From Cenarchaeum sp. (GTDB lineage Archaea > Thermoproteota > Nitrososphaeria > Nitrososphaerales > Nitrosopumilaceae), in contig CBDESU010000002.1 in NCBI GenBank assembly GCA_965242695.1, positions 1,568,001-1,632,000 of the forward strand: a DNA stretch of 64,000 nucleotides, in the 5' to 3' direction. Numbering within the stretch: position 1 is the stretch's first letter; every line of letters begins with the position of its first letter. Below the pieces are notes generated by a model, which saw only the letters and a list, made by a program, of their open reading frames with translations, ran no database searches and was not told the origin of the DNA. The translations under genes and the position numbers were made by a program. Positions 1 through 64,000 of the stretch are shown piece by piece.

Positions 1-2
1 TG

Positions 3-1289
3 ACGAAGCAGAGCACCGACCTCCTAGAGAAGATACACGACATGGGCGGCCTGCAACTGGTCATGCCCAAGGCGTTCGCCGAGACCGACTGCGACATGCT
101 GGAGGCCACCGGGCGCAACGTCGTCGAGTTCAGCCTCACGGGAGAGAGCATCGAGATGCCCATCATGGGCGGCAAGACGTACTATGCCATGTCCTTCGGC
201 CAGCAGATTCCGGGCCCGACGCTCAGGGTGACCCAGGGCGACGTGGTCAAGATGTCGCTTACCATACCCGAGGACGAGGCCACGGCGCACGGCAACGACA
301 TGCACGCCTCGCAGATGTCGTCTGCCAACTTTGACGCAGTGTATCCTGGCGAGACCGACACGTACTGCTTTATCGCAGAGTCTGCCGGCCTCTTCAAGTA
401 CCACTGCTCGGGCGTCGACCTGGTCGGAATGGACCAGCACGTCCTGTCCGGCATGCACGGCATCGCCATCGTAGACCCGGCCAACGGCTACAAGACGCTC
501 CCCGTCGAGAAGACGAGCGGCAGCGGCGTAGTCGACCGCCAGTACTACTCGCCCGACGCGCTAGAGTTCGTACTCCAGTACTCGCAGCTCTACCTCACGG
601 ACGAGGGATACTACGACGGGGCGGCGATGATCCACCACGAGCAGGACCAGAGCACCGTCAACGGGCAGGCGTTCAGCTACGTGCCCAACGGCGTCCACAA
701 CCTGCTCGTAGCCGGCGACATGGACACGAACATCTTCGTGGCGCAGCCGTGGAACGGGCTCGACCTAGAGCAGTTCCAGTCGCAGCTCCTCTACGTGGAG
801 ACGGGCCAGCACGTCCGCCTGTTCATCGCGAACCAGGCAAACGAGCCGGTCTTCTTCCACATCGTAGGAGAGATACTCGACAGGGTTGTCCAGGGCAACA
901 GGGTCCAGTCGGCAGCCACGGAGACGTGGATGCTCGGCGGCTCGCAGAACATGATCGTAGACGTCGTGTTCGACGAGCCCGGCACGTACGCGGCCGTCAA
1001 CCACGACTATGCGGCGCTGTACACCGGCGCGGTGACGGTCTTCGTGGCCGGCGATCCGTTCGGCCTCAACGAGAGGCTGATCGACGCCGAGGTCATCGCG
1101 GATGCAGTCCCGTCGTACGCGTACGTTCTCGGCAACCCGAGCGATGCGGTGCCCCCGATGGGCGCCAACAGCATCGCGCACCCCGCCGTCAACGTGCACG
1201 GAATGTACACCGACGACGTGGTCGAGCAGAAGATAGCCGAAGGCGCGATCCCGCTCTGGGAAGTAGTACCGACGCTGCCGCCGATCTAG
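3..1289 (+). CDS. nirK: Copper-containing nitrite reductase (AOA-type NirK), 5'-truncated by window edge
   Basis: Frame is open from the window start. Cupredoxin copper-ligand motifs HGNDMH, YHCSG...HVLSGM, FHIVGE and VNHDY; MGGLQLVMPxAFA segment typical of thaumarchaeal NirK. Confidence 0.9.
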   Translation, partial: TKQSTDLLEKIHDMGGLQLVMPKAFAETDCDMLEATGRNVVEFSLTGESIEMPIMGGKTYYAMSFGQQIPGPTLRVTQGDVVKMSLTIPEDEATAHGNDMHASQMSSANFDAVYPGETDTYCFIAESAGLFKYHCSGVDLVGMDQHVLSGMHGIAIVDPANGYKTLPVEKTSGSGVVDRQYYSPDALEFVLQYSQLYLTDEGYYDGAAMIHHEQDQSTVNGQAFSYVPNGVHNLLVAGDMDTNIFVAQPWNGLDLEQFQSQLLYVETGQHVRLFIANQANEPVFFHIVGEILDRVVQGNRVQSAATETWMLGGSQNMIVDVVFDEPGTYAAVNHDYAALYTGAVTVFVAGDPFGLNERLIDAEVIADAVPSYAYVLGNPSDAVPPMGANSIAHPAVNVHGMYTDDVVEQKIAEGAIPLWEVVPTLPPI

Positions 1290-1299
1290 ACGAACGCTG

Positions 1300-1313
1300 T
1301 TTTTTCCTTTTTT
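1300..1313 (+). terminator. Oligo-T archaeal terminator after nirK
   Basis: TTTTTTCCTTTTTT about 10 nt after the stop codon, in a very GC-rich background. Confidence 0.6.
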
Positions 1314-1349
1314 CTACAAAATATATGGAGCCTGCGCGCCGCGCCGCCC

Positions 1350-2321
1350 GTGGACGCCGCCGAACCGCCGCCAGCCGCCGCAGAGCAGGGCGCGAAGGGC
1401 AGGGAGGCGCTCGTGTGCGACGAGGTCGACGCGTCGCTCGCGCGCATACTAGAGTCCAACGGCATGGCGGTCGCGTACGAGCCGTCGATCACGGCCGGGC
1501 GCCTGCTAGAGGTCGCCGGCAGGTTCGATGCGATCGTGGTGCGCAGCCGGACAAAGGTGACGGCCGACGTGGTCTCGCGCGCCGAGCGGTGCAGGGTGAT
1601 CGCGCGCGTCGGAGTCGGACTAGACAACATCGACGTCGGCGCGGCCGAGGCGCGCGGCATCAGGGTCGTCAACGCGGCAGAGGCGGCCACGACGGCCGTC
1701 GCCGAGCTCGTCCTTGCCCTCATGCTGTCGATGGCCAGGCAGGTGCCGCGCGCCGACGCCGGCATGCGCGGCGGGGAATGGCTAAAGTCCGCGATACGGG
1801 GAACCGAGCTGCGCGGCAAGTACCTCGGGATAGTGGGGCTGGGCAACATCGGAAGGCGCCTCGGCCGCCTGGCGCGGGCCCTGAACATGAACATTATAGG
1901 CCACGACGTGGTCCCGATCGACGCCGAGTTTGCAAGGGACGTCGGGCTGATGAAGGCCGACCTCGACACGCTGCTGCGCAGCTCGGACTATGTGTCGCTG
2001 CACGTGCCGCTGCTCGACTCTACGCGGCACATGATCGGCGCCGAAAAGCTGGCCCTCATGAAGCCGACGGCGAGGCTCATCAACACGTCGCGCGGCGGCA
2101 TAGTCGACGAGGACGCCCTGTACGATGCGCTCGAGTCGGGCCGGCTCGCCGGCGCGGCCCTAGACGTGTTCGAGTCCGAGCCGGCCGCCGGCCACCGCCT
2201 CTCGAGGCTCGACAGTACCGTCCTCACGCCGCACGTCGGCGCGATGACGGCCGAGGCGCAGGCGCTCGCGGCCAACGTGGCGGCCGAAAAGATCATCCAG
2301 GTGCTGCGCGGCGTCATCTAG
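1350..2321 (+). CDS. serA: D-3-phosphoglycerate dehydrogenase / D-2-hydroxyacid dehydrogenase
   Basis: GVGLDNID, GLGNIG Rossmann motif, INTSRGG, LDVFESEP, LTPHVGA; AT-rich TATA element at 1318-1326. Confidence 0.88.
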   Translation: MDAAEPPPAAAEQGAKGREALVCDEVDASLARILESNGMAVAYEPSITAGRLLEVAGRFDAIVVRSRTKVTADVVSRAERCRVIARVGVGLDNIDVGAAEARGIRVVNAAEAATTAVAELVLALMLSMARQVPRADAGMRGGEWLKSAIRGTELRGKYLGIVGLGNIGRRLGRLARALNMNIIGHDVVPIDAEFARDVGLMKADLDTLLRSSDYVSLHVPLLDSTRHMIGAEKLALMKPTARLINTSRGGIVDEDALYDALESGRLAGAALDVFESEPAAGHRLSRLDSTVLTPHVGAMTAEAQALAANVAAEKIIQVLRGVI

Positions 2322-2797
2322 GCGGGGCGGGGCCGCCGCCTGCCCTTCCGCCTCCACTCCTACCAGCGCATCCGATGCCGCGCCGGCAGGCGGCCGACCG
2401 CGGGCCGCGCAGGGCGGAACCCGGGGCGCCCCATGCCGCGCCCGCGATCTCAGGCGTTCCGGCGCCGCGGACACGGCATCGCCGCACCGCATGCCGCGCC
2501 GGCGCGCCATTGCTCCGGTCTTCCTGCGGCCGCGAGAGGGCGCCGGCTGCAAGGGTGCAGCTCCAGCAGGGCCTCTGTGCGGTCGCGCCCTCCTGCGGCT
2601 GCGAGAGGGCGCCGGCTGCAGGGGCACTGGCGGCATGCGGCGCGATCGTCCCTCTTCTGGCGGCGCTATGGATGGGGGCCGCCTATGGGAGTGTATGGGG
2701 GATGGCGGGGACGTGGCCCTGCGCCTGTGGGATGATCCGCCCCCCCCCCCAATCACTATTCTTTTATAGGTGGCATTGGGGCGGCGGGCGGGCAACA

Positions 2798-5700
2798 ATG
2801 GCGCAAAGCACATTCCCTGCATGCGGCACGGGCCGGCCGCGTAGGAACTCCCGCGCGGCAGAGCTGGGGGGGGGGGCGGCACGAAGCGCCGACCCCGCAG
2901 CGGCCGGCGTCCTGTCGCCGTGCCAGTCCTTGCCTTGGTAGCGGCCGCGCTTGCCCTGGCCGCAACCGTAGGCGCGCCGCCCGCGGCTCATGCCCATACC
3001 ACTGCTGCCACGGGCGAGGTGACCGCGTGTAGCGAGACCACTGGAACTTCAACCATCTCGTCGATCGACTTCACCTCGGACGACGGTACGTACGGGATCG
3101 GCGACACCATAGGCATTAGAGTCACAACGACTGAAAATACCGCCGGCGATGACAGCCATAAACATGTAATGGGGCACACCCTCGTCAAGCTCGAGACGGG
3201 AAATACGGATCGGTTTGCCGAATACAGCAGGCATACGGGAGGTACTAGCAACATAATCGACTACACGTACACCGTGCAGGCAGGCGACGTGTCCAGCGAC
3301 CTCGACTACCACTCGAGGACGGCGCTGTTCTGGACGATCCGTCATGGTGGACTTGACTGGCAGCCTACAGACGTTCACGACACGATATTCAACTGCCAGC
3401 TGCCAGCGACCGGAGGAGCCGGCTCGCTGGCCCATGGGAATGCCATCGTAGTCGACGGGATCGCGCCAGAGGCGCAGAGCGTCACCTCTTCCACGGCCGA
3501 CGGCACGTACGGCAAGGGGGAAACGATCACGGTGCAGGTGTCGTTCAACGATGCCGTCACCGTCGACACCACGGGCGGCACGCCGACCATACAGTTAGAG
3601 ACGGGAGCGACCGACAGGAACGCGACGTACAACGCGGCGGCGAGCACCACCACCGTGCTGGCGTTTTTGTACACGGTGCAGCCTGGCGATACCGCGTCCG
3701 ACCTAGACTACAAGAACACCCTGGCCCTGTCCACCAACGGCGGAACCATACAGGACGCGGCCGGTAACAACGCCACCCTGACGCTGAAAGAGCCGGGAAT
3801 ATCCGGCTCACTCGGCCACTCAAAGGCCATCATTATCGACACCCCTCCAGCCGTCTCGTCTGTAACGTCCCAGACGGCCAACGGATCGTACAAGGCCCAA
3901 TCGACGATCGTCGTGCAGGTGGAGTTTGACGAGCCCGTCACCGTCGACACCGCGGGCGGCACGCCGACCATACAGCTCGAGACGGGTGCGACCGACCGAG
4001 ACGTGGCGTACGACGCGTCCGCCAGCACCTCGACCGTGCTGGCGTTTTCGTACACGGTGCAGCAGGGCGATGCCGCGTCCGACCTGGACTACACGGGCAC
4101 GACGGCCCTGTCCCTCAACGGCGGGACGATCCAGAACGCGCAGGGCGACGACGCCGACCTGGCACTGAAAGAGCCGGGAGATCCTGGCTCGCTCGGCGCC
4201 TCGAAGGACATCATTATCGACACCGCCGACCCGACCGTCTCGTCGGTCACGTCCTCGTCGGCCGACGACTCGTACAAGGCCCAATCGACGATCGTCGTGC
4301 AGGTGGAGTTTGACGAGCCCGTCACCGTCGACACCGCGGGCGGCACGCCGACCATACAGCTCGAGACGGGTGCGACCGACCGAGACGTGGCGTACGACGC
4401 GTCCGCCAGCACCTCGACCGTGCTGGCGTTTTCGTACACGGTGCAGCAGGGCGATGCCGCGTCCGACCTAGACTACACGGGCACGACGGCCCTGTCCCTC
4501 AACGGCGGGACCATACGGGACGCGGCCGGCAACGATGCCGACTTGGAGCTGGAGGACCCCGGAACGTCTGGCTCGCTCGGCCACTCAAAGGCCATCGTAG
4601 TCGACACCGCCGCCCCGACGGTCTCGTCTGTCACATCCTCGTCGGCCGACGACTCGTACAAGGCCCAATCGACGATCGTCGTGCAGGTGGAGTTTGACGA
4701 GGCCGTCACCGTCGTCACCACGGGCGGCACGCCGACCATACAGCTCGAGACGGGCGCGACCGACCGAGATGTGGCGTACGACGCGTCCGCCAGCACCTCC
4801 ACCGTACTGGCGTTTTCGTACACGGTGCAGCCTGGCGATGCCGCGTCCGACCTGGACTACACGGGCACGACGGCCCTGTCCCTCAACGGCGGGACGATAC
4901 GGGACGCGGCCGGCAACGATGCCGACTTGGAGCTGGAGGACCCCGGAACGTCTGGCTCGCTCGGCCACTCAAAGGCCATCGTAGTCGACACCGCCGACCC
5001 GACCGTCTCGTCGGTCACGTCCTCGTCGGCCGCTGCTTCATACCTGGAAGGATCAACGATCGTCGTGCAGGTGGAGTTTGACGAGGCCGTCACCGTCGTC
5101 ACCACGGGCGGCACGCCGACCATACAGCTCGAGACGGGCGCGACCGACCGGAACGCGACGTACAGCGCCGCGGACAGCACCTCGACCGTACTGGCGTTTT
5201 CGTACACGGTGCAGCCTGGCGATGCCGCGTCCGACCTGGACTACACGGGCACGACGGCCCTGTCCCTCAACGGCGGGACGATACGGGACGCGGCCGGCAA
5301 CGATGCCGACCTAGAGTTGGATCCGCCGGGCACGGACGGCCTGCTCGACTCGGGGACGATCCTCGTCGATGCAGTGCAGCCGACCGTCGACTCTGCCTCG
5401 TCGACGACCCAGCCCGGCACGTACCCCATCGGCTCGTCCATAGTCGTCACGGTCACGTTCAGCGAGGATGTGGCCGTCGTCACCGCGGGCGGCACGCCGT
5501 CGATCGCGCTGAACACGGGCGCGGCCGGACGGTATGCGGTGTACGACGCGGGGGCCAGCACTGCCAGGACGCTGGCGTTTGCGTACACGGTGACCGAGGG
5601 CGACGACACGGCAGACCTAGACTACAACAGCACGGCCGCTATTCTGCGCAACGGCGGGACCATACGGGACGCGGCCGGCAACGACGCCGACCTAGAGTTG

Positions 5701-8700
5701 GATCCGCCGGGCACGGACGGCCTGCTCGACTCTGGGACGATCCGCCTAGAGGCGGTCCGCCCTGCGGTCGACTCTGCCTCGTCGACGACCGAGCCGGGCA
5801 CGTACCCCATCGGCTCGCCCATAGTCGTCACGGTCACCTTCAGCGAGGATGTAACCGTCGTCACCGCGGGCGGCACGCCGTCGATCGCGCTGAACACGGG
5901 CGCGGCCGGACGGTATGCGGTGTACGACGCGGGGGCCAGCACTGCCAGGACGCTGGCGTTTGCGTACACGGTGACCGAGGGCGACGACACGGCAGACCTG
6001 GACTACAGCGCGGCGGCCGTCATTGTGCGCAACGGCGGGACCATCCGGGACGCGGCCGGCAACGATGCCGACCTAGAGTTGGATCCGCCGGGCACGGACG
6101 GCCTGCTCGACTCTGGGACGATCCACCTAGAGGCGGTCCGCCCGGCAGTAGAGTACGTCTACTCGGAAAAGGACAACGATCTGTACCCCGTCGACACCGT
6201 GATCGACGTGCGGGTAAAGCTTGGCGAGGAAGTCATCGTCGACAACTCTAGCGGCACGCCATCCATACGGCTAGAGACGGGCACGACCGACCGGAACGCT
6301 ACATTTGCCGGAGGCAACAACTCGGACACGCTGGTGTTTACGTACACGGTGCGGCAGGGCGACGAGACGGACGACCTGAACTATACGGGCACGACGGCCC
6401 TGTCCACCAACGGCGGGACCATACGGGACGCGGCCGGCAACGACGCCGACCTAGAACTACCCGAATGGGGCGCCGGGGACACGCTCGGAGAGCGCAAGGA
6501 CATCGCAATCGACACCGCGGCGCCCGTGGTACTATCCGCCGAGGCAGAGTTTTTGGACCGCATACGCGTCACCTTTGACGATTCCGTGGCGTCCGGCTCA
6601 CTGAACGCCTCGGCCGGCTGGTCCATATCGGGGCCCAGCGTGGCCAACCTTTCAATAGCAGCCCTTGAGCCCGTCCCTGCGTCGGCGCCGCGGGACAATA
6701 TCGTCTTTATGCTCAACGACACCCTGCCCAACACGGCCCCCGATCTCGAGCTGTCCTACGACGCCGGCGCCGGCGGCATCCGGGACGAGGCCGGCAACCT
6801 CCTGCAGGACACGACGGGCATAGTCGTGGCCGACCGCATACGGCCGAACATTCTCGAGCCACTGATCACGGGGAATCGCGAGATTACGATCGACTATACA
6901 GAGCCGGTCGCCGCATCGCCGGGAGCCTACTCGGGGCTCGAGATCGGAGGGGATGCCCGCCAGCTGGACCCCCACGACACGGCCCCCCTTAGCCGGCACG
7001 TGATCACCTTTGACGGCGAGCCGGCCCCCGTCCCGGAGCCGCCGAGCAGCATGACCGTGAACGGCACGGCGGTAGTCGACGGGGCTGACCCGCCAAACCC
7101 ACTCGGCGACGATATCTTGACCGTGGACATACTGGACGGGAGGGTCTTGGACGTATTCTCGTCTAGGATCACGGGGCCCGACACGGCCGTCATTGCGTAC
7201 ACTAGGAGCGCAGAGGCCCCGCTCGAGGCGTACTCTTCGCTCGTGGTCGGCGGGCAGAACAGGACGATAACGGGGCTGGACGGGGGAGACGCCGGCGCCG
7301 GCAGCCACTTCCACACGCTCACGTTCTTGCCGGGCGGCGCGCCGCCGAACGCGACCGGCAGCGTGGCGATCGACGGCACGGCCGTCGTCTCGCCGGGACT
7401 GGACATGCGGCTCGGCAACGGCACGGTCCAGCACACGCTTGCCGACGGCCAGTCGCCGTCGGTGCTCGGCGCCACGGCCGTATCGCTCGACACGATACGG
7501 GTCTTGTTCAGCGAGCCCGTACTGGCACCGGGCGCGGGAGCCGGAGGATGGTCGGTGTCGGGCCGCGATGCCGAGGGACTTGCCGTCGCCTCGAGCCAGG
7601 ATGCCGCAGAGCCGGCGGACTCGCTCGACCTCACGCTGGGAGGCGATCTGCCCGACACGGCGCCCGACGCGATAACCCTCTCGTACCGCCCGGCCGACGG
7701 CGGCAGCGTCGAGGATGCGGCCGGAAACGACCTTGTCGCCTCGTCGACGAGCGTTGCGGACGGGATCGTTCCAGAGGTTCGATCTGCCGCCGTTTCGGGG
7801 CCCAACGAGGCCGAGGTTCGGTACACGGAACCCGTATGGGCCGCGCCCGGAGCGTACGCGTCCGTGACGCTGTCATCGGGCGACGAGCCGCGCGCGGTCG
7901 TCTGGGAAGGAAACGGGACGGGCACCCACACGGTCTCGTTCGGCGGCAATCCTGCGGGGCCGGACGCGACCGGCTCGCTGGGAGTGGATGCGGCGGCGGT
8001 GCGCGATGCGGCGGGGCACGCGCTCGCAGCGGGAGGCGCGATCGCGCTTGCCGACGGCCAGTCGCCGTCGGTGCTAGGGGCCACGGCCGTGTCGCTCGAC
8101 ACGATACGGGTCTTGTTCAGCGAGCCCGTGGCGGCCCCAGGCACGGGAGCAGGAGGATGGTCGGTGTCGGGCCGCGACGCGGCCGGCCTTGCCGTCGCCT
8201 CGAGCCAGGACGCCGCAGAGCCGGCGGACTCGCTCGACCTCACACTGGGAGGCGATCTGCCCGATGCGGCGCCCGACGGGGTGGTGATCTCGTACGATCC
8301 GGCAGACGGCAACGTCGCCGATCCAGCCGGCAACGAGCCTGCCGCCTCGTCGGCGGACGTTGCCGACGGGATTGCCCCAGAGGTGCGGTCCGCATTTGTC
8401 GCGGGGCCGAACGCGGCCGAGGTCAGGTACACGGAGCCCGTGTGGGCCGCGCCCGGCGCGTACGCGTCCGTCACGCTGTCTTCGGGAGGCGGCCTGCGTG
8501 TGGTCTCTAGCCTGGCGGGCAACGGGACCGCCGTGCATACGGTGGCATTCGGCGGCGAGCCGGCGGGGCCGGGGGAGACGGGCGTGCTCGAGATGGATGC
8601 GACGGCGGTACGCGATGCGGCCCGGCTTCCGCTTGGGACGGACGCCGCGCTCCAACTCGATCTGGCCGGCGCGGCGCCGCAGCCGGGCAACGCCACGGCC

Positions 8701-10068
8701 AGGGCCGTGTTTACCGCTAGCAACGTCGCGACCATAACGTACTCGGCGGCGCTCGGGCCGCCGGCGGGGCACGACGGCCCAGTGTACACCGCGGTGGCGA
8801 TCAACGGGGAGGGCGCCGCCTCCGCCGCCAGCACGCGCCCCGTGTCGGGCGTGGAGGGGCTGGGCACGGCGGTCCACGCCGTCGCGTTCGGCGGGGACGG
8901 CGTGGGCCGCAACCAGACGGGGACGATCACGCTTGCGGTCGACCTGGTGGGGGCGAGCGGCGCCGCCGGCATCGACCCGCCGCGGTTTGCGGCAGACGAG
9001 ATACCCGTCGCATCCGGCCTGACCGTGCAGACCGTCCTGGTCGCGCAGACGCGGCCGCCGCCGGTCAGCATCGAGCCGGACGGCTTTACCCGGGCAATCG
9101 ACGGCACCGCGGCCGGCGCGGCGGCGCGCTTGGCGATTAACGTGACGGCGCTGGCCGGCACATCCGGCGCGCCGGGCACGGCCACGTTCCCCGAAGAGGC
9201 CGTCACGCTGACGGCCTCGTTCGGCGCGGTGACGTTCCCGCCGGGCGCCACGGCAATGTCCGTCCCCGCCGCTGGCGCGCTCTACCTGTACGTGGACGAC
9301 GGCGGGACTTCCGACGAGGCTGCCACCGCCGCCCTGGCACATCCAAACTCTGGCGGAATGGTGCTGCGAACGATCGTCGAGGCCGGCGGCAACGGCGACG
9401 GCCGCATCACATTCGACATGCCCGTCCGCATATCCCTTGACGGCCAGGCCGGCGGCCGCGCGTTCTACATTGAGGGCGGGGCGGACGGCGCGATTGTGCC
9501 GATCGACCTGGCATGCGCAGCAGACGACACGGAGAGGGTTCACCGGCAGCTCGGCGGCTCGGGCGAGTGCCGGATCGAGTCGGGAGGCGACATGGTCATA
9601 CACACGTACCACCTGACGCGGTTCGGCACCGCCGCATCCGAACGCGGCACGCCGCCGCCAGTCGACCATACGTGCTCGATGCGCCTCGGCTCGGAGCGCC
9701 TGGATGCGCAGGCCCGCCCCGGCGACTATTCCAATGCGGCCGAGCAGGCCGTGACAAATTCGGGATCACTGTCGTTCTCAAGCGTCGAGCTCGGGGCGAC
9801 ACCGTGGTCCGTCACTCCACTCCCAGGCGCACCCGTCCAGAACGCCACGTCGTCGCTGCCAGCCAACAGCACCTTGATGAGCGCGGTCGGATCGGATGCG
9901 GGATTCGCCCCGCTGCCGGCAGGCGGCGCTTCCGTGGCGCACGGACTTGGCGGCGGCCTAGAAGTACCGCTGTGGTTCATGCTCAACCTGACGGGGCACG
10001 CCCAAGTGGAGGGCGCCGAGCTCGCGCAGCGCGTCGAGTACACGGCCGAGTGCGCCGGCGCCGGGTAG
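2798..10068 (+). CDS. Giant secreted/surface protein with tandem Ig-like repeats (adhesin-like); probable true start ATG 2798 with frameshift in G11 tract (uninterrupted ORF 2920-10068)
   Basis: 2382-aa ORF with hydrophobic signal h-region and about nine 127-128-aa repeats (GGTPTIQLETGATDR...DLDY...LNGGTIRDAAGNDADL), then further ~204-aa repeats. TATA box TTTTATA at 2762-2768. Confidence 0.8.
3460..6520 (+). repeat. Intragenic tandem repeats of 381-384 nt, several near-identical at DNA level
   Basis: For example TCGACGATCGTCGTGCAGGTGGAGTTTGACGAG recurs at about 3901, 4285, 4669 and (one mismatch) 5053; a second variant has a 381-nt period at about 5330-6130. Confidence 0.9.
7438..8660 (+). 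repeat. Two ~612-nt intragenic direct repeats
   Basis: CTTGCCGACGGCCAGTCGCCGTCGGTGCT at about 7438 and 8048; the translated units align. Confidence 0.85.
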
Positions 10069-10252
10069 TCCTACGCTTGCGCGCGCCGCGTCTTGGGCTG
10101 CGGGCGGCCGCGCCGGCGCGATCCGTCCCGTTCTGCAGCGCGGCCTCCGCCTCGCGCGGGTTTGAATGTCGGGCGGGTGGAATTGACCCCTCCGCCCCTG
10201 CCCGCGGCCCCCGATGGCAGGATTTATATGCCCGCCAGAGCGAGGCGCGCCG

Positions 10253-10360
10253 ATGGCCAAGTCGTCCAAGATACCGCGGGTAAAGCTAGGCGAGTCGCTC
10301 TATGCCGCAGAGCCTCTTCCTGTCAAGGGCAAGCCCATCATACCGATGGAAGATGACTGA
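10253..10360 (+). CDS. Small 35-aa ORF (MAKSSKIPRVKLGESLYAAEPLPVKGKPIIPMEDD)
   Basis: TTTATAT box at 10223-10229, 30 nt before the ATG (leaderless geometry); stop overlaps the next gene's ATG. Confidence 0.45.
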   Translation: MAKSSKIPRVKLGESLYAAEPLPVKGKPIIPMEDD

Positions 10361-10942
10361 CATTACCATATCTATTTTCTGTTTTTCGCGCTTCCCTGCT
10401 TCCTGACACTTCTTTTGATACGCCACACTGCGCCGTACAAGAGGGTGCTGACGCAGACGGAGTTTGTCTTCTACAGCCTGGCATGCAGCGTGCCTAGCTA
10501 CCTGACTGCCGCGTTGCACGTGGGCATGCTCGGCACTGCCGCCGCCTCGTCCCGCACATCGACCCCGGTCCTTGTCGTTCTTGTTCAGGGTGCAGCTGCC
10601 GCGCTGTACGGGGTGGCAGTAGGGCTTGCCGCAAAGGTGACGTGGAGGCGCCTAGTGAACCGGTATACTCCCTGGTACGGATTCATGTTGAATGCTAGGG
10701 GGAGGTACGTGATCGTGCACACGACGTCATCGGGGCGGTACTATGGCCGAGTCAGGCGGGCGTCGGACGACGACGAGCCGCGCAGGGAGATCGTGCTCGG
10801 AAACCCGGTGCGGCTTGGCAAGGGCGGCTCTCGGGTCAACACGGGGACGGAAATTTTGTTCAGCGAGGGCGAAATTGCCAGGGTTGTCGTAGTGCGGTTC
10901 GACGAGGTTCCTGATGCCGAGCCCCCGCCGGACATGCGCTGA
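10353..10942 (+). CDS. Membrane protein, DUF6338-like, with apparent -1 frameshift at T4 run near 10375
   Basis: Adding one T gives MTDITISIFLFFALPCFLTLLLIRH, joining ATG 10353 to ORF 10415-10942. Three hydrophobic segments, then a beta-rich soluble domain (YVIVHTTSSGRYYGRV...EIVL). Confidence 0.5.
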
Positions 10943-11234
10943 TGCGCCATACGCGTGCATTCATTCGAGCCCCCTGATGCCTGTGCGCCCTCGCCACCGC
11001 CATGCGCGCTGCCTTGATCTGGATGGCGTAGGGGGGGGAGTTGAACCCGATGCCAAGGTGGCGCTGTCCGGCGCGGCTTCGTCCGACAGGCTGTCGGGCG
11101 GCGGGCATGGGATCTGGATCCCACTCCCTCCACCAAGCCGCAGGGCGCCCGCCGTCGGCCAGGCTGCGATGCCTGCCGCCCCGATATGGCTTTCTGGGCC
11201 ATGGGTTTTATTGAGGGCCGTCCGGGCCGGGCCG

Positions 11235-12707
11235 ATGGGCGCTAGTGGACCGCGGCGGGCCGCGGCCGGGCCTTGGGCCTCGCCGCGCACGATGCTGCTA
11301 GCGCTTGCCGCCGCCTCGATCCTCGCGCCGCTTGCCGCCGTTGCGCACGGCGAGCCGGGGACGGCCGCGGTGTCCTACGGCGGCACAGAGTACGCAGTTG
11401 CATACGACACGGCCGGCGTGTCAGTCGACGCGGCGTCAGTCGACGAGGCGTTTGCGGCGCTCATTTTTGACGTGCGGGTCGACGGGCCGGGGCCCGGCAC
11501 GCTAGAGGTCGTACTCGAGAGGTCCCTGATCGACGCGCGCGACGGGGACGGCCAGGAAGACATCGAGTTCATTGTCATCTACGACGGGGGCGAGGAGACT
11601 GCCGTCGAGGAGATCGAGACGACGGATGCGAGCCGGACGATCAGGTTCTCTCTGCCGGCCGGCTCCGATGATGTCACCGTAATAGGAACGGACCTGGGGG
11701 GAGGCGGAGTCGCCGCGCCCCCAGCCGAGCCGGCACCGGCCGACGATCCACCGGCGCCCCCAGCCGAGCCGGCACCGACCGACGATCCACCGGCACCGCC
11801 GGGGCAGGATCCGCCGGCCCAAGAGCCGTTCATGGAGCCCGGCGCGGATCCCGTAGAGGACTATGTAAAGCGCTACGCGACCGAGCCCGCGTACGCGGCC
11901 TGGTTCGACGAGAACTTTGGCGGGCAGTACGGCTCGATATGCGAGGCGGTCGGGCTCGGCGAAGGATGCGTCGAGGAGTACAGCGCGGCGGCGGCCGCAG
12001 CCGCAGCGGCCGAGGCGGCCGCCGTTGCCGAGCAGATGCAGCAGGCGCCGCCGTCGGCTCCCTCGGGACCGGAAAGCTTTGTCGATCCGGCCGCCAACCC
12101 GTACGAAGAGTACGTAAAGCGGTACGTGGAGGATGCCGGGTTCCGTGCGTGGTTTGACGAGTCGTACCCCGACAGGCCGTTCTGCGACGCGGTCGGCCTA
12201 GAGGACGGATGCATAGAGGTCTACAACGTGCGGGCCGCCGCGGCGGCGGAAGAGGTGGAGCGCCTGGCCCGCGAGGTCGCAGAGGCGGAGGCGGCCGCCG
12301 CAGAGGCAGAGGCCGCAGCGGCGGCCGCGGCCGCGGCCGCCGAGGCGGACGCCGCGGCCCTGCGGGCCCTAGAGGAGTCGTGCGGCGAGGGGACCGTCCT
12401 GCGGGACGGCGCATGCGTGGCCCTGCCGCCCCCGCGTGACCCTGTCGGCAGCGGCCGCGAGCTGGCGACCGGACTGGTCGCCGCGTTCGTCATTGCGCTC
12501 GCCGCCGGCGCCGCTTTCTGGCTGCTCCACCGGGCCGGCAGGCGGGGGCGGCCGCAGGAGGGAGCCGCCGAAGGCGGCGGCGCTGCGCCAGCCGGCCCCG
12601 GCGCCGGAATGGCCGCCGCTTCTGTGCCGTCCGGCGGCTGGGGCGCCGCGCCGCGGGGCGGCGATGCGGGCGACGACGAGCCGCGCGGCCGCGGCACGAT
12701 AGTCTAG
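11235..12707 (+). CDS. Secreted, C-terminally membrane-anchored thaumarchaeal surface protein with two FVDP...YVxRY...WF...CxAVGL modules
   Basis: Signal peptide; GTLEVVLERSLIDA beta-sandwich domain as in thaumarchaeal PEFG-type proteins; Pro- and Ala-rich linkers; CGEGTVLRDGACV motif; TM helix followed by basic residues. Confidence 0.7.
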   Translation: MGASGPRRAAAGPWASPRTMLLALAAASILAPLAAVAHGEPGTAAVSYGGTEYAVAYDTAGVSVDAASVDEAFAALIFDVRVDGPGPGTLEVVLERSLIDARDGDGQEDIEFIVIYDGGEETAVEEIETTDASRTIRFSLPAGSDDVTVIGTDLGGGGVAAPPAEPAPADDPPAPPAEPAPTDDPPAPPGQDPPAQEPFMEPGADPVEDYVKRYATEPAYAAWFDENFGGQYGSICEAVGLGEGCVEEYSAAAAAAAAAEAAAVAEQMQQAPPSAPSGPESFVDPAANPYEEYVKRYVEDAGFRAWFDESYPDRPFCDAVGLEDGCIEVYNVRAAAAAEEVERLAREVAEAEAAAAEAEAAAAAAAAAAEADAAALRALEESCGEGTVLRDGACVALPPPRDPVGSGRELATGLVAAFVIALAAGAAFWLLHRAGRRGRPQEGAAEGGGAAPAGPGAGMAAASVPSGGWGAAPRGGDAGDDEPRGRGTIV

Positions 12708-12717
12708 CGCGCAGCAT

Positions 12718-13236
12718 CTAGCACGAAAAGGCGCCGCCCGGGCTCATCGCCTCGTAGAAGTCCGCGGCGGGGTACGTCCGCGACGTCTCGAGCGGTATGA
12801 ACCCGAGGAGGGGAACGGTGGCGGACACGGCTACCTCCATCCTGGCGGGGTCGAGCCTGACGTCGACCATGCCTCCCATCTGGCTGTCCATGTGCAGGAA
12901 CATGTACTGCGACTCGGCGTACATCTCGGAGGCGAACCGCCCGCCGAGCTCGACTGCCTCGTACGGCGGCAGCGTGGCCGCCGGCGTCCGGTACGTCCCC
13001 TTTAGGTCGCCCTGGTAGTAGGTCGCGATCTCGATGCCGCTTACAGTGGCGGGGAGCGGGGCCGCGTTGCACGCCTCGATCGCCCCGCCGTTGCTCAGCC
13101 CGAACATGCTAAACTCCTCGCCGCCGGCGGCCCTCAGCTGCACGTGATCGAACGCGGCCAGGCTCCACGCGGCGTACGCGGGCGGGGCCGCTATGGCTAG
13201 GGCAGCCGCTATGGCGACGGCCAGGCGGGCGTCCAA
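12718..13236 (-). CDS. Conserved thaumarchaeal hypothetical protein with N-terminal membrane anchor
   Basis: Coding-like C-terminal part of ORF 12718-14106 from TTG 13236: hydrophobic N-terminus, then a beta-rich domain (IEACN...GIEIATYYQG...VPLLGFIP). Confidence 0.6.
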   Translation of the reverse strand: MDARLAVAIAAALAIAAPPAYAAWSLAAFDHVQLRAAGGEEFSMFGLSNGGAIEACNAAPLPATVSGIEIATYYQGDLKGTYRTPAATLPPYEAVELGGRFASEMYAESQYMFLHMDSQMGGMVDVRLDPARMEVAVSATVPLLGFIPLETSRTYPAADFYEAMSPGGAFSC

Positions 13237-13253
13237 CGCGGCGCGGCACCCCC

Positions 13254-13982
13254 TCACACGACGATCACGCCGGCGCGCAGGAGGTACTGGAGGCTCGCGC
13301 CGTACGCATCGTCGTCTATCATGCCGTCGACCCACCACTGCGCGCCCTGCTTGACCCATGCGGGTATGGACACGGGCGATCCATCCTCGACGTCCGCCCC
13401 TGCCGCATCCGCCTCCTCCGCCCCAGCCCCGGCGCCGACGTCGATGATCCCGCTCCTGATCAGGTATCCGATCGACGACGCGTACGTCTCGTCGCCTATC
13501 CTGTCGGCGGTCCACAGCCTCGTGGTGTCCCTTATCCAGGACGGTATGACGATCCTGCCCGAGTCTAGCAGCGTAAACTCCGCCTCGTCCGATGCGCCGC
13601 CGTACTCGATGCGCAGCGTGTACAGGCCGGTCGGGTAGGGCGCGTCGGGGTACTGCTCTGGCGGCGGGCTGAACGGGGCCGGCGACGTCGAGACCGTCCG
13701 GGCGCCCGCGAGCGGGATGGGCACGGGCGAGCTGGTCCTGCCGTTCTCGTGGGTGATGTAGAGGTACGCGACATCTCCGCCGCCCGCGCCTGGCGCGCCT
13801 ACAGTGAACGACAGGTGGTCGCCGTAGTAGTACACCTCGCTCGATGCCTCTATGGAGACGGATCGCCCCGGCTCGCCCTCGGCAGCCTCCGCGGCGGGGG
13901 CGGCGGTTAGGGACAGGGCGGCAACGGCGGCGGCGAGCAGCGCCGCGCCGGCGGTAGGACCCGCCGCCCTGAAGCGTCCCAC
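13254..13982 (-). CDS. Secreted thaumarchaeal protein with two C-terminal IPxW(I/V)K/R...WW...I..LI..GII repeats
   Basis: Signal peptide; IPSWIRDTTRLW...IGYLIRSGII and IPAWVKQGAQWW...LQYLLRAGVIVV; TATA-like TATTTATT on the minus strand near 14004-14011. Confidence 0.75.
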   Translation of the reverse strand: MGRFRAAGPTAGAALLAAAVAALSLTAAPAAEAAEGEPGRSVSIEASSEVYYYGDHLSFTVGAPGAGGGDVAYLYITHENGRTSSPVPIPLAGARTVSTSPAPFSPPPEQYPDAPYPTGLYTLRIEYGGASDEAEFTLLDSGRIVIPSWIRDTTRLWTADRIGDETYASSIGYLIRSGIIDVGAGAGAEEADAAGADVEDGSPVSIPAWVKQGAQWWVDGMIDDDAYGASLQYLLRAGVIVV

Positions 13983-14406
13983 GGCCGCACGCCGCGGATG
14001 CGCAATAAATACCGCGGCGCGGCGAGGTGGTACCGCGAGCGCGGCAAAGCGCGACATCGGGGGATGCCGGCATCGATGCCGCGCGACGGCCTGGGGCGCA
14101 AGGCATGCGGGTGCTATCCTCCCGCTCGGGACGAGGCGAAGCCCCAGGCCTTCGGTGGGGGGAGGGGACCGGGCGTCGCGCGGACGCACGGACCCTGCAG
14201 CGCCGTCCTGCGAATCAAGAGCACGTGAAAGCAGGCTAGTGGCCGGGGCCTTCTATAGCGACGGACTTTGCTGTGTTCATGTTGCGCTTTCTCTAGGCAT
14301 ACGGGTGACAGCGTTTGTGGGGGGCGCGTGAGGGTTGCGCGTGCCTCTTGACGATCAAAGTCAACCAGAGCTCGCCCGGACTAACTGAAGCCACCTAGAG
14401 CCGCCG

Positions 14407-14667
14407 CTATAGGTGCTTTCTTACAAGCAGGTTTCCGTATGGTGTCAGAGACAGCACCTTCATGCTCTTTCCGTGGTCCGTGAGGACTCCCTTCTTGACA
14501 AGCCTTCTCGCTAGGGAGTCAAACTTTGCCTTCTCGTGCCTATGCGACGCCATCTTTTGCCAGCCGATGCTTTTTCGTACATCATGGATGCTCCTGTACC
14601 TGCCTGCAACAAGCCCGTTTTGATGCATGCGGATGAGTATGTCCATCTCAATGCCCCTGAGATCCAC
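14407..14667 (-). CDS. Small basic protein, possible winged helix
   Basis: 86-aa lower-GC ORF ending LVKKGVL...LSLTPYG, a wHTH-wing-like motif; divergent AT-rich promoter at 14691-14705. Confidence 0.5.
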   Translation of the reverse strand: MDLRGIEMDILIRMHQNGLVAGRYRSIHDVRKSIGWQKMASHRHEKAKFDSLARRLVKKGVLTDHGKSMKVLSLTPYGNLLVRKHL

Positions 14668-14719
14668 GCCTAGTGCCTGTCAGGCAAGCCATATATTTGA
14701 TATTTCCGGGCGCCCCCTC

Positions 14720-15283
14720 GTGGAGGTTCGCGGCGACAGGATCAACCTGCCGGTGGCATGCAACAAGTCCATGAGGCTCATCGCGGGGGGCAGCCACACC
14801 CGCGAGGCCATCTCTGCAAGAACCGGCCTCAGCGTCAAGGCGGTCGATCTCATACGGGCCGCCATGTCGCGGCAGGGCGCCACTGCCGAAAGGGGGTGGG
14901 AGTCGCTCCCCGATGCGGCAAGGTTCGCGCTCATAAAGTCCGAGTACTACCCGACCCCTACAAAGGACACCTGGATCATGGCCCGCCTCTTGGCGGACGG
15001 GGCGACGGGCCCGGGCTCGGCAGTGCGCATGCCCATGGATCGCGGCATGCGCGACCTAGTCCGATGGGGCCATGTCTGCAGGGACGACGACGGCGGCTTC
15101 TATCTGGTCGGCATGGGCCCCGGGCTGGCGCAGGAGATCCTGTCGATGTACCCAGAGATAGGGAGACCCTCGTTTTCAAAGTCGGGAGGGGCAGGGAAGA
15201 GGGCTCGCAGGCTGGTGGGGGCGGTGTCGCCCGTGGCGCCGCCTGGCGTGAAGCTGGGTCGGAAGGAGGCGCATGCACAATGA
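14720..15283 (+). CDS. Hypothetical protein with N-terminal HTH-like segment
   Basis: AISARTGLSVKAVDLI helix-turn-helix pattern; similar N-terminus in ORF 45577-45873; stop overlaps next ATG (ATGA). Confidence 0.5.
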   Translation: MEVRGDRINLPVACNKSMRLIAGGSHTREAISARTGLSVKAVDLIRAAMSRQGATAERGWESLPDAARFALIKSEYYPTPTKDTWIMARLLADGATGPGSAVRMPMDRGMRDLVRWGHVCRDDDGGFYLVGMGPGLAQEILSMYPEIGRPSFSKSGGAGKRARRLVGAVSPVAPPGVKLGRKEAHAQ

Positions 15284-15795
15284 CGCGCGTGCGCTCCATA
15301 CTGTTCGAGTGCAGCTGCTACCGTGGAAAGGCATCGCACGAGCGCTGCAGGGCGGTCGAGGAGCACGTAATGGGGTGCGTCGAGGATGCATGCGGACTGG
15401 AGTCTGCGACCATGAGGGAGCTTGACATGGGCGACGGCATTGTCCAGCCGACCGTCGAGCTCGTGTATTCCAAGGGAAACTATCGCAAGCTCATCCCGAT
15501 GGCCGACGAGGCGCTGCGCGAGATCGGGATCGTGGCGGTCAAGGCACTCGTGTCTAGCGTGGCATCGCACGCAGTAGAAGGCGTCATTGCGGGCGCGGGC
15601 GCGGGATGGCTGGCAGGAAGCGCCGCGGCGCGCGGGTCAAGCGGCGGCCGAACCGACGCCGCCGTGCTGGCCGGAACGGTGATCGGCGCTGCACTCGGGG
15701 CGATCGGCGGAAGTCTGGCCAAGGAGAGGTCGCTGAGCCATGTCGCCACAAGGCACGCCGGCGGGTGGGCCGTCAAGAACTTCCCGACAACATGA
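15280..15795 (+). CDS. Hypothetical protein with C-terminal glycine-zipper helices
   Basis: GVIAGAGAGWLAG and AGTVIGAALGAIGG GxxxG repeats; translationally coupled to the upstream gene. Confidence 0.55.
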   Translation: MTRVRSILFECSCYRGKASHERCRAVEEHVMGCVEDACGLESATMRELDMGDGIVQPTVELVYSKGNYRKLIPMADEALREIGIVAVKALVSSVASHAVEGVIAGAGAGWLAGSAAARGSSGGRTDAAVLAGTVIGAALGAIGGSLAKERSLSHVATRHAGGWAVKNFPTT

Positions 15796-15988
15796 CGGCG
15801 CCGGCCGCGCGGCATGCGAAACGCCTCGGGCCTCCAAGGCCGCCGCGCAGCACATGCCGGCTGCCTGGCGGGCCGCTCGCTGCGCGGCGCCGACTGGCCG
15901 GCTCTGGGAGCTGCGCGGCGCCGGCCGATCCCGAGCTGCGCCGCGGGCCGGGCTAATCGCTATAAGCCCGTGCCGTGCGGCCAAGCCC

Positions 15989-18900
15989 ATGCCCGCGGCC
16001 GCAGGGGAGGGGGGCGGTTCGGCCGGCCTGTGCCCCGATGCCGCCCGCATCGAGGTGGACTTGACGGGCCTGGGGGACGACAAAAAGGCCCGCATCAAGT
16101 GCGCCAGGGCGTACGCAGACTGCGGCAGGCGGCACGGGGAGGGGGGCAGGCTGGCGGACGCGGAAGAGTGCCTTGGGCGGGCCGTGCGCCTGCACGGCAT
16201 GTGGGCCGAGTGCTCGGATGCGTGCGGCCGGATCGCGGCACGGCTGGAGGAGGGCGGCGGCAGCGGCAGGCTGTCCGATGCCGTCGTGTGGTACGGAAAG
16301 GCGGTCGAGTACGCGGACGGGGCGCTCGGCGCGGGGGCCTCGGGGAATGCCCGAAAGGAAAAGAAGCACAGGAAGCGGAGGTTAAAGTGGGCCTCTGAGT
16401 GCATCCGGTGCTGGGACGCCCTGGCGGGCGGCGCGCAGCGGCTGCCGCCGCAGGGGGCGGAGCTGGACGGGCCGTTCGGGGCGGCGGACGCGGCTGCCGG
16501 GGGCGACGGCAGGAGGCGCGCAGGGCTGCGCGTGCAGATGGGGGACATTGAGTTGGGGCGGGGCAGGCTAGGCGCCGCGGCCGAGTGGTATGGCAGGGCC
16601 TTGGAGATCGACCCGGGAAGCGAGCGGGCCGCGCTCGGCGCTGCTAGGGCCCTTGAGCGGGACGGGCAGTGGGGCGGCGCCTCGGCGCAGTATGAAAGGG
16701 CCGCCGCGGCGGTCCCGCACCTGCGCGAAGAGTGCGCCGCGGGGTGCGCCAGGTGCGCCCTTGAATTAGAATCGGCCGGCAGCCATGCCGATGCGCTGAG
16801 GGCCGCCGAGTCGGCCGCCAAGCTGGACGCCTCGCATGCGCTCAAGTGCGCAGGCATGCACCGGACGAGGGCGGATGCGCTTGCTCATACATGGCGGGAC
16901 GGGGAAGGGGCGGCCGTGGGCGGCCGTGCGAACGATGCCGCCTCCCACTACGGCAAGGCGGTCGAGTGGTACCTGCGGGTCGCCGAGCCGGCCAAGGCGG
17001 CCAAGGGGTGCGCGCAGTGCGCTCGCGCACTCGATCGCATGGGGCTGACCAAAGAGTCCCTTTCCGCACTCGAGGCGGCCGCCAAGCTGGACGCCTCGCA
17101 TGCGCTCAAGTGCGCAGGCATGCACCGGACGAGGGCGGATGCGCTTGCGCGTAGGGGGGATGAACAGGGGACATCGGGCGCGGAAGCGGCGGCCGGGGGC
17201 GGACCTGACGCGGACGCTGCGGGCAATGCCGCCTCCCACTACGGCAGGGCGGTCGAGTGGTACCTGCGGGTCGCCGAGCCGGCCAAGGCGGCCAAGGGGT
17301 GCGCGCAGTGCGCTCGCGCGCTCGACCGCATGGGCCTGCCCGAAGAGGCCCTGAAGGCCATCGAGGCGGCCGCCAAGCTGGACGCCTCGCATGCGCTCAA
17401 GTGCGCAGGCATGCACCGCAGGCGAGGCGACGATCTGGCTAAGCGGCGGACAAAAGGCGCGCGCGGGGCAGGTACGCTGTCGGAGGCGGACGGAGGAAAA
17501 GGCGAGCATGAAAGGGGACTTGCGGCAAAAGGACGCGGCGCAAACGATGCCGCCTCCCACTACGGCAGGGCGGTCGAGTGGTACCTGCGGGCGGCCAAGG
17601 CGGACCGCGCGGGGGGACGAAATGCAGAGGCGGCCAAGGGGTGCGCGCAGTGCGCTCGCGCGCTAGACCGCATGGGCCTGCCCGGCGAGGCCCTGTCCGC
17701 AATCGAGGCGGCCGCCGATCTTGGCGGCGGCGCATATGCGCAAGAGTGCGGAGCGCGCTGCGGGCGGCTGGCCGACGGGCTTGCGAAGGAGGGGGGCGGT
17801 CCCTCGAGGGAGGCAAGAAAGATGTACGACAGGGCCCTCGCACGCTACAGGACAGCGGCGGCCGCCGGCGGCCTTGGCGCCTCGCGCGCCCTGCTTGACG
17901 CTGCCGCAGTGTGCATAAAGCTCGGCCAGTACGCCAGGGCGGCCGAAGCGTTCAACGATGCGCACAGGATCGGCGGAGGCGACCTGCGGGCCGAATGCGT
18001 CGACGGAATATGCGAGTGCGCCTGCGGGCTCGCCGCCCTCTGCGACGGCAAGGGAGTCGACAGGTGCCTCGAACTGGATGTCATGGCCGACCAGCAGGAT
18101 CGCCTCAAGTGCGCTGAACGCTGCTTGAATCTGGGCCGCCGCGAGTACGAAAACGGCCGGTACAAGCAGGCGGCGTCGTGCTATGCCGCGGCCGTCTCTA
18201 TCGACGGCGATGACATGGCGGCGCGGCTCGGCATGGCCGGCTCGCTTGCCCGGCTGGACCGCCACGAAGAGGCCTCCAAGCAGTACGAGATCATCGCGGA
18301 GCGCGGCGGCGAGCACGCGACAGCGGCCCTGTTCGGCCTGGCCGGCTTGCACGAGGCGGCCGGCCGGTACGGGCAGGCGGCCGCATCCCTTGCGGGGGCG
18401 GCCGAGGCCGATCCGGCCCGGGCTGCCGAGTGCGCGGTACGCTGCTTGAAGATGGGCCGCCGCGAGTACGAAAACGGCCGGTACAAGCAGGCGGCGTCGT
18501 GCTATGCCGCGGCCGTCTCTATCGACGGCGATGACATGGCGGCGCGGTTCGGCATGGCCGGCTCGCTTGCCCGGCTGGACCGCCACGAAGAGGCCTCCAA
18601 GCAGTACGAGATCGTCGCGGAGCGCGGCGGCGAGCACGCGACAGCGGCCCTGCTTGGACTGGCCGGCTCGCTTGCCCGGCTGGACCGCCACGAAGAGGCG
18701 ATCGGGCACTACGGGATCGTCGCGGAGCGCGGCGGCGAGCACGCGACAGCGGCCCTGCTTGGACTGGCCGGCTCGCTTGCCCGGCTGGACCGCCACGAAG
18801 AGGCGATCGGGCACTACGGGATCGTCGCGGAGCGCGGCGGCGAGCACGCGACAGCGGCCCTGTTCGGCCTGGCCGGCTTGCACGAGGCGGCCGGCCGGTA

Positions 18901-20884
18901 CGGGCAGGCGGCCGCATCCCTTGCGGGGGCGGCCGAGGCCGATCCGGCCCGGGCTGCCGAGTGCGCGGTACGCTGCTTGAAGCTGGGCCGCCGCGAGTAC
19001 GAAAACGGCCGGTACAAGCAGGCGGCGTCGTGCTATGCCGCGGCCGTCTCTATCGACGGCGATGCCATGGCGGCGCGGCTTGGACTGGCCGACTCGTGGC
19101 GCATGGACGGCAGGGGCAGCGATGCACTGCGCGAGTACTCTGGCATCAGGCGGGCCGGCGATGCGGGCCAGAGGGCGCGCGCATACATCGGGATTGCGCG
19201 CCTCTTGGCCGAAGAGTCGCGGCATGCGGATGCCGCCGGCCTCGCCTGCATGGCAGCCAAGGCGGCAGAGGAGGCGGGCGGCATCGCCGCTTGCAGCGCA
19301 GAATGCTCCGCCCTCTGCGCCGAATGCGGCGATGCCATGCAGGGGCGGGGGCTGCGCGGCGGCGCGTACGAGTGCTACGCAATGGGGCTGTCTGTCGACC
19401 CACGCAATCCCTGCGCCAACTGCGGCATTGGCGATCACATGGCGGGGCGGGGGCTGTACCAGGATGCGCTCCGGCACTACGAGGCGGCGCTGGATAAGGA
19501 CGGGGACATGATCAGGGCGCTTGTCGGCGCCGGCGCCGTGCTGTGCGAGCTTGCAAGGGGTGCGCCGCCGTCCGGAGGTACTATCCACAGCTACGATGAT
19601 GCAGAGCGCATGTTTGAGTGGGCCTTGGCGATCGAGCCGGAAAACTTTTTGGCCCACATGGGAGCCGGCAGGGCCAGCCTTGGCAGGAAAAACGACGGGC
19701 TTGAAAGCGCCGTGTCCCACTTTTGCAACGCGGCGGCACTGCGCCCCGACGACAAGGATGCCCACATGGGCGCCGGCGAAGCGCTCCGAATGCTGGCGCG
19801 ATTCCACACGGACCGCGACATGCCTGAAAAGGCATCCGAGTGCTACGGACGGGCAATGGGGCACTACGAGCGCGCCATGTCGGCGCCGGGATCGGGCGGG
19901 ATCCTTGCCCCGGGCTACTGGAAGGGTGTGTGCATGCTGCACCTGGAGCAGGACGGAAAAAAGGCTAGGGCGTTCATGAGGGGCATGCTGAAACGCGCGA
20001 TCCCTAGGGGCAGCGCCGACCACGACTTTTGCGGCAAAATCTGCGACATTTTGGGCGACTACGAAAAGGCATGCGCGCATTACGTAGAGTCTATGAAGGG
20101 CAGCGCGCTGTACCCTGATGGCTTTTACAAGACAATCGACGGGGACAGGATACACGCGGGCAGTATGATACCCGCCGGGCTCGGGGCGGCCGGCGAGGTG
20201 GCAAAGGCGGGAGGCCACGGCACACGCGCAGGAACCGGGGATCCGGATGCTGGCGGCGTGCAGATCGCATACGTGTTGGATGCCAATGTCATAATAGACT
20301 GTGCGGCTGAATCTGATCGAAACTTGGACGATGACGTCGCAAGCGCCATCGTAAAGGGCATCAAGAACGGGGACTGCCGCCTGCCGCAGGCGGCCTTTGA
20401 CGAGGCGTATGGAGTAATGAAGAACTGGGAATATAGTGATCTTGGCGCGCAGTTGCGCTCTTGGGGCGCCGAGCTCGAGTCTATGCGAAGCCGCCGCGGG
20501 GCGGATCAGTGCATGAAAAGGGCTAGAGGGGCGCTAATGATCGCCTGGCTGTACTCGAGTAAAAAGGCCAAGGAGAGGTGGCGCAACCGCAAGTTCGGCA
20601 GCGGCAAGGCGCCCTATGGCGGGGGGCCGCCAACGGGAAGGGATGTGGAGATACTCGCAACGGCGGTGCACCTGGCGGATACGGGAGGCACGTCAGGGCC
20701 ATGCCCCGTGGTCCTAGTCACGTCGGATTCGGACTTTCTCGACTTTGCGTACTACATACGCGAGGTGCTGTCCATCGAAGTGGAGCGGCCCGAATCGGCG
20801 GCTGGGCTGCTCGTCCGAGCCGCCCGCGAAAGGGAACTACGGGAGGAGCTTGGCAAACGGATGGCGGGGGGAGGATCGGGCTAG
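15989..20884 (+). CDS. Large Cys-rich TPR-repeat protein with C-terminal PIN-like nuclease domain
   Basis: TATAAG at 15961. Many TPR-like units (AAEWYGRALEIDP, AASCYAAAVSIDG, FEWALAIEPEN). C-terminus YVLDANVII...AFDEA...GRDVEILATA...VLVTSDSDF carries the PIN acidic residues. Confidence 0.8.
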   Translation: MPAAAGEGGGSAGLCPDAARIEVDLTGLGDDKKARIKCARAYADCGRRHGEGGRLADAEECLGRAVRLHGMWAECSDACGRIAARLEEGGGSGRLSDAVVWYGKAVEYADGALGAGASGNARKEKKHRKRRLKWASECIRCWDALAGGAQRLPPQGAELDGPFGAADAAAGGDGRRRAGLRVQMGDIELGRGRLGAAAEWYGRALEIDPGSERAALGAARALERDGQWGGASAQYERAAAAVPHLREECAAGCARCALELESAGSHADALRAAESAAKLDASHALKCAGMHRTRADALAHTWRDGEGAAVGGRANDAASHYGKAVEWYLRVAEPAKAAKGCAQCARALDRMGLTKESLSALEAAAKLDASHALKCAGMHRTRADALARRGDEQGTSGAEAAAGGGPDADAAGNAASHYGRAVEWYLRVAEPAKAAKGCAQCARALDRMGLPEEALKAIEAAAKLDASHALKCAGMHRRRGDDLAKRRTKGARGAGTLSEADGGKGEHERGLAAKGRGANDAASHYGRAVEWYLRAAKADRAGGRNAEAAKGCAQCARALDRMGLPGEALSAIEAAADLGGGAYAQECGARCGRLADGLAKEGGGPSREARKMYDRALARYRTAAAAGGLGASRALLDAAAVCIKLGQYARAAEAFNDAHRIGGGDLRAECVDGICECACGLAALCDGKGVDRCLELDVMADQQDRLKCAERCLNLGRREYENGRYKQAASCYAAAVSIDGDDMAARLGMAGSLARLDRHEEASKQYEIIAERGGEHATAALFGLAGLHEAAGRYGQAAASLAGAAEADPARAAECAVRCLKMGRREYENGRYKQAASCYAAAVSIDGDDMAARFGMAGSLARLDRHEEASKQYEIVAERGGEHATAALLGLAGSLARLDRHEEAIGHYGIVAERGGEHATAALLGLAGSLARLDRHEEAIGHYGIVAERGGEHATAALFGLAGLHEAAGRYGQAAASLAGAAEADPARAAECAVRCLKLGRREYENGRYKQAASCYAAAVSIDGDAMAARLGLADSWRMDGRGSDALREYSGIRRAGDAGQRARAYIGIARLLAEESRHADAAGLACMAAKAAEEAGGIAACSAECSALCAECGDAMQGRGLRGGAYECYAMGLSVDPRNPCANCGIGDHMAGRGLYQDALRHYEAALDKDGDMIRALVGAGAVLCELARGAPPSGGTIHSYDDAERMFEWALAIEPENFLAHMGAGRASLGRKNDGLESAVSHFCNAAALRPDDKDAHMGAGEALRMLARFHTDRDMPEKASECYGRAMGHYERAMSAPGSGGILAPGYWKGVCMLHLEQDGKKARAFMRGMLKRAIPRGSADHDFCGKICDILGDYEKACAHYVESMKGSALYPDGFYKTIDGDRIHAGSMIPAGLGAAGEVAKAGGHGTRAGTGDPDAGGVQIAYVLDANVIIDCAAESDRNLDDDVASAIVKGIKNGDCRLPQAAFDEAYGVMKNWEYSDLGAQLRSWGAELESMRSRRGADQCMKRARGALMIAWLYSSKKAKERWRNRKFGSGKAPYGGGPPTGRDVEILATAVHLADTGGTSGPCPVVLVTSDSDFLDFAYYIREVLSIEVERPESAAGLLVRAARERELREELGKRMAGGGSG
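18110..19090 (+). repeat. Near-identical intragenic TPR-encoding DNA repeats (321-nt and 105-nt units)
   Basis: GGGCCGCCGCGAGTACGAAAACGGCCGGTACAAGCAGGCGGCGTCGTGCTATG occurs at about 18133, 18454 and 18985. Confidence 0.85.
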
Positions 20885-20930
20885 GCCCTGGCCTGCGACA
20901 CGGCGCACACGGTGCCCTGCCTTGACGGGT

Positions 20931-21990
20931 GCTTTGTGTCATAACTATAGGCCAAGGTAAGGCGGCCCTTGCCCAGGTAGGCTCGCGTGTCGCTTTGACC
21001 CCTACCCAATCCCCTTCTTCGTCTTGGCCGTCGTTGCCTTATTCGTCTTGGCTGGTACCTTTACGACCCTGCCGCCTTTTCTCCTACAGCACCCCTTGCT
21101 GCCCGCCCATCCTTCGTTGACGACCACCCGGATCGGCGTGTAGCCTTTGGCCAGTGCATCGTCGTTCATGTGGTTGTAAAGGCCTACCTTCAGGAGCAGC
21201 TCCTGCTCCATGCTTGCCGGCGTTCGCGCCTTGATCTCGTCGCCGATCACCCTTTTGAATCCACTAAACCATGCCTCGACAAGCAGACGCATGGTGTATT
21301 CCATCAGTATCTACCATGCGAGTCTGTGCTCGTCCCTCTCCTCGCCCGACATCGCATCAAGCTTTGCCTTGTTTTCTGGAGTAATCGAGTCGAGACCGCC
21401 ATTCTGCTTGTAGACTGCCTGCCTGCGTAGCATCTCTCCGTCGATCATGGGTGGGCCGGGGGGCGCTTCCGGCCCTGGCGCTTCCGGCCCGGGCGCTTCC
21501 GGCAAGGCGTTCTTGCGGCCTGGCGAGGCCTTTGACGAGGAGTCGATGCGCACGGGCGTCACGATCTCGCACCCCTCCACGGCCGCAACGGTGTATACAT
21601 CGGCCTTGTCGGCCGCGCCGTCGTAGAGGATCTTGACGGTGTCGGCCGGGCTGATGTTCGGACTGCGCCGCGCCTTGGCCATGCTGCCCTTTGTGAGACG
21701 TCCGATCCTCTTGCTTCCCTCGCCCTGGCCCGGGGACTCTTGGACAGCCACAAACACGGACTCAAAGGCATCCTTGTCGATCATGACGGTAAAGCTGTAC
21801 CGCCTGTAAGAGCAGTTCCCGTACACGGCCTGCCTGTACTCGCCGCGCGAGGTGGCCTTCATGCCGTGCCGTCCCCGATCCAGTTAACGCACATTCTGAT
21901 CGAAGGGTTCCAATGCACGGGCAGCGGCCCTGATAAATGGGCTTGCGGCGGCCCGGATCCGCGCCAGTGCTGGCACGCATTGGGCCGGGG
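20931..21990 (-). mobile_element. Degenerate IS5-family (IS903/ISH1-like) element; transposase pseudogene
   Basis: DDE-type motifs GDGT(G)MK..RGEY (frameshift near 21863), ILYDGAAD and W*ILMEYTMRLLVEAWFSGFKRVIG..IKAR...QEL (in-frame TAG at 21311-21313). GCTTTGTGTCATAAC at 20931 resembles IS903-type ends; the other end was not found. Confidence 0.7.
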
Positions 21991-22246
21991 CGACAGGGAG
22001 GGATGCGGGCCGGGCGGGGTGGAGTAGGGAAGCGAAGCGCGCTCTGCACGCAGCCGGCAGGCGGCGCCGGCCCGTGGCGGTGGCAGGCGGCCCGTGCGCC
22101 GGGCCTGCGCCTGGCGGCCCGTGCGCCGCCGCTTTTTGCGCGCGGCGGGGACGGTGCTTGCGCCGGATGCCAAGGGCGCCCCTTGCACGCGGCGCCGGCC
22201 CGGCCTCCGCAACTTCTTAAATATTCGCGGCGCCGGCGCCGATGCG

Positions 22247-24799
22247 TTGTCCGGCGCGCGCACGGCGGCAGTTGCGGCCGCCGCGGTCCTTGCGGTTGCG
22301 GCCGCGGCCTGGGCCGGCCCAACGGCCGCGCACGCGGCAGCGCACGGGGAGCCGCCCGCCGTCGCGATCGGCGCGCAGTGGGAGATCGTCGATGCGGTCG
22401 TAGCGGCCGGGGCCGACGCAAGGGGGCGCGACGGGACGGTCGTAATAGCGGGGACGACGGACCGCCCGGGCGAGCCTGTACTTGTCACGGCCCGCTCCCC
22501 CGACGGATACGTAGTGGACAGGAGGACCGCGGGGGCGTCGCCCCTGGACGGATCGCTCCTGGCCGAGGTGCCGACGGGCGGGCCTGGATGGGCAGCCGAC
22601 GGGCTGTACACGGTGACGCTGTACCAGGGGGCCGCCGGCCGGCAGGAGCCGTACGTCGATATCGTCCCCGTCGCGATGTCCGGCGGCCTGGCCGCGCCGA
22701 ACCCCGAGCTGTCCGGCGCGCCGCTGCCGGCGGCGGCGGCGGCGTACGCCGAGCCGCGCGTGCTGAACCTGCGGTGGTCCATGATCGAAGAGGTCGTGCT
22801 CGCGCCGGGAGGCGGCCGGGCCGGCGGCGATGCGGTGGGGCTGTCGGGCACAGCGCCGGACGGGCGCGACTCTGTCACGGTCCGCGTCGTGGCGCCGACC
22901 GGCCTCGAGATGGCATCCTTTGCGGCCGATGCCGGCGGCCCCCTGGGCGAGTTTAGCGTGTCGCTCGAGACCGACGGGAGCGCGTGGTCGCAGGATGGAA
23001 AGTACCGGATTACGGTCGACGGCGGCCTGCGGGGCTCTTCGCCCGACCTGCTCCTAGTCGACGTGTTTGACGGCTCGGTCGTCATTGCCGCGTCCGCATC
23101 GGCGGCAGCGGCGGATCCCCGCGGCGAGGGGGGCGCCGGCTACGATCCGGGGGGCGCCAGGGAGGGGGCCCTGATCGAAAAGAGGTGGGATCTCATCGAT
23201 GCCGTCGCGGTGTCCGGCCAGGGCGGGCAGGGGCAGCGCGTTGTAATCGCCGGATCGACCGACCTGCCGGGCGTTCCTGTGTCCGTGCGCATCCTCGATC
23301 CGAACGGCCGGCAGGCGCACGGCTCGGCCGTCCTGCCCGACGCCGGCACGGGGCGGTTCGTCCTGGAACTGCCGGCCGCCGGCGATGCGTGGTCGGTGGA
23401 CGGGACGTACTCGGCGGGGATCGAGCAGCGCGACGCCCTCACGGGGAAGGTGCGCTACAGCGACCTGCTCGGGCTGGAGGTGCACGGCGGGGCCGTCGCG
23501 GCGCAGCCGAGGCTGCCGGCGTCGCTGCTGCCGCCGGACGTCGCCGCAGCGTACGGGGATGCGCTGCTTGTGGCGCTAGAGTATGCAGTCGTCGAGGAGG
23601 TGCGGGCCGAGTCGCCGGCGGGCGGCGGGCAGGGCCGGTACGCCGAGATCGCCGTGTACGGGAGGACGTTCGACAGGCCGGGCCCCGTCTCCGTCGCCGT
23701 CGAGGCGCCCGACGGGTCTGCCGCCCAGCCCTCGCTCGCCGAGCCCGGCCCCGACGGCCGCTTCGAGGCGCGCGTGCAGGTGTCGGGCGAGTTCTGGTCG
23801 GCCGACGGCGGGTACGTTGTCACGGTAACGCAGGGGAATGGCGAGCGGTTCGTCGACATTGCGGTCGTCGACGTGCGGGACGGCGCCGTGCAAGCCGGGC
23901 GTCCGCCGGCCGCCGCGGCCGCCGCGGGGCCCGACGGGGGGCAGCCGCCCGCATCCTCGCGCATCATGAACATCGGCGAGAGGTGGAAGATCATCGATGC
24001 CATAGTGCTGGCCGAGGATTCGGACGCCACGCAGTCGATCGTCATCGTCGGCACGACGGACGTCATGGACAGGGCCGTGCAGGCGGCGATCGAGGCGCCG
24101 GGCGGCGAGGGCACGGTAGTGGCCCTGCGCGAGGCCATGCCGGACGGGTCGGGCGCGGTGGTGATAGAGGTGCCCGTCGGCGGCGATGCGTGGGGCGAGC
24201 CGCGCCCTGCCGACGGGACGTATGCGCTGACGGTAGGCCAGCCGGGGACGCGGTACCTGGACGGGTACCCTCTGTACGTCCTCGGCGGGCGCGTCGCCGC
24301 GCCGGCCGAGTTTGGCGGCGCGCCGCTGCCGCCTGCCGCCGACTCTTACGAGTCGGCGCGCCTGCTCGATGCGGCGTGGTCGCTTGTCACGCGCGCCGAC
24401 GTCGTCGTGTCCGGCGGCGCCGGCATGCCCGTCGTCGTCGTGCAGGGCGAGACGGACCACCCAAAGGTGCCCGTCGCGGTGCGCGCCGTGGCGCCCGGCG
24501 GGTCCGTCGTGCACGACGCGCCGGTCGCCCCGCGCGCCGACGGCTCGTTCGAGGCGAGGATAGACGCGTCCGGCGCCGAGTGGTCGGGCGACGGCGCGTA
24601 CCGCATTACGGTCGGGCAGGGGTTCGGCTCCGTGCCGCCCGACCTTGTCCTGGTAGAGGTCGTCGACGGGGCGGTCGTCCCCGAGTTCGGGGCCCTTGCC
24701 GCCGTCGCGCTGGCAGCGGCCGTCGCGGCGGCCGTGGCGGGCGCCATTGTCGCGGCGCCGCACCTGGGGCTGGCCTGGCCGCGCCCGACGAGCGCCTGA
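22247..24799 (+). CDS. PEFG-CTERM sorting-domain surface protein with six repeated Ig-like domains
   Basis: Signal peptide, repeated (V/I)xGxTD...W..DG.Y.V domains, and C-terminal VVPEFG plus TM helix. Confidence 0.8.
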   Translation: MSGARTAAVAAAAVLAVAAAAWAGPTAAHAAAHGEPPAVAIGAQWEIVDAVVAAGADARGRDGTVVIAGTTDRPGEPVLVTARSPDGYVVDRRTAGASPLDGSLLAEVPTGGPGWAADGLYTVTLYQGAAGRQEPYVDIVPVAMSGGLAAPNPELSGAPLPAAAAAYAEPRVLNLRWSMIEEVVLAPGGGRAGGDAVGLSGTAPDGRDSVTVRVVAPTGLEMASFAADAGGPLGEFSVSLETDGSAWSQDGKYRITVDGGLRGSSPDLLLVDVFDGSVVIAASASAAAADPRGEGGAGYDPGGAREGALIEKRWDLIDAVAVSGQGGQGQRVVIAGSTDLPGVPVSVRILDPNGRQAHGSAVLPDAGTGRFVLELPAAGDAWSVDGTYSAGIEQRDALTGKVRYSDLLGLEVHGGAVAAQPRLPASLLPPDVAAAYGDALLVALEYAVVEEVRAESPAGGGQGRYAEIAVYGRTFDRPGPVSVAVEAPDGSAAQPSLAEPGPDGRFEARVQVSGEFWSADGGYVVTVTQGNGERFVDIAVVDVRDGAVQAGRPPAAAAAAGPDGGQPPASSRIMNIGERWKIIDAIVLAEDSDATQSIVIVGTTDVMDRAVQAAIEAPGGEGTVVALREAMPDGSGAVVIEVPVGGDAWGEPRPADGTYALTVGQPGTRYLDGYPLYVLGGRVAAPAEFGGAPLPPAADSYESARLLDAAWSLVTRADVVVSGGAGMPVVVVQGETDHPKVPVAVRAVAPGGSVVHDAPVAPRADGSFEARIDASGAEWSGDGAYRITVGQGFGSVPPDLVLVEVVDGAVVPEFGALAAVALAAAVAAAVAGAIVAAPHLGLAWPRPTSA

Positions 24800-24866
24800 G
24801 GGTTCGGGGCGGGCGGCCGCCGCGCCTAAAAAGCAGGCTTGCATATGGCCCCCGGTCACGGGGGCC

Positions 24867-25313
24867 ATGGGAGATCGCGCGTTCTGCCTCGGGACGGTCA
24901 TCGAGTCGACGCATGCTGCAGCCTGCGAGGCCGAGCCGTCGACCGGCGCCGAGCGCGCCGTGCCGCAGGCCCTGATCGGGGCGATGCGGCGCCTGTGCAG
25001 GATGCATGGCAGGGCGCTGGCCGCGGCTGTCCTGCCGCCAGATCCCGGCGCGGTCTCCTTCCGCGGCAACCGTCCGGAGCCGGGCTGGGACGCGCCTGGG
25101 CGCCCCGCGTACGCGGATGCGACGCCCCCGCTGATCAGCGACCTGTACTACTGCCTGGCCGAGTACTGCAGGAGCCGCAGCCTGGCCGTGGATCCGTGCA
25201 GCCTTCCGCTCTCCAAGAGGCTGAGCGAGGATTCAAGGGCGGCCGTGATAGAGGCGCTTACAAGGGGCGGCCCATTCTACAGCGACACGGTTCGATCACC
25301 GTGCGGCAGCTGA
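24867..25313 (+). CDS. Hypothetical protein directly upstream of a PIN gene (possible antitoxin)
   Basis: Coding-like 148 aa overlapping the PIN start; inverted repeat TGGCCCCC-N6-GGGGGCCA at 24846-24867 reaches the start codon. Confidence 0.5.
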   Translation: MGDRAFCLGTVIESTHAAACEAEPSTGAERAVPQALIGAMRRLCRMHGRALAAAVLPPDPGAVSFRGNRPEPGWDAPGRPAYADATPPLISDLYYCLAEYCRSRSLAVDPCSLPLSKRLSEDSRAAVIEALTRGGPFYSDTVRSPCGS

Positions 25314-25906
25314 CGCCGGAGCCCCCGGGCGACGCCTCGGCGACGCAGGCGTCCCTGGATGCCAACGCAGTGATCTACTACATCCGGGAGTGCGTGCTGC
25401 ACGACAGCGGCATGCCGCCGACCGGCCGCAGGGCAGCTGCGCTGAGAGCGCGCCTGGCGCGGATGCGCAACGTCATCGTTTTCGAAACGGCGGCAGGCGA
25501 GGATCGGCGCAACCTGAAAAAAGATCTGGTGCAGAAGCTGGGCCGCCCGGATGCCTACCGAGTAGAGCACCGCGCGCATGAACTGCTCGAGAAATACCTT
25601 GACGTGACGGAATGCGATGGCGAGCTGGCGCACGTCCATGCCGCGCAGTAGATGTATGGCGCAATAAGCTCAGATCCGGGCAACCGCAGGCATGCCAAAT
25701 GGAAGGAGAAAAAGGGAATGCTCGTAGTCGATCCCGTGCTCGGATCCGACATCAACGACCTCAAAACACTGTCGACTGCGGCGCACTATGCGCGGCAATG
25801 CCGTGTAGAGCTGTGGACGCGCGACATGGACTTTGCCATGTTCGCCGCCGAGATCTACGCGACGTTCGGGGTGAGGGTAGTCGACGCCTACCGGCTCGGC
25901 CGGTGA
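25301..25906 (+). pseudogene. PIN-domain protein interrupted by in-frame TAG (25649-25651)
   Basis: SLDANAVIYY...FETAAGE...(stop)...DINDLKTLSTA...LWTRDMDF; both halves are in the same frame. Confidence 0.7.
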
Positions 25907-26299
25907 TTCCGGGATGCGACTGCATCCCTGTCCGGGACGCGCAGCCGGTCGTCGACACCTACCTACGGCCGATGGTTCCGGCCGGCACTGGGCCTCCGGA
26001 TGGCAGACTGCGAGGGTGCGGCGACAGGCGGGCGGGGCGGCGCAGGGGGCCGCCCGCCGTCCATGCGCGGGCATGCGCCCGCACTGCCCGCGCCTTGCGC
26101 AGCCGCGGCCCGGTGCGCAGGTGGGCGCCCGCCGCGGCATGCGAGCCGGCCGGCGGTTCAGCCGCCGTCAGGGACACGGGGGCCGCGCCTGCCCTGCCGA
26201 CCCGACGGACGCCCTCCCCGGCGGGCGCACCGCCTGCCCACTCCGCCCCCGCCGCCAGCCCTGGCTAGATCTTATATGCCCGCCCCCGCCCCGCGCGGC

Positions 26300-26422
26300 G
26301 TGGGCCTCAAGACAAAGGTGTTCGTTGTCGGGCCGCTGGCCGCCTTTGCCGCCGTCGTCTTTGGGTTTGCCGTCTACAACACGGTCTGCAAGAACGCGCA
26401 CGTCAACCTGCTCAACTGCTGA
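26300..26422 (+). CDS. Small 40-aa single-TM membrane protein
   Basis: CTTATAT box at 26271, 29 nt before GTG; MGLKTKVFVVGPLAAFAAVVFGFAVYNTVCKNAHVNLLNC. Confidence 0.6.
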   Translation: MGLKTKVFVVGPLAAFAAVVFGFAVYNTVCKNAHVNLLNC

Positions 26423-26471
26423 TCCGCGCGGCCCCGAGCACGTATAAGCGGGCGCCGCGCAGGCGCCCTGT

Positions 26472-26575
26472 GCCGGGGTCGCCTAGCCTGGTATGGCGCG
26501 CGCTTGGAAGCCGCATGCGGCCGCACAGCGCGTTCCCTCGCGGGAACGGGAGTTCGAATCTCCCTCCCGGCGCCA
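26472..26575 (+). tRNA. tRNA-Ser(GGA) with 17-nt intron (26510-26526) and encoded CCA
   Basis: Acceptor GCCGGGG/TCCCGGC, anticodon stem CGCGC/GCGCG, GGA at 26506-26508, long variable arm TTCCC-TCGC-GGGAA, T-loop TTCGAAT, G discriminator; TATAAG at 26443. Confidence 0.9.
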
Positions 26576-26661
26576 CTATCCCGCCTGCGGGGCCGGCCGC
26601 CGCCCGGCGTGCCGCCCCGTGCCGCCCACCGGTTAATTAGATCGCCGCGTGCGGCCGCAAC

Positions 26662-28029
26662 ATGGCCGGGCGGTACGATGCGGCGATCGTCGGCGGCGGC
26701 GTGCTCGGCACGTCCGTCTCGTACTGGCTCAGCGAGCTGTACGACGCCCGCATCTGCGTCCTCGAGCGCGAGCCCGACGTGGCGATGCACACGAGCGGGC
26801 GCAACACGGGGGTCGTCCACTCGCCGTTCTACCTGGACCCCGACGCAAAGGCCGTGCTGGCCCGGGCCGCGCTCGCCTCGCACGGCATGTGGGAGTCGCT
26901 GTGCCGCGCGCGCGGCATCCCGTGGTCGCCGGTCGGGACGATCGAGGTGGCCACCGACGCGCGGCAGGCCGCCTCCCTCGGCCGGTACGAGCGGTGGGCC
27001 ACGCGCAACGGCATGCCGGACGGCTCGGTCGAGCTGCTAGACGGGCGCGACGTGGCGAGGCTAGAGCCCAACGTGCGGTGCCACTCGGCCCTGCGGTGCA
27101 CGAGCGACGCCTCGACGGACTATGCGGCGCTGACCCGGGCCGTGCGCGATGCGGCCGCGGCCAACGGCGTAGAGTTCCTGACGGGGCGGGCGGCCGAGCC
27201 GGCCGGCGGCCGGCGGGGCGCCGGCGCCTCCCTGCTGCTCGCGGCGGGGGCGGGCGGCGGCAAGCCCGGCGCGGCCGACGGCGCGATCGACGCGGCCCTC
27301 GTCGTCAACTGCGCCGGCGGCAGGTCGCTTGCGCTAGCCCAGGCGTTCGGACTGGCGGACGGATACGCCGCGCTCCACTTTCGCGGCGAGTACTGGACCG
27401 CGGCGCCCGGCCGCGCGGATCTGGTCGGCACGAACGTCTACTCGGTCGCGCGCCGGCCCGAGTTTCCGTTCCTCGACCCGCACTGGATACGGCGCGCCGA
27501 CGGCAGGGCCGAGATCGGGCCAAACGCCGTCCCCGTCCCCGCTCCCGACGCGTACGGAACGCCTGCCGTCGGGCCGGCCGCCGCGGCCGCCGCGGCCAGG
27601 TCCCTCTCGTCGCGCGCCGTCCGGCGCCTGTTCTCGAGCGCATCGTTCGTCTCGCTCGTCTCGGGCGAGCTGCTCAGCTCGCTCTCAAAGTCGGCGATGG
27701 TCGGGCGCGTCCGCCGGTTCATCCCGTCAGTCCGCCCGTCGTATTTTGCATCGCGCGGGACCGCGGGGATCCGGACGCCGGTCGTCTCGCCCGACGGCAG
27801 GTTCGTGCCGGATGTAATGGAGCTGGCAGGCGAGTCGTCGTTCCACGTCGTAAACTACAACTCGCCCGGCGCGACAGGAGCGCCGGCGTACTCTGCCCAT
27901 GCGGTGGCCGCGATGCGCTGCGCGGGGCTGCTCGACCACATGCGGGGGCGCGAGCGCGGCTCGGCCGGGCTCGCCGGCCCGCCGCGCCGGCTCGGCTGGG
28001 ACTTTGGCGATGCGGCCGGCCCCCAATGA
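26662..28029 (+). CDS. FAD-dependent oxidoreductase, L-2-hydroxyglutarate oxidase-like
   Basis: IVGGGVLG, HTSGRNTGVVH, VVNCAG, FRGEY, IGPNA, NSPGATG motifs. Confidence 0.85.
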   Translation: MAGRYDAAIVGGGVLGTSVSYWLSELYDARICVLEREPDVAMHTSGRNTGVVHSPFYLDPDAKAVLARAALASHGMWESLCRARGIPWSPVGTIEVATDARQAASLGRYERWATRNGMPDGSVELLDGRDVARLEPNVRCHSALRCTSDASTDYAALTRAVRDAAAANGVEFLTGRAAEPAGGRRGAGASLLLAAGAGGGKPGAADGAIDAALVVNCAGGRSLALAQAFGLADGYAALHFRGEYWTAAPGRADLVGTNVYSVARRPEFPFLDPHWIRRADGRAEIGPNAVPVPAPDAYGTPAVGPAAAAAAARSLSSRAVRRLFSSASFVSLVSGELLSSLSKSAMVGRVRRFIPSVRPSYFASRGTAGIRTPVVSPDGRFVPDVMELAGESSFHVVNYNSPGATGAPAYSAHAVAAMRCAGLLDHMRGRERGSAGLAGPPRRLGWDFGDAAGPQ

Positions 28030-28057
28030 TTATATCGCCGCCTGCCGGCCGCGCGGC

Positions 28058-28378
28058 ATGCTCCCGGACAGGTGCTCGCTCGGCGAGGGCGGGCGGCGGT
28101 GCCCGAGCCCGCCCGAGTACGTCGTCTCGATCGTGGCCGGCGACGGCGAGTACATGGTCGGGGTCGCGTGCGGCAGGCACTCTGGCGAGGTGGCCGCAAG
28201 GGCCCGCGCGGCGCAGGCTGGCGGAGGCGCGCCGGCCGGCAGCGTGCGCCTCTCGCCGGTCAGGCCGGTCGGGACGGACTGCATACGCGGCTCGTGCGAC
28301 GACGACGGCGCGGCCGCCGCCCCTATAGTCCCCTCTCCCGCCCCCACTGCCGCCGATGCCCGCCGTGCACCCCGCTAG
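28058..28378 (+). CDS. Small Cys-rich conserved thaumarchaeal protein (possible Zn binding)
   Basis: TTATAT at 28030; MLPDRCS...CPSPPEYVVSI...EYMVGVACGRH...VGTDCI. Confidence 0.65.
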   Translation: MLPDRCSLGEGGRRCPSPPEYVVSIVAGDGEYMVGVACGRHSGEVAARARAAQAGGGAPAGSVRLSPVRPVGTDCIRGSCDDDGAAAAPIVPSPAPTAADARRAPR

Positions 28379-28588
28379 CCGCCGCGCATCCGGCGCGCGG
28401 ATGCCGGAGGCCGCCGCCGCGCGCAGCTCCCTGCCCGCCCCGATCGCCGCCTGGAGGGAAGGGATGGGGTGGGGATGGGGATGGAGATGGAGATGGGGGT
28501 GTGGCGCAACCCCTCCGGCATCCGCATCGGCATCCCTGACGGGCAGACGCGAGACTATAATAGGCGGCTTTTTGGGCGGCGGACGGAA

Positions 28589-30160
28589 ATGTCGGGGAAG
28601 AAGGCACCCGTAGGCGGCGCGTTGCGCGCCGGCCGAGGCGCCGGCATCCTGGCCGTTGCGGCCGTGCTGTCGATCGCCTCCTTGGCGGGGGCGGGCATGC
28701 TGTTGCACGGCGCGCTGCCCGCGGCAGATGCCCAGTCCGCCGACGCAGAGCAGCGCATGCTCACGACGATCACCGCGCTGCCGTCGCACACGAACACGGC
28801 CAACCTGCTTGCTGCCGACGACGACGGCGACGGCACTGGCGACGGCGACGGCACTGGCGACGGCCCTGCCGTAGTAGCACCCGTAGTCGTCGCGGCGCCG
28901 GCACCTGCGTTCAGCGCCGGCGGAGGCGGCGGCGGGGGCGGTGGAGGCGGCGGCGGCGGCTCGGCGGCCGGCACCGCTGTCGGCACTGACGCCGTGGTCT
29001 ATTCTGTCAGCTGGGACTGCGACGAGGGGTACACGCGCATAGTAATGTCCGAGGGGACGGGGTACGACGTGCAGGTCGTCTCGGCCCAGGGCAGGATGTC
29101 TGCCGTGGAGGCGGCAGAGCAGAACCTAGAGGGCCGGACCGTCTTTGAGGCCGACTATGTAGAGGGCCTCTTGTCGCTGAGGGCGTTTGTGGTCGACGGG
29201 CGCTCGGTGCAGAGCGTCTCAAAGACCGTCCAGACGGGCGAGTCGTGCGCCGGCGAGCGCGTCTTTGCGGTGTACGGCGCCGAGGCGGCGCCCGATGCGG
29301 ATGCCCCCTCGGCGCCCGCGGGCGACCGGGATGCCGGGATTGCGCCGTTCGTCGACCCTCTCAAGGATCCGCTGTCGTACGTGGAGCGCTACGCGACCGA
29401 CGAAGAGTACCGCGAGTGGTTTGAGGATACGCATGCGGCCGAGTACGGGACGATCTGCGCGGCGGTCGGGCTAGCCGACGGCTGCGTCGAGCAGTACATG
29501 GAGATGGCATCTGCGCTAGAGGAGGAAGGGGATGCGGGCATGGATGCCGATTCGGCGCCGGCGCCCGGGGACGCGGGCGCGGACGACCGGCCGGCGCCGC
29601 CTCCGATGCCAGACGGCGATGACACGGCGGCCGGCGATGCGGGTGGCGCAATGGGAGACGATGCCGCCGAGCCGCCTGGCGGCGCGGACACTGGGGACCA
29701 GGCGGCATTCGACGATGCGGCCGCCGGCGACAACGGCGGATGCCTGATTGCAACGGCCGCCTACGGGACCGAGCTGGCCCCGCAGGTGCAGGCGCTCCGC
29801 GAGGTGCGCAATGCGGCGCTGCTAGAGAGCGCGTCGGGAGCGGCGTTCATGTCTGGCTTTGACGCCGCGTACTATGCGTTTTCGCCGGCCGTGGCCGACC
29901 TGGAGCGCGAGCACCCCGCGTTCCGCGCCGCCGTCGCGATGCTCGTCGCCCCGATGGTCGCGACGCTGTCCGTCCTGATGCCGATGGCCGACGGCGGATC
30001 CGAGGCGTCGGTGCTACTGTACGGGATTGCATCGATTGCGGCCGTGGCCGGCATGTACGTGGCCGCGCCGGCCTACGCGGCGCACCGCGTGCGCCTGGCG
30101 CTTGCGGCGCGGCGCTGCGGCGGAGGCCGAGCCGGCCCCGCCGGCGCGACGAGGGCCTGA
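28589..30160 (+). CDS. CFI-box-CTERM surface protein
   Basis: Signal peptide, poly-Gly and acidic linkers, GGCLIATAAYGTELAPQVQALREVRN...YYAFSPAVAD, C-terminal TM helices. Confidence 0.85.
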   Translation: MSGKKAPVGGALRAGRGAGILAVAAVLSIASLAGAGMLLHGALPAADAQSADAEQRMLTTITALPSHTNTANLLAADDDGDGTGDGDGTGDGPAVVAPVVVAAPAPAFSAGGGGGGGGGGGGGGSAAGTAVGTDAVVYSVSWDCDEGYTRIVMSEGTGYDVQVVSAQGRMSAVEAAEQNLEGRTVFEADYVEGLLSLRAFVVDGRSVQSVSKTVQTGESCAGERVFAVYGAEAAPDADAPSAPAGDRDAGIAPFVDPLKDPLSYVERYATDEEYREWFEDTHAAEYGTICAAVGLADGCVEQYMEMASALEEEGDAGMDADSAPAPGDAGADDRPAPPPMPDGDDTAAGDAGGAMGDDAAEPPGGADTGDQAAFDDAAAGDNGGCLIATAAYGTELAPQVQALREVRNAALLESASGAAFMSGFDAAYYAFSPAVADLEREHPAFRAAVAMLVAPMVATLSVLMPMADGGSEASVLLYGIASIAAVAGMYVAAPAYAAHRVRLALAARRCGGGRAGPAGATRA

Positions 30161-30186
30161 TTCGCGGGAATGCGGGGGCGCGGGCA

Positions 30187-30936
30187 ATGCCTGGCACCGA
30201 CAGCGGCGGCCCCGCCGGCGCCGAGATCACGATCGAGCAGATGTACCGGATCGAGAACGCCGGCCACGACATGGGGTTTCCAAAAAAGTTCATGATGGAG
30301 AATGCGGGCGCGGCCGTGGCCCGGCGCACTGTCGAGGAGCTGGGCGGCTCGGCCGCGGGGAAGAGCGTGCTGGTCCTTGCCGGCCCCGGGAACAACGGCG
30401 GCGACGGCCTGGTCGCCGCGCGGCACCTGGCGGGGCGAGGCGCCGACGTGACGGCGGTGCTCCTGCTCGGAAGAAGCGGTCGCATCAAGACCGAGGAGTG
30501 CTCTTGGAACTGGTCGCTACTCGGCCGCATGCCGTCGGTGCGCACGGCCACGGTGTCCGCCGCTGCCGCGCCGGGCCCCTCGGCGGCCCTTGCGGACGCC
30601 TCGCCTCGGTCCCCCGACGCCATGGTCGATGCGATATTCGGCACGGGCCTGTCGGGGCCGGTGGCCGAGCCGTTCGCGTCCGCGATTGCCATGATCAACG
30701 CCAGGTCGTGCCGAGCCGTCGCCGTCGACTCGCCCTCGGGGCTGGACTACTCGGCCGGCAATGCGGGTGGCGGCGCCGGCGGCGGAGGAGGAGGGCAGCC
30801 GTGCGCAAGGGTCGATGCGACCGTGACGTTCCACCGCGCCAGGTCGGGCCTGTCGGCCCATGCCGACCTGACCGGCATCCTCCATGTCGAGCCGATCGGC
30901 ATACCGCCAGAGGCGGAGCGGGGCGTGCTGGATTGA
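30187..30936 (+). CDS. nnrE: NAD(P)H-hydrate epimerase (YjeF N-terminal domain)
   Basis: MMENAG, GPGNNGGDG, VDAIFGTG, AVDSPSG, TVTF, IGIP. Confidence 0.9.
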   Translation: MPGTDSGGPAGAEITIEQMYRIENAGHDMGFPKKFMMENAGAAVARRTVEELGGSAAGKSVLVLAGPGNNGGDGLVAARHLAGRGADVTAVLLLGRSGRIKTEECSWNWSLLGRMPSVRTATVSAAAAPGPSAALADASPRSPDAMVDAIFGTGLSGPVAEPFASAIAMINARSCRAVAVDSPSGLDYSAGNAGGGAGGGGGGQPCARVDATVTFHRARSGLSAHADLTGILHVEPIGIPPEAERGVLD

Positions 30937-31640
30937 GCGGCGGGCCGGCCGGCGGCCCGCCGGACGCAGCCGCGGCGGCCGCGGCGGCGGGATCTGTTGC
31001 CTCCGCCGGAACGCGCATAGTGCAGGTGCCGGTGGGCCACATGCGCAACTTTTCCTACGTCGTCGCCGACATGGAAAGCCGCCGGTGCGCCATAGTCGAC
31101 CCCTCGTGGGACCTTGACCTGGTGTACGCGGCGGTGGAGGAGTCGGGCTGCAGGCCGCGTTACATCGTCAACACGCACCACCACTTTGACCACACCACCG
31201 GCAACGAGGAGGCGGCCGCCCACACGGGCGCCGAGATCGTCCGGCACGCCGCCTCGCCGCTCGGAGGCGACTCTGTCGTGTCCGACGGCGACGTGGTCGA
31301 GGTCGGCGGCGCGCGCTTGGACGTGCTCCACACGCCGGGCCACTCGGAGGACAGCATATGCCTGGTCGCCAAATCGCACGCCCCTGACGGCGCGGTGCTC
31401 ACGGGCGACACGCTGTTCGTAGGCGGCTGCGGCCGGGTCGACCTTCCGGGCGGCAGCGCGCGCGCCCTGTACCGGAGCTTGTTCGGCGCGCTAGCCGGGC
31501 TCGACGGGGCGCTTGCAGTGTACCCCGGCCACGACTACGGCCCGTCGCCGACCTCTACTCTGGCCCGCGAGAGGCGCACCAACTTTGCCCTCCAGCCGCG
31601 CACCGAGGATGAGTTTGCCGCGGCCATGGGCGGCGGGTGA
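30933..31640 (+). CDS. MBL-fold metallo-hydrolase (glyoxalase II-like)
   Basis: THHHFDH, HTPGHS, TGDTLF, YPGHDY. Confidence 0.88.
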   Translation: MSGGPAGGPPDAAAAAAAAGSVASAGTRIVQVPVGHMRNFSYVVADMESRRCAIVDPSWDLDLVYAAVEESGCRPRYIVNTHHHFDHTTGNEEAAAHTGAEIVRHAASPLGGDSVVSDGDVVEVGGARLDVLHTPGHSEDSICLVAKSHAPDGAVLTGDTLFVGGCGRVDLPGGSARALYRSLFGALAGLDGALAVYPGHDYGPSPTSTLARERRTNFALQPRTEDEFAAAMGGG

Positions 31641-31644
31641 GCCG

Positions 31645-32880
31645 GTGTCCGGCGCGCCGGGCGGCCGCCCCGGGCCGCCGAGCCGGCCGCCGCCCCGGGC
31701 CGCAGAGCCGGCCGCAGAGCCGGCCGCTGCAGCCTGCCCGTCGGTTCCCCCGTGCGTCGCTGTGCTCGCGGGCGGCCCGGGTGGCGGGGGCCGCGCGCCG
31801 TCCCATGCGGCCCTGGCCGCGGCCGAGCGGTTCTGCGGCCGCGTCCGCCGCGGCAGGTTCCTGTTCGTCCTGGTCGCCTCGTACACTGCAACGTGCGAGG
31901 TGCCGGGCATATCGTGCGCGGGGGCCGGCCCCGAGGCGATGCGCCTCACGCCGCCGGCCGATGCCGAGCTCGTCCACTACGGGTACTGCCCGTCCCTGGG
32001 GGGCCCGCCGGCCGTGCCGGCCACGCCCGACGGCAAGCCGACGCCGGCCCTCCTGACGCGGGCCGCCCTCGCATCGGCGAGCATACCCCACATGGCGGTC
32101 TGCGCCGGGTGCGCCGAGCCGCCGCGCCTCCCGTACATCGAGGCCGGGCTGCCGCCCGGCGGCAACATCGCGGCCGGCCCCGCCATGGCCGAGCCGGATG
32201 TCCTGCGCGCAGTCGACTACGGGAGGATAGTGGGGCGCACGCTTGCGGCCCTTGCCGACTGCATCGTCATTGGCGAGACCGTGCCGGGCGGGACGACGAC
32301 GGCCCTTGCCCTGATGAGGGGGCTGGGAATGGGGTCGGCATCGACGAGCTCGAGCATGCCGGAAAACCCCGTCGCGCTAAAGGAGCAGGTAGTCGCCGAG
32401 GCGATGCGCCGCGCCGGCCTGCCGGGGCGCCGGGCCGACGCGTTCGCCGCGGCCGCCGAGCTCGGCGATCCGATGCTGCCGACGGTCGCGGGGATGCTCG
32501 GGGCCGCAAGCGAGTCGCGCCCCGTCCTGCTCGCCGGCGGCACGCAGATGGCCGCCGTCCTGGCCCTTGCGCGCGCGTCGGGGTACGACCCGTCGAACAC
32601 GGCCGTCGGCACGACCTCGTACGTGGCGGCAGACCGGACGGCGACCCTGGAAAGGTCGGTGCACGAGGCCTCGTCGGGGTCTGTCCCCGTCCTGGCAGTC
32701 GACCCGGGCCTTGCCTCGTCGAAGGCGGGGCCCCTTGCGGCGTACTCGAGGGGGTTTGCAAAGGAGGGAGCCGGCGCCGGCGGGGCCCTCATAGCGGCCG
32801 CACTGCGCACGGGCGCCGGCTCGGGCGACCTGCGCGCCGCCATCGAGCGCGAGTACGGGCGCGTGATGGGCGGCAGCTGA
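31645..32880 (+). CDS. cobT: Nicotinate-nucleotide:dimethylbenzimidazole phosphoribosyltransferase, archaeal type
   Basis: TPPADAE, GETVPGGTTTA, GDPM, LAGGTQM, KEGAGAGG; start codon approximate. Confidence 0.85.
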   Translation: MSGAPGGRPGPPSRPPPRAAEPAAEPAAAACPSVPPCVAVLAGGPGGGGRAPSHAALAAAERFCGRVRRGRFLFVLVASYTATCEVPGISCAGAGPEAMRLTPPADAELVHYGYCPSLGGPPAVPATPDGKPTPALLTRAALASASIPHMAVCAGCAEPPRLPYIEAGLPPGGNIAAGPAMAEPDVLRAVDYGRIVGRTLAALADCIVIGETVPGGTTTALALMRGLGMGSASTSSSMPENPVALKEQVVAEAMRRAGLPGRRADAFAAAAELGDPMLPTVAGMLGAASESRPVLLAGGTQMAAVLALARASGYDPSNTAVGTTSYVAADRTATLERSVHEASSGSVPVLAVDPGLASSKAGPLAAYSRGFAKEGAGAGGALIAAALRTGAGSGDLRAAIEREYGRVMGGS

Positions 32881-32928
32881 CCCGCGGCGCCGGCTGCGGG
32901 CATCCCGGGCGCCGCGGCCCGCCCGCGC

Positions 32929-34836
32929 CTACTTTACCGTCACCGACTTTGCAAGGTTCCGCGGGTGGTCGGGGTCGGTGTCGCGCTCGAGCGCCAGGTA
33001 GTACGCGAGGAGCTGGAGCGGGATGATCTCGACGACGGGGTACAGCGACTCGTCGGCCATGCGCGGTATGCGCATCCAGTGGTCGTACACGTCGCTGTCG
33101 CTGTCCGAGACGCCGATTATCCTGGCGCCGCGCGCCCTGATCTCCCTTGCCCCCGTGACCATGTCGTCGAACGTCGAGTCGCCCGGGTTGATCACTATCA
33201 CGTACACCGACGAGTCGATGAGCGCAAGCGGGCCGTGCTTGAGCTCGCCGCCCGCCATCCCCTCGGCGTGTATGTACGTGAGCTCCTTGATCTTGAGGGC
33301 CGCCTCGGCCGCGATCGGGTAGTGCACGCCCCTCCCGAGCACATAGATGTCCGAGACGTCCTTGAGCCTGGCGGCAAGCTCGCGTATGCGGGCGTGGTCA
33401 GAGAGCACGCCGGATACGGCCGCGGCCGCGGCGGCCGCGTCGAACCGCCCAGGGCCGCCCGCCCCGCCCCCGCCCCCGCCGCCTGCGATCTCGTCGGCCA
33501 AGCCGTGTATGACGGCGAGCTGCGACGTAAAGCTCTTCGTGGCGGCCACGCCGATCTCGGGCCCGCAGTTCATGCCGACGACGACCGACGACTCCTGCGC
33601 TAGCGACGAGGCCGTCAGGTTGACGATCGAGACGACGCTCGCGCCGGCGCGGCGCGCCGCCTCGGCCGCCTCGATCACGTCGGCGCTCTCGCCGCTCTGC
33701 GAGAGCGCGAGCAGGACCGAGCCGGCGGGGACGGGCTCGGGCCAGTGCGGCATCTCGCTCGACATGACGGGCTCGGCGCGCAGCCCCGCCCTCTTGGAGA
33801 GGACGTGCCGGGCCACGAGGGCCGCGTTGTAGCTCGTCCCGCTGCCCGTAACGTACACGCTGCGCCCGCCGTCGCGGCAGGCGCGCAGCAGGGCGGCAGC
33901 CTCGGCGGCGGCCCCCTCGCCGCCCCCGGTGCCGGCCCTCGCGATGGTGTCGGGCTGCTCGGATATCTCCTTTAGCGTGTAGTGGGCGTAGTCGCCCTTG
34001 TACGCGTCGGCAAATTCCCTGGACACCTTTGTGACGGCGTACGACGCCTCGGCCCCGTCGAACGAGTACGCGCGCATCCCGGACCTGTCTATCGTGACAA
34101 AGTGGCCGTTGTCGACGTACACGGCATCGTCGGTCTGCTCGATGAACCCCATGACGTCGCTCGAGGGCAGGTAGGGCCCCTCGCCGGCGGCGGCGGACCC
34201 GCCGGCCGAGGCCCCGGCGGACCCGCCGGCCGAGGCCCCGGCGGCCCCTCCGCCGGCCGCGTCCGCCCCGGATCCTCCGCCCCTCCCGACGCCGACTATG
34301 AGGGGGCGGTGGAAGCGCGCGGCGGCGAGCGTCCCGTTGCCGAACAGCGCGACGAACGCGTACCTGCCGCGCAGGCGCGCCACGGTCCGCACCACCGCAT
34401 CCCTTGCCGAGCCGCCGGCCTGCCCGAGGCTCTTTTGCAGGAGGTTTGAGATCACCTCCGTGTCCGTCTCGCTCCTGAACGTGTACCCGTCGGCGAGCAG
34501 CTCGGCCTTTAGCTCGGCAAAGTTGTCTATCGTCCCGTTGTGGACGACGGCGACGGCGCCCGAGCTGCTCGGGTGCGGGTGCGCGTTGGCGTCGGTCACG
34601 CCCCCGTGCGTGGCCCACCTGGTGTGGCCGATCCCGACGCTACCGCCCATCTCGTCGAGGCGCTCGGCGCCGTTGACCTCGGAGACCCTGCCGACGCCCT
34701 TTCTGACCTGCACCCCGCGGGCTGACTTTGTCGCTACGCCGACGCTGTCGTACCCGCGGTACTCCATGCGCCGCAGCCCCCTGACCAGGACCGGCGCGGC
34801 CTGGTCGGGGCCCAGGTACCCGATTATCGAGCACAT
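32929..34836 (-). CDS. glmS: Glutamine--fructose-6-phosphate aminotransferase
   Basis: MCSIIG N-terminal nucleophile, EYRGYDS, GHTRWATHG, SQSGES, ELKHGP, PRNLAKSVTV. Confidence 0.96.
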   Translation of the reverse strand: MCSIIGYLGPDQAAPVLVRGLRRMEYRGYDSVGVATKSARGVQVRKGVGRVSEVNGAERLDEMGGSVGIGHTRWATHGGVTDANAHPHPSSSGAVAVVHNGTIDNFAELKAELLADGYTFRSETDTEVISNLLQKSLGQAGGSARDAVVRTVARLRGRYAFVALFGNGTLAAARFHRPLIVGVGRGGGSGADAAGGGAAGASAGGSAGASAGGSAAAGEGPYLPSSDVMGFIEQTDDAVYVDNGHFVTIDRSGMRAYSFDGAEASYAVTKVSREFADAYKGDYAHYTLKEISEQPDTIARAGTGGGEGAAAEAAALLRACRDGGRSVYVTGSGTSYNAALVARHVLSKRAGLRAEPVMSSEMPHWPEPVPAGSVLLALSQSGESADVIEAAEAARRAGASVVSIVNLTASSLAQESSVVVGMNCGPEIGVAATKSFTSQLAVIHGLADEIAGGGGGGGAGGPGRFDAAAAAAAVSGVLSDHARIRELAARLKDVSDIYVLGRGVHYPIAAEAALKIKELTYIHAEGMAGGELKHGPLALIDSSVYVIVINPGDSTFDDMVTGAREIRARGARIIGVSDSDSDVYDHWMRIPRMADESLYPVVEIIPLQLLAYYLALERDTDPDHPRNLAKSVTVK

Positions 34837-34924
34837 GCGGGCGCCGCGCCTCCTGTGCCGCATGCAGCGCAGCCGCGGGCGGATGCGGCACCGGCGGCGG
34901 TGCCGGCGCCTGCGGGCATTGCCG

Positions 34925-35506
34925 TCACGGGCCCGCGCCGGATCTGCCGGCGCCCTCTGCCTCTTCGACCTCGGCCTGCGCGGCGGCCTCGGCATCGGCC
35001 GCGGCGCTCCGTGCGAGCATCTCGCCGTACGGCGAGCCTGGCAGGAGCCGGACGGACGCCTCCTCGCCGACGTCGACCGTATACGACGGTATGGTCACGA
35101 CTCGATCGCCGATCATTACATGGCCGTGCACGACCGCCTGCCTTGCCTGGTACGGGGTCCTAAAGCTGAGCTTCTTCATGACGATCGTCTGGAGGCGCCT
35201 CTCGAGGAGGTTCCTTACGTCCAGGTTGAGGACGTCGTCGAGCGTAGAGCCGTCGCCGACCAGCCCGATCCTGGCAAGCGACCTCATCAGGACGGGCTCG
35301 CGCTCCTCGCGCACCTCGCGGCCGAGTGCTAGCAGCGAGCGCGCCTGGTTGCGCACCCTCGACAGCTCGGTCCTCGCCTTCCACAGCTCCCTCTTTGTCT
35401 TTAGGCCGAACAGGCCGAGCAGGCGAAGCTCGTCCATCTTTAGGTCGTAGTTGAGCGGGCGCTTGGGCTTGCGCCAGGCCCTCCTTGGAAGCTTTGGGTC
35501 GCCCAT
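34925..35506 (-). CDS. rps4: 30S ribosomal protein S4 (uS4)
   Basis: MGDPK...GLKTKRELW...LERRLQTIV...ARQAVVHGHV. Confidence 0.96.
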   Translation of the reverse strand: MGDPKLPRRAWRKPKRPLNYDLKMDELRLLGLFGLKTKRELWKARTELSRVRNQARSLLALGREVREEREPVLMRSLARIGLVGDGSTLDDVLNLDVRNLLERRLQTIVMKKLSFRTPYQARQAVVHGHVMIGDRVVTIPSYTVDVGEEASVRLLPGSPYGEMLARSAAADAEAAAQAEVEEAEGAGRSGAGP

Positions 35507-35525
35507 GCGCCGCCATCCCCGTCTC

Positions 35526-36014
35526 CTACTTTGACTGCGAGGCCGAGCCCTTTGCGGGCATGACCTTGCCGCCCTTTGCGACGCCGACGGCGCCCCCGCG
35601 CCGCCCCGTCGTCCTCGTGCGCTGCCCGCGCACCTTTAGGCCAAACATGTGGCGGTACCCCCTCCAGCTGCCGGAGGCGCGCTCGCGCTCAATGTCGTTG
35701 CGGACGGTAAACTCAATGTCCGACGTGAGCAGGTGCCTGTCGCCGCCGGTCTCGATGTCCTTGCGCCTGTTGAGGAACCACGCGGGGAACCCGGCGGCGG
35801 GCGGGTCGACGATGATTCCCTCGATCCCCTTTACCTGCTCGTCGGTGAGGTAGCCGACGTTCATGCCGGCGTCGATGCCGAGCTTGTCCAGGACGGCGGT
35901 GGCAAAGCTGTACCCGATTCCGCGCACCTGCGTGAGCCCGACGAGCAGCTTTTTGTCGCCGGGTATGTCGTTGCCGACTACGCGCACGATGTGCCTGTAC
36001 TCCTGGGCGCTCAA
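35526..36014 (-). CDS. rps13: 30S ribosomal protein S13 (uS13)
   Basis: YRHIVRV...[12 protein letters not shown]...[21 protein letters not shown]; TTG start. Confidence 0.96.
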
Positions 36015-36278
36015 GCGGCGCGCGTGCCGCCGGCCCCGATAAATACCCTGCCGGGGCGGGGGGCGCGCATCCGCCGGGCCTCCGGGCGGCGCGGGAGGAA
36101 GGGAGGGATGGCGCGCGGATGCCGCCTTGCACCGCCGCCGCTGTCCAACCTTCTCGCCGCGCCGCGCCCTTGCCCCGCGCCCCGCGCGGCGCCGGCCGCG
36201 GCCGGCTGAACCATGGTCAGAATCCCGTCCACTGGACTGGCGCGGCACGGCGGCCGTGCCTCTTGACGTGGCGCGCAG

Positions 36279-36376
36279 GCCGTCGACACGCGCGCATGTG
36301 GACTCGTGGGTGGATCCTCCTGCTACGGCCCCTTCAGCGAGACGGCGAGCCGTCGACACGCGCGCATGTGGACTCG
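36279..36376. repeat. Perfect 28-nt direct repeat pair with 42-nt spacer
   Basis: GCCGTCGACACGCGCGCATGTGGACTCG at 36279-36306 and 36349-36376. Confidence 0.85.
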
Positions 36377-36906
36377 GGAGGGGAGGAAGGGAGGGGAGGA
36401 GGGGGAAAATACGCGATTCGGCGGCGGGGCGACTCTTCCTGCCGCCCGCCTGCCGGCGGGGGGCCCCGCATGCTGCCGCGCCCGGAACCGGCAGAGGCGC
36501 CAGTCGGGGTACCTGTCCTCTCCCGCGGCGTCCCGGCTTGCCGGCCACTGCCGGCGGCGCAAGGTGGACAGGAAGCGCCCGCCGTCCCCCTGCCCATGCG
36601 CCGGATGATCAGGGCGCCCAATCCCGACGGGCGAGTGCGCCTCTGCATCCCGAGTCGGGCATGACGCCGGGCAGTCGTGCCTTCATGACGGGAAGGCGGG
36701 ATGCCATGCCGGCACATTTTCAACCACTGGGCCCTGCATCGAAGTGCTCGTCGCCATGCTAGGCCAAGCCGCGCCGTGCGGCGGTTTGCCTGCGGGGGTG
36801 GAGTGCGGCATGCTAGGAAGACTGTCCCGTAGCGTGGCCGTATCCGCCGCCTGCTGCGCCGCGACGCCATATTGCATGGGTGTGTGGGAGGGGTGCGCGT
36901 ACGAGC

Positions 36907-36946
36907 CCGCCCTTATAAGGGCGGCCTTGACAGATAATCCTTATAT
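36907..36946. promoter_or_regulatory. Palindromic TATA element plus second TATA box (copy 1)
   Basis: 18-bp palindrome CCGCCCTTATAAGGGCGG (36907-36924) and TTATAT at 36941, 29 nt before the structured element. Confidence 0.65.
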
Positions 36947-36969
36947 CTATCATTGCCGCATGGCGGGCA

Positions 36970-37041
36970 ACCCCGTATGCGAATCCCTAGGGCGGACGCA
37001 TTGCGTCCGCGAATGACCTAGGGTTGATGTGGATACGGGGT
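36970..37041 (+). ncRNA. Putative structured ncRNA, copy 1 (DUF3800-like-associated)
   Basis: Nested stems ACCCCGTAT/ATACGGGGT, CCCTAGG/CCTAGGG and GCGGACGC/GCGTCCGC; conserved in three copies with compensatory changes. Strand inferred from the TATA position. Confidence 0.72.
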
Positions 37042-37043
37042 CT

Positions 37044-37619
37044 TCATCTAAAGTGCCTCAGCATCTGCCCTTCCAGGCGGTCGGCTAGGTCTAGGTGCAC
37101 GGCGCCCTTGGGCTCCCGTCCGTGGCTGTTCGCCCAGGCCAGGATGTCTGCCAGCATGTATGCGGGGCCGGGACTTGCCCGGCGCAGTCCCCGATCATTG
37201 ACAAAGTCCTTGCAGTCTATGTCGCATTGAATGTAAAGGCGGTGCAGCTCGAAGTTGTGAATCCGCAAGAACGGCTCCACGTGATCGCGCAGCTGGTTCC
37301 ACATGAGGCTGTTGTATGTGCGGGACAATTTTTTGTTGCTGACGAAGCGGCGCTTTTGCTTCGGATGGCCTCGAAGCTTTGCGAACGCTCGTTTTTTCTC
37401 GAGGTGGATGCAGAGGCCCATGGTATTCCTTCCGTCGAATGAGACCTTGTCGATTATGGCCCTCTTCGCATCGCGGCTGCGGATGGTGGACATGTGGATC
37501 GGTTCGGGCCCTATGCGCCGGGCCAGGCCGGCGATGCCCTCTTTCGTGCCGACTACGATTGCCATGAACTTGTGGTTGCCCGACTCGGGGTCACCTGAGA
37601 CATCCATTCCTGCAAGCAT
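37044..37619 (-). CDS. DUF3800-like protein (putative RNase H-fold nuclease), copy 1
   Basis: 191 aa; N-terminal GMDVSG, central H, QCDxD, C-terminal LADILAWA, matching the DESG...QLAD pattern of DUF3800; two intact paralogues nearby. Confidence 0.7.
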   Translation of the reverse strand: MLAGMDVSGDPESGNHKFMAIVVGTKEGIAGLARRIGPEPIHMSTIRSRDAKRAIIDKVSFDGRNTMGLCIHLEKKRAFAKLRGHPKQKRRFVSNKKLSRTYNSLMWNQLRDHVEPFLRIHNFELHRLYIQCDIDCKDFVNDRGLRRASPGPAYMLADILAWANSHGREPKGAVHLDLADRLEGQMLRHFR

Positions 37620-37804
37620 TCAATCCGACCTGTCGGCGCAGAGGTGGCCCCACATATGAACGCGGCCGAGGCCGGCAGCCAGCATGAGGCGCTAGCAGGT
37701 GCGGCGGCGACAAGCCTGCGCAGGGCCGGGTCATGCCCCTCTGCTTTGTTCCCTGTTCAAGCCGCAGCATGGATCGCGTGCGCCAGATGTCAGGCCTGCG
37801 GCGC

Positions 37805-37900
37805 TTCCTGCGCCTTCCCGAGCCGCGAGAGAGCAGCAGCGCTGCTTGCGAGACCGCATACGACGCAAACTTCGAGAGGGCAAAGGCGCGCTCAAGCCGC
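37805..37900 (-). pseudogene. Decayed copy of the 3' end of the glycosyltransferase gene at 39173
   Basis: CCGCATACGACGCAAACTTCGAGAGGGCAAAGGCGCGCTC aligns with CCGCGTACGCCGCAAACTTCAGGAGCGCAAAGGCGCGCTC at about 39220-39260. Confidence 0.65.
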
Positions 37901-38264
37901 GGCGGGATCGGAGCGTTTGCCGTGCTGCCGGCATGGTGATCGCAGCCGTCAGTTCACACGCAGCCCGCAAGCGGGCTGCGGGCACGGGGTGGCATTGCAT
38001 ATGAGATGCCAGACCTCTGGCCTGTGGCTTGTCGGGTATCGCCGGGCCTGCACAGGACCGTCGATGGACACTGAACATTCTGCACTGCCGTGCACCAGGG
38101 CCGCTCGCCGCCATGCTGAGCCGGACCTCGCCATGCGGCGGCATGCCTGCGGGGAGGGAGAGCGGCATGCCAAAGCCGACTGGCCGCCGGATGGTCGTGT
38201 CGCCGACTTGCCGGTGCCGCGACGCCATGCTGCACGGGTGTGCGGGAGGGGTGCACGTACGAGC

Positions 38265-38305
38265 CCGCCCTTATAAGGGCGGCCTTGACGGACAATCCTT
38301 ATAAG
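38265..38305. promoter_or_regulatory. Palindromic TATA element plus second TATA box (copy 2)
   Basis: CCGCCCTTATAAGGGCGG at 38265-38282 and TTATAAG at 38299, same spacing as copy 1. Confidence 0.65.
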
Positions 38306-38327
38306 TACCCCTGCCGCATGGCGGCCA

Positions 38328-38399
38328 ACCTCGTATGCGAATCCCTAGGGCGGACGCCTCGCGTCAGCGACAGACCTAGGGTTGATGTGGATACGAGGT
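38328..38399 (+). ncRNA. Putative structured ncRNA, copy 2
   Basis: ACCTCGTAT/ATACGAGGT (compensatory C-G to T-A versus copy 1), CCCTAGG/CCTAGGG, GCGGACGC/GCGTCAGC (one mismatch). Confidence 0.72.
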
Positions 38400-38401
38400 C
38401 T

Positions 38402-38977
38402 TCATCCAAAATGCCTCAGCATCTGCCCCTCCAAGCGGTCGGCAAGGTTGAGGTATACGGCGCCCTTCGGCTCCCGTCCGTGGCTGTTCGCCCAGGCCAG
38501 GACGTCTGCCAGCACATGTGCAGGGCCTGGGACGGCCCTGCGCCATCCGCGATCACGGACAAAGCCCATACAGTCGTAGTCGCATTGAAAGTAAAGCCGG
38601 TGCACCTCAAAACTGTGCAGCTGCAGGAACCGATCTACAGGATCGCGCGCCAGGTTCCACATGAGGGCGTTGTATGTGCGGGACAATTTTTTATTGTTGG
38701 CGAAGCGGTGATCTTGCCTTAGACGTTCCAACAGCCTTGCGAACGTCCGTTTTTTCTCAAGGTGGATGCAAAGGCCCATGGTGTTCCTTCCGTCGAATGA
38801 GACCTTGTTTATTATGGCGTTCTTCGCATCGCGGCTGCGGATGGTGGACATGTGGACCGGCCTGGGCCCTATGCGCCGGGCCAGGCCGGTGATGCCCTCT
38901 TCCGTGCCGACTACGATTGCCATGAACTTGTGGTTGCCCGACTCGGGGTTTCCGGAGACGTCCATTCCCGCAAGCAT
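38402..38977 (-). CDS. DUF3800-like protein, copy 2
   Basis: 191 aa, same motifs (GMDVSG, QCDYD, LADVLAWAN). Confidence 0.7.
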   Translation of the reverse strand: MLAGMDVSGNPESGNHKFMAIVVGTEEGITGLARRIGPRPVHMSTIRSRDAKNAIINKVSFDGRNTMGLCIHLEKKRTFARLLERLRQDHRFANNKKLSRTYNALMWNLARDPVDRFLQLHSFEVHRLYFQCDYDCMGFVRDRGWRRAVPGPAHVLADVLAWANSHGREPKGAVYLNLADRLEGQMLRHFG

Positions 38978-39172
38978 CTAATATCGACCTGTCGGCGCAG
39001 TGCGCCGCCTCCTATATGAACATGACCTAGGCCGGCAGGCCGCGCGGCGAGGGGCCGGCACGGCGGCGGATCCGCAGGGGGCCGGGCGAGCACTCCCGCC
39101 CTCCTTTGCGCCCCCGCTTGAGCCGCGGCGCGGGCCGCGCAGCGCCGGACGTCCGGCCGATTCGGCCGCCGT

Positions 39173-40312
39173 CTACGCCCGCCCGAGGTGCGAGAGCGCA
39201 AGCAGCGCGCCGAGCGAGGCCGCGTACGCCGCAAACTTCAGGAGCGCAAAGGCGCGCTCGGGGCGCACCCACAGCCTCTTGCCCGGAAAGTCGAAGCGGG
39301 CGAACAGGTCGCGGACGGCGCCGCGCCGTAGCACCCCCGCCAGCCTGCCGACATCGTTCGAGAGGCGGATGGCGGTCGCCTCTGCCGCATCCCGCATGCC
39401 GTGGCCCTGGCCGGGCCGGTTGCGCGCGATGCGGGCGCGCTCGACGGCGACCTCTGCGGCCGCGCAGCAGGCCGGCCAGAGGGATGCGGGCCACGGGTCG
39501 AGCAGGCCCGCCGCGGCGAGGCCCGCCGCCGCGGCCCCTCCCACGAGCAGCGTCTCGGGCAGGTTCGGGAAGCTGTAGTACCGCCAGGCGGGATGCATCG
39601 ACGGCATGCGCGAGTCGCCCCACGCCCAGCGCGCAAAGCGCGCATAGCTGCGCCGCCCGCCGCCCCACCAGCCGTGCCGCACGGCCGCGCCCGGCACCGT
39701 CTTGAGCCACGAGCCGCCCGCCCCCTCGACGATGCGCAGGCAAAAGTCGATGTCCTCGCCGCCTCCGTGCCGCGGGAACAGCGGCGAGAACCGGATGCCG
39801 CCGACGGCCGACCGCCTCACGAGCAGGTTCGACGTGGCGCCCCACGGCATCCAGCGGTCGCCCGAGGGCATGTCGAAGAACGTGAGCATGCCGCTTGCGC
39901 GCACGCCCCGGGTGAACGAGTTGACGGGGCGGGGGAACAGAGTGGGGCCGATGTATCCCGGCGCGCCCGGGTGGTCTGCAATGGCGCGCGCGTACGCGCC
40001 GAGCAGGCCGGGCTCGGGCGCGACGTCGTCGTCGATGAACAGTATGTACTCGCCTCCGCCCTGCTCGATGCCGACGTTCCTCGAGAGCGGCGCGCCGAGG
40101 CTCTCGGCGTTGGCGGTGCACCTCACGGGCCGCCCCCCGCGGCGCGTCGTGCGCGTCTCCATGGCCGGGTTGTCGGAGACGACATAGTACGAGACCTCGA
40201 TGCCGGGGGGAGCCTCGAGCGAGAGCGCCGCAAGGGCCTCCTCGGCGCGGGCCCTTATGCTCGGCACGACGACGTCGATCGTGATCGGCCCCGCGCCCGC
40301 CGCTACGCCCAG
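39173..40312 (-). CDS. Glycosyltransferase family 2 with C-terminal membrane helices
   Basis: IDVVVPS, SRNVGI...YILFIDDD, GGEDIDFCLR, RWAWG; start approximate. Confidence 0.85.
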   Translation of the reverse strand: MGVAAGAGPITIDVVVPSIRARAEEALAALSLEAPPGIEVSYYVVSDNPAMETRTTRRGGRPVRCTANAESLGAPLSRNVGIEQGGGEYILFIDDDVAPEPGLLGAYARAIADHPGAPGYIGPTLFPRPVNSFTRGVRASGMLTFFDMPSGDRWMPWGATSNLLVRRSAVGGIRFSPLFPRHGGGEDIDFCLRIVEGAGGSWLKTVPGAAVRHGWWGGGRRSYARFARWAWGDSRMPSMHPAWRYYSFPNLPETLLVGGAAAAGLAAAGLLDPWPASLWPACCAAAEVAVERARIARNRPGQGHGMRDAAEATAIRLSNDVGRLAGVLRRGAVRDLFARFDFPGKRLWVRPERAFALLKFAAYAASLGALLALSHLGRA

Positions 40313-41277
40313 ACGTGCCCCATTCCCTGGTTGCAAAAGCAGTGGGGGCCGACCCTGCAGCGCGCCTTTTCCGCGGGGAACCGGGCCTGGACGGCCCTGG
40401 CCGTGCCCTCTTCGATCCCCTCGGACGCGGGGCCGTAGCGCGAGCGGCCGACCCACGAGCACACGGACAGGAGGCCGCCCGTGGCGATCGCATCCGTGGG
40501 GCCCAGTGTGCACCCCGACGCCGGAAGCGCCTCCCCCGCGGCCAGCGCGGCGGCGTCCCTCCAAAAGCCCGGCGGGTTGGTCGGCGGGCCCGGCGGGTCG
40601 GGTCCCCGCCTCTCTAGCCGCTCCGCGACCTCGAGCAGGTGCGGCGCATCGGCGCGCGACAGGAGCAGGCCCGGCGCGTTGGCCGACGCGTAGCCGTCGT
40701 CGAAGACGGGCTGGAACTTTACAAAGTCGACGCCGGCGCGCCCGCCGAAGGCGAGCAGGCCCGACACGCTCTGCCACCTGGCGGTTGCGGCGGTCACGGT
40801 TGCGTTGATCCCGATCTCTGCCGTACCCGAGGATGCCGCCTCCTCTATCCCGCGCAGAATGGCGGCGTGGACGGCCGGCGGCGTTCCCCTGGCCGCCTGC
40901 ATCTCGCGCGGATCGGCAGAGTCCACGGAGAACGTGACGCCTGTTGCCCCCTCCCTGACCAGGCCCCCCACCAGGTCGCTTCTCGGCCCGCGCGCCAGCG
41001 CGTACCCGTTGGTTATGACGACGACCTCGTCGACGAGGCGCGCGTAGTGCGATATGATCTCGCCGAGGCGCGGGTGCAGCGTCGGCTCGCCCCCCGACAG
41101 CACGACGCGGCGGGTGGCGAGCAGGCGCAGCGTGGGGCCTGGGATTATCGATGCGGAGGCGTCGGGCATGCCGCGCCCGCGCCGGTCGCCCCACCTGCAG
41201 TACCTGCACTCGGCGTTGCAGGCGTACGTGACGTCGACTACGACCGTCCCCCTCCCCTCCGTGCAGCCGGCGCCCAT
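40303..41277 (-). CDS. Radical SAM protein with Cys-containing C-terminal extension
   Basis: CNAECRYC (CxxxCxxC), LSGGEPTLH, ITNG, FSVDS; C-terminal C...CSW...C...CFC, a possible auxiliary Fe-S site. Confidence 0.85.
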   Translation of the reverse strand: MGAGCTEGRGTVVVDVTYACNAECRYCRWGDRRGRGMPDASASIIPGPTLRLLATRRVVLSGGEPTLHPRLGEIISHYARLVDEVVVITNGYALARGPRSDLVGGLVREGATGVTFSVDSADPREMQAARGTPPAVHAAILRGIEEAASSGTAEIGINATVTAATARWQSVSGLLAFGGRAGVDFVKFQPVFDDGYASANAPGLLLSRADAPHLLEVAERLERRGPDPPGPPTNPPGFWRDAAALAAGEALPASGCTLGPTDAIATGGLLSVCSWVGRSRYGPASEGIEEGTARAVQARFPAEKARCRVGPHCFCNQGMGHVWA

Positions 41278-41388
41278 CGCAGCGCCGGTGCGTGGGATCC
41301 TTAAACGCCTTCCGCCCTGCGGGGGCGGGCTCGGACTCGGAGGGGCGGCGCCGCGGATGGTCCGCATGGCGGGGGCCGCGCGCCGCGC

Positions 41389-42342
41389 TCAGGCGTACCG
41401 CGCCAGGTTTTCCCTGAACCACACAAACGTCCTGCGCATCCCCTTCTCGAGGGTAAAGCGCGGCGACCACAGCGGCGCCTCGCCGTCGATCTCGAACGAG
41501 ATCGGGCGGCCGTCGACGACCTCGCCCGGCTCGTACTCGCCCGGCACGATCTCCGTGCCGCTGCCGCCGATCTCGCGCACCAGCCGGGCAAGCTCCATGT
41601 TGTCGACTATCCGCCCGTCGGCGTTTCCGGCGCAGTGCAGGGTCTGCCCGTCGTACTCGGCCGCCTCTGCGACGAGCCTGCCGTAGAACTCTACGACATC
41701 CTCGCCGTACGTCCACAGCCTCTTGGCGCCGGGCGACCTGATGGCCGCCGAGCGGCCGCGCAGGGCGTCGAGGATCAGGCGGGCGGGAAACTCGTCGCTG
41801 CGCATGCGCGCGCCGTACCCGCTGCCGACCCTAGTCACGACGCACCGCACCCCGTGCGACCTGTGGTAGCTCGCGTAGAGGAGCTCGACGGCGGCCTTTG
41901 TCCAGCCGTACAGCGACGAGGGCAGCGGCTGCATGCCGGCCGTGTACCTAGAGCCGGGCGGGTGGCCGTACAGGGTGTTGAACGAGCTCGGGTACACGAG
42001 GATGGGCGCCGAGGAGGGGCCCATGCGGGCGGCGATCTCGAGGAGGCGCAGCGGCGGCAGCACGTTGGCCGCGGCCGTGTACGCCGGGCTAGAGTTCCCG
42101 AACGGCCTGTCGGCCACGCCGAGGCCGCAGTCGATCGCGACGTCTACTCCGGCCAGGTCGTCGCGCACCATGTCGTTGGTCGCCTTCCACATGTACTCGA
42201 TGCGGTCCCTCGATCCGGCGAGCCTCCACGCCTCGTCCAGGCGGCACACGTCGACGCCGCGCACAGAGTACCCGTCCCCGGCGAACCGGTCGCACAGTGC
42301 CGAGCCGATGACGCCGGCGGCCCCGGTCACGAGTATCCTCAC
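41389..42342 (-). CDS. NAD-dependent epimerase/dehydratase (extended SDR)
   Basis: ILVTGAAGVIG and YGWTK (YxxxK). Confidence 0.88.
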   Translation of the reverse strand: MRILVTGAAGVIGSALCDRFAGDGYSVRGVDVCRLDEAWRLAGSRDRIEYMWKATNDMVRDDLAGVDVAIDCGLGVADRPFGNSSPAYTAAANVLPPLRLLEIAARMGPSSAPILVYPSSFNTLYGHPPGSRYTAGMQPLPSSLYGWTKAAVELLYASYHRSHGVRCVVTRVGSGYGARMRSDEFPARLILDALRGRSAAIRSPGAKRLWTYGEDVVEFYGRLVAEAAEYDGQTLHCAGNADGRIVDNMELARLVREIGGSGTEIVPGEYEPGEVVDGRPISFEIDGEAPLWSPRFTLEKGMRRTFVWFRENLARYA

Positions 42343-42427
42343 GGTGGGGCCGCGCAGGGGCGCCCCCTTTACGCCTTTCGGCCGCGCGCCGCGCGTGCTT
42401 ATATGGCGGAACGGATCCGTACGCCGC

Positions 42428-43339
42428 GTGCGCCGGGTGATCCTGAACATGCACATGCCAAAGACGGGCGGGACGACGCTGAACATGGCGCTCTGGCGCA
42501 GCTTTGGGCGGGGCCACCGCAATATGAGCTACCTGGTTCGGACGGGAACGGGGGGCCGCACGGATCACCTCACGTGGCACAGGGTCGCCTGCATGCGCGA
42601 CCTCTTGGGGACCGAGGCCGTGTGGAGCCTGTCGACGCGCGACGTGATCGACATGCTCGACGCCGATGCGGGGATCGTCTCGCTGTCGCGGCACGGCATG
42701 TACGTGGATCCCGCCTGCGTCGGGAGGGCGGCGGGATGCCCGGACGGCTGCGGCGGATACGACCTGCGGCCGATCTTCTTCGTGAGGAGGTTTGCCCCTT
42801 GGCACATGTCCCTGTACGAGCAGCAGAGGGGGGACCCGGGCAGTCTCGTCCGGCTCAGCCGCGACCCACGGGCCATACTGGCAAAGACGGGGAGTCCGCG
42901 CGAGTACGCGAGGTTTTGCGTCGACAATGCGGACATGCTGGGCAACCACAAGATCATGCACAACTGGACGGGGGCGCAGACCGAGGCGGTCCTCGGCAGC
43001 TTGGGACTCTACCAGGTGGGGTTGACCGAGCGCTACGATGAGAGCCTCGTCGTCATCGAGGATGCGCTGTCGGATGACTTTCCCGGGATAGACCTGTCGT
43101 ACCCGCGGCCCCTGAACGCGGGTGGGGGCGGGCCGCGGGGCAGGGAGGAGCTGGCGCGGCAGATCGGGGACGGCCTGTTGCGCGAGCTGGAGGCGGCGTA
43201 CGCCGAGGATGCGGTCTACGGCCGCATCGAGGCCGAGCTGGACTCTAGGATGTCGCACGTGCGGGACTTTGGGGGGCGGCTAGACGCCTTTAGGGAGCGG
43301 TGCGCGGCGAGGCGGGCGCGCGGGGACAAGGCGGCGTAG
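42428..43339 (+). CDS. Sulfotransferase-like protein
   Basis: HMPKTGGTT PAPS-binding loop, FFVR...SLY, GLTERYDESL; CTTATAT at 42398. Confidence 0.75.
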   Translation: MRRVILNMHMPKTGGTTLNMALWRSFGRGHRNMSYLVRTGTGGRTDHLTWHRVACMRDLLGTEAVWSLSTRDVIDMLDADAGIVSLSRHGMYVDPACVGRAAGCPDGCGGYDLRPIFFVRRFAPWHMSLYEQQRGDPGSLVRLSRDPRAILAKTGSPREYARFCVDNADMLGNHKIMHNWTGAQTEAVLGSLGLYQVGLTERYDESLVVIEDALSDDFPGIDLSYPRPLNAGGGGPRGREELARQIGDGLLRELEAAYAEDAVYGRIEAELDSRMSHVRDFGGRLDAFRERCAARRARGDKAA

Positions 43340-43526
43340 GGCATGCGCCCGAACCCGCGCGGGACGGCGCGGAATGTGGGCGCCGGGCGCACCCCGTGCC
43401 GTAGGCGTCGATGCGGGAAGGCATGACCACTGGGCCTGCATTTGGGCCGTAGCCGGCTTCGCGACAAGGGCCGCTTTTGAGAAAAATGGGCCGCGATGAG
43501 CGCCCATTGGACGGCACACCTCGCAC

Positions 43527-43562
43527 TTTATAAGGAATGCTTGGCGGCCTAATTCTTATATA
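43527..43562. promoter_or_regulatory. Paired TATA elements (copy 3)
   Basis: TTATAAGG at 43528 and TTATATA at 43556; same 28/29-nt spacing as copies 1 and 2 despite divergent spacers. Confidence 0.65.
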
Positions 43563-43584
43563 CCGCCGTGCCGCCCTAGGGCCA

Positions 43585-43655
43585 ACCTCGTATGCGAACC
43601 CCTAGGGCGGATGCATTGCATCCGCGACAACCTAGGGCAGATGTGGATACGAGGC
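43585..43655 (+). ncRNA. Putative structured ncRNA, copy 3
   Basis: CCTCGTAT/ATACGAGG, CCCTAGG/CCTAGGG, GCGGATGC/GCATCCGC (compensatory change versus copy 1). Confidence 0.72.
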
Positions 43656-43657
43656 CT

Positions 43658-44233
43658 TCATTTAAACAGCTTGAACATGCGCTCTTCCAAGGGCTTGGAT
43701 ATGTCGAGTCGAACGGCGCCCTTGGGCTCTATCCCACGTCTGTTCGCCCATGCTAGAACGTCGGCTAGACCATGTGCTGAACCCGGGCTCGCACGGTGCC
43801 ACCCTTGATCATGGACAAAGAACTTGCAGTCGTCGTCGCATTGAAATGCGAGCCGGTGCACCTCGAAGTCGTGCTGCCGCAAGAACTGCTCCACGCGATC
43901 GCGTATCAGATTCCACATGAGGGCGTGGTACGTACGGTACATCTTTTTGTTGGTGACTGGATTGCTCTCTCGCTTTAGTCGATCCCGGAGACTTGAGAAT
44001 GTGCGATTCTTTTCCAGGCGTATACAAAGCCCCATACGGTTTATCCCATCGAAGTTGACTTTGTTGATTATGCCATACTTCGCACTGCGGCCGACGATCC
44101 TGTTCATATGAACCGGCTCGGGACCCAAGCGCCTGGTCAGGGCCTTGATGCTCTCGTTCGTACCAATGACGATTCCCATAAATCTGTGGTTGCCCGACTT
44201 GGGGTCGCCTGAGACATCCATTCCTGCAAGCAT
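43658..44233 (-). CDS. DUF3800-like protein, copy 3 (most divergent)
   Basis: 191 aa; GMDVSG, QCDDD, LADVLAWAN. Confidence 0.7.
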   Translation of the reverse strand: MLAGMDVSGDPKSGNHRFMGIVIGTNESIKALTRRLGPEPVHMNRIVGRSAKYGIINKVNFDGINRMGLCIRLEKNRTFSSLRDRLKRESNPVTNKKMYRTYHALMWNLIRDRVEQFLRQHDFEVHRLAFQCDDDCKFFVHDQGWHRASPGSAHGLADVLAWANRRGIEPKGAVRLDISKPLEERMFKLFK

Positions 44234-45576
44234 CCGATTTACTCCGCCGCCGCAAATTTAGACGCCCATATATGAATATAATCCGTAGCGGCAAGTCGCA
44301 AGCAGACGCGCTGTATGGAGCCACGCAATGCCAGCAAACCGCGAGGCGGCGCCTGGCGACGCCGCCTTGGCTCGTAACGCAGGGCGGCTCAATGCTGTGC
44401 TCCTGTCGGGCCCCGCCGCCGCAGACCAATTTTGCAGGAACTTGTAGATGGGCGTGATCCACTTGCTTGCCAAAAAGGGTGGCTGGAAAGGGGTGCCGCC
44501 ACGCTCCATGAACTACGGTCGGGGGGACGTGTCGGGGGGGGGGGGGGGGGGGGGGGGGGGATCGCGCGCTCTTCGAATCCTAGAGGCGAGTGCGCCCGCA
44601 CCTTGGGCCGATGTGCTTGGATCGATGCAGTGCGACTCTGGCGATGGCCTTCCCGTCCCTTGCCAGCGGTACAACACGAGTCGTTTTTTTTTGCATGCGA
44701 CTCCGTCCACAGACATGGCGGATTTGGCGCCGCCTTTCTCGTTTGACATGGGTCGTCGTTGGGAAGACGGCGGGGGCTGCCTTGCGCATATTGCAATGCC
44801 TCCCTTGACCTTTCCGGTCTTTCCACACGGTTGAGTCGGTCCTTGGTATGATGGACTTGGACCGGCCACGAGGAGCGGGATGCCCATCCGCGGCGTCTGC
44901 GCACGATGCAGGCAGCCTAGCTGTACCACCGGCCGCTGCGTCGATGCGTGCCGTCGGGCCGCGGGCAAGCGCCTCGCGCTGCCTAGGCGCAAAGGCGCTC
45001 TGCATCCCTGTCACGGGCGGGGGACTCGAATAAAGCGGCATGGGGCGCATCGCATGTGGGGAGGGGGAGTGGAGAATGCGAAATGCCGCCAGCGCGGCCG
45101 TCACGCCTGGCGACCTGGCGGTGGCGGCTGAGGACCTACCGGCATCGCACTGCATGATGGCGCTAGGCGGGATGCGACATGCGACGCCTCTGCCGTATCC
45201 TTGGGACGAGCCCCGCGCGCTGGGTATCCTTATATGAGCCCCGCCGGGCGGTGTGCTGAAGGCACCGCTCTCCCAGGGGATGCCTTCATTAGAGGCAGGT
45301 TGAGGCATTTTTTTGCCCTAACGTGTGGTTTGAGACGGGGCGCGCCCTTGACACGGGGCGCGCCCTGCATAACCCCGCTAGCCTGGGGCGGCATGGAGAA
45401 AGGCCCTGCAACCGGCGCGCGCAGAATCCCGCTGCGGCTTGGTGGGGGTGCCGGCAGGCCGCGGCAGGCCGCCCGCCAGCCCACCCTTCCAGTCCACATC
45501 CCTCCGCCCGACGCCCCGCTGATGCCGGCCGCGCGGCAGGGGAGACCGTTATACCTGCACCTTTCGGGGATGCCGC

Positions 45577-45873
45577 ATGGATGTCCCCGCCGGCGATATC
45601 AGCGTGGCGGCCGCCTGCGGAGCGGCCATGCACCTACTCGAGGCGGGCAAGATATGGCACGCCGAGATATCGGTGCGCACCGGCCTGGGCGCCTCTGCCG
45701 TCGGGATCGTGGCCGACGCCGTGTCGCGGCGCGGCGCGAGGCGGAGGGGGAGGAGGCCGCCGCGACCGGGGCCGCCGCATGGGGCATCGGCTCGCCAGCC
45801 GCCGGATGTGCGCGCAACCGCGCGCAAAAAGCTTATCTATCTTTTCCGGGCGCGCCGCCGTCAATGGAAATGA
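45577..45873 (+). CDS. Small HTH-like protein similar to the N-terminus of 14720-15283
   Basis: TTATAC at 45549; AAACGAAMHLLEAG...EISVRTGLGASAVGIV aligns with PVACNKSMRLIAGG...AISARTGLSVKAVDLI. Confidence 0.45.
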   Translation: MDVPAGDISVAAACGAAMHLLEAGKIWHAEISVRTGLGASAVGIVADAVSRRGARRRGRRPPRPGPPHGASARQPPDVRATARKKLIYLFRARRRQWK

Positions 45874-46652
45874 TGGAGCGGCGCGTCACCGTCGACGGCA
45901 ACTCCGTCCGCTACCTGGAATCTCCCGGCCGCGGCGAGGCGCTCCTGCTGGTGCACGGCTTGGGCGCATCGGCCGAGAGGTGGAGCCGCGTCGCGCCCCT
46001 GCTCGGGCGGCGGTACCGCCTGATCGTGCCGGACCTTGTCGGGTACGGGCGCAGCGACAAGCCGGCCGTCGACTACACGCCGGACTTTTTCGTCTCGCTC
46101 GTCGGGTCGCTCCTCGGCCTGCTCGGCGTCGAGCGAGCGCACCTGATCGGCTCGTCGATGGGCGGGCAGGTCGCCGCGCTGTTCGCCGCCGAGAATGCGG
46201 GGCGGGTCGGCCGCCTCGTGCTCGTCTCCCCCTCGGGGCTGATGAGGGATACGACGCCGGCGCTCAACAGGTACATCATGGCCGCCCTCTATCCGCGCAG
46301 GGACAGGGCGCGCGAGTCGTTCGCCGAGATGTCGGCGTCGACCGAGGCGAGCCCGGATATAGTCGACTCGTTCGTCGAGCGCATGGGCGAGCCGAACGCA
46401 AAGATGGCGTTCATGTCGTCGCTGCTAGGGCTGAAGCACTCGGACATTGGCGGCCGACTCAGCGGAATCGCGGCGCCGACGCTCCTCGTGTGGGGCTCGA
46501 ACGATCCAGTCATACCGATCGGGTACGCGCGGCAGTTCTTCTCGGCCATACCGCGCTGCAGGTTCTACCGCATGGAGCGCTCGGGCCATACCCCGTTCGT
46601 CGACAGCCCCGAAAAGTTCGCCCGGGCCGTGCTCGACTTTCTGCCGCCCTAG
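45864..46652 (+). CDS. Alpha/beta hydrolase
   Basis: LLVHGLG, PDLVGYGRS, GSSMGG nucleophile, WGSNDPVIP, SGHTPF. Confidence 0.9.
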   Translation: MEMMERRVTVDGNSVRYLESPGRGEALLLVHGLGASAERWSRVAPLLGRRYRLIVPDLVGYGRSDKPAVDYTPDFFVSLVGSLLGLLGVERAHLIGSSMGGQVAALFAAENAGRVGRLVLVSPSGLMRDTTPALNRYIMAALYPRRDRARESFAEMSASTEASPDIVDSFVERMGEPNAKMAFMSSLLGLKHSDIGGRLSGIAAPTLLVWGSNDPVIPIGYARQFFSAIPRCRFYRMERSGHTPFVDSPEKFARAVLDFLPP

Positions 46653-47044
46653 GCGCCCTGCCCCCGCCCCCGGCGGGCCAGAGGCGGCGGCTCGCAGCCA
46701 CCTGCCTGTGGGCCCTGCCCCGGGGCGCCCGCCCGGCGCCGCCCCGGCCCCTCTGCCTAGGGCGCCTTCATGCCCGCCGTGGCCGTGCGCGAGTCCGCGC
46801 GGCCACCCCGGGCTCCCTTCTCGGCGCCTGGGATGCACCTGTCCGCATGCCGCTCCGATTCGGCCGCGTGGGGGGGGAAGGGCCACGCTGCGCCCTGGCT
46901 GCGATGCTGCGCAGCATGGGCAGGCTCTTGGCGGTGCCGCCTCGGCCCCATCCCATGCCAGCACTCCTCCCCTGCGCCCCTCTGCTAGCCACCCGGATGA
47001 CCTGCCCGCTGGGTATATATGGCGCTCATAACCGCCCGCCGGCA

Positions 47045-47494
47045 ATGAGTGGTAATCAGTACCCTCCAGATCCAGCGAGGATGCTGGCCGAGTGGATGGC
47101 GCGGGCCAGCCAGGCGCAGGGCGAGTTTGCAAAGAACATCGGCGGCGCGATGGGCGGCAGTCAGGCGGATGCGGCCGACGGCGCGCAGGCGCCGGCCGGC
47201 CCGCTGGCCGAGGCGGCCGGCAAGGCGGCCGAGATGCAGGCGGGCCTGCTTCGCATGCTCGGGGCGATGCAGGCGCGCGGCATGGACAAGATGGCCGACA
47301 TTGGGCAGCTGGCCGCCCTGATGATGCCCAACGTGTGCAACTGGGGCGCCTACAAGACGGCCGTGGGCAACAACGGGAGGATATCGATACCAGAGGCCGA
47401 GCGCAGGGCGCTCGGCCTGTCGGACGGCGACCTGGTGCAGGTTATCGTCGTGCCGATATCACGCTCGCAGCGCGAACAGGGGGTGAAACAATGA
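47045..47494 (+). CDS. AbrB/SpoVT-domain protein (PhaR-like)
   Basis: C-terminal VGNNGRISIPEAERRALGLSDGDLVQV after an amphipathic helical N-terminus; TATATA at 47014. Confidence 0.75.
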   Translation: MSGNQYPPDPARMLAEWMARASQAQGEFAKNIGGAMGGSQADAADGAQAPAGPLAEAAGKAAEMQAGLLRMLGAMQARGMDKMADIGQLAALMMPNVCNWGAYKTAVGNNGRISIPEAERRALGLSDGDLVQVIVVPISRSQREQGVKQ

Positions 47495-47928
47495 GCGCAA
47501 CAGAAGCTACAGGCAAGACAGGAACCGGTTCAAAGGACGCGTACGCGGCCGTCGAGCAGGGCGCCGACAAGATACTCGACACCGTCAGGCAGTCGGTGCC
47601 GCGGTACCACCAGTCGGTCACGAACGTCCAGCAGGAGTACGTCGAGGCGTGCGAGAACATGCTCCACTCCTCGATCATGATGCAGCGCGAGTACGCCCAG
47701 AAGGCGGGCATCGCCGCTAGCGTGCCGGACGCGACGCTGAGGATGTTCAACGAGATCGCGGAGGAGGCGGCAAAGGCCATCTCGGTGCAGAACCAGATGA
47801 CGCTGGCCACCATCGACGCGGCGCAGCAGAACATCAAGACGTTCAACAGCAACGCCAAGGCGTTTGCCGACCTGAACCGGAACATCCTGCAGTCCTGGAT
47901 ATCAGCCTTTACGGCGGCCCGGAGCTAG
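47491..47928 (+). CDS. Phasin-like amphipathic helical protein
   Basis: Gln/Ala/Asn-rich all-helical 145 aa, coupled (ATGA) to the AbrB gene and followed by T-rich terminators. Confidence 0.55.
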   Translation: MSATEATGKTGTGSKDAYAAVEQGADKILDTVRQSVPRYHQSVTNVQQEYVEACENMLHSSIMMQREYAQKAGIAASVPDATLRMFNEIAEEAAKAISVQNQMTLATIDAAQQNIKTFNSNAKAFADLNRNILQSWISAFTAARS

Positions 47929-48716
47929 GCTGAGGCGGCGGGGCTTTTTGCCCGCCCGAGCCTAATCCAAGACCCGCTTTTTTGCTCTCTCTCTGGCCCG
48001 CGGCGGCCGCGCGGCGCCGCGGCTAGGGCCCGGGCCGGCGGACCACGCAGCCTTCCGTTCCGCGAGCAGCTGACCGCGGAGGAAAAGGCGGCCGTGGCTG
48101 CGGCGTTCCGATGCGGATATCCGTCCCGCAGCGGCCCTGGCTGATCTGGCCTCGGCGAGCCTGCCGCCCGGCTCTACAGATGTCCTGCATCCCGTCCGTG
48201 CGCCTTGGGCGCATCTGCCCCGCGCCGCAACACGCGGCCCTTGGAGATGCGGCACTCTGGCTTTCGGCTCGCCCGTGGCGAAGACGGGGGCAGCATGCCG
48301 GCGCAACCAGGCCTGCCGGCACAGGTGGCGCCTCCAGACATCCGATGACTCGCGGCGGCCCTGCACGCGCGCATGCCCACGGCGGGGGGGGGGGGGGGGG
48401 GGGGTGGGGGTGGGTGCAAGGCCGGCCGGGACCGCACACATGATCGTGGCGCCTTGTCCGGCCCGCCAGAGCGCGCGCCGGTGGGAGCGACTCCTGTGGA
48501 ACCTTCCGTGCTTGGAAGCGCCAGGGGAAGGGGCCAGCTCCGGGTGATCCGCCGCCGGATCTGCGACCGCATCGCACCGGAAGGCCCCGCGCCGCGGCGG
48601 GCGCCATGCGGGGGCCCGCCGGCGCATGCCTCCCCGCCCCCGCCACCTGCGCTCCCGGGGCGCCTGCGCGCCGGCCCTGCCATGATTAAAAAGGCCCCGC
48701 GAGGGCGCCGCGCCGA

Positions 48717-50744
48717 TTGGGAGACCGCATCGTACTCGACACAAGCATCATTGTCAACGGCGAGACCGTGCGGATGATCGACAGGGGCATGTTCGACGGC
48801 GCAGAGGTAGTCATACCAGAGGCCGTCGTCGACGAGCTCCAGTCGCAGGCGTCGCAAAAGCAGGAGCAGGGGTTCGTCGGGTTGCGCGAGATCAAAAAGA
48901 TCCGCGACCTTGCGCCCAACCGCGGCATGACCGTCCGCTTCGAGGGGTCGCGCCCGACGGCCGACGACATACTGCTCTCCGACAGGGGGCGCATCGACGC
49001 CGTCATAAAGGACGCCGCGCGCGACGGCGGCTCGACCCTGTACACGTCCGACAGGGTCCAGGCGATGGTCGCCGAGGCCGAGGGGATCGAGACGCAGCTC
49101 GTCAGGCAGCGCGGCAGGGAGAGGGAGCTCGAATTCACGGGGTTCTTTGATGCCACTACGATGAGCGTCCACCTCAAGGAGGGCCTGCCCCCAAAGGCCA
49201 AGCGGGGCAAGCCCGGCGCGTTCACGCTCGACGACATCGGCGATGCGCCGCTCACGAGGGACCGCATGCGCGGGATCGCCGCCGAGATACTAGAGGCGTC
49301 CAGGTCAGAGGGGGCCGACACCGAGATATCGCGCCCCGGCGCGCTCGTCGTCCAGTACGGCGACTACCGCATCGCCATGACGCAGCCGCCATTCTCGGAC
49401 GGGCACGAGATCACCATAGTCCACCCGATCGTAAAGATGTCGCTCGGCGACTACGGCGTCTCGGAAAAGCTCATGGCGCGGCTCTCGGAAAAGGCCGAGG
49501 GCGTGCTTATATCCGGCCCCCCCGGGTCGGGCAAGAGCACGCTCGCCTCGGGCCTTGCAAACTTTTACCACTCGCGCGGCCGCGTCGTAAAGACGTTCGA
49601 GTCGCCGCGCGACCTCCAGGTCGAGCCAGGGATCACGCAGTATACAAAGCTCGACGGCAGCTTTGAGAATACGGCAGACATACTGCTGCTCGTGCGCCCT
49701 GACTACACCATATTCGACGAGGTGCGGCGCGTCGAGGACTTTGCAGTGTTCTCGGACCTGAGGCTCACCGGGGTCGGCATGGTCGGGGTCGTCCACGCCA
49801 ACGCGCCGCTCGACGCCGTCCAGCGGTTCATCGGCAAGATAGAGCTCGGGATGATACCGAGCGTGCTAGACACCGTCGTGTTCGTAAAGGACGGCGCGAT
49901 AGAAAAGGCGTACGAGCTAGAGCTGATGGTAAAGGTGCCCTCTGGGATGACAGAGCAGGACCTTGCGCGGCCGGTCATCGTGGTGAGCGACTTTGAGGCG
50001 GGCGTGCCCGAGTACGAGATATACACGTTCGGCGAGGAGAATGTCATCGTCCCCGTGCAGGATTCGGGCAAGGGAGGCAAGGGCGGCGGCGAGAAGAGCG
50101 GCATGGCGCGGCTAGCCGAGCAGCGCATCGGCGAGACGTTTCGGCGGTTCGACCCGGGGGCCCGCGTCGAGATAGTCTCGGACGGCAGGGCCAAGGTCAC
50201 GGTCGCCAAGAGGCACGTGGCAAGGATAATCGGCAGGGGCGGCTCGAACATCGCCGAGCTTGAAAAGGCGCTCGGCGTGCGCCTCGACATCGACGGCGTC
50301 GAGGGCGGCGGCGAGGACGACGGCGGCGGGCCGATCACGCTCGGCGGCTACGCGGGGCGCGACGGCGGCGGCAGGGACAGGGGCCGCGGCAGGGGGCGCG
50401 GCCGCGGCAGGGACAGGGACAGGGGCCGCTACGGCGACGAGTACGGCGGCGGCGACGGCGGAGACGACGGCGGCGGCGACGGGGAATATGGCGATCCCGG
50501 CGCGGACCGCGGGCCAGAGATACAGTTCACATTCTCGGAGACCCGCATGGGAACGGTGCTGACCGTCGGCCGCGAGCACATCGGCAGCCGCGCGTCCGTG
50601 TTCGTCGGCGGGCAGTACGTCGACTCGCCAAAGATCACGCACAAGGGGCAGCTAAAGTTCCCGCGCCACTCGCCGCAGGGCCGCCGCTTCGCCGAGATGC
50701 TCACCTCGCCTGGCGACATACGCGTGTACCTCAGAGCCTCCTGA
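48717..50744 (+). CDS. PINc/VapC-family ATPase with KH domain (PINA-like)
   Basis: IVLDTSII PIN domain, GPPGSGKST Walker A, IFDEVR, FESPRDLQ, IIGRGG KH motif. Confidence 0.9.
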   Translation: MGDRIVLDTSIIVNGETVRMIDRGMFDGAEVVIPEAVVDELQSQASQKQEQGFVGLREIKKIRDLAPNRGMTVRFEGSRPTADDILLSDRGRIDAVIKDAARDGGSTLYTSDRVQAMVAEAEGIETQLVRQRGRERELEFTGFFDATTMSVHLKEGLPPKAKRGKPGAFTLDDIGDAPLTRDRMRGIAAEILEASRSEGADTEISRPGALVVQYGDYRIAMTQPPFSDGHEITIVHPIVKMSLGDYGVSEKLMARLSEKAEGVLISGPPGSGKSTLASGLANFYHSRGRVVKTFESPRDLQVEPGITQYTKLDGSFENTADILLLVRPDYTIFDEVRRVEDFAVFSDLRLTGVGMVGVVHANAPLDAVQRFIGKIELGMIPSVLDTVVFVKDGAIEKAYELELMVKVPSGMTEQDLARPVIVVSDFEAGVPEYEIYTFGEENVIVPVQDSGKGGKGGGEKSGMARLAEQRIGETFRRFDPGARVEIVSDGRAKVTVAKRHVARIIGRGGSNIAELEKALGVRLDIDGVEGGGEDDGGGPITLGGYAGRDGGGRDRGRGRGRGRGRDRDRGRYGDEYGGGDGGDDGGGDGEYGDPGADRGPEIQFTFSETRMGTVLTVGREHIGSRASVFVGGQYVDSPKITHKGQLKFPRHSPQGRRFAEMLTSPGDIRVYLRAS

Positions 50745-51330
50745 ACTCGGCGAGCACGTCCGGGTGCGACCGCAGGTAGGTCGTGAACTTGCGCAGCTGC
50801 CTCGTCGTCTTCTCGTCGAGGTGGTGCTCGATGCCCTCGGCGTCGCGGTCGGCCGCGTCGCGCGCCACGCCGAGCACCTCCAAAAACTCGAGGAGTATGC
50901 CGTGCTTTTGGCGGACCGCCTCGGCCAGGCGCGCGCCGGCCGCGGTGAGGCGTATGCCGTGGTACTTTTCGTACTCTAGGTGGCCGTTCTCGTCGAGGCG
51001 CTGCAGCATCCTCGTGACGCTCGGCGCGCTCACCCCCATATGCCTCGATATGTCCAGGGTCGTCGCGTACCCCTTGAGCTCGACGAGCTCGGCGATGACC
51101 TCTAGGTAGTCCTCGGTGCGCGTCGTCGGCTTTCTGCTCTCGGACTCGTGGACGGCCCTGATGGACTCTAGGCGCGAGCCGCCGCCGCTGTCTCCGCCGC
51201 CGTCGGAGCCGCGCCGCGCCCTGCCGCGGCCTCTGCCCGCCCCGGGCTCTCCAGCCGCGGTCCTGGCGTCCCCGGGGCCGCCCCCGCGCCCCTGCCGACC
51301 CCTCGGCCCGCCCCGAGCGCCCGCTCCCAT
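50731..51330 (-). CDS. DtxR/MntR-family metal-dependent transcriptional regulator
   Basis: EDYLEVI...VSAPSVTRMLQRL...LT..G...KHGILLEFL...AEGIEHHL. Confidence 0.9.
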   Translation of the reverse strand: MGAGARGGPRGRQGRGGGPGDARTAAGEPGAGRGRGRARRGSDGGGDSGGGSRLESIRAVHESESRKPTTRTEDYLEVIAELVELKGYATTLDISRHMGVSAPSVTRMLQRLDENGHLEYEKYHGIRLTAAGARLAEAVRQKHGILLEFLEVLGVARDAADRDAEGIEHHLDEKTTRQLRKFTTYLRSHPDVLAEFRRL

Positions 51331-51465
51331 GCCGACGGGGCCGGCGAAGGGGTATAATTTGCTGCCCCCGCGGCCGTCCCCCGCGCCCCTTGTCAAGGGC
51401 GCTGGACGCGCAGGCCAAAAGATCCTGACAAGCGCCCTCTACCCCATGCGCGGCGGAATGGGGGC

Positions 51466-51825
51466 ATGCCAGACGAGATGAGGGAGCGCCTGGACGCGAT
51501 GCGCGCCTACTCGGAGTCGCTGCGCCGGCGCGCCGGCCTGTACAGGGAGATGGCCGAGATGGGCGGCGAGGGGACGGCCCGCTCGCTCGGCGCGCTGCAG
51601 CGCGCGCCCGCCCCGGGTCGCAAGCTGCAAAAGATCGGCTTCATCATGCTCTGGATACCCGAGCCGACGGGGGCGACGATAGCGGCCGGTGCGCCGATGA
51701 TCCTGGCCGGCCGCTACCTGGACAAGAGGTACAACGGGGCCACCATAAAGGACATCGGGGAGCAGGCGCGGAGCGCCGGCGCCGAGATGTCCAGCTTTAG
51801 GGACACGGCGATGCGGCGGCTGTAG
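51466..51825 (+). CDS. Conserved hypothetical membrane-associated protein
   Basis: 119-aa coding-like ORF with hydrophobic hairpin IGFIMLWIPEPTGATIAAGAPMILAG. Confidence 0.6.
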   Translation: MPDEMRERLDAMRAYSESLRRRAGLYREMAEMGGEGTARSLGALQRAPAPGRKLQKIGFIMLWIPEPTGATIAAGAPMILAGRYLDKRYNGATIKDIGEQARSAGAEMSSFRDTAMRRL

Positions 51826-51983
51826 GGGCCACCGCCGTCCCTCCCCGTCCGCTTCGGCCAAGGGGGCGCCGGTGCGGGGCCCTGCACGCGCCGCCCGCGT
51901 AGCCGCCGGGGGCCACCGGGCGGGCATCCCGCCCGGGCCGCCCAGAGGCTTGGATATTATACGGCCGGTGCGGCCCCGCCCGC

Positions 51984-52865
51984 ATGGCCACGCGCCTGCA
52001 GGTGCTCGTACCGATCTCGGCGGCCGCGGTGATCGTCGGCGTGGCCGGAATCCTGACGATACCGAGCGACTCGAAGCTAGAGTCGACCGAGTTCCCGCGC
52101 GGCACGGTACTGGTCGACGGCAGCGCGATCGAGGTGCAGGTGGCAAGCACTGCGCCGCAGCGCGCAAGGGGGCTCATGTTCCAGGAAGAGCTGCCGCCGG
52201 GCGAGGGCATGCTGTACATTCACGACGAACCGGGCGAGCATGCAAGGTGGATGCTCAACATGCAGTTTGCCGTCGATGCGGCCTGGTTCGATGCGGACGG
52301 CCGCGCCGTGCACGTCGAGCGGGACGTGCAGCCGTGCAAGTCGGCGCTCGAGCAGGCCACGTGCACGGCCGTCAACCCCGCCGCCGAGGCGCTGTACATA
52401 CTGGAGGTGCCGGCCGGCCGCGCCGCCGAGCTCGGGATCGAAATAGGCTCGCGCCTGGATGTAGTCGAGGATGCGGCGTTCCCGCGCGGGACCGTCAGCG
52501 TCGGCGGGGTCGTAATCGAGGTGCAGGTAGCCGACACGCCCGAGCTGCGCTCGCGCGGCCTCCAGTTCCAGGACGCCCTGCCCTACGACGAGGGCATGCT
52601 GTTCGTCCACGACCGGCAGGGCGCGTACTCTATGTGGATGCCGAACATGAGGTTTGCACTAGACATGATGTGGTTCGACGCCGACGGGCGCGCGGTGCAC
52701 ATCGAGCGCGGCGTGCCGCCGTGCGGTCCCGACGTGTCCTCTACGGGGCGTTGCCCGTCGTACGGGCCGGGCGATGCGGCCCTGTACGTACTGGAGGCGA
52801 CGGCCGGCTTTGCCGACATGCACGGGATCGACGGCTCCTCGCGGCTCGAGATCATCTCTGTATAG
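51984..52865 (+). CDS. Tandem DUF192-domain protein with N-terminal anchor
   Basis: Two copies of EVQVAxT...RxRGLxF...EGML...WMxNMxFxxD...LYxLE. Confidence 0.88.
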   Translation: MATRLQVLVPISAAAVIVGVAGILTIPSDSKLESTEFPRGTVLVDGSAIEVQVASTAPQRARGLMFQEELPPGEGMLYIHDEPGEHARWMLNMQFAVDAAWFDADGRAVHVERDVQPCKSALEQATCTAVNPAAEALYILEVPAGRAAELGIEIGSRLDVVEDAAFPRGTVSVGGVVIEVQVADTPELRSRGLQFQDALPYDEGMLFVHDRQGAYSMWMPNMRFALDMMWFDADGRAVHIERGVPPCGPDVSSTGRCPSYGPGDAALYVLEATAGFADMHGIDGSSRLEIISV

Positions 52866-53102
52866 GCGGCGCCCTGCAGGGGGCGGGGACATGGCGCCGC
52901 GCGCCGGCGATCGCGCCCGCTTGTGATCGGGACCGCGGCCTGCCGGTCCTGCCGGATTTTTCGCACCTGCAGGCCGGCGCGGGCGCGCCAGCAGCGCGGC
53001 GGGCTGAAGCGGTCGGCTCGCATTTGCGGGACGCCCGCGCCTGCGCTCCGTTGCCGGCCCCCTGCGCCTAGAATTTTATAGCGCCCCCGCGGGCGGCCCA
53101 TA

Positions 53103-53176
53103 GGGCCCGTAACTCAGCTTGGTAGAGTAACCGACTCATAATCGGTGAGCCGTGAGATCGAAGCTCGCCGGGCCCA
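53103..53176 (+). tRNA. tRNA with CAT anticodon, probably tRNA-Ile2
   Basis: Acceptor GGGCCCG/CGGGCCC with A discriminator (Ile-type), D stem ACTC/GAGT, anticodon stem ACCGA/TCGGT, CAT at 53137-53139; TTTTATA at 53074. Ile versus Met identity is inferred. Confidence 0.88.
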
Positions 53177-53233
53177 CCTCCTTCCCCTGCCGCGCCGGGC
53201 GCCGCCGGTGCCGATCTTGGGCGCGCGCCGCCT

Positions 53234-55405
53234 TCAACTCTTGGCCTTGCTGTACTGCAGCGCCCTCAGGACCTCGGTGTAGTCCTCGTCGCTGTACAGC
53301 TCTTTGACCGCGGCCTTTTTGTCGAGCACCCTTGCCGATCCGTCGAGCATCGACACGATCCACCTGGCATCGGCCGGCCCGAGCACCATGGTGACATGGC
53401 CGCACTCTGACTTGTCGATGCCCTCGCGCCATATCGGGAACGCAAAGAAGTCGTAGTCGTTCGCTAGGAGGATGGATGCCCGCTCCTCGGACTCCTTCAT
53501 GGCTATGGCCAGTATCTGCTGGTCCTTGTCCGCCGCCGATCTGAGGTGGCGCAGCAGCTCCTTCAGGTCCTCCTCCCCTCCATCCCCTCCGTGCCTTGCG
53601 ATGGCGCCCCTCGACGTGCGCCTTCCCTTCGTCCCGTCCACCTCTTCCTTCCGGGGCATTCCCATCTTGTCCAGTATGGCGCCGATCCTGGCCCCCTCCG
53701 CATCGCCCGCACGCTCGGGGTCGGCCCACCTGAACTTCCTGTCGATCCACCTGATCGACTCGTCGCTGAGCGGGTCGTCGACAAGCTGCCCCCTGAGGTC
53801 GTCAATGGCCTTTTCGTACCCCTCGTACCCGTATACCGTCTCAAACGCCCTCAGGCTCGCGCCGGCATATTCCTTGGTCCCCTGCCATACGCTGTCGCGC
53901 TCGGGGAGAAGCAGGTCGTCCCTGCGGAGGTCGACGTAGTCTAGCTGCGGCCCGTAAAAGCCGGGGTTTTCCAGCTCGCCTTTGCTTCGCTTCTTGTGGT
54001 TTAGGACCACGCTCGTGTCCAGTACCACGCGCATGCCGCCGCGCGCCGCGCGGCGCGGCGCGGCGGCCGGCGGCTTGGGTGCGCGCCGGGAAGCGGCCGC
54101 ACCCGCGGGAGCGCCGGCCGGCGGCACGGGCACGGCGCCTGCACCGGGAGCCTTCGGCCTGCGCGCCACGGGCCTGCGCGCCACGGGCCTCTTGTCCTCT
54201 ACGGGACGGCTCCCTTTCGAGCCAGACGCCCTCCGCACTGCAACTGCGACGACGACCGCAACGACCGCCGCCACGGCGACGGCCGCCGCCAGCACCATGG
54301 CGGTGTCTAGGCCCGTGCTTGGATATGCTTGCCCACCTGCGGCTTCTTCCCGGGGCGAATGCGCGGCGCTGGACGGTGCGCCCCTTTCCGCCCCTTCAGA
54401 CTCCCGCGGCGCGGCATCCGGCGGCCCGGGCTCGCCGCCGGGCGCGGGGACTGCAGGGCTGGCCGGAGCGGACGCTGCCGGCCCCTCGACCTGTCGCCGA
54501 TCCTCCGATGGTGCGGCCTCGACCTCCCGCTCGGGCGCCTGCATCGCCGCGCCGCCGCCCGCATCGCCAGACTCGACCCAGAACGGGGCGCGCGCAAGCT
54601 GGCCGGCTCCGGTGACGACCGCCGTGTACTCGCCATCGCCGCCCCACCGCCCGCCGGGGGGCATTATGGTCGCCGAGTAGGTGCCCGCGGTGCTGGTCGT
54701 GAGCACCCCCGAGTACACAACGCCGGCCGACGGGCCGGCGACGTCGATGCGCAGGCGCACCCCAGCGCCTGCGCCCTCGGCGGTGCCGTGCACCGTGACG
54801 GCCGCATCGGGCGAGTAGATGGGCCTTGACACGCTCGCCGACAGGCCCAGGATGGAGCCGGACGCATCTGCTGCGCCGGGATCATCCCCGGCAGCCTCTC
54901 CGCGCGCCGGCGCGGCCGCGGCGGGAACCTGCGGGGGGCGCACGACCTCAAAGTACACGGTGCCCAGGGATGCGCCCCCGTGCGATGCCGACACCTTGTA
55001 CCTGCCGGGCCTCGAGTCGGCCCCTGTGGGGAACGGCTTGTCGAGCTGGTACGGGACGGCAAAGTGGCCGCCGCGCGTGGCCAGTGCGGACTGCTCGGAC
55101 CTGGACGAGTCGGGCAGCGTCACGACGACGTCGACCTGCCTGCGCTCGCCGGACTCGGCGAACATCTGGCCGGTTATCCTGACCGTGACGGGAGTGTGCC
55201 TCTCGAGGACATAGATGGTCTCCTCGACGGCTAGCCTGCCGTGCCGGGTCTCGTCGTGCCCCTGGGCCCAGGCCTGGTGCGGCGCCGCGGCGGCCACCAT
55301 TCCGAGTACTGTCGCGAATGCGACGGCGGCGAACAGGGCCGGTAGCAGTGTGTGCATCGGCGCCTGGCGCGGCGCGCCGCGGCCGACTGCGCCGATCCTG
55401 CCCAT
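53234..55405 (-). CDS. Signal peptide + Ig-like ectodomains + TM helix + cytoplasmic PIN-like domain
   Basis: N-terminal signal (...HQAWA), two beta-sandwich domains, Pro/Ala linker, TM MVLAAAVAVAAVVAVVVAVAV-RR, then VVLDTSVV...KDQQILAIA...LLANDYDF. Confidence 0.75.
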   Translation of the reverse strand: MGRIGAVGRGAPRQAPMHTLLPALFAAVAFATVLGMVAAAAPHQAWAQGHDETRHGRLAVEETIYVLERHTPVTVRITGQMFAESGERRQVDVVVTLPDSSRSEQSALATRGGHFAVPYQLDKPFPTGADSRPGRYKVSASHGGASLGTVYFEVVRPPQVPAAAAPARGEAAGDDPGAADASGSILGLSASVSRPIYSPDAAVTVHGTAEGAGAGVRLRIDVAGPSAGVVYSGVLTTSTAGTYSATIMPPGGRWGGDGEYTAVVTGAGQLARAPFWVESGDAGGGAAMQAPEREVEAAPSEDRRQVEGPAASAPASPAVPAPGGEPGPPDAAPRESEGAERGAPSSAAHSPREEAAGGQAYPSTGLDTAMVLAAAVAVAAVVAVVVAVAVRRASGSKGSRPVEDKRPVARRPVARRPKAPGAGAVPVPPAGAPAGAAASRRAPKPPAAAPRRAARGGMRVVLDTSVVLNHKKRSKGELENPGFYGPQLDYVDLRRDDLLLPERDSVWQGTKEYAGASLRAFETVYGYEGYEKAIDDLRGQLVDDPLSDESIRWIDRKFRWADPERAGDAEGARIGAILDKMGMPRKEEVDGTKGRRTSRGAIARHGGDGGEEDLKELLRHLRSAADKDQQILAIAMKESEERASILLANDYDFFAFPIWREGIDKSECGHVTMVLGPADARWIVSMLDGSARVLDKKAAVKELYSDEDYTEVLRALQYSKAKS

Positions 55406-56069
55406 CGGCGGGCCCCGCCGAGGCGGCTAAAAACCTTGCCGGCCGCACTCGCACGGGGGGGGGGGGGGGGGGGGCGCAGCCATGGGCAGGCGCTGCGAGA
55501 TCTCCACCGCGTATCTTGCAGGACGGCGGATGCGCCTGCGTGGCGCGGCCGCGGACCGTCGGGATGGGCGTCCCGCCGGTGCGGGCGCACCCGCAGCATC
55601 CATCGACCCTGCGCCCCCCGCGGCCTGGGACGGGCCCTTCCTGGATGCTGCGCCGCCGACGGTTTAAAGGCGCCTGCGGTGCGGCCCGCCCGCGGCGCGA
55701 TGAAGAATCAGAGTTATGCCTGACGCAATGATGAAAAGGCATTTGACCGAGCTGCCGCAACCGCCGCCCCGATGCGCCCGCAACCGCCGTACGGCGCGGC
55801 CCGGGCGGGCTCGCGCAACGGCGGAGACTGCGCGCGGCCGCTGCAGCCGGGGAGTGCGCCGGATGCATGCGCCCGCATCTGCGACTTCCTACGGCCGAGG
55901 GCCCGCCGAACGCAACGGGCCGAAGAGGCGGGGCCAGGCTGCGCGCGCCGCACCGGGCGCGGCGGCTGAGCTCTTCCGCGGGCCTGGGCCTGGATGCCAG
56001 CATGCGCATGCGCGACTTTCTCACGCCTACGCGAAGGGTATATGGCCAACCGGTATGCGGCACTTCTTG

Positions 56070-56255
56070 ATGATGAGGGAGGTCAAGCCGCTCAGCGACC
56101 GGCAGTGGACCATGGTCATAGAGCAGCTGAGGGAGGGCCCTACACCCGAGATGAGGCGCACCCTCCAGATGGCTAGGGAGCAGGCCAAGTACGTGAAGGA
56201 GATCGATCATGAAGAGGTTGAAAGGCGCCGCAGGCGAGCAGCGGAAGAGTCCTGA
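56070..56255 (+). CDS. Putative antitoxin partner of GNAT toxin
   Basis: 61 aa; LSDRQW..VIEQL..GPTP resembles the C-terminal motif of DUF1778-type antitoxins; overlaps the GNAT gene; TATAT at 56039. Confidence 0.55.
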   Translation: MMREVKPLSDRQWTMVIEQLREGPTPEMRRTLQMAREQAKYVKEIDHEEVERRRRRAAEES

Positions 56256-56775
56256 GATTTCTCTGGTGCGCGCCGGCACTGATCCCGACCCAAACTTCGA
56301 TTGCCGAAACCCCGAGTTCAACGACTACTACAGGGTCGCTTCCTATAGTGACATGGAAGAGGGCCTGAACCGAACATGGCGGCATATTGGCGACGAGGGG
56401 GCCGCGCTCGTCCACATCTCGGTCGCGGCGGCGCACCTGCGCCCCGGCCGCGACCCTGCCCTGCGGGGGATGGGCTACGGCAACATCCCCGCACCCCTCG
56501 CCGGCTGCCTTGCCACGGACAAGGGCCACGAGCGGCAGGGGGTGGCCGCCAAGCTTTTGCTGTGGTCAATCGAAGAGGCGATGCGCCTGTCGGAGAGGAT
56601 CGGATGCCGCATCGTCATGCTCAACCCCCTCGACGATCCCGACACCATGCGATTCTATCGCAACCTTGGCTTTAGGTACATGCCAGCTGGCAATGGCGAG
56701 GATGATGTATTCTATATTGATATACAGGACAAGATTAGGGCTGACGCCCGCCCCCTGCCGGCCAATACGGCCTAA
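56209..56775 (+). CDS. GNAT-family acetyltransferase, TA-toxin type
   Basis: FDC.N..FNDY, IPA....LATDKGHERQGVA, IGCR, FYRNLGF. Confidence 0.8.
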   Translation: MKRLKGAAGEQRKSPEISLVRAGTDPDPNFDCRNPEFNDYYRVASYSDMEEGLNRTWRHIGDEGAALVHISVAAAHLRPGRDPALRGMGYGNIPAPLAGCLATDKGHERQGVAAKLLLWSIEEAMRLSERIGCRIVMLNPLDDPDTMRFYRNLGFRYMPAGNGEDDVFYIDIQDKIRADARPLPANTA

Positions 56776-57169
56776 CCATGATCACCAGCTTTCCGGCGCG
56801 CCTCGACATCCGTGCCTGCCTCTGACCTGTTGTGCGGTTGACCTACGGCGCTTCGCCGGTGCAGGCGTATGAAGTGTGGGCGGGCAAAGAAGGGCATTGG
56901 AAGTTGCCCTGCCGTTCGTAGTCGCAGCCGTAGCCATGCCGGCTTGGCACCTGCATGGAGTCGATCGCACTGACACTGGACGCATCAGCGCCGTGGCGAG
57001 CCGCGCCGGCTCGCCCCCGGGCCACGCCCCGTGCATATTCCGGTCTCTGGCAAACGACGCGCTCGCCTAGGGCGGACAGGGCGAAGTTGACGCTGGAGAC
57101 CTGAATGTCTACGCATGCGGCATCGGACTCCCCCGTTGGGTTTATTTTCAGAGCGGCGCGCCCCCCGCC

Positions 57170-58318
57170 GTGCCCGAGATCTGGCTCAACTACGGCTCGT
57201 CGAACGTCGTAGTCGACGTGAGGGCCGAGAACCTGGGCGAGACGATATCGGGGGGGCCCGCGGGTGCGCTAGAGGGCGAGGCGCTCGAAAAGGAGATCGA
57301 CGGCATGATCGACCTCTCTGCACCCGCCGAGATGGCCGTCCTGCACAGCACGCCGGCCGTCCATGCGCTGCTCAACTCCGTTCTCGGCATGTGCGAGCGC
57401 AGGTCGGTTGCGCCGCCGCGGATCGTCGCCGACCGGTGGGTGGCAGCGCCCCTGCGCGCCGCGCTCGCAGAGGGGGCGCGCGTCGAGTCCGGGGCGGTCC
57501 CGCAGGTCGGCGGGGATGCCGGGGGCGGGGGCCGCGACGGCGGCGGGGGCGGGCAGCCCTCGCGCACGACCTACTTTGTCGCCGAGGCCGAGCTCGACGG
57601 GCTGTTCGGGTACGAGACGGTCGCCACGCGCCTTGCGCGCCGGTTCGGCCGCGACGACGTAATGCTAGCGGCGTACGCAAAGCGGCGCGGCCCGGCGCCC
57701 GCCCCCGGCGAGGACGCGGCAGCGGCCGGCGAGGCGCGGCAGTTTGCCGACCGGTTCGAGGTTCGCGCGCTAGACATAGTGGCCGGGCCGGCGGGGATAT
57801 CGCACGTGAGGGCGGGCCACCCGTCCGAGACGTCGCGCGAGGTGCCGCGCCTGCTAGAGGCGGCCGCCGTGCGCGACGGCGCGGCCGGAAGGCACCGGTC
57901 GCTCATTGCAAGCACGGGCAAGGCGGCAAGCAACGACACGCTTGCGCGCTCGCTGTCGTCGCTGTGGAACTGCCGCGCGGCCGTCCCAAAGGGCGGCCTT
58001 GTCGTCCTGCTCGCCGAGTGCGGGCGCGGGACCGGCGCCGAGGCCGTGCAGCGGTTCGTCGAGGGGCGCCTCGACGTGGCCGACCTGCGCCGGCCGTCCC
58101 GGTACATCGACGGGATGGAGTCGCTGCTGTTCCTGGAGGAGGCGAAGCGGGACATCCAGGTCGGAATAGTCTCGGTCCTGCCGGACCTGTACACGAGGCG
58201 GCTCGGCCTCGTGCCGCTCGCCGGCGCCAGGACCGCACTCGAGTACACCCTGTCGACGATGGGGCAGAGGCACAAGGTGTCGGTCCTGCCGGATGCGGCC
58301 CGCTCGCTGCTGCGGTAG
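57170..58318 (+). CDS. LarA/DUF2088-like conserved thaumarchaeal protein
   Basis: MPEIWLNYG N-terminus, GGLVVLLAECxxGxG and terminal VLPDA, as in lactate-racemase-like folds; function not established. Confidence 0.6.
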   Translation: MPEIWLNYGSSNVVVDVRAENLGETISGGPAGALEGEALEKEIDGMIDLSAPAEMAVLHSTPAVHALLNSVLGMCERRSVAPPRIVADRWVAAPLRAALAEGARVESGAVPQVGGDAGGGGRDGGGGGQPSRTTYFVAEAELDGLFGYETVATRLARRFGRDDVMLAAYAKRRGPAPAPGEDAAAAGEARQFADRFEVRALDIVAGPAGISHVRAGHPSETSREVPRLLEAAAVRDGAAGRHRSLIASTGKAASNDTLARSLSSLWNCRAAVPKGGLVVLLAECGRGTGAEAVQRFVEGRLDVADLRRPSRYIDGMESLLFLEEAKRDIQVGIVSVLPDLYTRRLGLVPLAGARTALEYTLSTMGQRHKVSVLPDAARSLLR

Positions 58319-58320
58319 GC

Positions 58321-59511
58321 CTAGAGGAACGGTATGCTCAGCGACGAGGGCAGCGGCGCGCAGAGGACGGCAAGCCCGACTATCGCGGCGTACGCATACG
58401 CGCGGCTGCGCGGAAGCGGAGATACGTCGTCGAGCGGCCTTGCCGACATGCCGCGCATGCTCAGCGCGAGTATGAGTATGGCCATGAACCAGTAGCCGAG
58501 CACGACAAGGACTCCCATGCTCGCGTACGTGGCGTACCTGTGCCGGTCGTGGCCGAGCAGCGTGCGGGCCATGTGACCGCCGTCGAGCTGCCAGGCGGGC
58601 AGCATGTTGAGGAACGTGACGAGGAACCCGATCCACGCGGCGAACAGGACGGGCGTGAGGAGCACCTCGCTTCCGGGGCCGCCCTTGCCGAACGCGGCGA
58701 GCGCCGCCGTCATGAGCAGCGGCTCGCCCTGCCCCCACTCCTGCAGGGCCGCCCGGCCGTCGGGGCCCGGGGCGGACAGCTCTGGGGGTATGACGGGCGC
58801 CTCGTACGCGCCGTACAGGGCGACCAGCACGGCGACGGCAAGGCCGGCGACGGGCCCCGCGATCGCAATGTCGAAGAGTATTACCCTGTTGACGGTGAGG
58901 CCCCTTGACCGTATGAACGCGCCGAACGTCGGTATGCCGTACACGGGTATGCCGGGTATGAAGAACGGCCAGGACGTCCTGACGCCGTGCCACCTAGAGG
59001 CGGCAAGGTGCCCCGCCTCGTGGACGCCGAGTATGCCGAGCAGCGAGGCGGTGTACACGACGGCCGACCCGAGCGGATCGCCGATGTGCAGCACGGTGTT
59101 TGCGGCGACCGTGCGGTAGTACCCGTCGACCATTACGAACGCGACGACGGCGGCAAACAGCAGGCGCGCCACGAGCGACTCGGACATGCCGAGCCAGCGG
59201 TGGGTCTTCCTGGGCACTACGTACGCCATCACGTACAGGCTGCCGCCGCTCACGGCCGTGCTGCATGCGACGTCCATTCGCTCCAGGCGGCGGGCGAGCG
59301 CGGCAAAGTCGTCCCTAAAGCCGGGGCCGGGCCGGTCGGGCGTGCCGGCGAGCCTGAACTGGATGACGTCGGGGCGCGGCTTTACCTCTTCGACGTCGAG
59401 GGCGGCGGTGACGATCTCTACGACCTCGTCGGCCGACGGGTCGCTCACGGGAGGCGCCCCCTGATGCGGGATCCCTGCGGCGGCGCCGGCCCGCGGGCCT
59501 CTGGCGCCCAT
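58321..59511 (-). CDS. Site-2 protease (peptidase M50)
   Basis: HEAGH, PFFIP, TFGA, AGPVAG, NMLPAWQLDGGH. Confidence 0.92.
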   Translation of the reverse strand: MGARGPRAGAAAGIPHQGAPPVSDPSADEVVEIVTAALDVEEVKPRPDVIQFRLAGTPDRPGPGFRDDFAALARRLERMDVACSTAVSGGSLYVMAYVVPRKTHRWLGMSESLVARLLFAAVVAFVMVDGYYRTVAANTVLHIGDPLGSAVVYTASLLGILGVHEAGHLAASRWHGVRTSWPFFIPGIPVYGIPTFGAFIRSRGLTVNRVILFDIAIAGPVAGLAVAVLVALYGAYEAPVIPPELSAPGPDGRAALQEWGQGEPLLMTAALAAFGKGGPGSEVLLTPVLFAAWIGFLVTFLNMLPAWQLDGGHMARTLLGHDRHRYATYASMGVLVVLGYWFMAILILALSMRGMSARPLDDVSPLPRSRAYAYAAIVGLAVLCAPLPSSLSIPFL

Positions 59512-59673
59512 GCCGCCGGCCGCCCTCCAGCCCCGCGCACTCCCATGACGGCCGGCCCCAAAGAGGCCCTATTCAAAATGTAGTGGTTTGCGGGGCCGCC
59601 TGCCCGCCCGGGGCGCGGCACGGGAATCGCGCGCCAAGAAATGGTTATAGGCAAGTGCATGCGCCGCGGTGCG

Positions 59674-62600
59674 ATGGCGGGCGCCCTCGTGCACGCGGCC
59701 GGCGTTGCCGCCCTTGCATGCCTTGCGGCGCTGGCCGCCGCAGCCGCGCTGCCTGATGCGGCGCATGCCCAGGGACCGCCGGACTCGGATGCGCCGTCGA
59801 TCGTCTCGGTCGACGCGACAAGGGTCTTGACGGGGCCGGACTCGTCGGCCGTGTACGTCTCGGTCATGTTCAACGAGACGGTGCGCGTGCAGCCCGATCC
59901 CGACTCGGCGCCGCCGGCAGTGCGGGTTGTGGTGGCGGGCGAGCCGGCGGAGGCCGCATACGCGTCGCTGTCAAGCGACAACAAGACGGTCGTGTTCAGG
60001 TACGACTCGAACCAGGCAGGGAGCGGCCCGGCCGCCGGCTATGTCACGTACGCCTCTGCCATGCCGTTTGCGCTCAACAACGGCTCGATCACGGATGAGG
60101 CAGGCAACGCCGCCGACTTGGAGATGCCCCGCATAGCCGCCAGGCTGGACTCTGCCGCAGTCACGGCCGGCAACGAGATGCTCGTAGCGTACTCGATGCC
60201 CGCGTATGCATCGCCGTCGGACTATGCGAACCTGACGCTCGTGCCGGGCGGGCCGCGGACGGTCACGGCGGTGGCCGGCAACGGGACGACCGAGCATGTC
60301 CTTACGTTCGGCGGCGCGCCGGCGCCGATCGGCGCGACCGCAACAATGGACGTGGCCGAGCTTGGCGACCGCCCGCCCGCGTACTTTGCCGGCGCGTCCG
60401 GCGTGCGGGTGGACGACGGCCGCGAGGGGTTTACAATCGCCGGCTACATCGGGGATCCATTCCCCGTACCACTCCAGTCGCCGTCCGGCCTGGCCGAGGG
60501 GGCGGACGGCACGATCGTAGTCGCCGACACGCTAGGAGGCCACGTTGCCGTGTACCGCGAGGACGGCACGTTCGTCAGGGAGATGGGGACAAAGGGATAC
60601 ATCGACACCAGGCTGGTCGCAGACCCGGCCGACCAGGGCAAGATATACAGGGACCTGGGAACGCAGGGGTATGTCGACGACTCGTCGCTCGGCTTTGAGT
60701 TTTTGTCGTCAAACCGGGGGCACTCCGCCAGCCGCAGGGAATCGACGTGAGGAACGGCACCGTGTACGTCGCCGACATGCGCAACCTCCGCGTGCAGGCG
60801 CTAGACGAGGTGACCGGCAGGAGCACTCAGACGTACCAGGTGTGGGCCAATCCGTACGGCGTGGCGCTGTCCCCCGACGGCGCCACACTGGCCGTGGCCG
60901 CCTCGCCGTGGAACATAGTCAGCCTGGTCAACACGAGCGCGGCGCTGCCGACCGAACGGATTGGCGGCGGCAACGCGTCCCCCGGTAAGCCCCACTGCCC
61001 TCCCCGCCTCATGTGCGATCCGGGATTGGGCAACAACGAGCTCCGCTTCCCGCTTTCCGCCGCATTCGCCGCCAACGGCACAATGTACGTAGCCGACACA
61101 ATCAACGAGCGCATCCAGGTGTTCGCCCCGAACGGCACGTACCTGTCGTCGATTATGATGCCGCCGCTCCCGGGAGGCGAGGCCAACTCGACGGAGCGCG
61201 GCCAGCCGAACCGCCTAGACGTCATCGACGCGTCGGGGACGATACTCGTAAGCGACGGGCTTGGAAGGGCGGTCTACGAGCTCGACGGCGCCGGCGGCAT
61301 CGTCCGCCAGTTCGGCGGCCCAGACCTCTACGACCTGCCGCGGGGCGTGCTCGCGCACAGCAGCGGCATGGTCTACGTGGCAGACGGCGGCACCGACAGC
61401 ATAATCGCGTTCAACGCCGACGGCACGCTCAACGCGACGATCGTCTCTGCGCTGCACGGCCCGCTAGAGTTCGGGGCGCTGTTCGGCATTGCGGTCGAGC
61501 CCGACGGCCGGATCGTCGTCGTCGACGGCGGCAACGACCGCGTCCAGTTCGTCAGGCGGGCCGACAACGGCACGTACGTGCACGACGGGTCGTTCGGCGA
61601 GCGCGGATCGGGCGACGGCCAGATGTGGTTCCCCGCCGGCACCGCCATTGCGCCCAACGGGGACATACTCGTAGCCGACCACACCAACAACCGTGTGCAG
61701 CGGTTCGATGCCGACGGCGCGTACAAGTCGCAGTTCAACGTCACGACGGCGGACGGCCGGCAGGTGCCCCCGCGCGGGATTGCAGTGGACTCGGACGGCT
61801 CGATCTACGTCGCCTCGATCCGGATTGGCGCCATACTAAAGTTCTCGCCCGACGGCAGCCTTGTCCAGTCGCTAAACGCATCGGGCCAGCTCCGGGCGCC
61901 GACCAGCCTGGACCTGGGGCCCGACGGCTCGCTGTACGTCGTCGACGCGGACGCGGGGACGATCCGCGTCATTGATGCCGACGGCTCGCTCCTGCTCAAC
62001 GCCGGCGTGCCGGCGCAGCCGGGCTTTTACTTCCGGCCCGGGTGGCTCCAGGGCCCGCACGATGTCGCAGTCGACTCCAACGGCAGAATAATCGTCGCCG
62101 ACACGGGCCACGACCGCCTGCAGGTATTCGACCACGCCGGCGGGTTCGTCATGTCCGCCGGCACGTTCGGGTTCTGCCCGCACCCCGACTGCCTGGGGCA
62201 CGGCATCCAGTTCGACCAGCCGTTCGGGGTGGTGATGGGCCCCGACGGCCTAGTATACGTCGCCGACACGCGCAACCACCGCGTCGTCGCGCTAGAGCCG
62301 CGCGACGCCGCCGCGCCGTCCATAGTGTCCGTCGATACGACAAGGGTACTGACAGGGCCGAGCATGTCCAGCGTGTACGTCTCGGTCGTATTCGACGAGC
62401 CGATGCGCGTGTACGAGCGCCCCGACTCGGCGCCGCCGGCCGTCCGGATAGCAATCGCCGGCGAGCCCGCAGAGGCCGCGTACGAGTCGGGGTCGGGCAC
62501 CGAGACGCTCGTGTTCCGCCACGCCTCGGGCCAGCCCGGAAGCGGCCCTGCGGACGGCTATGTCACATACGCCTCGGCCATGCCGTTTGCGCTCAACAAC

Positions 62601-64000
62601 GGCTCGATCACGGATCTGGCCGGCAACAGGGCCGACCTGACAGTGCCCCGCATCGATGCAAAGATGGACTATGCGGCCCTCACGGCCGCCAACGAGATCA
62701 CCGTGGCGTACTCGATGCCCGCGTACGCCTCTCCCGCGGACTATGCGAACCTGGCACTAGAGCCGGGCGGGCCGCGCGCGGTAGTGTCGGTGGCCGGCAG
62801 CGGGACGACCGAGCACGTCGTCGCGTTCGGCGGCGCGCCGGCGCCGATCGGCGCGACCGCAGTGATGGACGTGGCCGAGCTCGCCGGCCGCCCGCCCGCA
62901 TACTTTGCCGGCGAGTCCGGCGTGCGGGTGGCCGACGGCCGCGAGGGGTTTGCGATCGTCGGCCACGTCGGGGATCCCTTCCCCGTGCAGCTCCAGGCGC
63001 CGACGGCCCTGGCAGAGGGGGCGGACGGCACAATTGTAGTCGCCGACACGCTCGGAGGCCACGTTGCCGTGTACCGCGAGGACGGCACGTTCGTAAGGGA
63101 GATGGGGACAAAGGGCTACATCGACACCGCCCTGGTCGCCGACCCTGCCGACCAGAATGCGATATACGGGGAGCTGATAGGGCGCGGGTACGTCGGCGCC
63201 TCGTCGCCGGGACTAGACTTTCTGTCGTCGAACCCCGGGGCGTTCCGCCAGCCGCAGGGGGTCGACGTTCGGGACGGCGTCGTGTACGTCTCCGACATGC
63301 GCAACCTCCGCGTGCAGGCAGTCGACGAGGTGACGGGTCGTCATATTGAGACGTACCCGACATGGTTCAACCCGTACGGCATGGCCCTGTCCCCCGACGG
63401 CGGCACCATGGCAGTGACCTCGCCGATCTGGAACCTGGTCAGCCTGGTCAACACGACCACGGGGCTGCCGCACGGCATGATCGGAGGCGGCGGCGCGGCC
63501 GGCGCCGTCCACTGCCCTCCCCGCCTTGCATGCCCGCCGGGATCGGGCGATGGCGAGTTCTGGTTCCCGCTGTCCATAGCCGTGGCCGGCGACGGCACAA
63601 TGTACGTCGCCGACACGTACAACGAGCGCATCCAGGCGTTTGCCCCGAACGGCACGCACCTGTCGTCCATTCCGATGCCGCCGCTCCCTGTAGGCGATGC
63701 CGACTCGGCGGCGCGCGGCCAGCCGTACCGCCTGGACGTCAACGACGCGGCCGGGACGATACTTGTAAGCGACGGGCTTGCAAGGACGGTCTACGAGCTG
63801 AACGGCACGGGCGGCATCGTCCGCCAGTTCGGCGGCCACGACCTCTACGACCTGCCGCAGGGCGTGCTCGCGCACAGCAGCGGCATGGTCTACGTGGCAG
63901 ACGGCGGCGCCGACAGCATAATCGCGTTCAACGCCGACGGCACGCTCAACGCGACGATCGTCTCGGCACTGCACGGCCCGCTCGAGTTTGGCTCGCTGAT
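59674..64000 (+). CDS. Large secreted Ig-like/NHL-repeat protein, apparent -1 frameshift near 60715, runs off window
   Basis: Signal peptide, LNNGSITDxAGN Ig-like unit and many NHL blades (YVADxxNxRIQVF). A second ~2.52-kb internal copy begins near 62310 and shows the intact NPGAFRQPQG reading. Confidence 0.8.

Follow-up and report, generated by a model that had tools for sequence, protein, structure and literature searches.

Does one gene of a host-associated ammonia oxidiser join a sensor outside the cell to a ribonuclease inside it? The question arises from a long open frame in the window, the whole stretch of 64,000 nucleotides of Cenarchaeum sp. that was analysed. The original prediction for this frame had proposed a receptor-like membrane protein with a cytoplasmic PIN RNase. 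We will show that the frame is a real gene, and we consider it moderately probable that this gene of a sponge-metagenome ammonia-oxidising archaeon encodes a type I single-pass membrane protein, namely a membrane-held, diverged VapC-type PIN endoribonuclease that is regulated in cis.

The frame (53234..55405, minus strand) is unbroken, starts with ATG and encodes 723 amino acids. Chance open frames are frequent in DNA of 67-75% GC, and 70 ORFs of at least 50 aa lie within 8 kb here. Despite this, four lines of evidence identify the frame as coding. GC3 is 0.70-0.95 in each 40-codon block. A search with the 723-aa protein gave 10 matches, 7 of them 722-773 aa long (identity 57-99%). The orthologue in a second genome, G004, has no stops, and dN/dS against it is 0.18-0.69 across every gene region. 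Finally, insertions and deletions in the protein alignment keep the frame, and a 3-nt gap at 54881 appears in contigs from three runs, the comparison covering two genomes and four runs. Hence 53234-55405 (-) is a real gene for one 723-aa protein, and the single open frame of the original prediction stands. Its features are as follows.

55428..55433 (-): TATA-like box TTTTTA inside the motif GTTTTTAGCCGC, 22 nt upstream of the ATG, read from the sequence
55265..55405 (-): predicted signal peptide, residues 1-47, with Arg-rich n-region, hydrophobic core and AWA/Q cleavage motif, from hydropathy and sequence
54935..55261 (-): ectodomain 1, predicted MG2/Ig-like beta sandwich, residues 49-157, from the model and VIA fold matches
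54566..54850 (-): ectodomain 2, beta-rich module, residues 186-280, from predicted strands and weak tblastn similarity
54302..54565 (-): predicted extracellular stalk, rich in Ala, Pro, Gly and Glu, residues 281-368, from the alignment
54236..54301 (-): single predicted transmembrane (TM) helix, residues 369-390, from hydropathy and flank charge
54035..54235 (-): predicted cytoplasmic Arg/Pro-rich tether, residues 391-457, including RRPVARRPVARRP, from the sequence
53237..54034 (-): divergent PIN-like (VapC-type) domain, residues 458-723 (266 aa), from the AF2 model and conserved acids
about 53630..53893 (-): predicted helical insertion in the PIN core, residues about 505-592, from the model, with inferred boundaries
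53234..53236 (-): stop codon, from the ORF translation
53103-53178 (+): tRNA with CAT anticodon, from ARAGORN

The TATA-like motif recurs 23 nt upstream of the ATG at the G004 locus (L002). At this distance from the ATG, it would suit the promoter of a leaderless archaeal mRNA, and we infer that it serves as one.

In one contig of X5, position 54072 is followed by 55406. Taken literally, this joint would leave only the PIN part downstream of the promoter. We do not accept it as a deletion form, because one side matches over just 21 letters, in a GC-rich stretch that is matched by many unrelated contigs.

Membrane topology and the extracellular part

According to hydropathy, the protein has two hydrophobic segments, the signal peptide and one TM helix. 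The first covers residues 16-43 and is followed in the sequence by AWA/Q. The second reaches a Kyte-Doolittle maximum of 3.05 in 19-residue windows and is flanked by a net charge of -3 on its N side and of +14 on its C side. These charges support a type I single-pass layout, in which the N side is predicted to lie outside and the C-terminal domain in the cytoplasm. The signal peptide, Pro/Ala-type stalk, TM helix and basic stop-transfer that had been proposed are thereby supported by hydropathy, sequence and flank charge. The segments on the two sides of the helix are loosely conserved. The stalk varies in length and sequence through in-frame indels (mean pairwise identity 34%), and the tether has a mean pairwise identity of 39% and a dN/dS of 0.69.

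The model of ectodomain 1 has a pLDDT of about 75-85. Its best VIA fold matches are TEP1r (2pn5_A, Z 11.1, rmsd 2.4, 92 aa) and the MG2 domain of alpha2-macroglobulin (2p9r_B, Z 10.5), scores that span 90-92 residues on a scale where numerous unrelated sandwiches reach Z 8-10. The Pfam MG2 profile scores 19.7 bits on this domain, under its cut-off of 32.8. For ectodomain 2, beta strands are predicted and, by tblastn, it weakly resembles Ig-type modules in surface proteins of thaumarchaea; the module is probably Ig-like. Since its model has a pLDDT below 50 and the similarity is weak, the two Ig-like domains of the original prediction are shown in part: the first is modelled as an MG2/Ig-like fold, and the second does not reach that level.

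Conservation is uneven along the protein. Mean pairwise identity across the family is highest in the ectodomain, at 86% for ectodomain 1 and 91% for ectodomain 2, the latter being the most conserved part of the protein with a dN/dS of 0.18. The PIN-like domain is at 55-68% and evolves faster, with a dN/dS of 0.37-0.59 versus 0.18-0.37 for the ectodomain.

Ectodomain 1 also recurs in another large open frame of extracellular type in the same genome.

In the preferred reading, the signal peptide would be cleaved, leaving the two beta-sandwich (Ig/MG2-like) domains outside on a disordered stalk. One helix would cross the membrane, and the Arg/Pro-rich tether of about 67 residues would hold the 266-residue PIN-like domain inside, where it would act as a metal-dependent endoribonuclease confined to the cytoplasmic face of the membrane. 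Control would be in cis: the tether, the insertion or a clustering of the highly conserved ectodomain on some conserved partner outside the cell would govern how active the nuclease is or which oligomer it forms. Nothing points to a separate antitoxin. Such a layout could couple the outside to the nuclease, and the IRE1-like switch of the original prediction, with ligand-induced dimerisation in response to virions or host cues, is speculative.

The same parts could also make a surface protein or adhesin whose RNase is simply stationed at the membrane and takes no part in signalling, the ectodomain being structural or in contact with the host and the PIN-like domain serving constitutive RNA processing or decay. 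We regard this as rather unlikely. High conservation of the ectodomain is what one expects of a structural or partner-binding module. In addition, protein L003 of the congener G002 has a similar ectodomain, stalk and TM helix without PIN, and therefore this unit functions alone. Bacterial RNase Y and YacL-type PIN proteins are membrane-tethered. Membrane-anchored PIN proteins are also found in print, in the description of PIN.COG4956 (PMC5499597). On the other hand, the PIN-like domain is present in 2 of 61 related genomes, and the family has 6 real matches among 1.84 billion protein representatives, a rarity that makes a housekeeping role unlikely. It is important to note that this alternative is separated from the preferred reading solely by the presence or absence of coupling.

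A stronger version of coupling would make the protein a receptor-nuclease. Here, the Ig-like domains would bind a conserved partner, a molecule of the sponge host or of the envelope, and clustering would join two VapC-like PIN domains or free them from the tether or the insertion. The result would be cleavage of tRNA or other RNA, with growth tuned from outside. We hold this to be unlikely.

The PIN-like domain

Members of the PIN superfamily have a three-layer alpha/beta/alpha fold around a central parallel sheet, with three or four acids at the C-terminal ends of the strands. Both properties are found here, in the predicted model and in the alignment. The AF2 model of the 266-aa domain has a pLDDT of 81.6 and a pTM of 0.81; the input alignment had 14 rows, and pLDDT is about 81 in two of the five models and about 54 in the other three. 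The best VIA match is Shigella VapC (5ecw_A, Z 9.8, rmsd 2.8, 115 of 132 residues), and VapC or FitB proteins occupy each of the first 14 rows (Z 9.8-7.9, with 113-119 residues aligned in chains of 132-142). In a Foldseek-independent search of 48,161 chains, PIN proteins fill 24 of the 25 top rows, with a best Z of 9.1. Values of Z 9-10 are moderately above 7-8, which the tool states as its usual best for models without a clear match. Other Rossmann-like folds in the same search reach 3.9 (universal stress protein) and 4.0-4.3 (tRNA synthetases), versus 9.1.

The candidate catalytic acids D463, D504, D650 and D679 are kept in 20/20, 21/21, 21/21 and 20/20 of the covering sequences, respectively. 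In the model, they come just after strands 1-4, which are residues 2-5, 40-41, 187-190 and 211-218 in domain numbering. D492, D628, D652 and D688 are likewise conserved, and at ten positions the acid is retained with at most one exception among the covering sequences (19-21 of 20-21). The model also shows how the domain comes to be so large: it has about 100 additional residues, most of them helical, and a beta/alpha extension at the C-terminus. The insertion consists of helices 51-60, 71-86, 91-102, 106-109 and 112-124 (domain numbering) and sits between strand 2 and the core helices; the 115 residues aligned by VIA fall within model range 1..221. A language-model search (ESM Atlas) with the insertion alone gave nothing, at scores of at most 0.78.

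The sequence itself is far from known PIN proteins. No Pfam, NCBIfam or PADLOC profile matches the 266-aa domain at E <=0.1, and Pfam also finds no PIN in the whole protein. A PDB sequence profile search at E <=10 returned nothing relevant, with two chance rows at E >1. A six-frame scan of the genome with PF01850 and PF13638 recovered other loci and not this one. The domain therefore falls outside every Pfam PIN family, being below the gathering score or without a match at E <=0.1. With hhalign against the PilT-PIN family, the local probability is 78-81%, with low per-column confidence past the first strand-helix-strand, and the global mode gives 7%. The first ESM Atlas match to the entire domain scores 0.91 and leads to unnamed clusters; in the cluster at rank 10, PIN_4 is found on 11% of the members, which we take as a lead only. 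Foldseek found nothing at E <=0.001 in the PDB (best E 0.03) and nothing meaningful among the BFVD viral models.

HARP, or protein-only RNase P, was also considered as the closest relative. It was the top Foldseek entry at E 0.03 and was rejected, as realignment gave a Z of just 3.3-3.9.

Could the C-terminal domain be no nuclease, but a PIN-like or Rossmann-like scaffold for binding protein or nucleotide, or even a misassigned fold? The silence of the sequence profiles, the non-significant Foldseek result, the shallow alignment with its three poor models and the occurrence of inactive PIN domains such as SMG5 among the weaker fold matches are all in its favour. Against it stand the four canonical acids and further ones, kept in every covering sequence, and the distance in Z between VapC and other Rossmann-like folds. 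We find this option quite unlikely. The C-terminal domain is best read as a membrane-tethered, divergent PIN-like nuclease, whose activity and RNA substrate are putative. The PIN domain with intact acidic motifs that had originally been read from the frame is thus recovered as a predicted VapC-like fold with its acids in place, outside the sequence libraries, and the structure prediction that had been suggested as a check returned a VapC-type PIN model.

Locus, family and short gene calls

As had been reported for the locus, the CAT-anticodon tRNA adjoins the gene. The two are convergent, with 55 nt between the tRNA and the stop codon, and they stay paired in G004. ARAGORN finds just one intron-less CAT tRNA in the whole genome, and it may be the elongator Met or Ile2 species. 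The blastn block common to the window's genome (G000) and G004 runs from 53057 to 55446 and holds the tRNA and the 723-aa gene only; no conserved partner gene was found on either side between the two loci. As to the GNAT toxin-antitoxin pair of the original prediction, the GNAT domain is at the Pfam cut-off (27.1 vs 27) and the 66-aa ORF upstream of it matched no family, so that the pair stays putative. The G004 locus has no match to 55447-57134 of the window, the stretch that contains both. The neighbouring genes are mostly housekeeping: GlmS-like, YjeF_N, M50 peptidase, DUF192 and PilT-PIN ATPase.

These surroundings bear on the idea of an anti-virus, abortive-infection sensor, in which a virion on the Ig domains would cause the PIN RNase to dimerise and the cell to shut down. 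The architecture is compatible with this, the spacer that adjoins the gene varies, being 1.7 kb long in G000 and about 9 kb in G004, and toxins of the VapC type often act as effectors of growth arrest. However, the ectodomain is nearly invariant and the effector variable, the reverse of what a receptor arms race would produce, and the high conservation of the ectodomain thus argues against such a race with viruses. Moreover, PADLOC has no match for the protein or its neighbours, and the gene is syntenic and single-copy in the two genomes, amid mostly housekeeping genes. We give this proposal little credence.

The family is confined to one lineage, from sponge metagenomes. Wider locus searches gave 21 pattern matches in genome contigs and 174 in JGI metagenome contigs, none of them confirmed, in sets from which the window's own or very near genome records were possibly excluded. 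Of 23 family sequences, 13 carry both halves, 11 at full length and 2 truncated at an end. The remaining short gene calls comprise 5 with TM helix and PIN (360-403 aa), 3 with PIN only (263 aa) and 2 with the ectodomain only. The fused build is thus conserved in the family, and the homologues that the original prediction had asked for are not always split into two genes.

One candidate member, P0015 (696 aa, E 6e-4 over five stretches), is a repeat protein and was dropped as a chance match.

The short calls are a ground for the weakest alternative, that of two products or a decaying fusion, in which PIN would be made from Met458, or TM helix and PIN from a start within the gene, the long frame being a high-GC accident or an assembly chimera. 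The 263-aa calls P0012 and P0017 begin exactly at the equivalent of Met458, the 360-403 aa calls (P0010, P0011, P0013, P0016, P0018) begin in the stalk, some short calls come from long contigs (11-72 kb), the ectodomain-only P0021 and P0022 end in divergent tails, and there is the weak X5 joint. We nevertheless deem it very improbable: the 11 full-length forms stay open through stalk and tether despite many in-frame indels; P0017 has the same sequence as the PIN region within the 383-aa P0011, which makes at least this 263-aa form a start-calling difference, and the first residue of P0011 aligns to an internal Val of the fused P0009; the forms with the ectodomain only come from contigs of 2-3 kb, with tails that look frame-shifted in the GC-rich stalk; one X4 contig spans the entire gene with 12 substitutions; and the upstream promoter motif is conserved, with no AT-rich promoter-like element visible ahead of Met458 in the tether sequence (391-457).

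Significance and comparison with known systems

What the locus offers is a PIN/VapC fold that has diverged beyond profile recognition, with a large insertion, and that is joined through a TM helix to a very conserved folded extracellular module. To our knowledge, almost nothing is known of transmembrane signalling in archaea. If the ectodomain controls the nuclease, the protein would by itself connect a cue outside the cell with RNA cleavage in these organisms, and if the receptor-nuclease proposal is true, it would apply the logic of IRE1 in a prokaryote, using a toxin fold without a separate antitoxin. Even without coupling, the domain would be a new PIN subfamily, structurally defined by prediction, in a membrane-tethered putative RNase of archaea. 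The weight of these considerations is limited by the tiny family, its few genomes and its single sponge-metagenome lineage.

PIN/VapC nucleases are normally soluble and restrained by a separate antitoxin. The predicted model resembles the VapC/FitB toxins (Shigella VapC 5ecw/3tnd, Rickettsia VapBC2 3zvk, Caulobacter VapBC1 5k8j, Neisseria FitAB 2bsq) over nearly the whole toxin, with Z 9.1-9.8 and rmsd 2.8-3.0 A over 107-115 residues, and shares the acids after strands 1, 2, 3 and 4. It differs in an identity of 11-19% without a Pfam PIN match, in a length of 266 aa versus about 130, and in the insertion, the C-terminal extension and the fusion behind a TM helix and an ectodomain. Also unlike a type II VapBC module, the gene has no small antitoxin gene co-conserved alongside it between G000 and G004.

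Full-text literature searches found no prokaryotic family of the same layout, in agreement with the original prediction, although a membrane PIN protein of another build has been published. Matelska et al. (2017, PMC5499597) describe PIN.COG4956 (YacL-like) as four N-terminal TM helices followed by PIN and TRAM, a polytopic anchor without ectodomain, with a clear PF01850 match and nearly all members bacterial. Judged by that description, the two share a PIN domain that is anchored in the membrane within one polypeptide, whereas the present protein crosses the membrane once, is folded on the outside and has neither a TRAM nor a Pfam PIN match.

The window contains a further PIN protein, an archaeal PIN-PilT ATPase-KH protein at 48717-50744 (+). 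Its N-terminal PIN motif (VLDTS...) is similar, and the local hhalign match covers strand 1, helix 1 and strand 2. This soluble protein has Pfam matches to PIN and PIN_4 and occurs in 32 of 41 relatives, and it is not a close relative of the PIN-like domain described here.

The extracellular half has its counterparts in the Ig-like surface proteins of ammonia-oxidising archaea (L003-L010 of the relatives), which have a signal peptide, beta-sandwich modules bearing a W..DGEY-type motif and a C-terminal membrane anchor. The G002 L003 protein shares two domains with the 723-aa protein, at 30% identity over 230 aa; its long repeat stalk and TM helix lead into a short basic tail, with no PIN. These proteins stop in a short tail after the anchor, where the 723-aa protein continues into its PIN-like domain.

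Finally, IRE1 of eukaryotes combines a lumenal sensor, one TM helix, and a kinase with a KEN RNase whose activity depends on oligomerisation. The 723-aa protein has no kinase or KEN match in Pfam (E <=0.1), its predicted fold is PIN-like and not KEN, and it comes from an archaeon. The likeness would thus be one of concept only: an outward sensor, one TM helix and a cytosolic RNase.

The gene and its surroundings

The original prediction described a receptor-like protein in one open frame, close to a tRNA and a GNAT toxin-antitoxin pair. The elements of this spot are as follows.

53234-55405 (-): gene of the feature, one uninterrupted frame that starts with ATG and has 723 codons
53103-53178 (+): tRNA with anticodon CAT, convergent with the gene, whose stop codon is 55 nt away
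55447-57134: spacer between the gene and the LarA-like gene, with a GNAT gene and a 66-aa ORF
57135-59461: LarA-like gene

Because of the high G+C content (64-78% around the gene, 67-68% in the whole genome), long frames are abundant by chance, with 70 ORFs of at least 50 aa within 8 kb at the locus, and separate coding evidence was therefore used. GC3 is 0.70-0.95 in all 40-codon blocks of the gene. Among 5.8 billion proteins, a word-indexed search found 10 relatives; both halves are covered in seven of them, which have 722-773 aa and 57-99% identity, and in the relatives' alignment the frame is maintained across the stalk and the tether despite many insertions and deletions. The orthologue in the congener G004 is free of stops, and dN/dS between it and the gene in G000, the window's own genome, is below 1 in every region. 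The locus was also compared with contigs from four public sequencing runs. One contig from run X4 covers 53100-55442 with 12 substitutions, and the only length changes are an in-frame 3-nt gap at 54881 (three of the four runs), an intergenic 1-nt gap at 53200 and a 1-nt insertion confined to an unrelated 38-nt GC-rich match. GC3, homologues, dN/dS and in-frame indels thus confirm the open frame, which is a real coding gene, and a single one.

The motif GTTTTTAGCCGC is found on the minus strand 22 nt 5' of the ATG in G000, and 23 nt 5' of the orthologue's ATG in G004. This distance is consistent with the TATA box of an archaeal leaderless mRNA, and the motif may act as promoter. No element of this type is present in the 100 nt before Met458 (coordinate 54034), a stretch of almost pure G+C. 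In G004 the motif is duplicated: a promoter-like segment 5' of the orthologue (locus L002, 3676-3790) carries it in tandem, the copies ~55 nt apart. About 22 nt 5' of the TATA-like box there is a G20 run on the plus strand (55455-55474), which reads C20 in the direction of the gene, and the run contigs seem to be cut at 55443-55500, around this tract, whose length variation could affect promoter use or assembly.

The genome (3.89 Mb, two contigs) encodes an archaeal AmoA (393.7 bits), and the locus is contained in runs labelled sponge metagenome, two of which, X5 and X7, were compared here. The predicted tRNA is indeed beside the gene, and is the sole CAT-anticodon tRNA among the 45 entries that ARAGORN gives for the whole genome. 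In archaea, initiator, elongator Met and Ile2 tRNAs with this anticodon are expected. The present one is by its sequence not initiator-like, because its acceptor end is G1:C72 and three G:C pairs are missing from its anticodon stem; the remaining ones are presumably intron-containing or missed by ARAGORN.

Between G000 and G004, the tRNA and the gene form the sole conserved block at this spot (53057-55446), and synteny restarts at the LarA-like gene with 88% identity. The spacer is 1.7 kb in G000 versus ~9 kb in G004 (loci L011 and L012), where it is filled with sequences matching multi-copy families elsewhere in G000. Of the suggested GNAT pair, the GNAT domain scores right at the Pfam cut-off, the 66-aa ORF 5' of it matches no family, and the spacer carrying both has no match in G004. 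We do not regard this pair, located in a variable spacer, as part of the feature, and the comparison of the two loci revealed no partner gene conserved beside it.

The neighbouring genes are mostly ordinary: a PIN-PilT ATPase-KH protein, an iron-dependent repressor, a tandem DUF192 protein, a LarA-like protein and an M50 peptidase, and farther away GlmS-like, YjeF_N and other enzymes. Some further observations in the window concern the following genes.

48717-50744 (+): the conserved archaeal PIN-PilT ATPase-KH protein, with a long Gly/Arg/Asp low-complexity stretch after KH (RGRGRGRGRDRDRGR..., then GGDGGDDGGGDGEYGD)
51984-52865 (+): two tandem DUF192 domains (200.9 bits, two stretches), just before the tRNA, in a flank non-syntenic with G004
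37044-37619, 38402-38977, 43658-44233 (-): three paralogous 191-aa ORFs in direct repeats that are 73-89% identical and spaced by 1358 and 5256 nt; GC3 is lower than in the adjacent genes, and Pfam gives no match at E up to 1
2920-10068 (+): 2382-aa ORF without a Pfam family at E up to 0.001
15740-20884 (+): 1714-aa protein, mostly TPR repeats

Layout of the protein

Regions of the protein. dN/dS (Nei-Gojobori) is for G000 versus the G004 orthologue; identities are mean pairwise values across 11 full-length sequences.
Residues 1-47: putative signal peptide; Arg-rich start, hydrophobic core, AWA/Q motif
Residues 49-157: Ig-like domain 1, beta sandwich, model pLDDT ~75-85; dN/dS 0.37; identity 86%
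Residues 186-280: domain 2, predicted strands, pLDDT <50, no usable model; dN/dS 0.18; identity 91%
Stalk: dN/dS 0.41; identity 34%
Residues 369-390: TM helix, second hydrophobic segment, Kyte-Doolittle up to 3.05; dN/dS 0.26
Residues 391-457: cytoplasmic tether, Arg/Pro-rich, poorly conserved; dN/dS 0.69; identity 39%
PIN-like domain: dN/dS 0.37-0.59 for its parts; identity 55-68%

Hydropathy, flank charges and models support the proposed order of signal peptide, Ig-like ectodomain, stalk, TM helix and cytoplasmic PIN-like domain. The net charge is -3 over the 30 residues before the TM helix and +14 over the 65 after it, which fits an N-out, C-in orientation. The claim of two Ig-like domains is supported at the level of fold for domain 1, which models as an MG2/Ig-like sandwich (best fold matches TEP1r, Z 11.1, and alpha2-macroglobulin MG2, Z 10.5; Pfam MG2 at 19.7 bits, under the cut-off), while for domain 2 it extends to predicted strands only.

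Related genomes encode surface proteins with a C-terminal membrane anchor, and domain 2 is similar to modules of these. In a protein of the congener G002 (locus L003, G002:C1:209190-213134), a signal peptide precedes two beta domains similar to those of the present ectodomain (30% identity over 230 aa); they are followed by AEGAAEAAGSA-type repeats forming a very long stalk, by a single TM helix and by a short basic tail. The PIN-like domain is absent from this protein, and the unit of ectodomain, stalk and anchor therefore appears to be a standing surface-protein design of the group. Another open frame of G000, of 942 aa, also contains a relative of domain 1, which it combines with a cupredoxin-like part, an HExxH motif and a stalk rich in Pro. 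This frame lies outside the window (contig C2, ~73000-79000, minus strand); its copy is 30% identical to residues 58-166, the HExxH motif is metalloprotease-like, and the stalk consists of long APDPAPPPPPP repeats.

The C-terminal domain and its fusion

The C-terminal domain belongs to no Pfam PIN family. Pfam, NCBIfam and PADLOC gave no match to it at E up to 0.1, a PDB sequence profile search gave two chance rows only, and genome-wide six-frame scans with PF01850 and PF13638 found other loci and not this one. An exhaustive phmmer search of 1.84 billion representatives gave seven matches, six of them real; the seventh, a repeat protein, was dropped from the family. Of 61 related genomes, two (G000 and G004) contain the domain profile, which was not found in three other congeners searched, and scanning GTDB genomes and JGI metagenomes by pattern yielded no confirmed locus.

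AlphaFold2, with a 14-row alignment as input, gave a model with mean pLDDT 81.6 and pTM 0.81, ~81 being reached in only two of five models. Foldseek against the PDB returned nothing at E up to 0.001, the weak top rows being PIN-like proteins. With a Foldseek-independent aligner and 48,161 representative chains, PIN proteins make up 24 of the 25 top rows, the best being Caulobacter VapC (Z 9.1, rmsd 2.9 A, 107 of 127 residues); other Rossmann-like folds score near 4 in this search. A second structural comparison has Shigella VapC as best match (Z 9.8, rmsd 2.8 A, 115 of 132 residues); the top 14 rows (Z 9.8-7.9) are all VapC or FitB, followed by Nob1-type proteins (6.8 and 6.7). Since these alignments span model residues 1 to ~221 and use only ~115, the domain would have ~100 extra residues, mostly helices at domain positions 51-124 in the model; residues 223-266 form an added beta/alpha piece. 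When its profile is aligned with that of the PIN domain in PilT-type ATPases (30 relatives), the local probability is 78-81%, owing mainly to the first strand-helix-strand.

The acidic motifs are intact, as first proposed. In full-length numbering (domain numbering + 457), D463, D504, D650 and D679 follow model strands 1, 2, 3 and 4 and are kept in every covering sequence (20/20, 21/21, 21/21 and 20/20); D492, D628 and D652 likewise never vary, and 19 of 20 sequences have D688. The spacing of the first four resembles that of the D7/E42/D98/E119 set of Shigella VapC. Our reading of the model is that this is probably a genuine, strongly diverged VapC-type PIN-like domain.

Nor are the homologues always split into two genes. 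The 23 family sequences (window, G004, and P0001-P0022 without P0015) comprise the following forms.

Full-length fusion: 11
Fusion cut at one end: 2 (P0005, P0009)
Starting in the stalk, TM and PIN: 5 (360-403 aa)
PIN only: 3 (263 aa)
Ectodomain only: 2

Contig ends cannot explain all short forms, because some are on contigs of 11-72 kb. P0017 (263 aa) is identical to the PIN part of P0011 (383 aa), and these are therefore differing start calls on one sequence; residue 1 of P0011 corresponds in the alignment to a Val inside the fused P0009. The ectodomain-only forms, on 2-3 kb contigs, have unrelated tails starting in the GC-rich stalk, as frameshifts would give. These sequences suggest that the short forms are mis-called or broken copies. 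The fused form is the rule in the family, although genuine short variants may exist in some lineages. In one X5 contig of depth 8.2, position 54072 seems to be followed directly by 55406, with 1333 nt skipped, which would leave a PIN-only frame just behind the promoter. We count this joint as unexplained, because one side matches over only 21 letters, in a flank (54035-54078) that many unrelated contigs also hit.

Proposed working and relation to known systems

What is conserved is a single polypeptide with a beta-sandwich module outside, one TM helix, and a PIN-like domain with intact acids inside. By analogy with VapC-type PIN domains, the latter would be a metal-dependent endoribonuclease, acting at the membrane. 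As no antitoxin gene is conserved beside the gene, control is likely to be in cis, with the tether, the helical insertion or an oligomeric state set by the ectodomain. From the region identities (ectodomain 86-91%, PIN-like domain 55-68%) we infer a putative conserved extracellular partner. The same values are compatible with binding of a host or envelope component and speak against a receptor in an arms race with viruses; of the suggested sensor RNase responding to virions or host cues, the layout is supported and a virus receptor is unlikely. Engagement outside may alter the activity inside.

The likeness to VapC toxins lies in the fold of the C-terminal domain, while the lack of a conserved partner gene places the protein outside the definition of type II toxin-antitoxin systems, and it matches none of the Pfam PIN profiles. 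IRE1 has a kinase domain and a KEN domain; the likeness to it is one of logic only, as Pfam finds neither in the protein. In agreement with the original prediction, which knew of no such prokaryotic family, a full-text literature search found no paper on a prokaryotic protein that combines a PIN nuclease with an Ig-type ectodomain and a single TM helix, although the supplementary TM table of PMC5499597 could list single-TM PIN proteins. That paper describes PIN.COG4956 as membrane-anchored PIN proteins with four TM helices, PIN and TRAM; they share the anchoring, but as described there have no ectodomain (PMC5499597). The present protein, from a very small and lineage-specific family, thus has a diverged, predicted PIN-like nuclease in a new, receptor-like setting.
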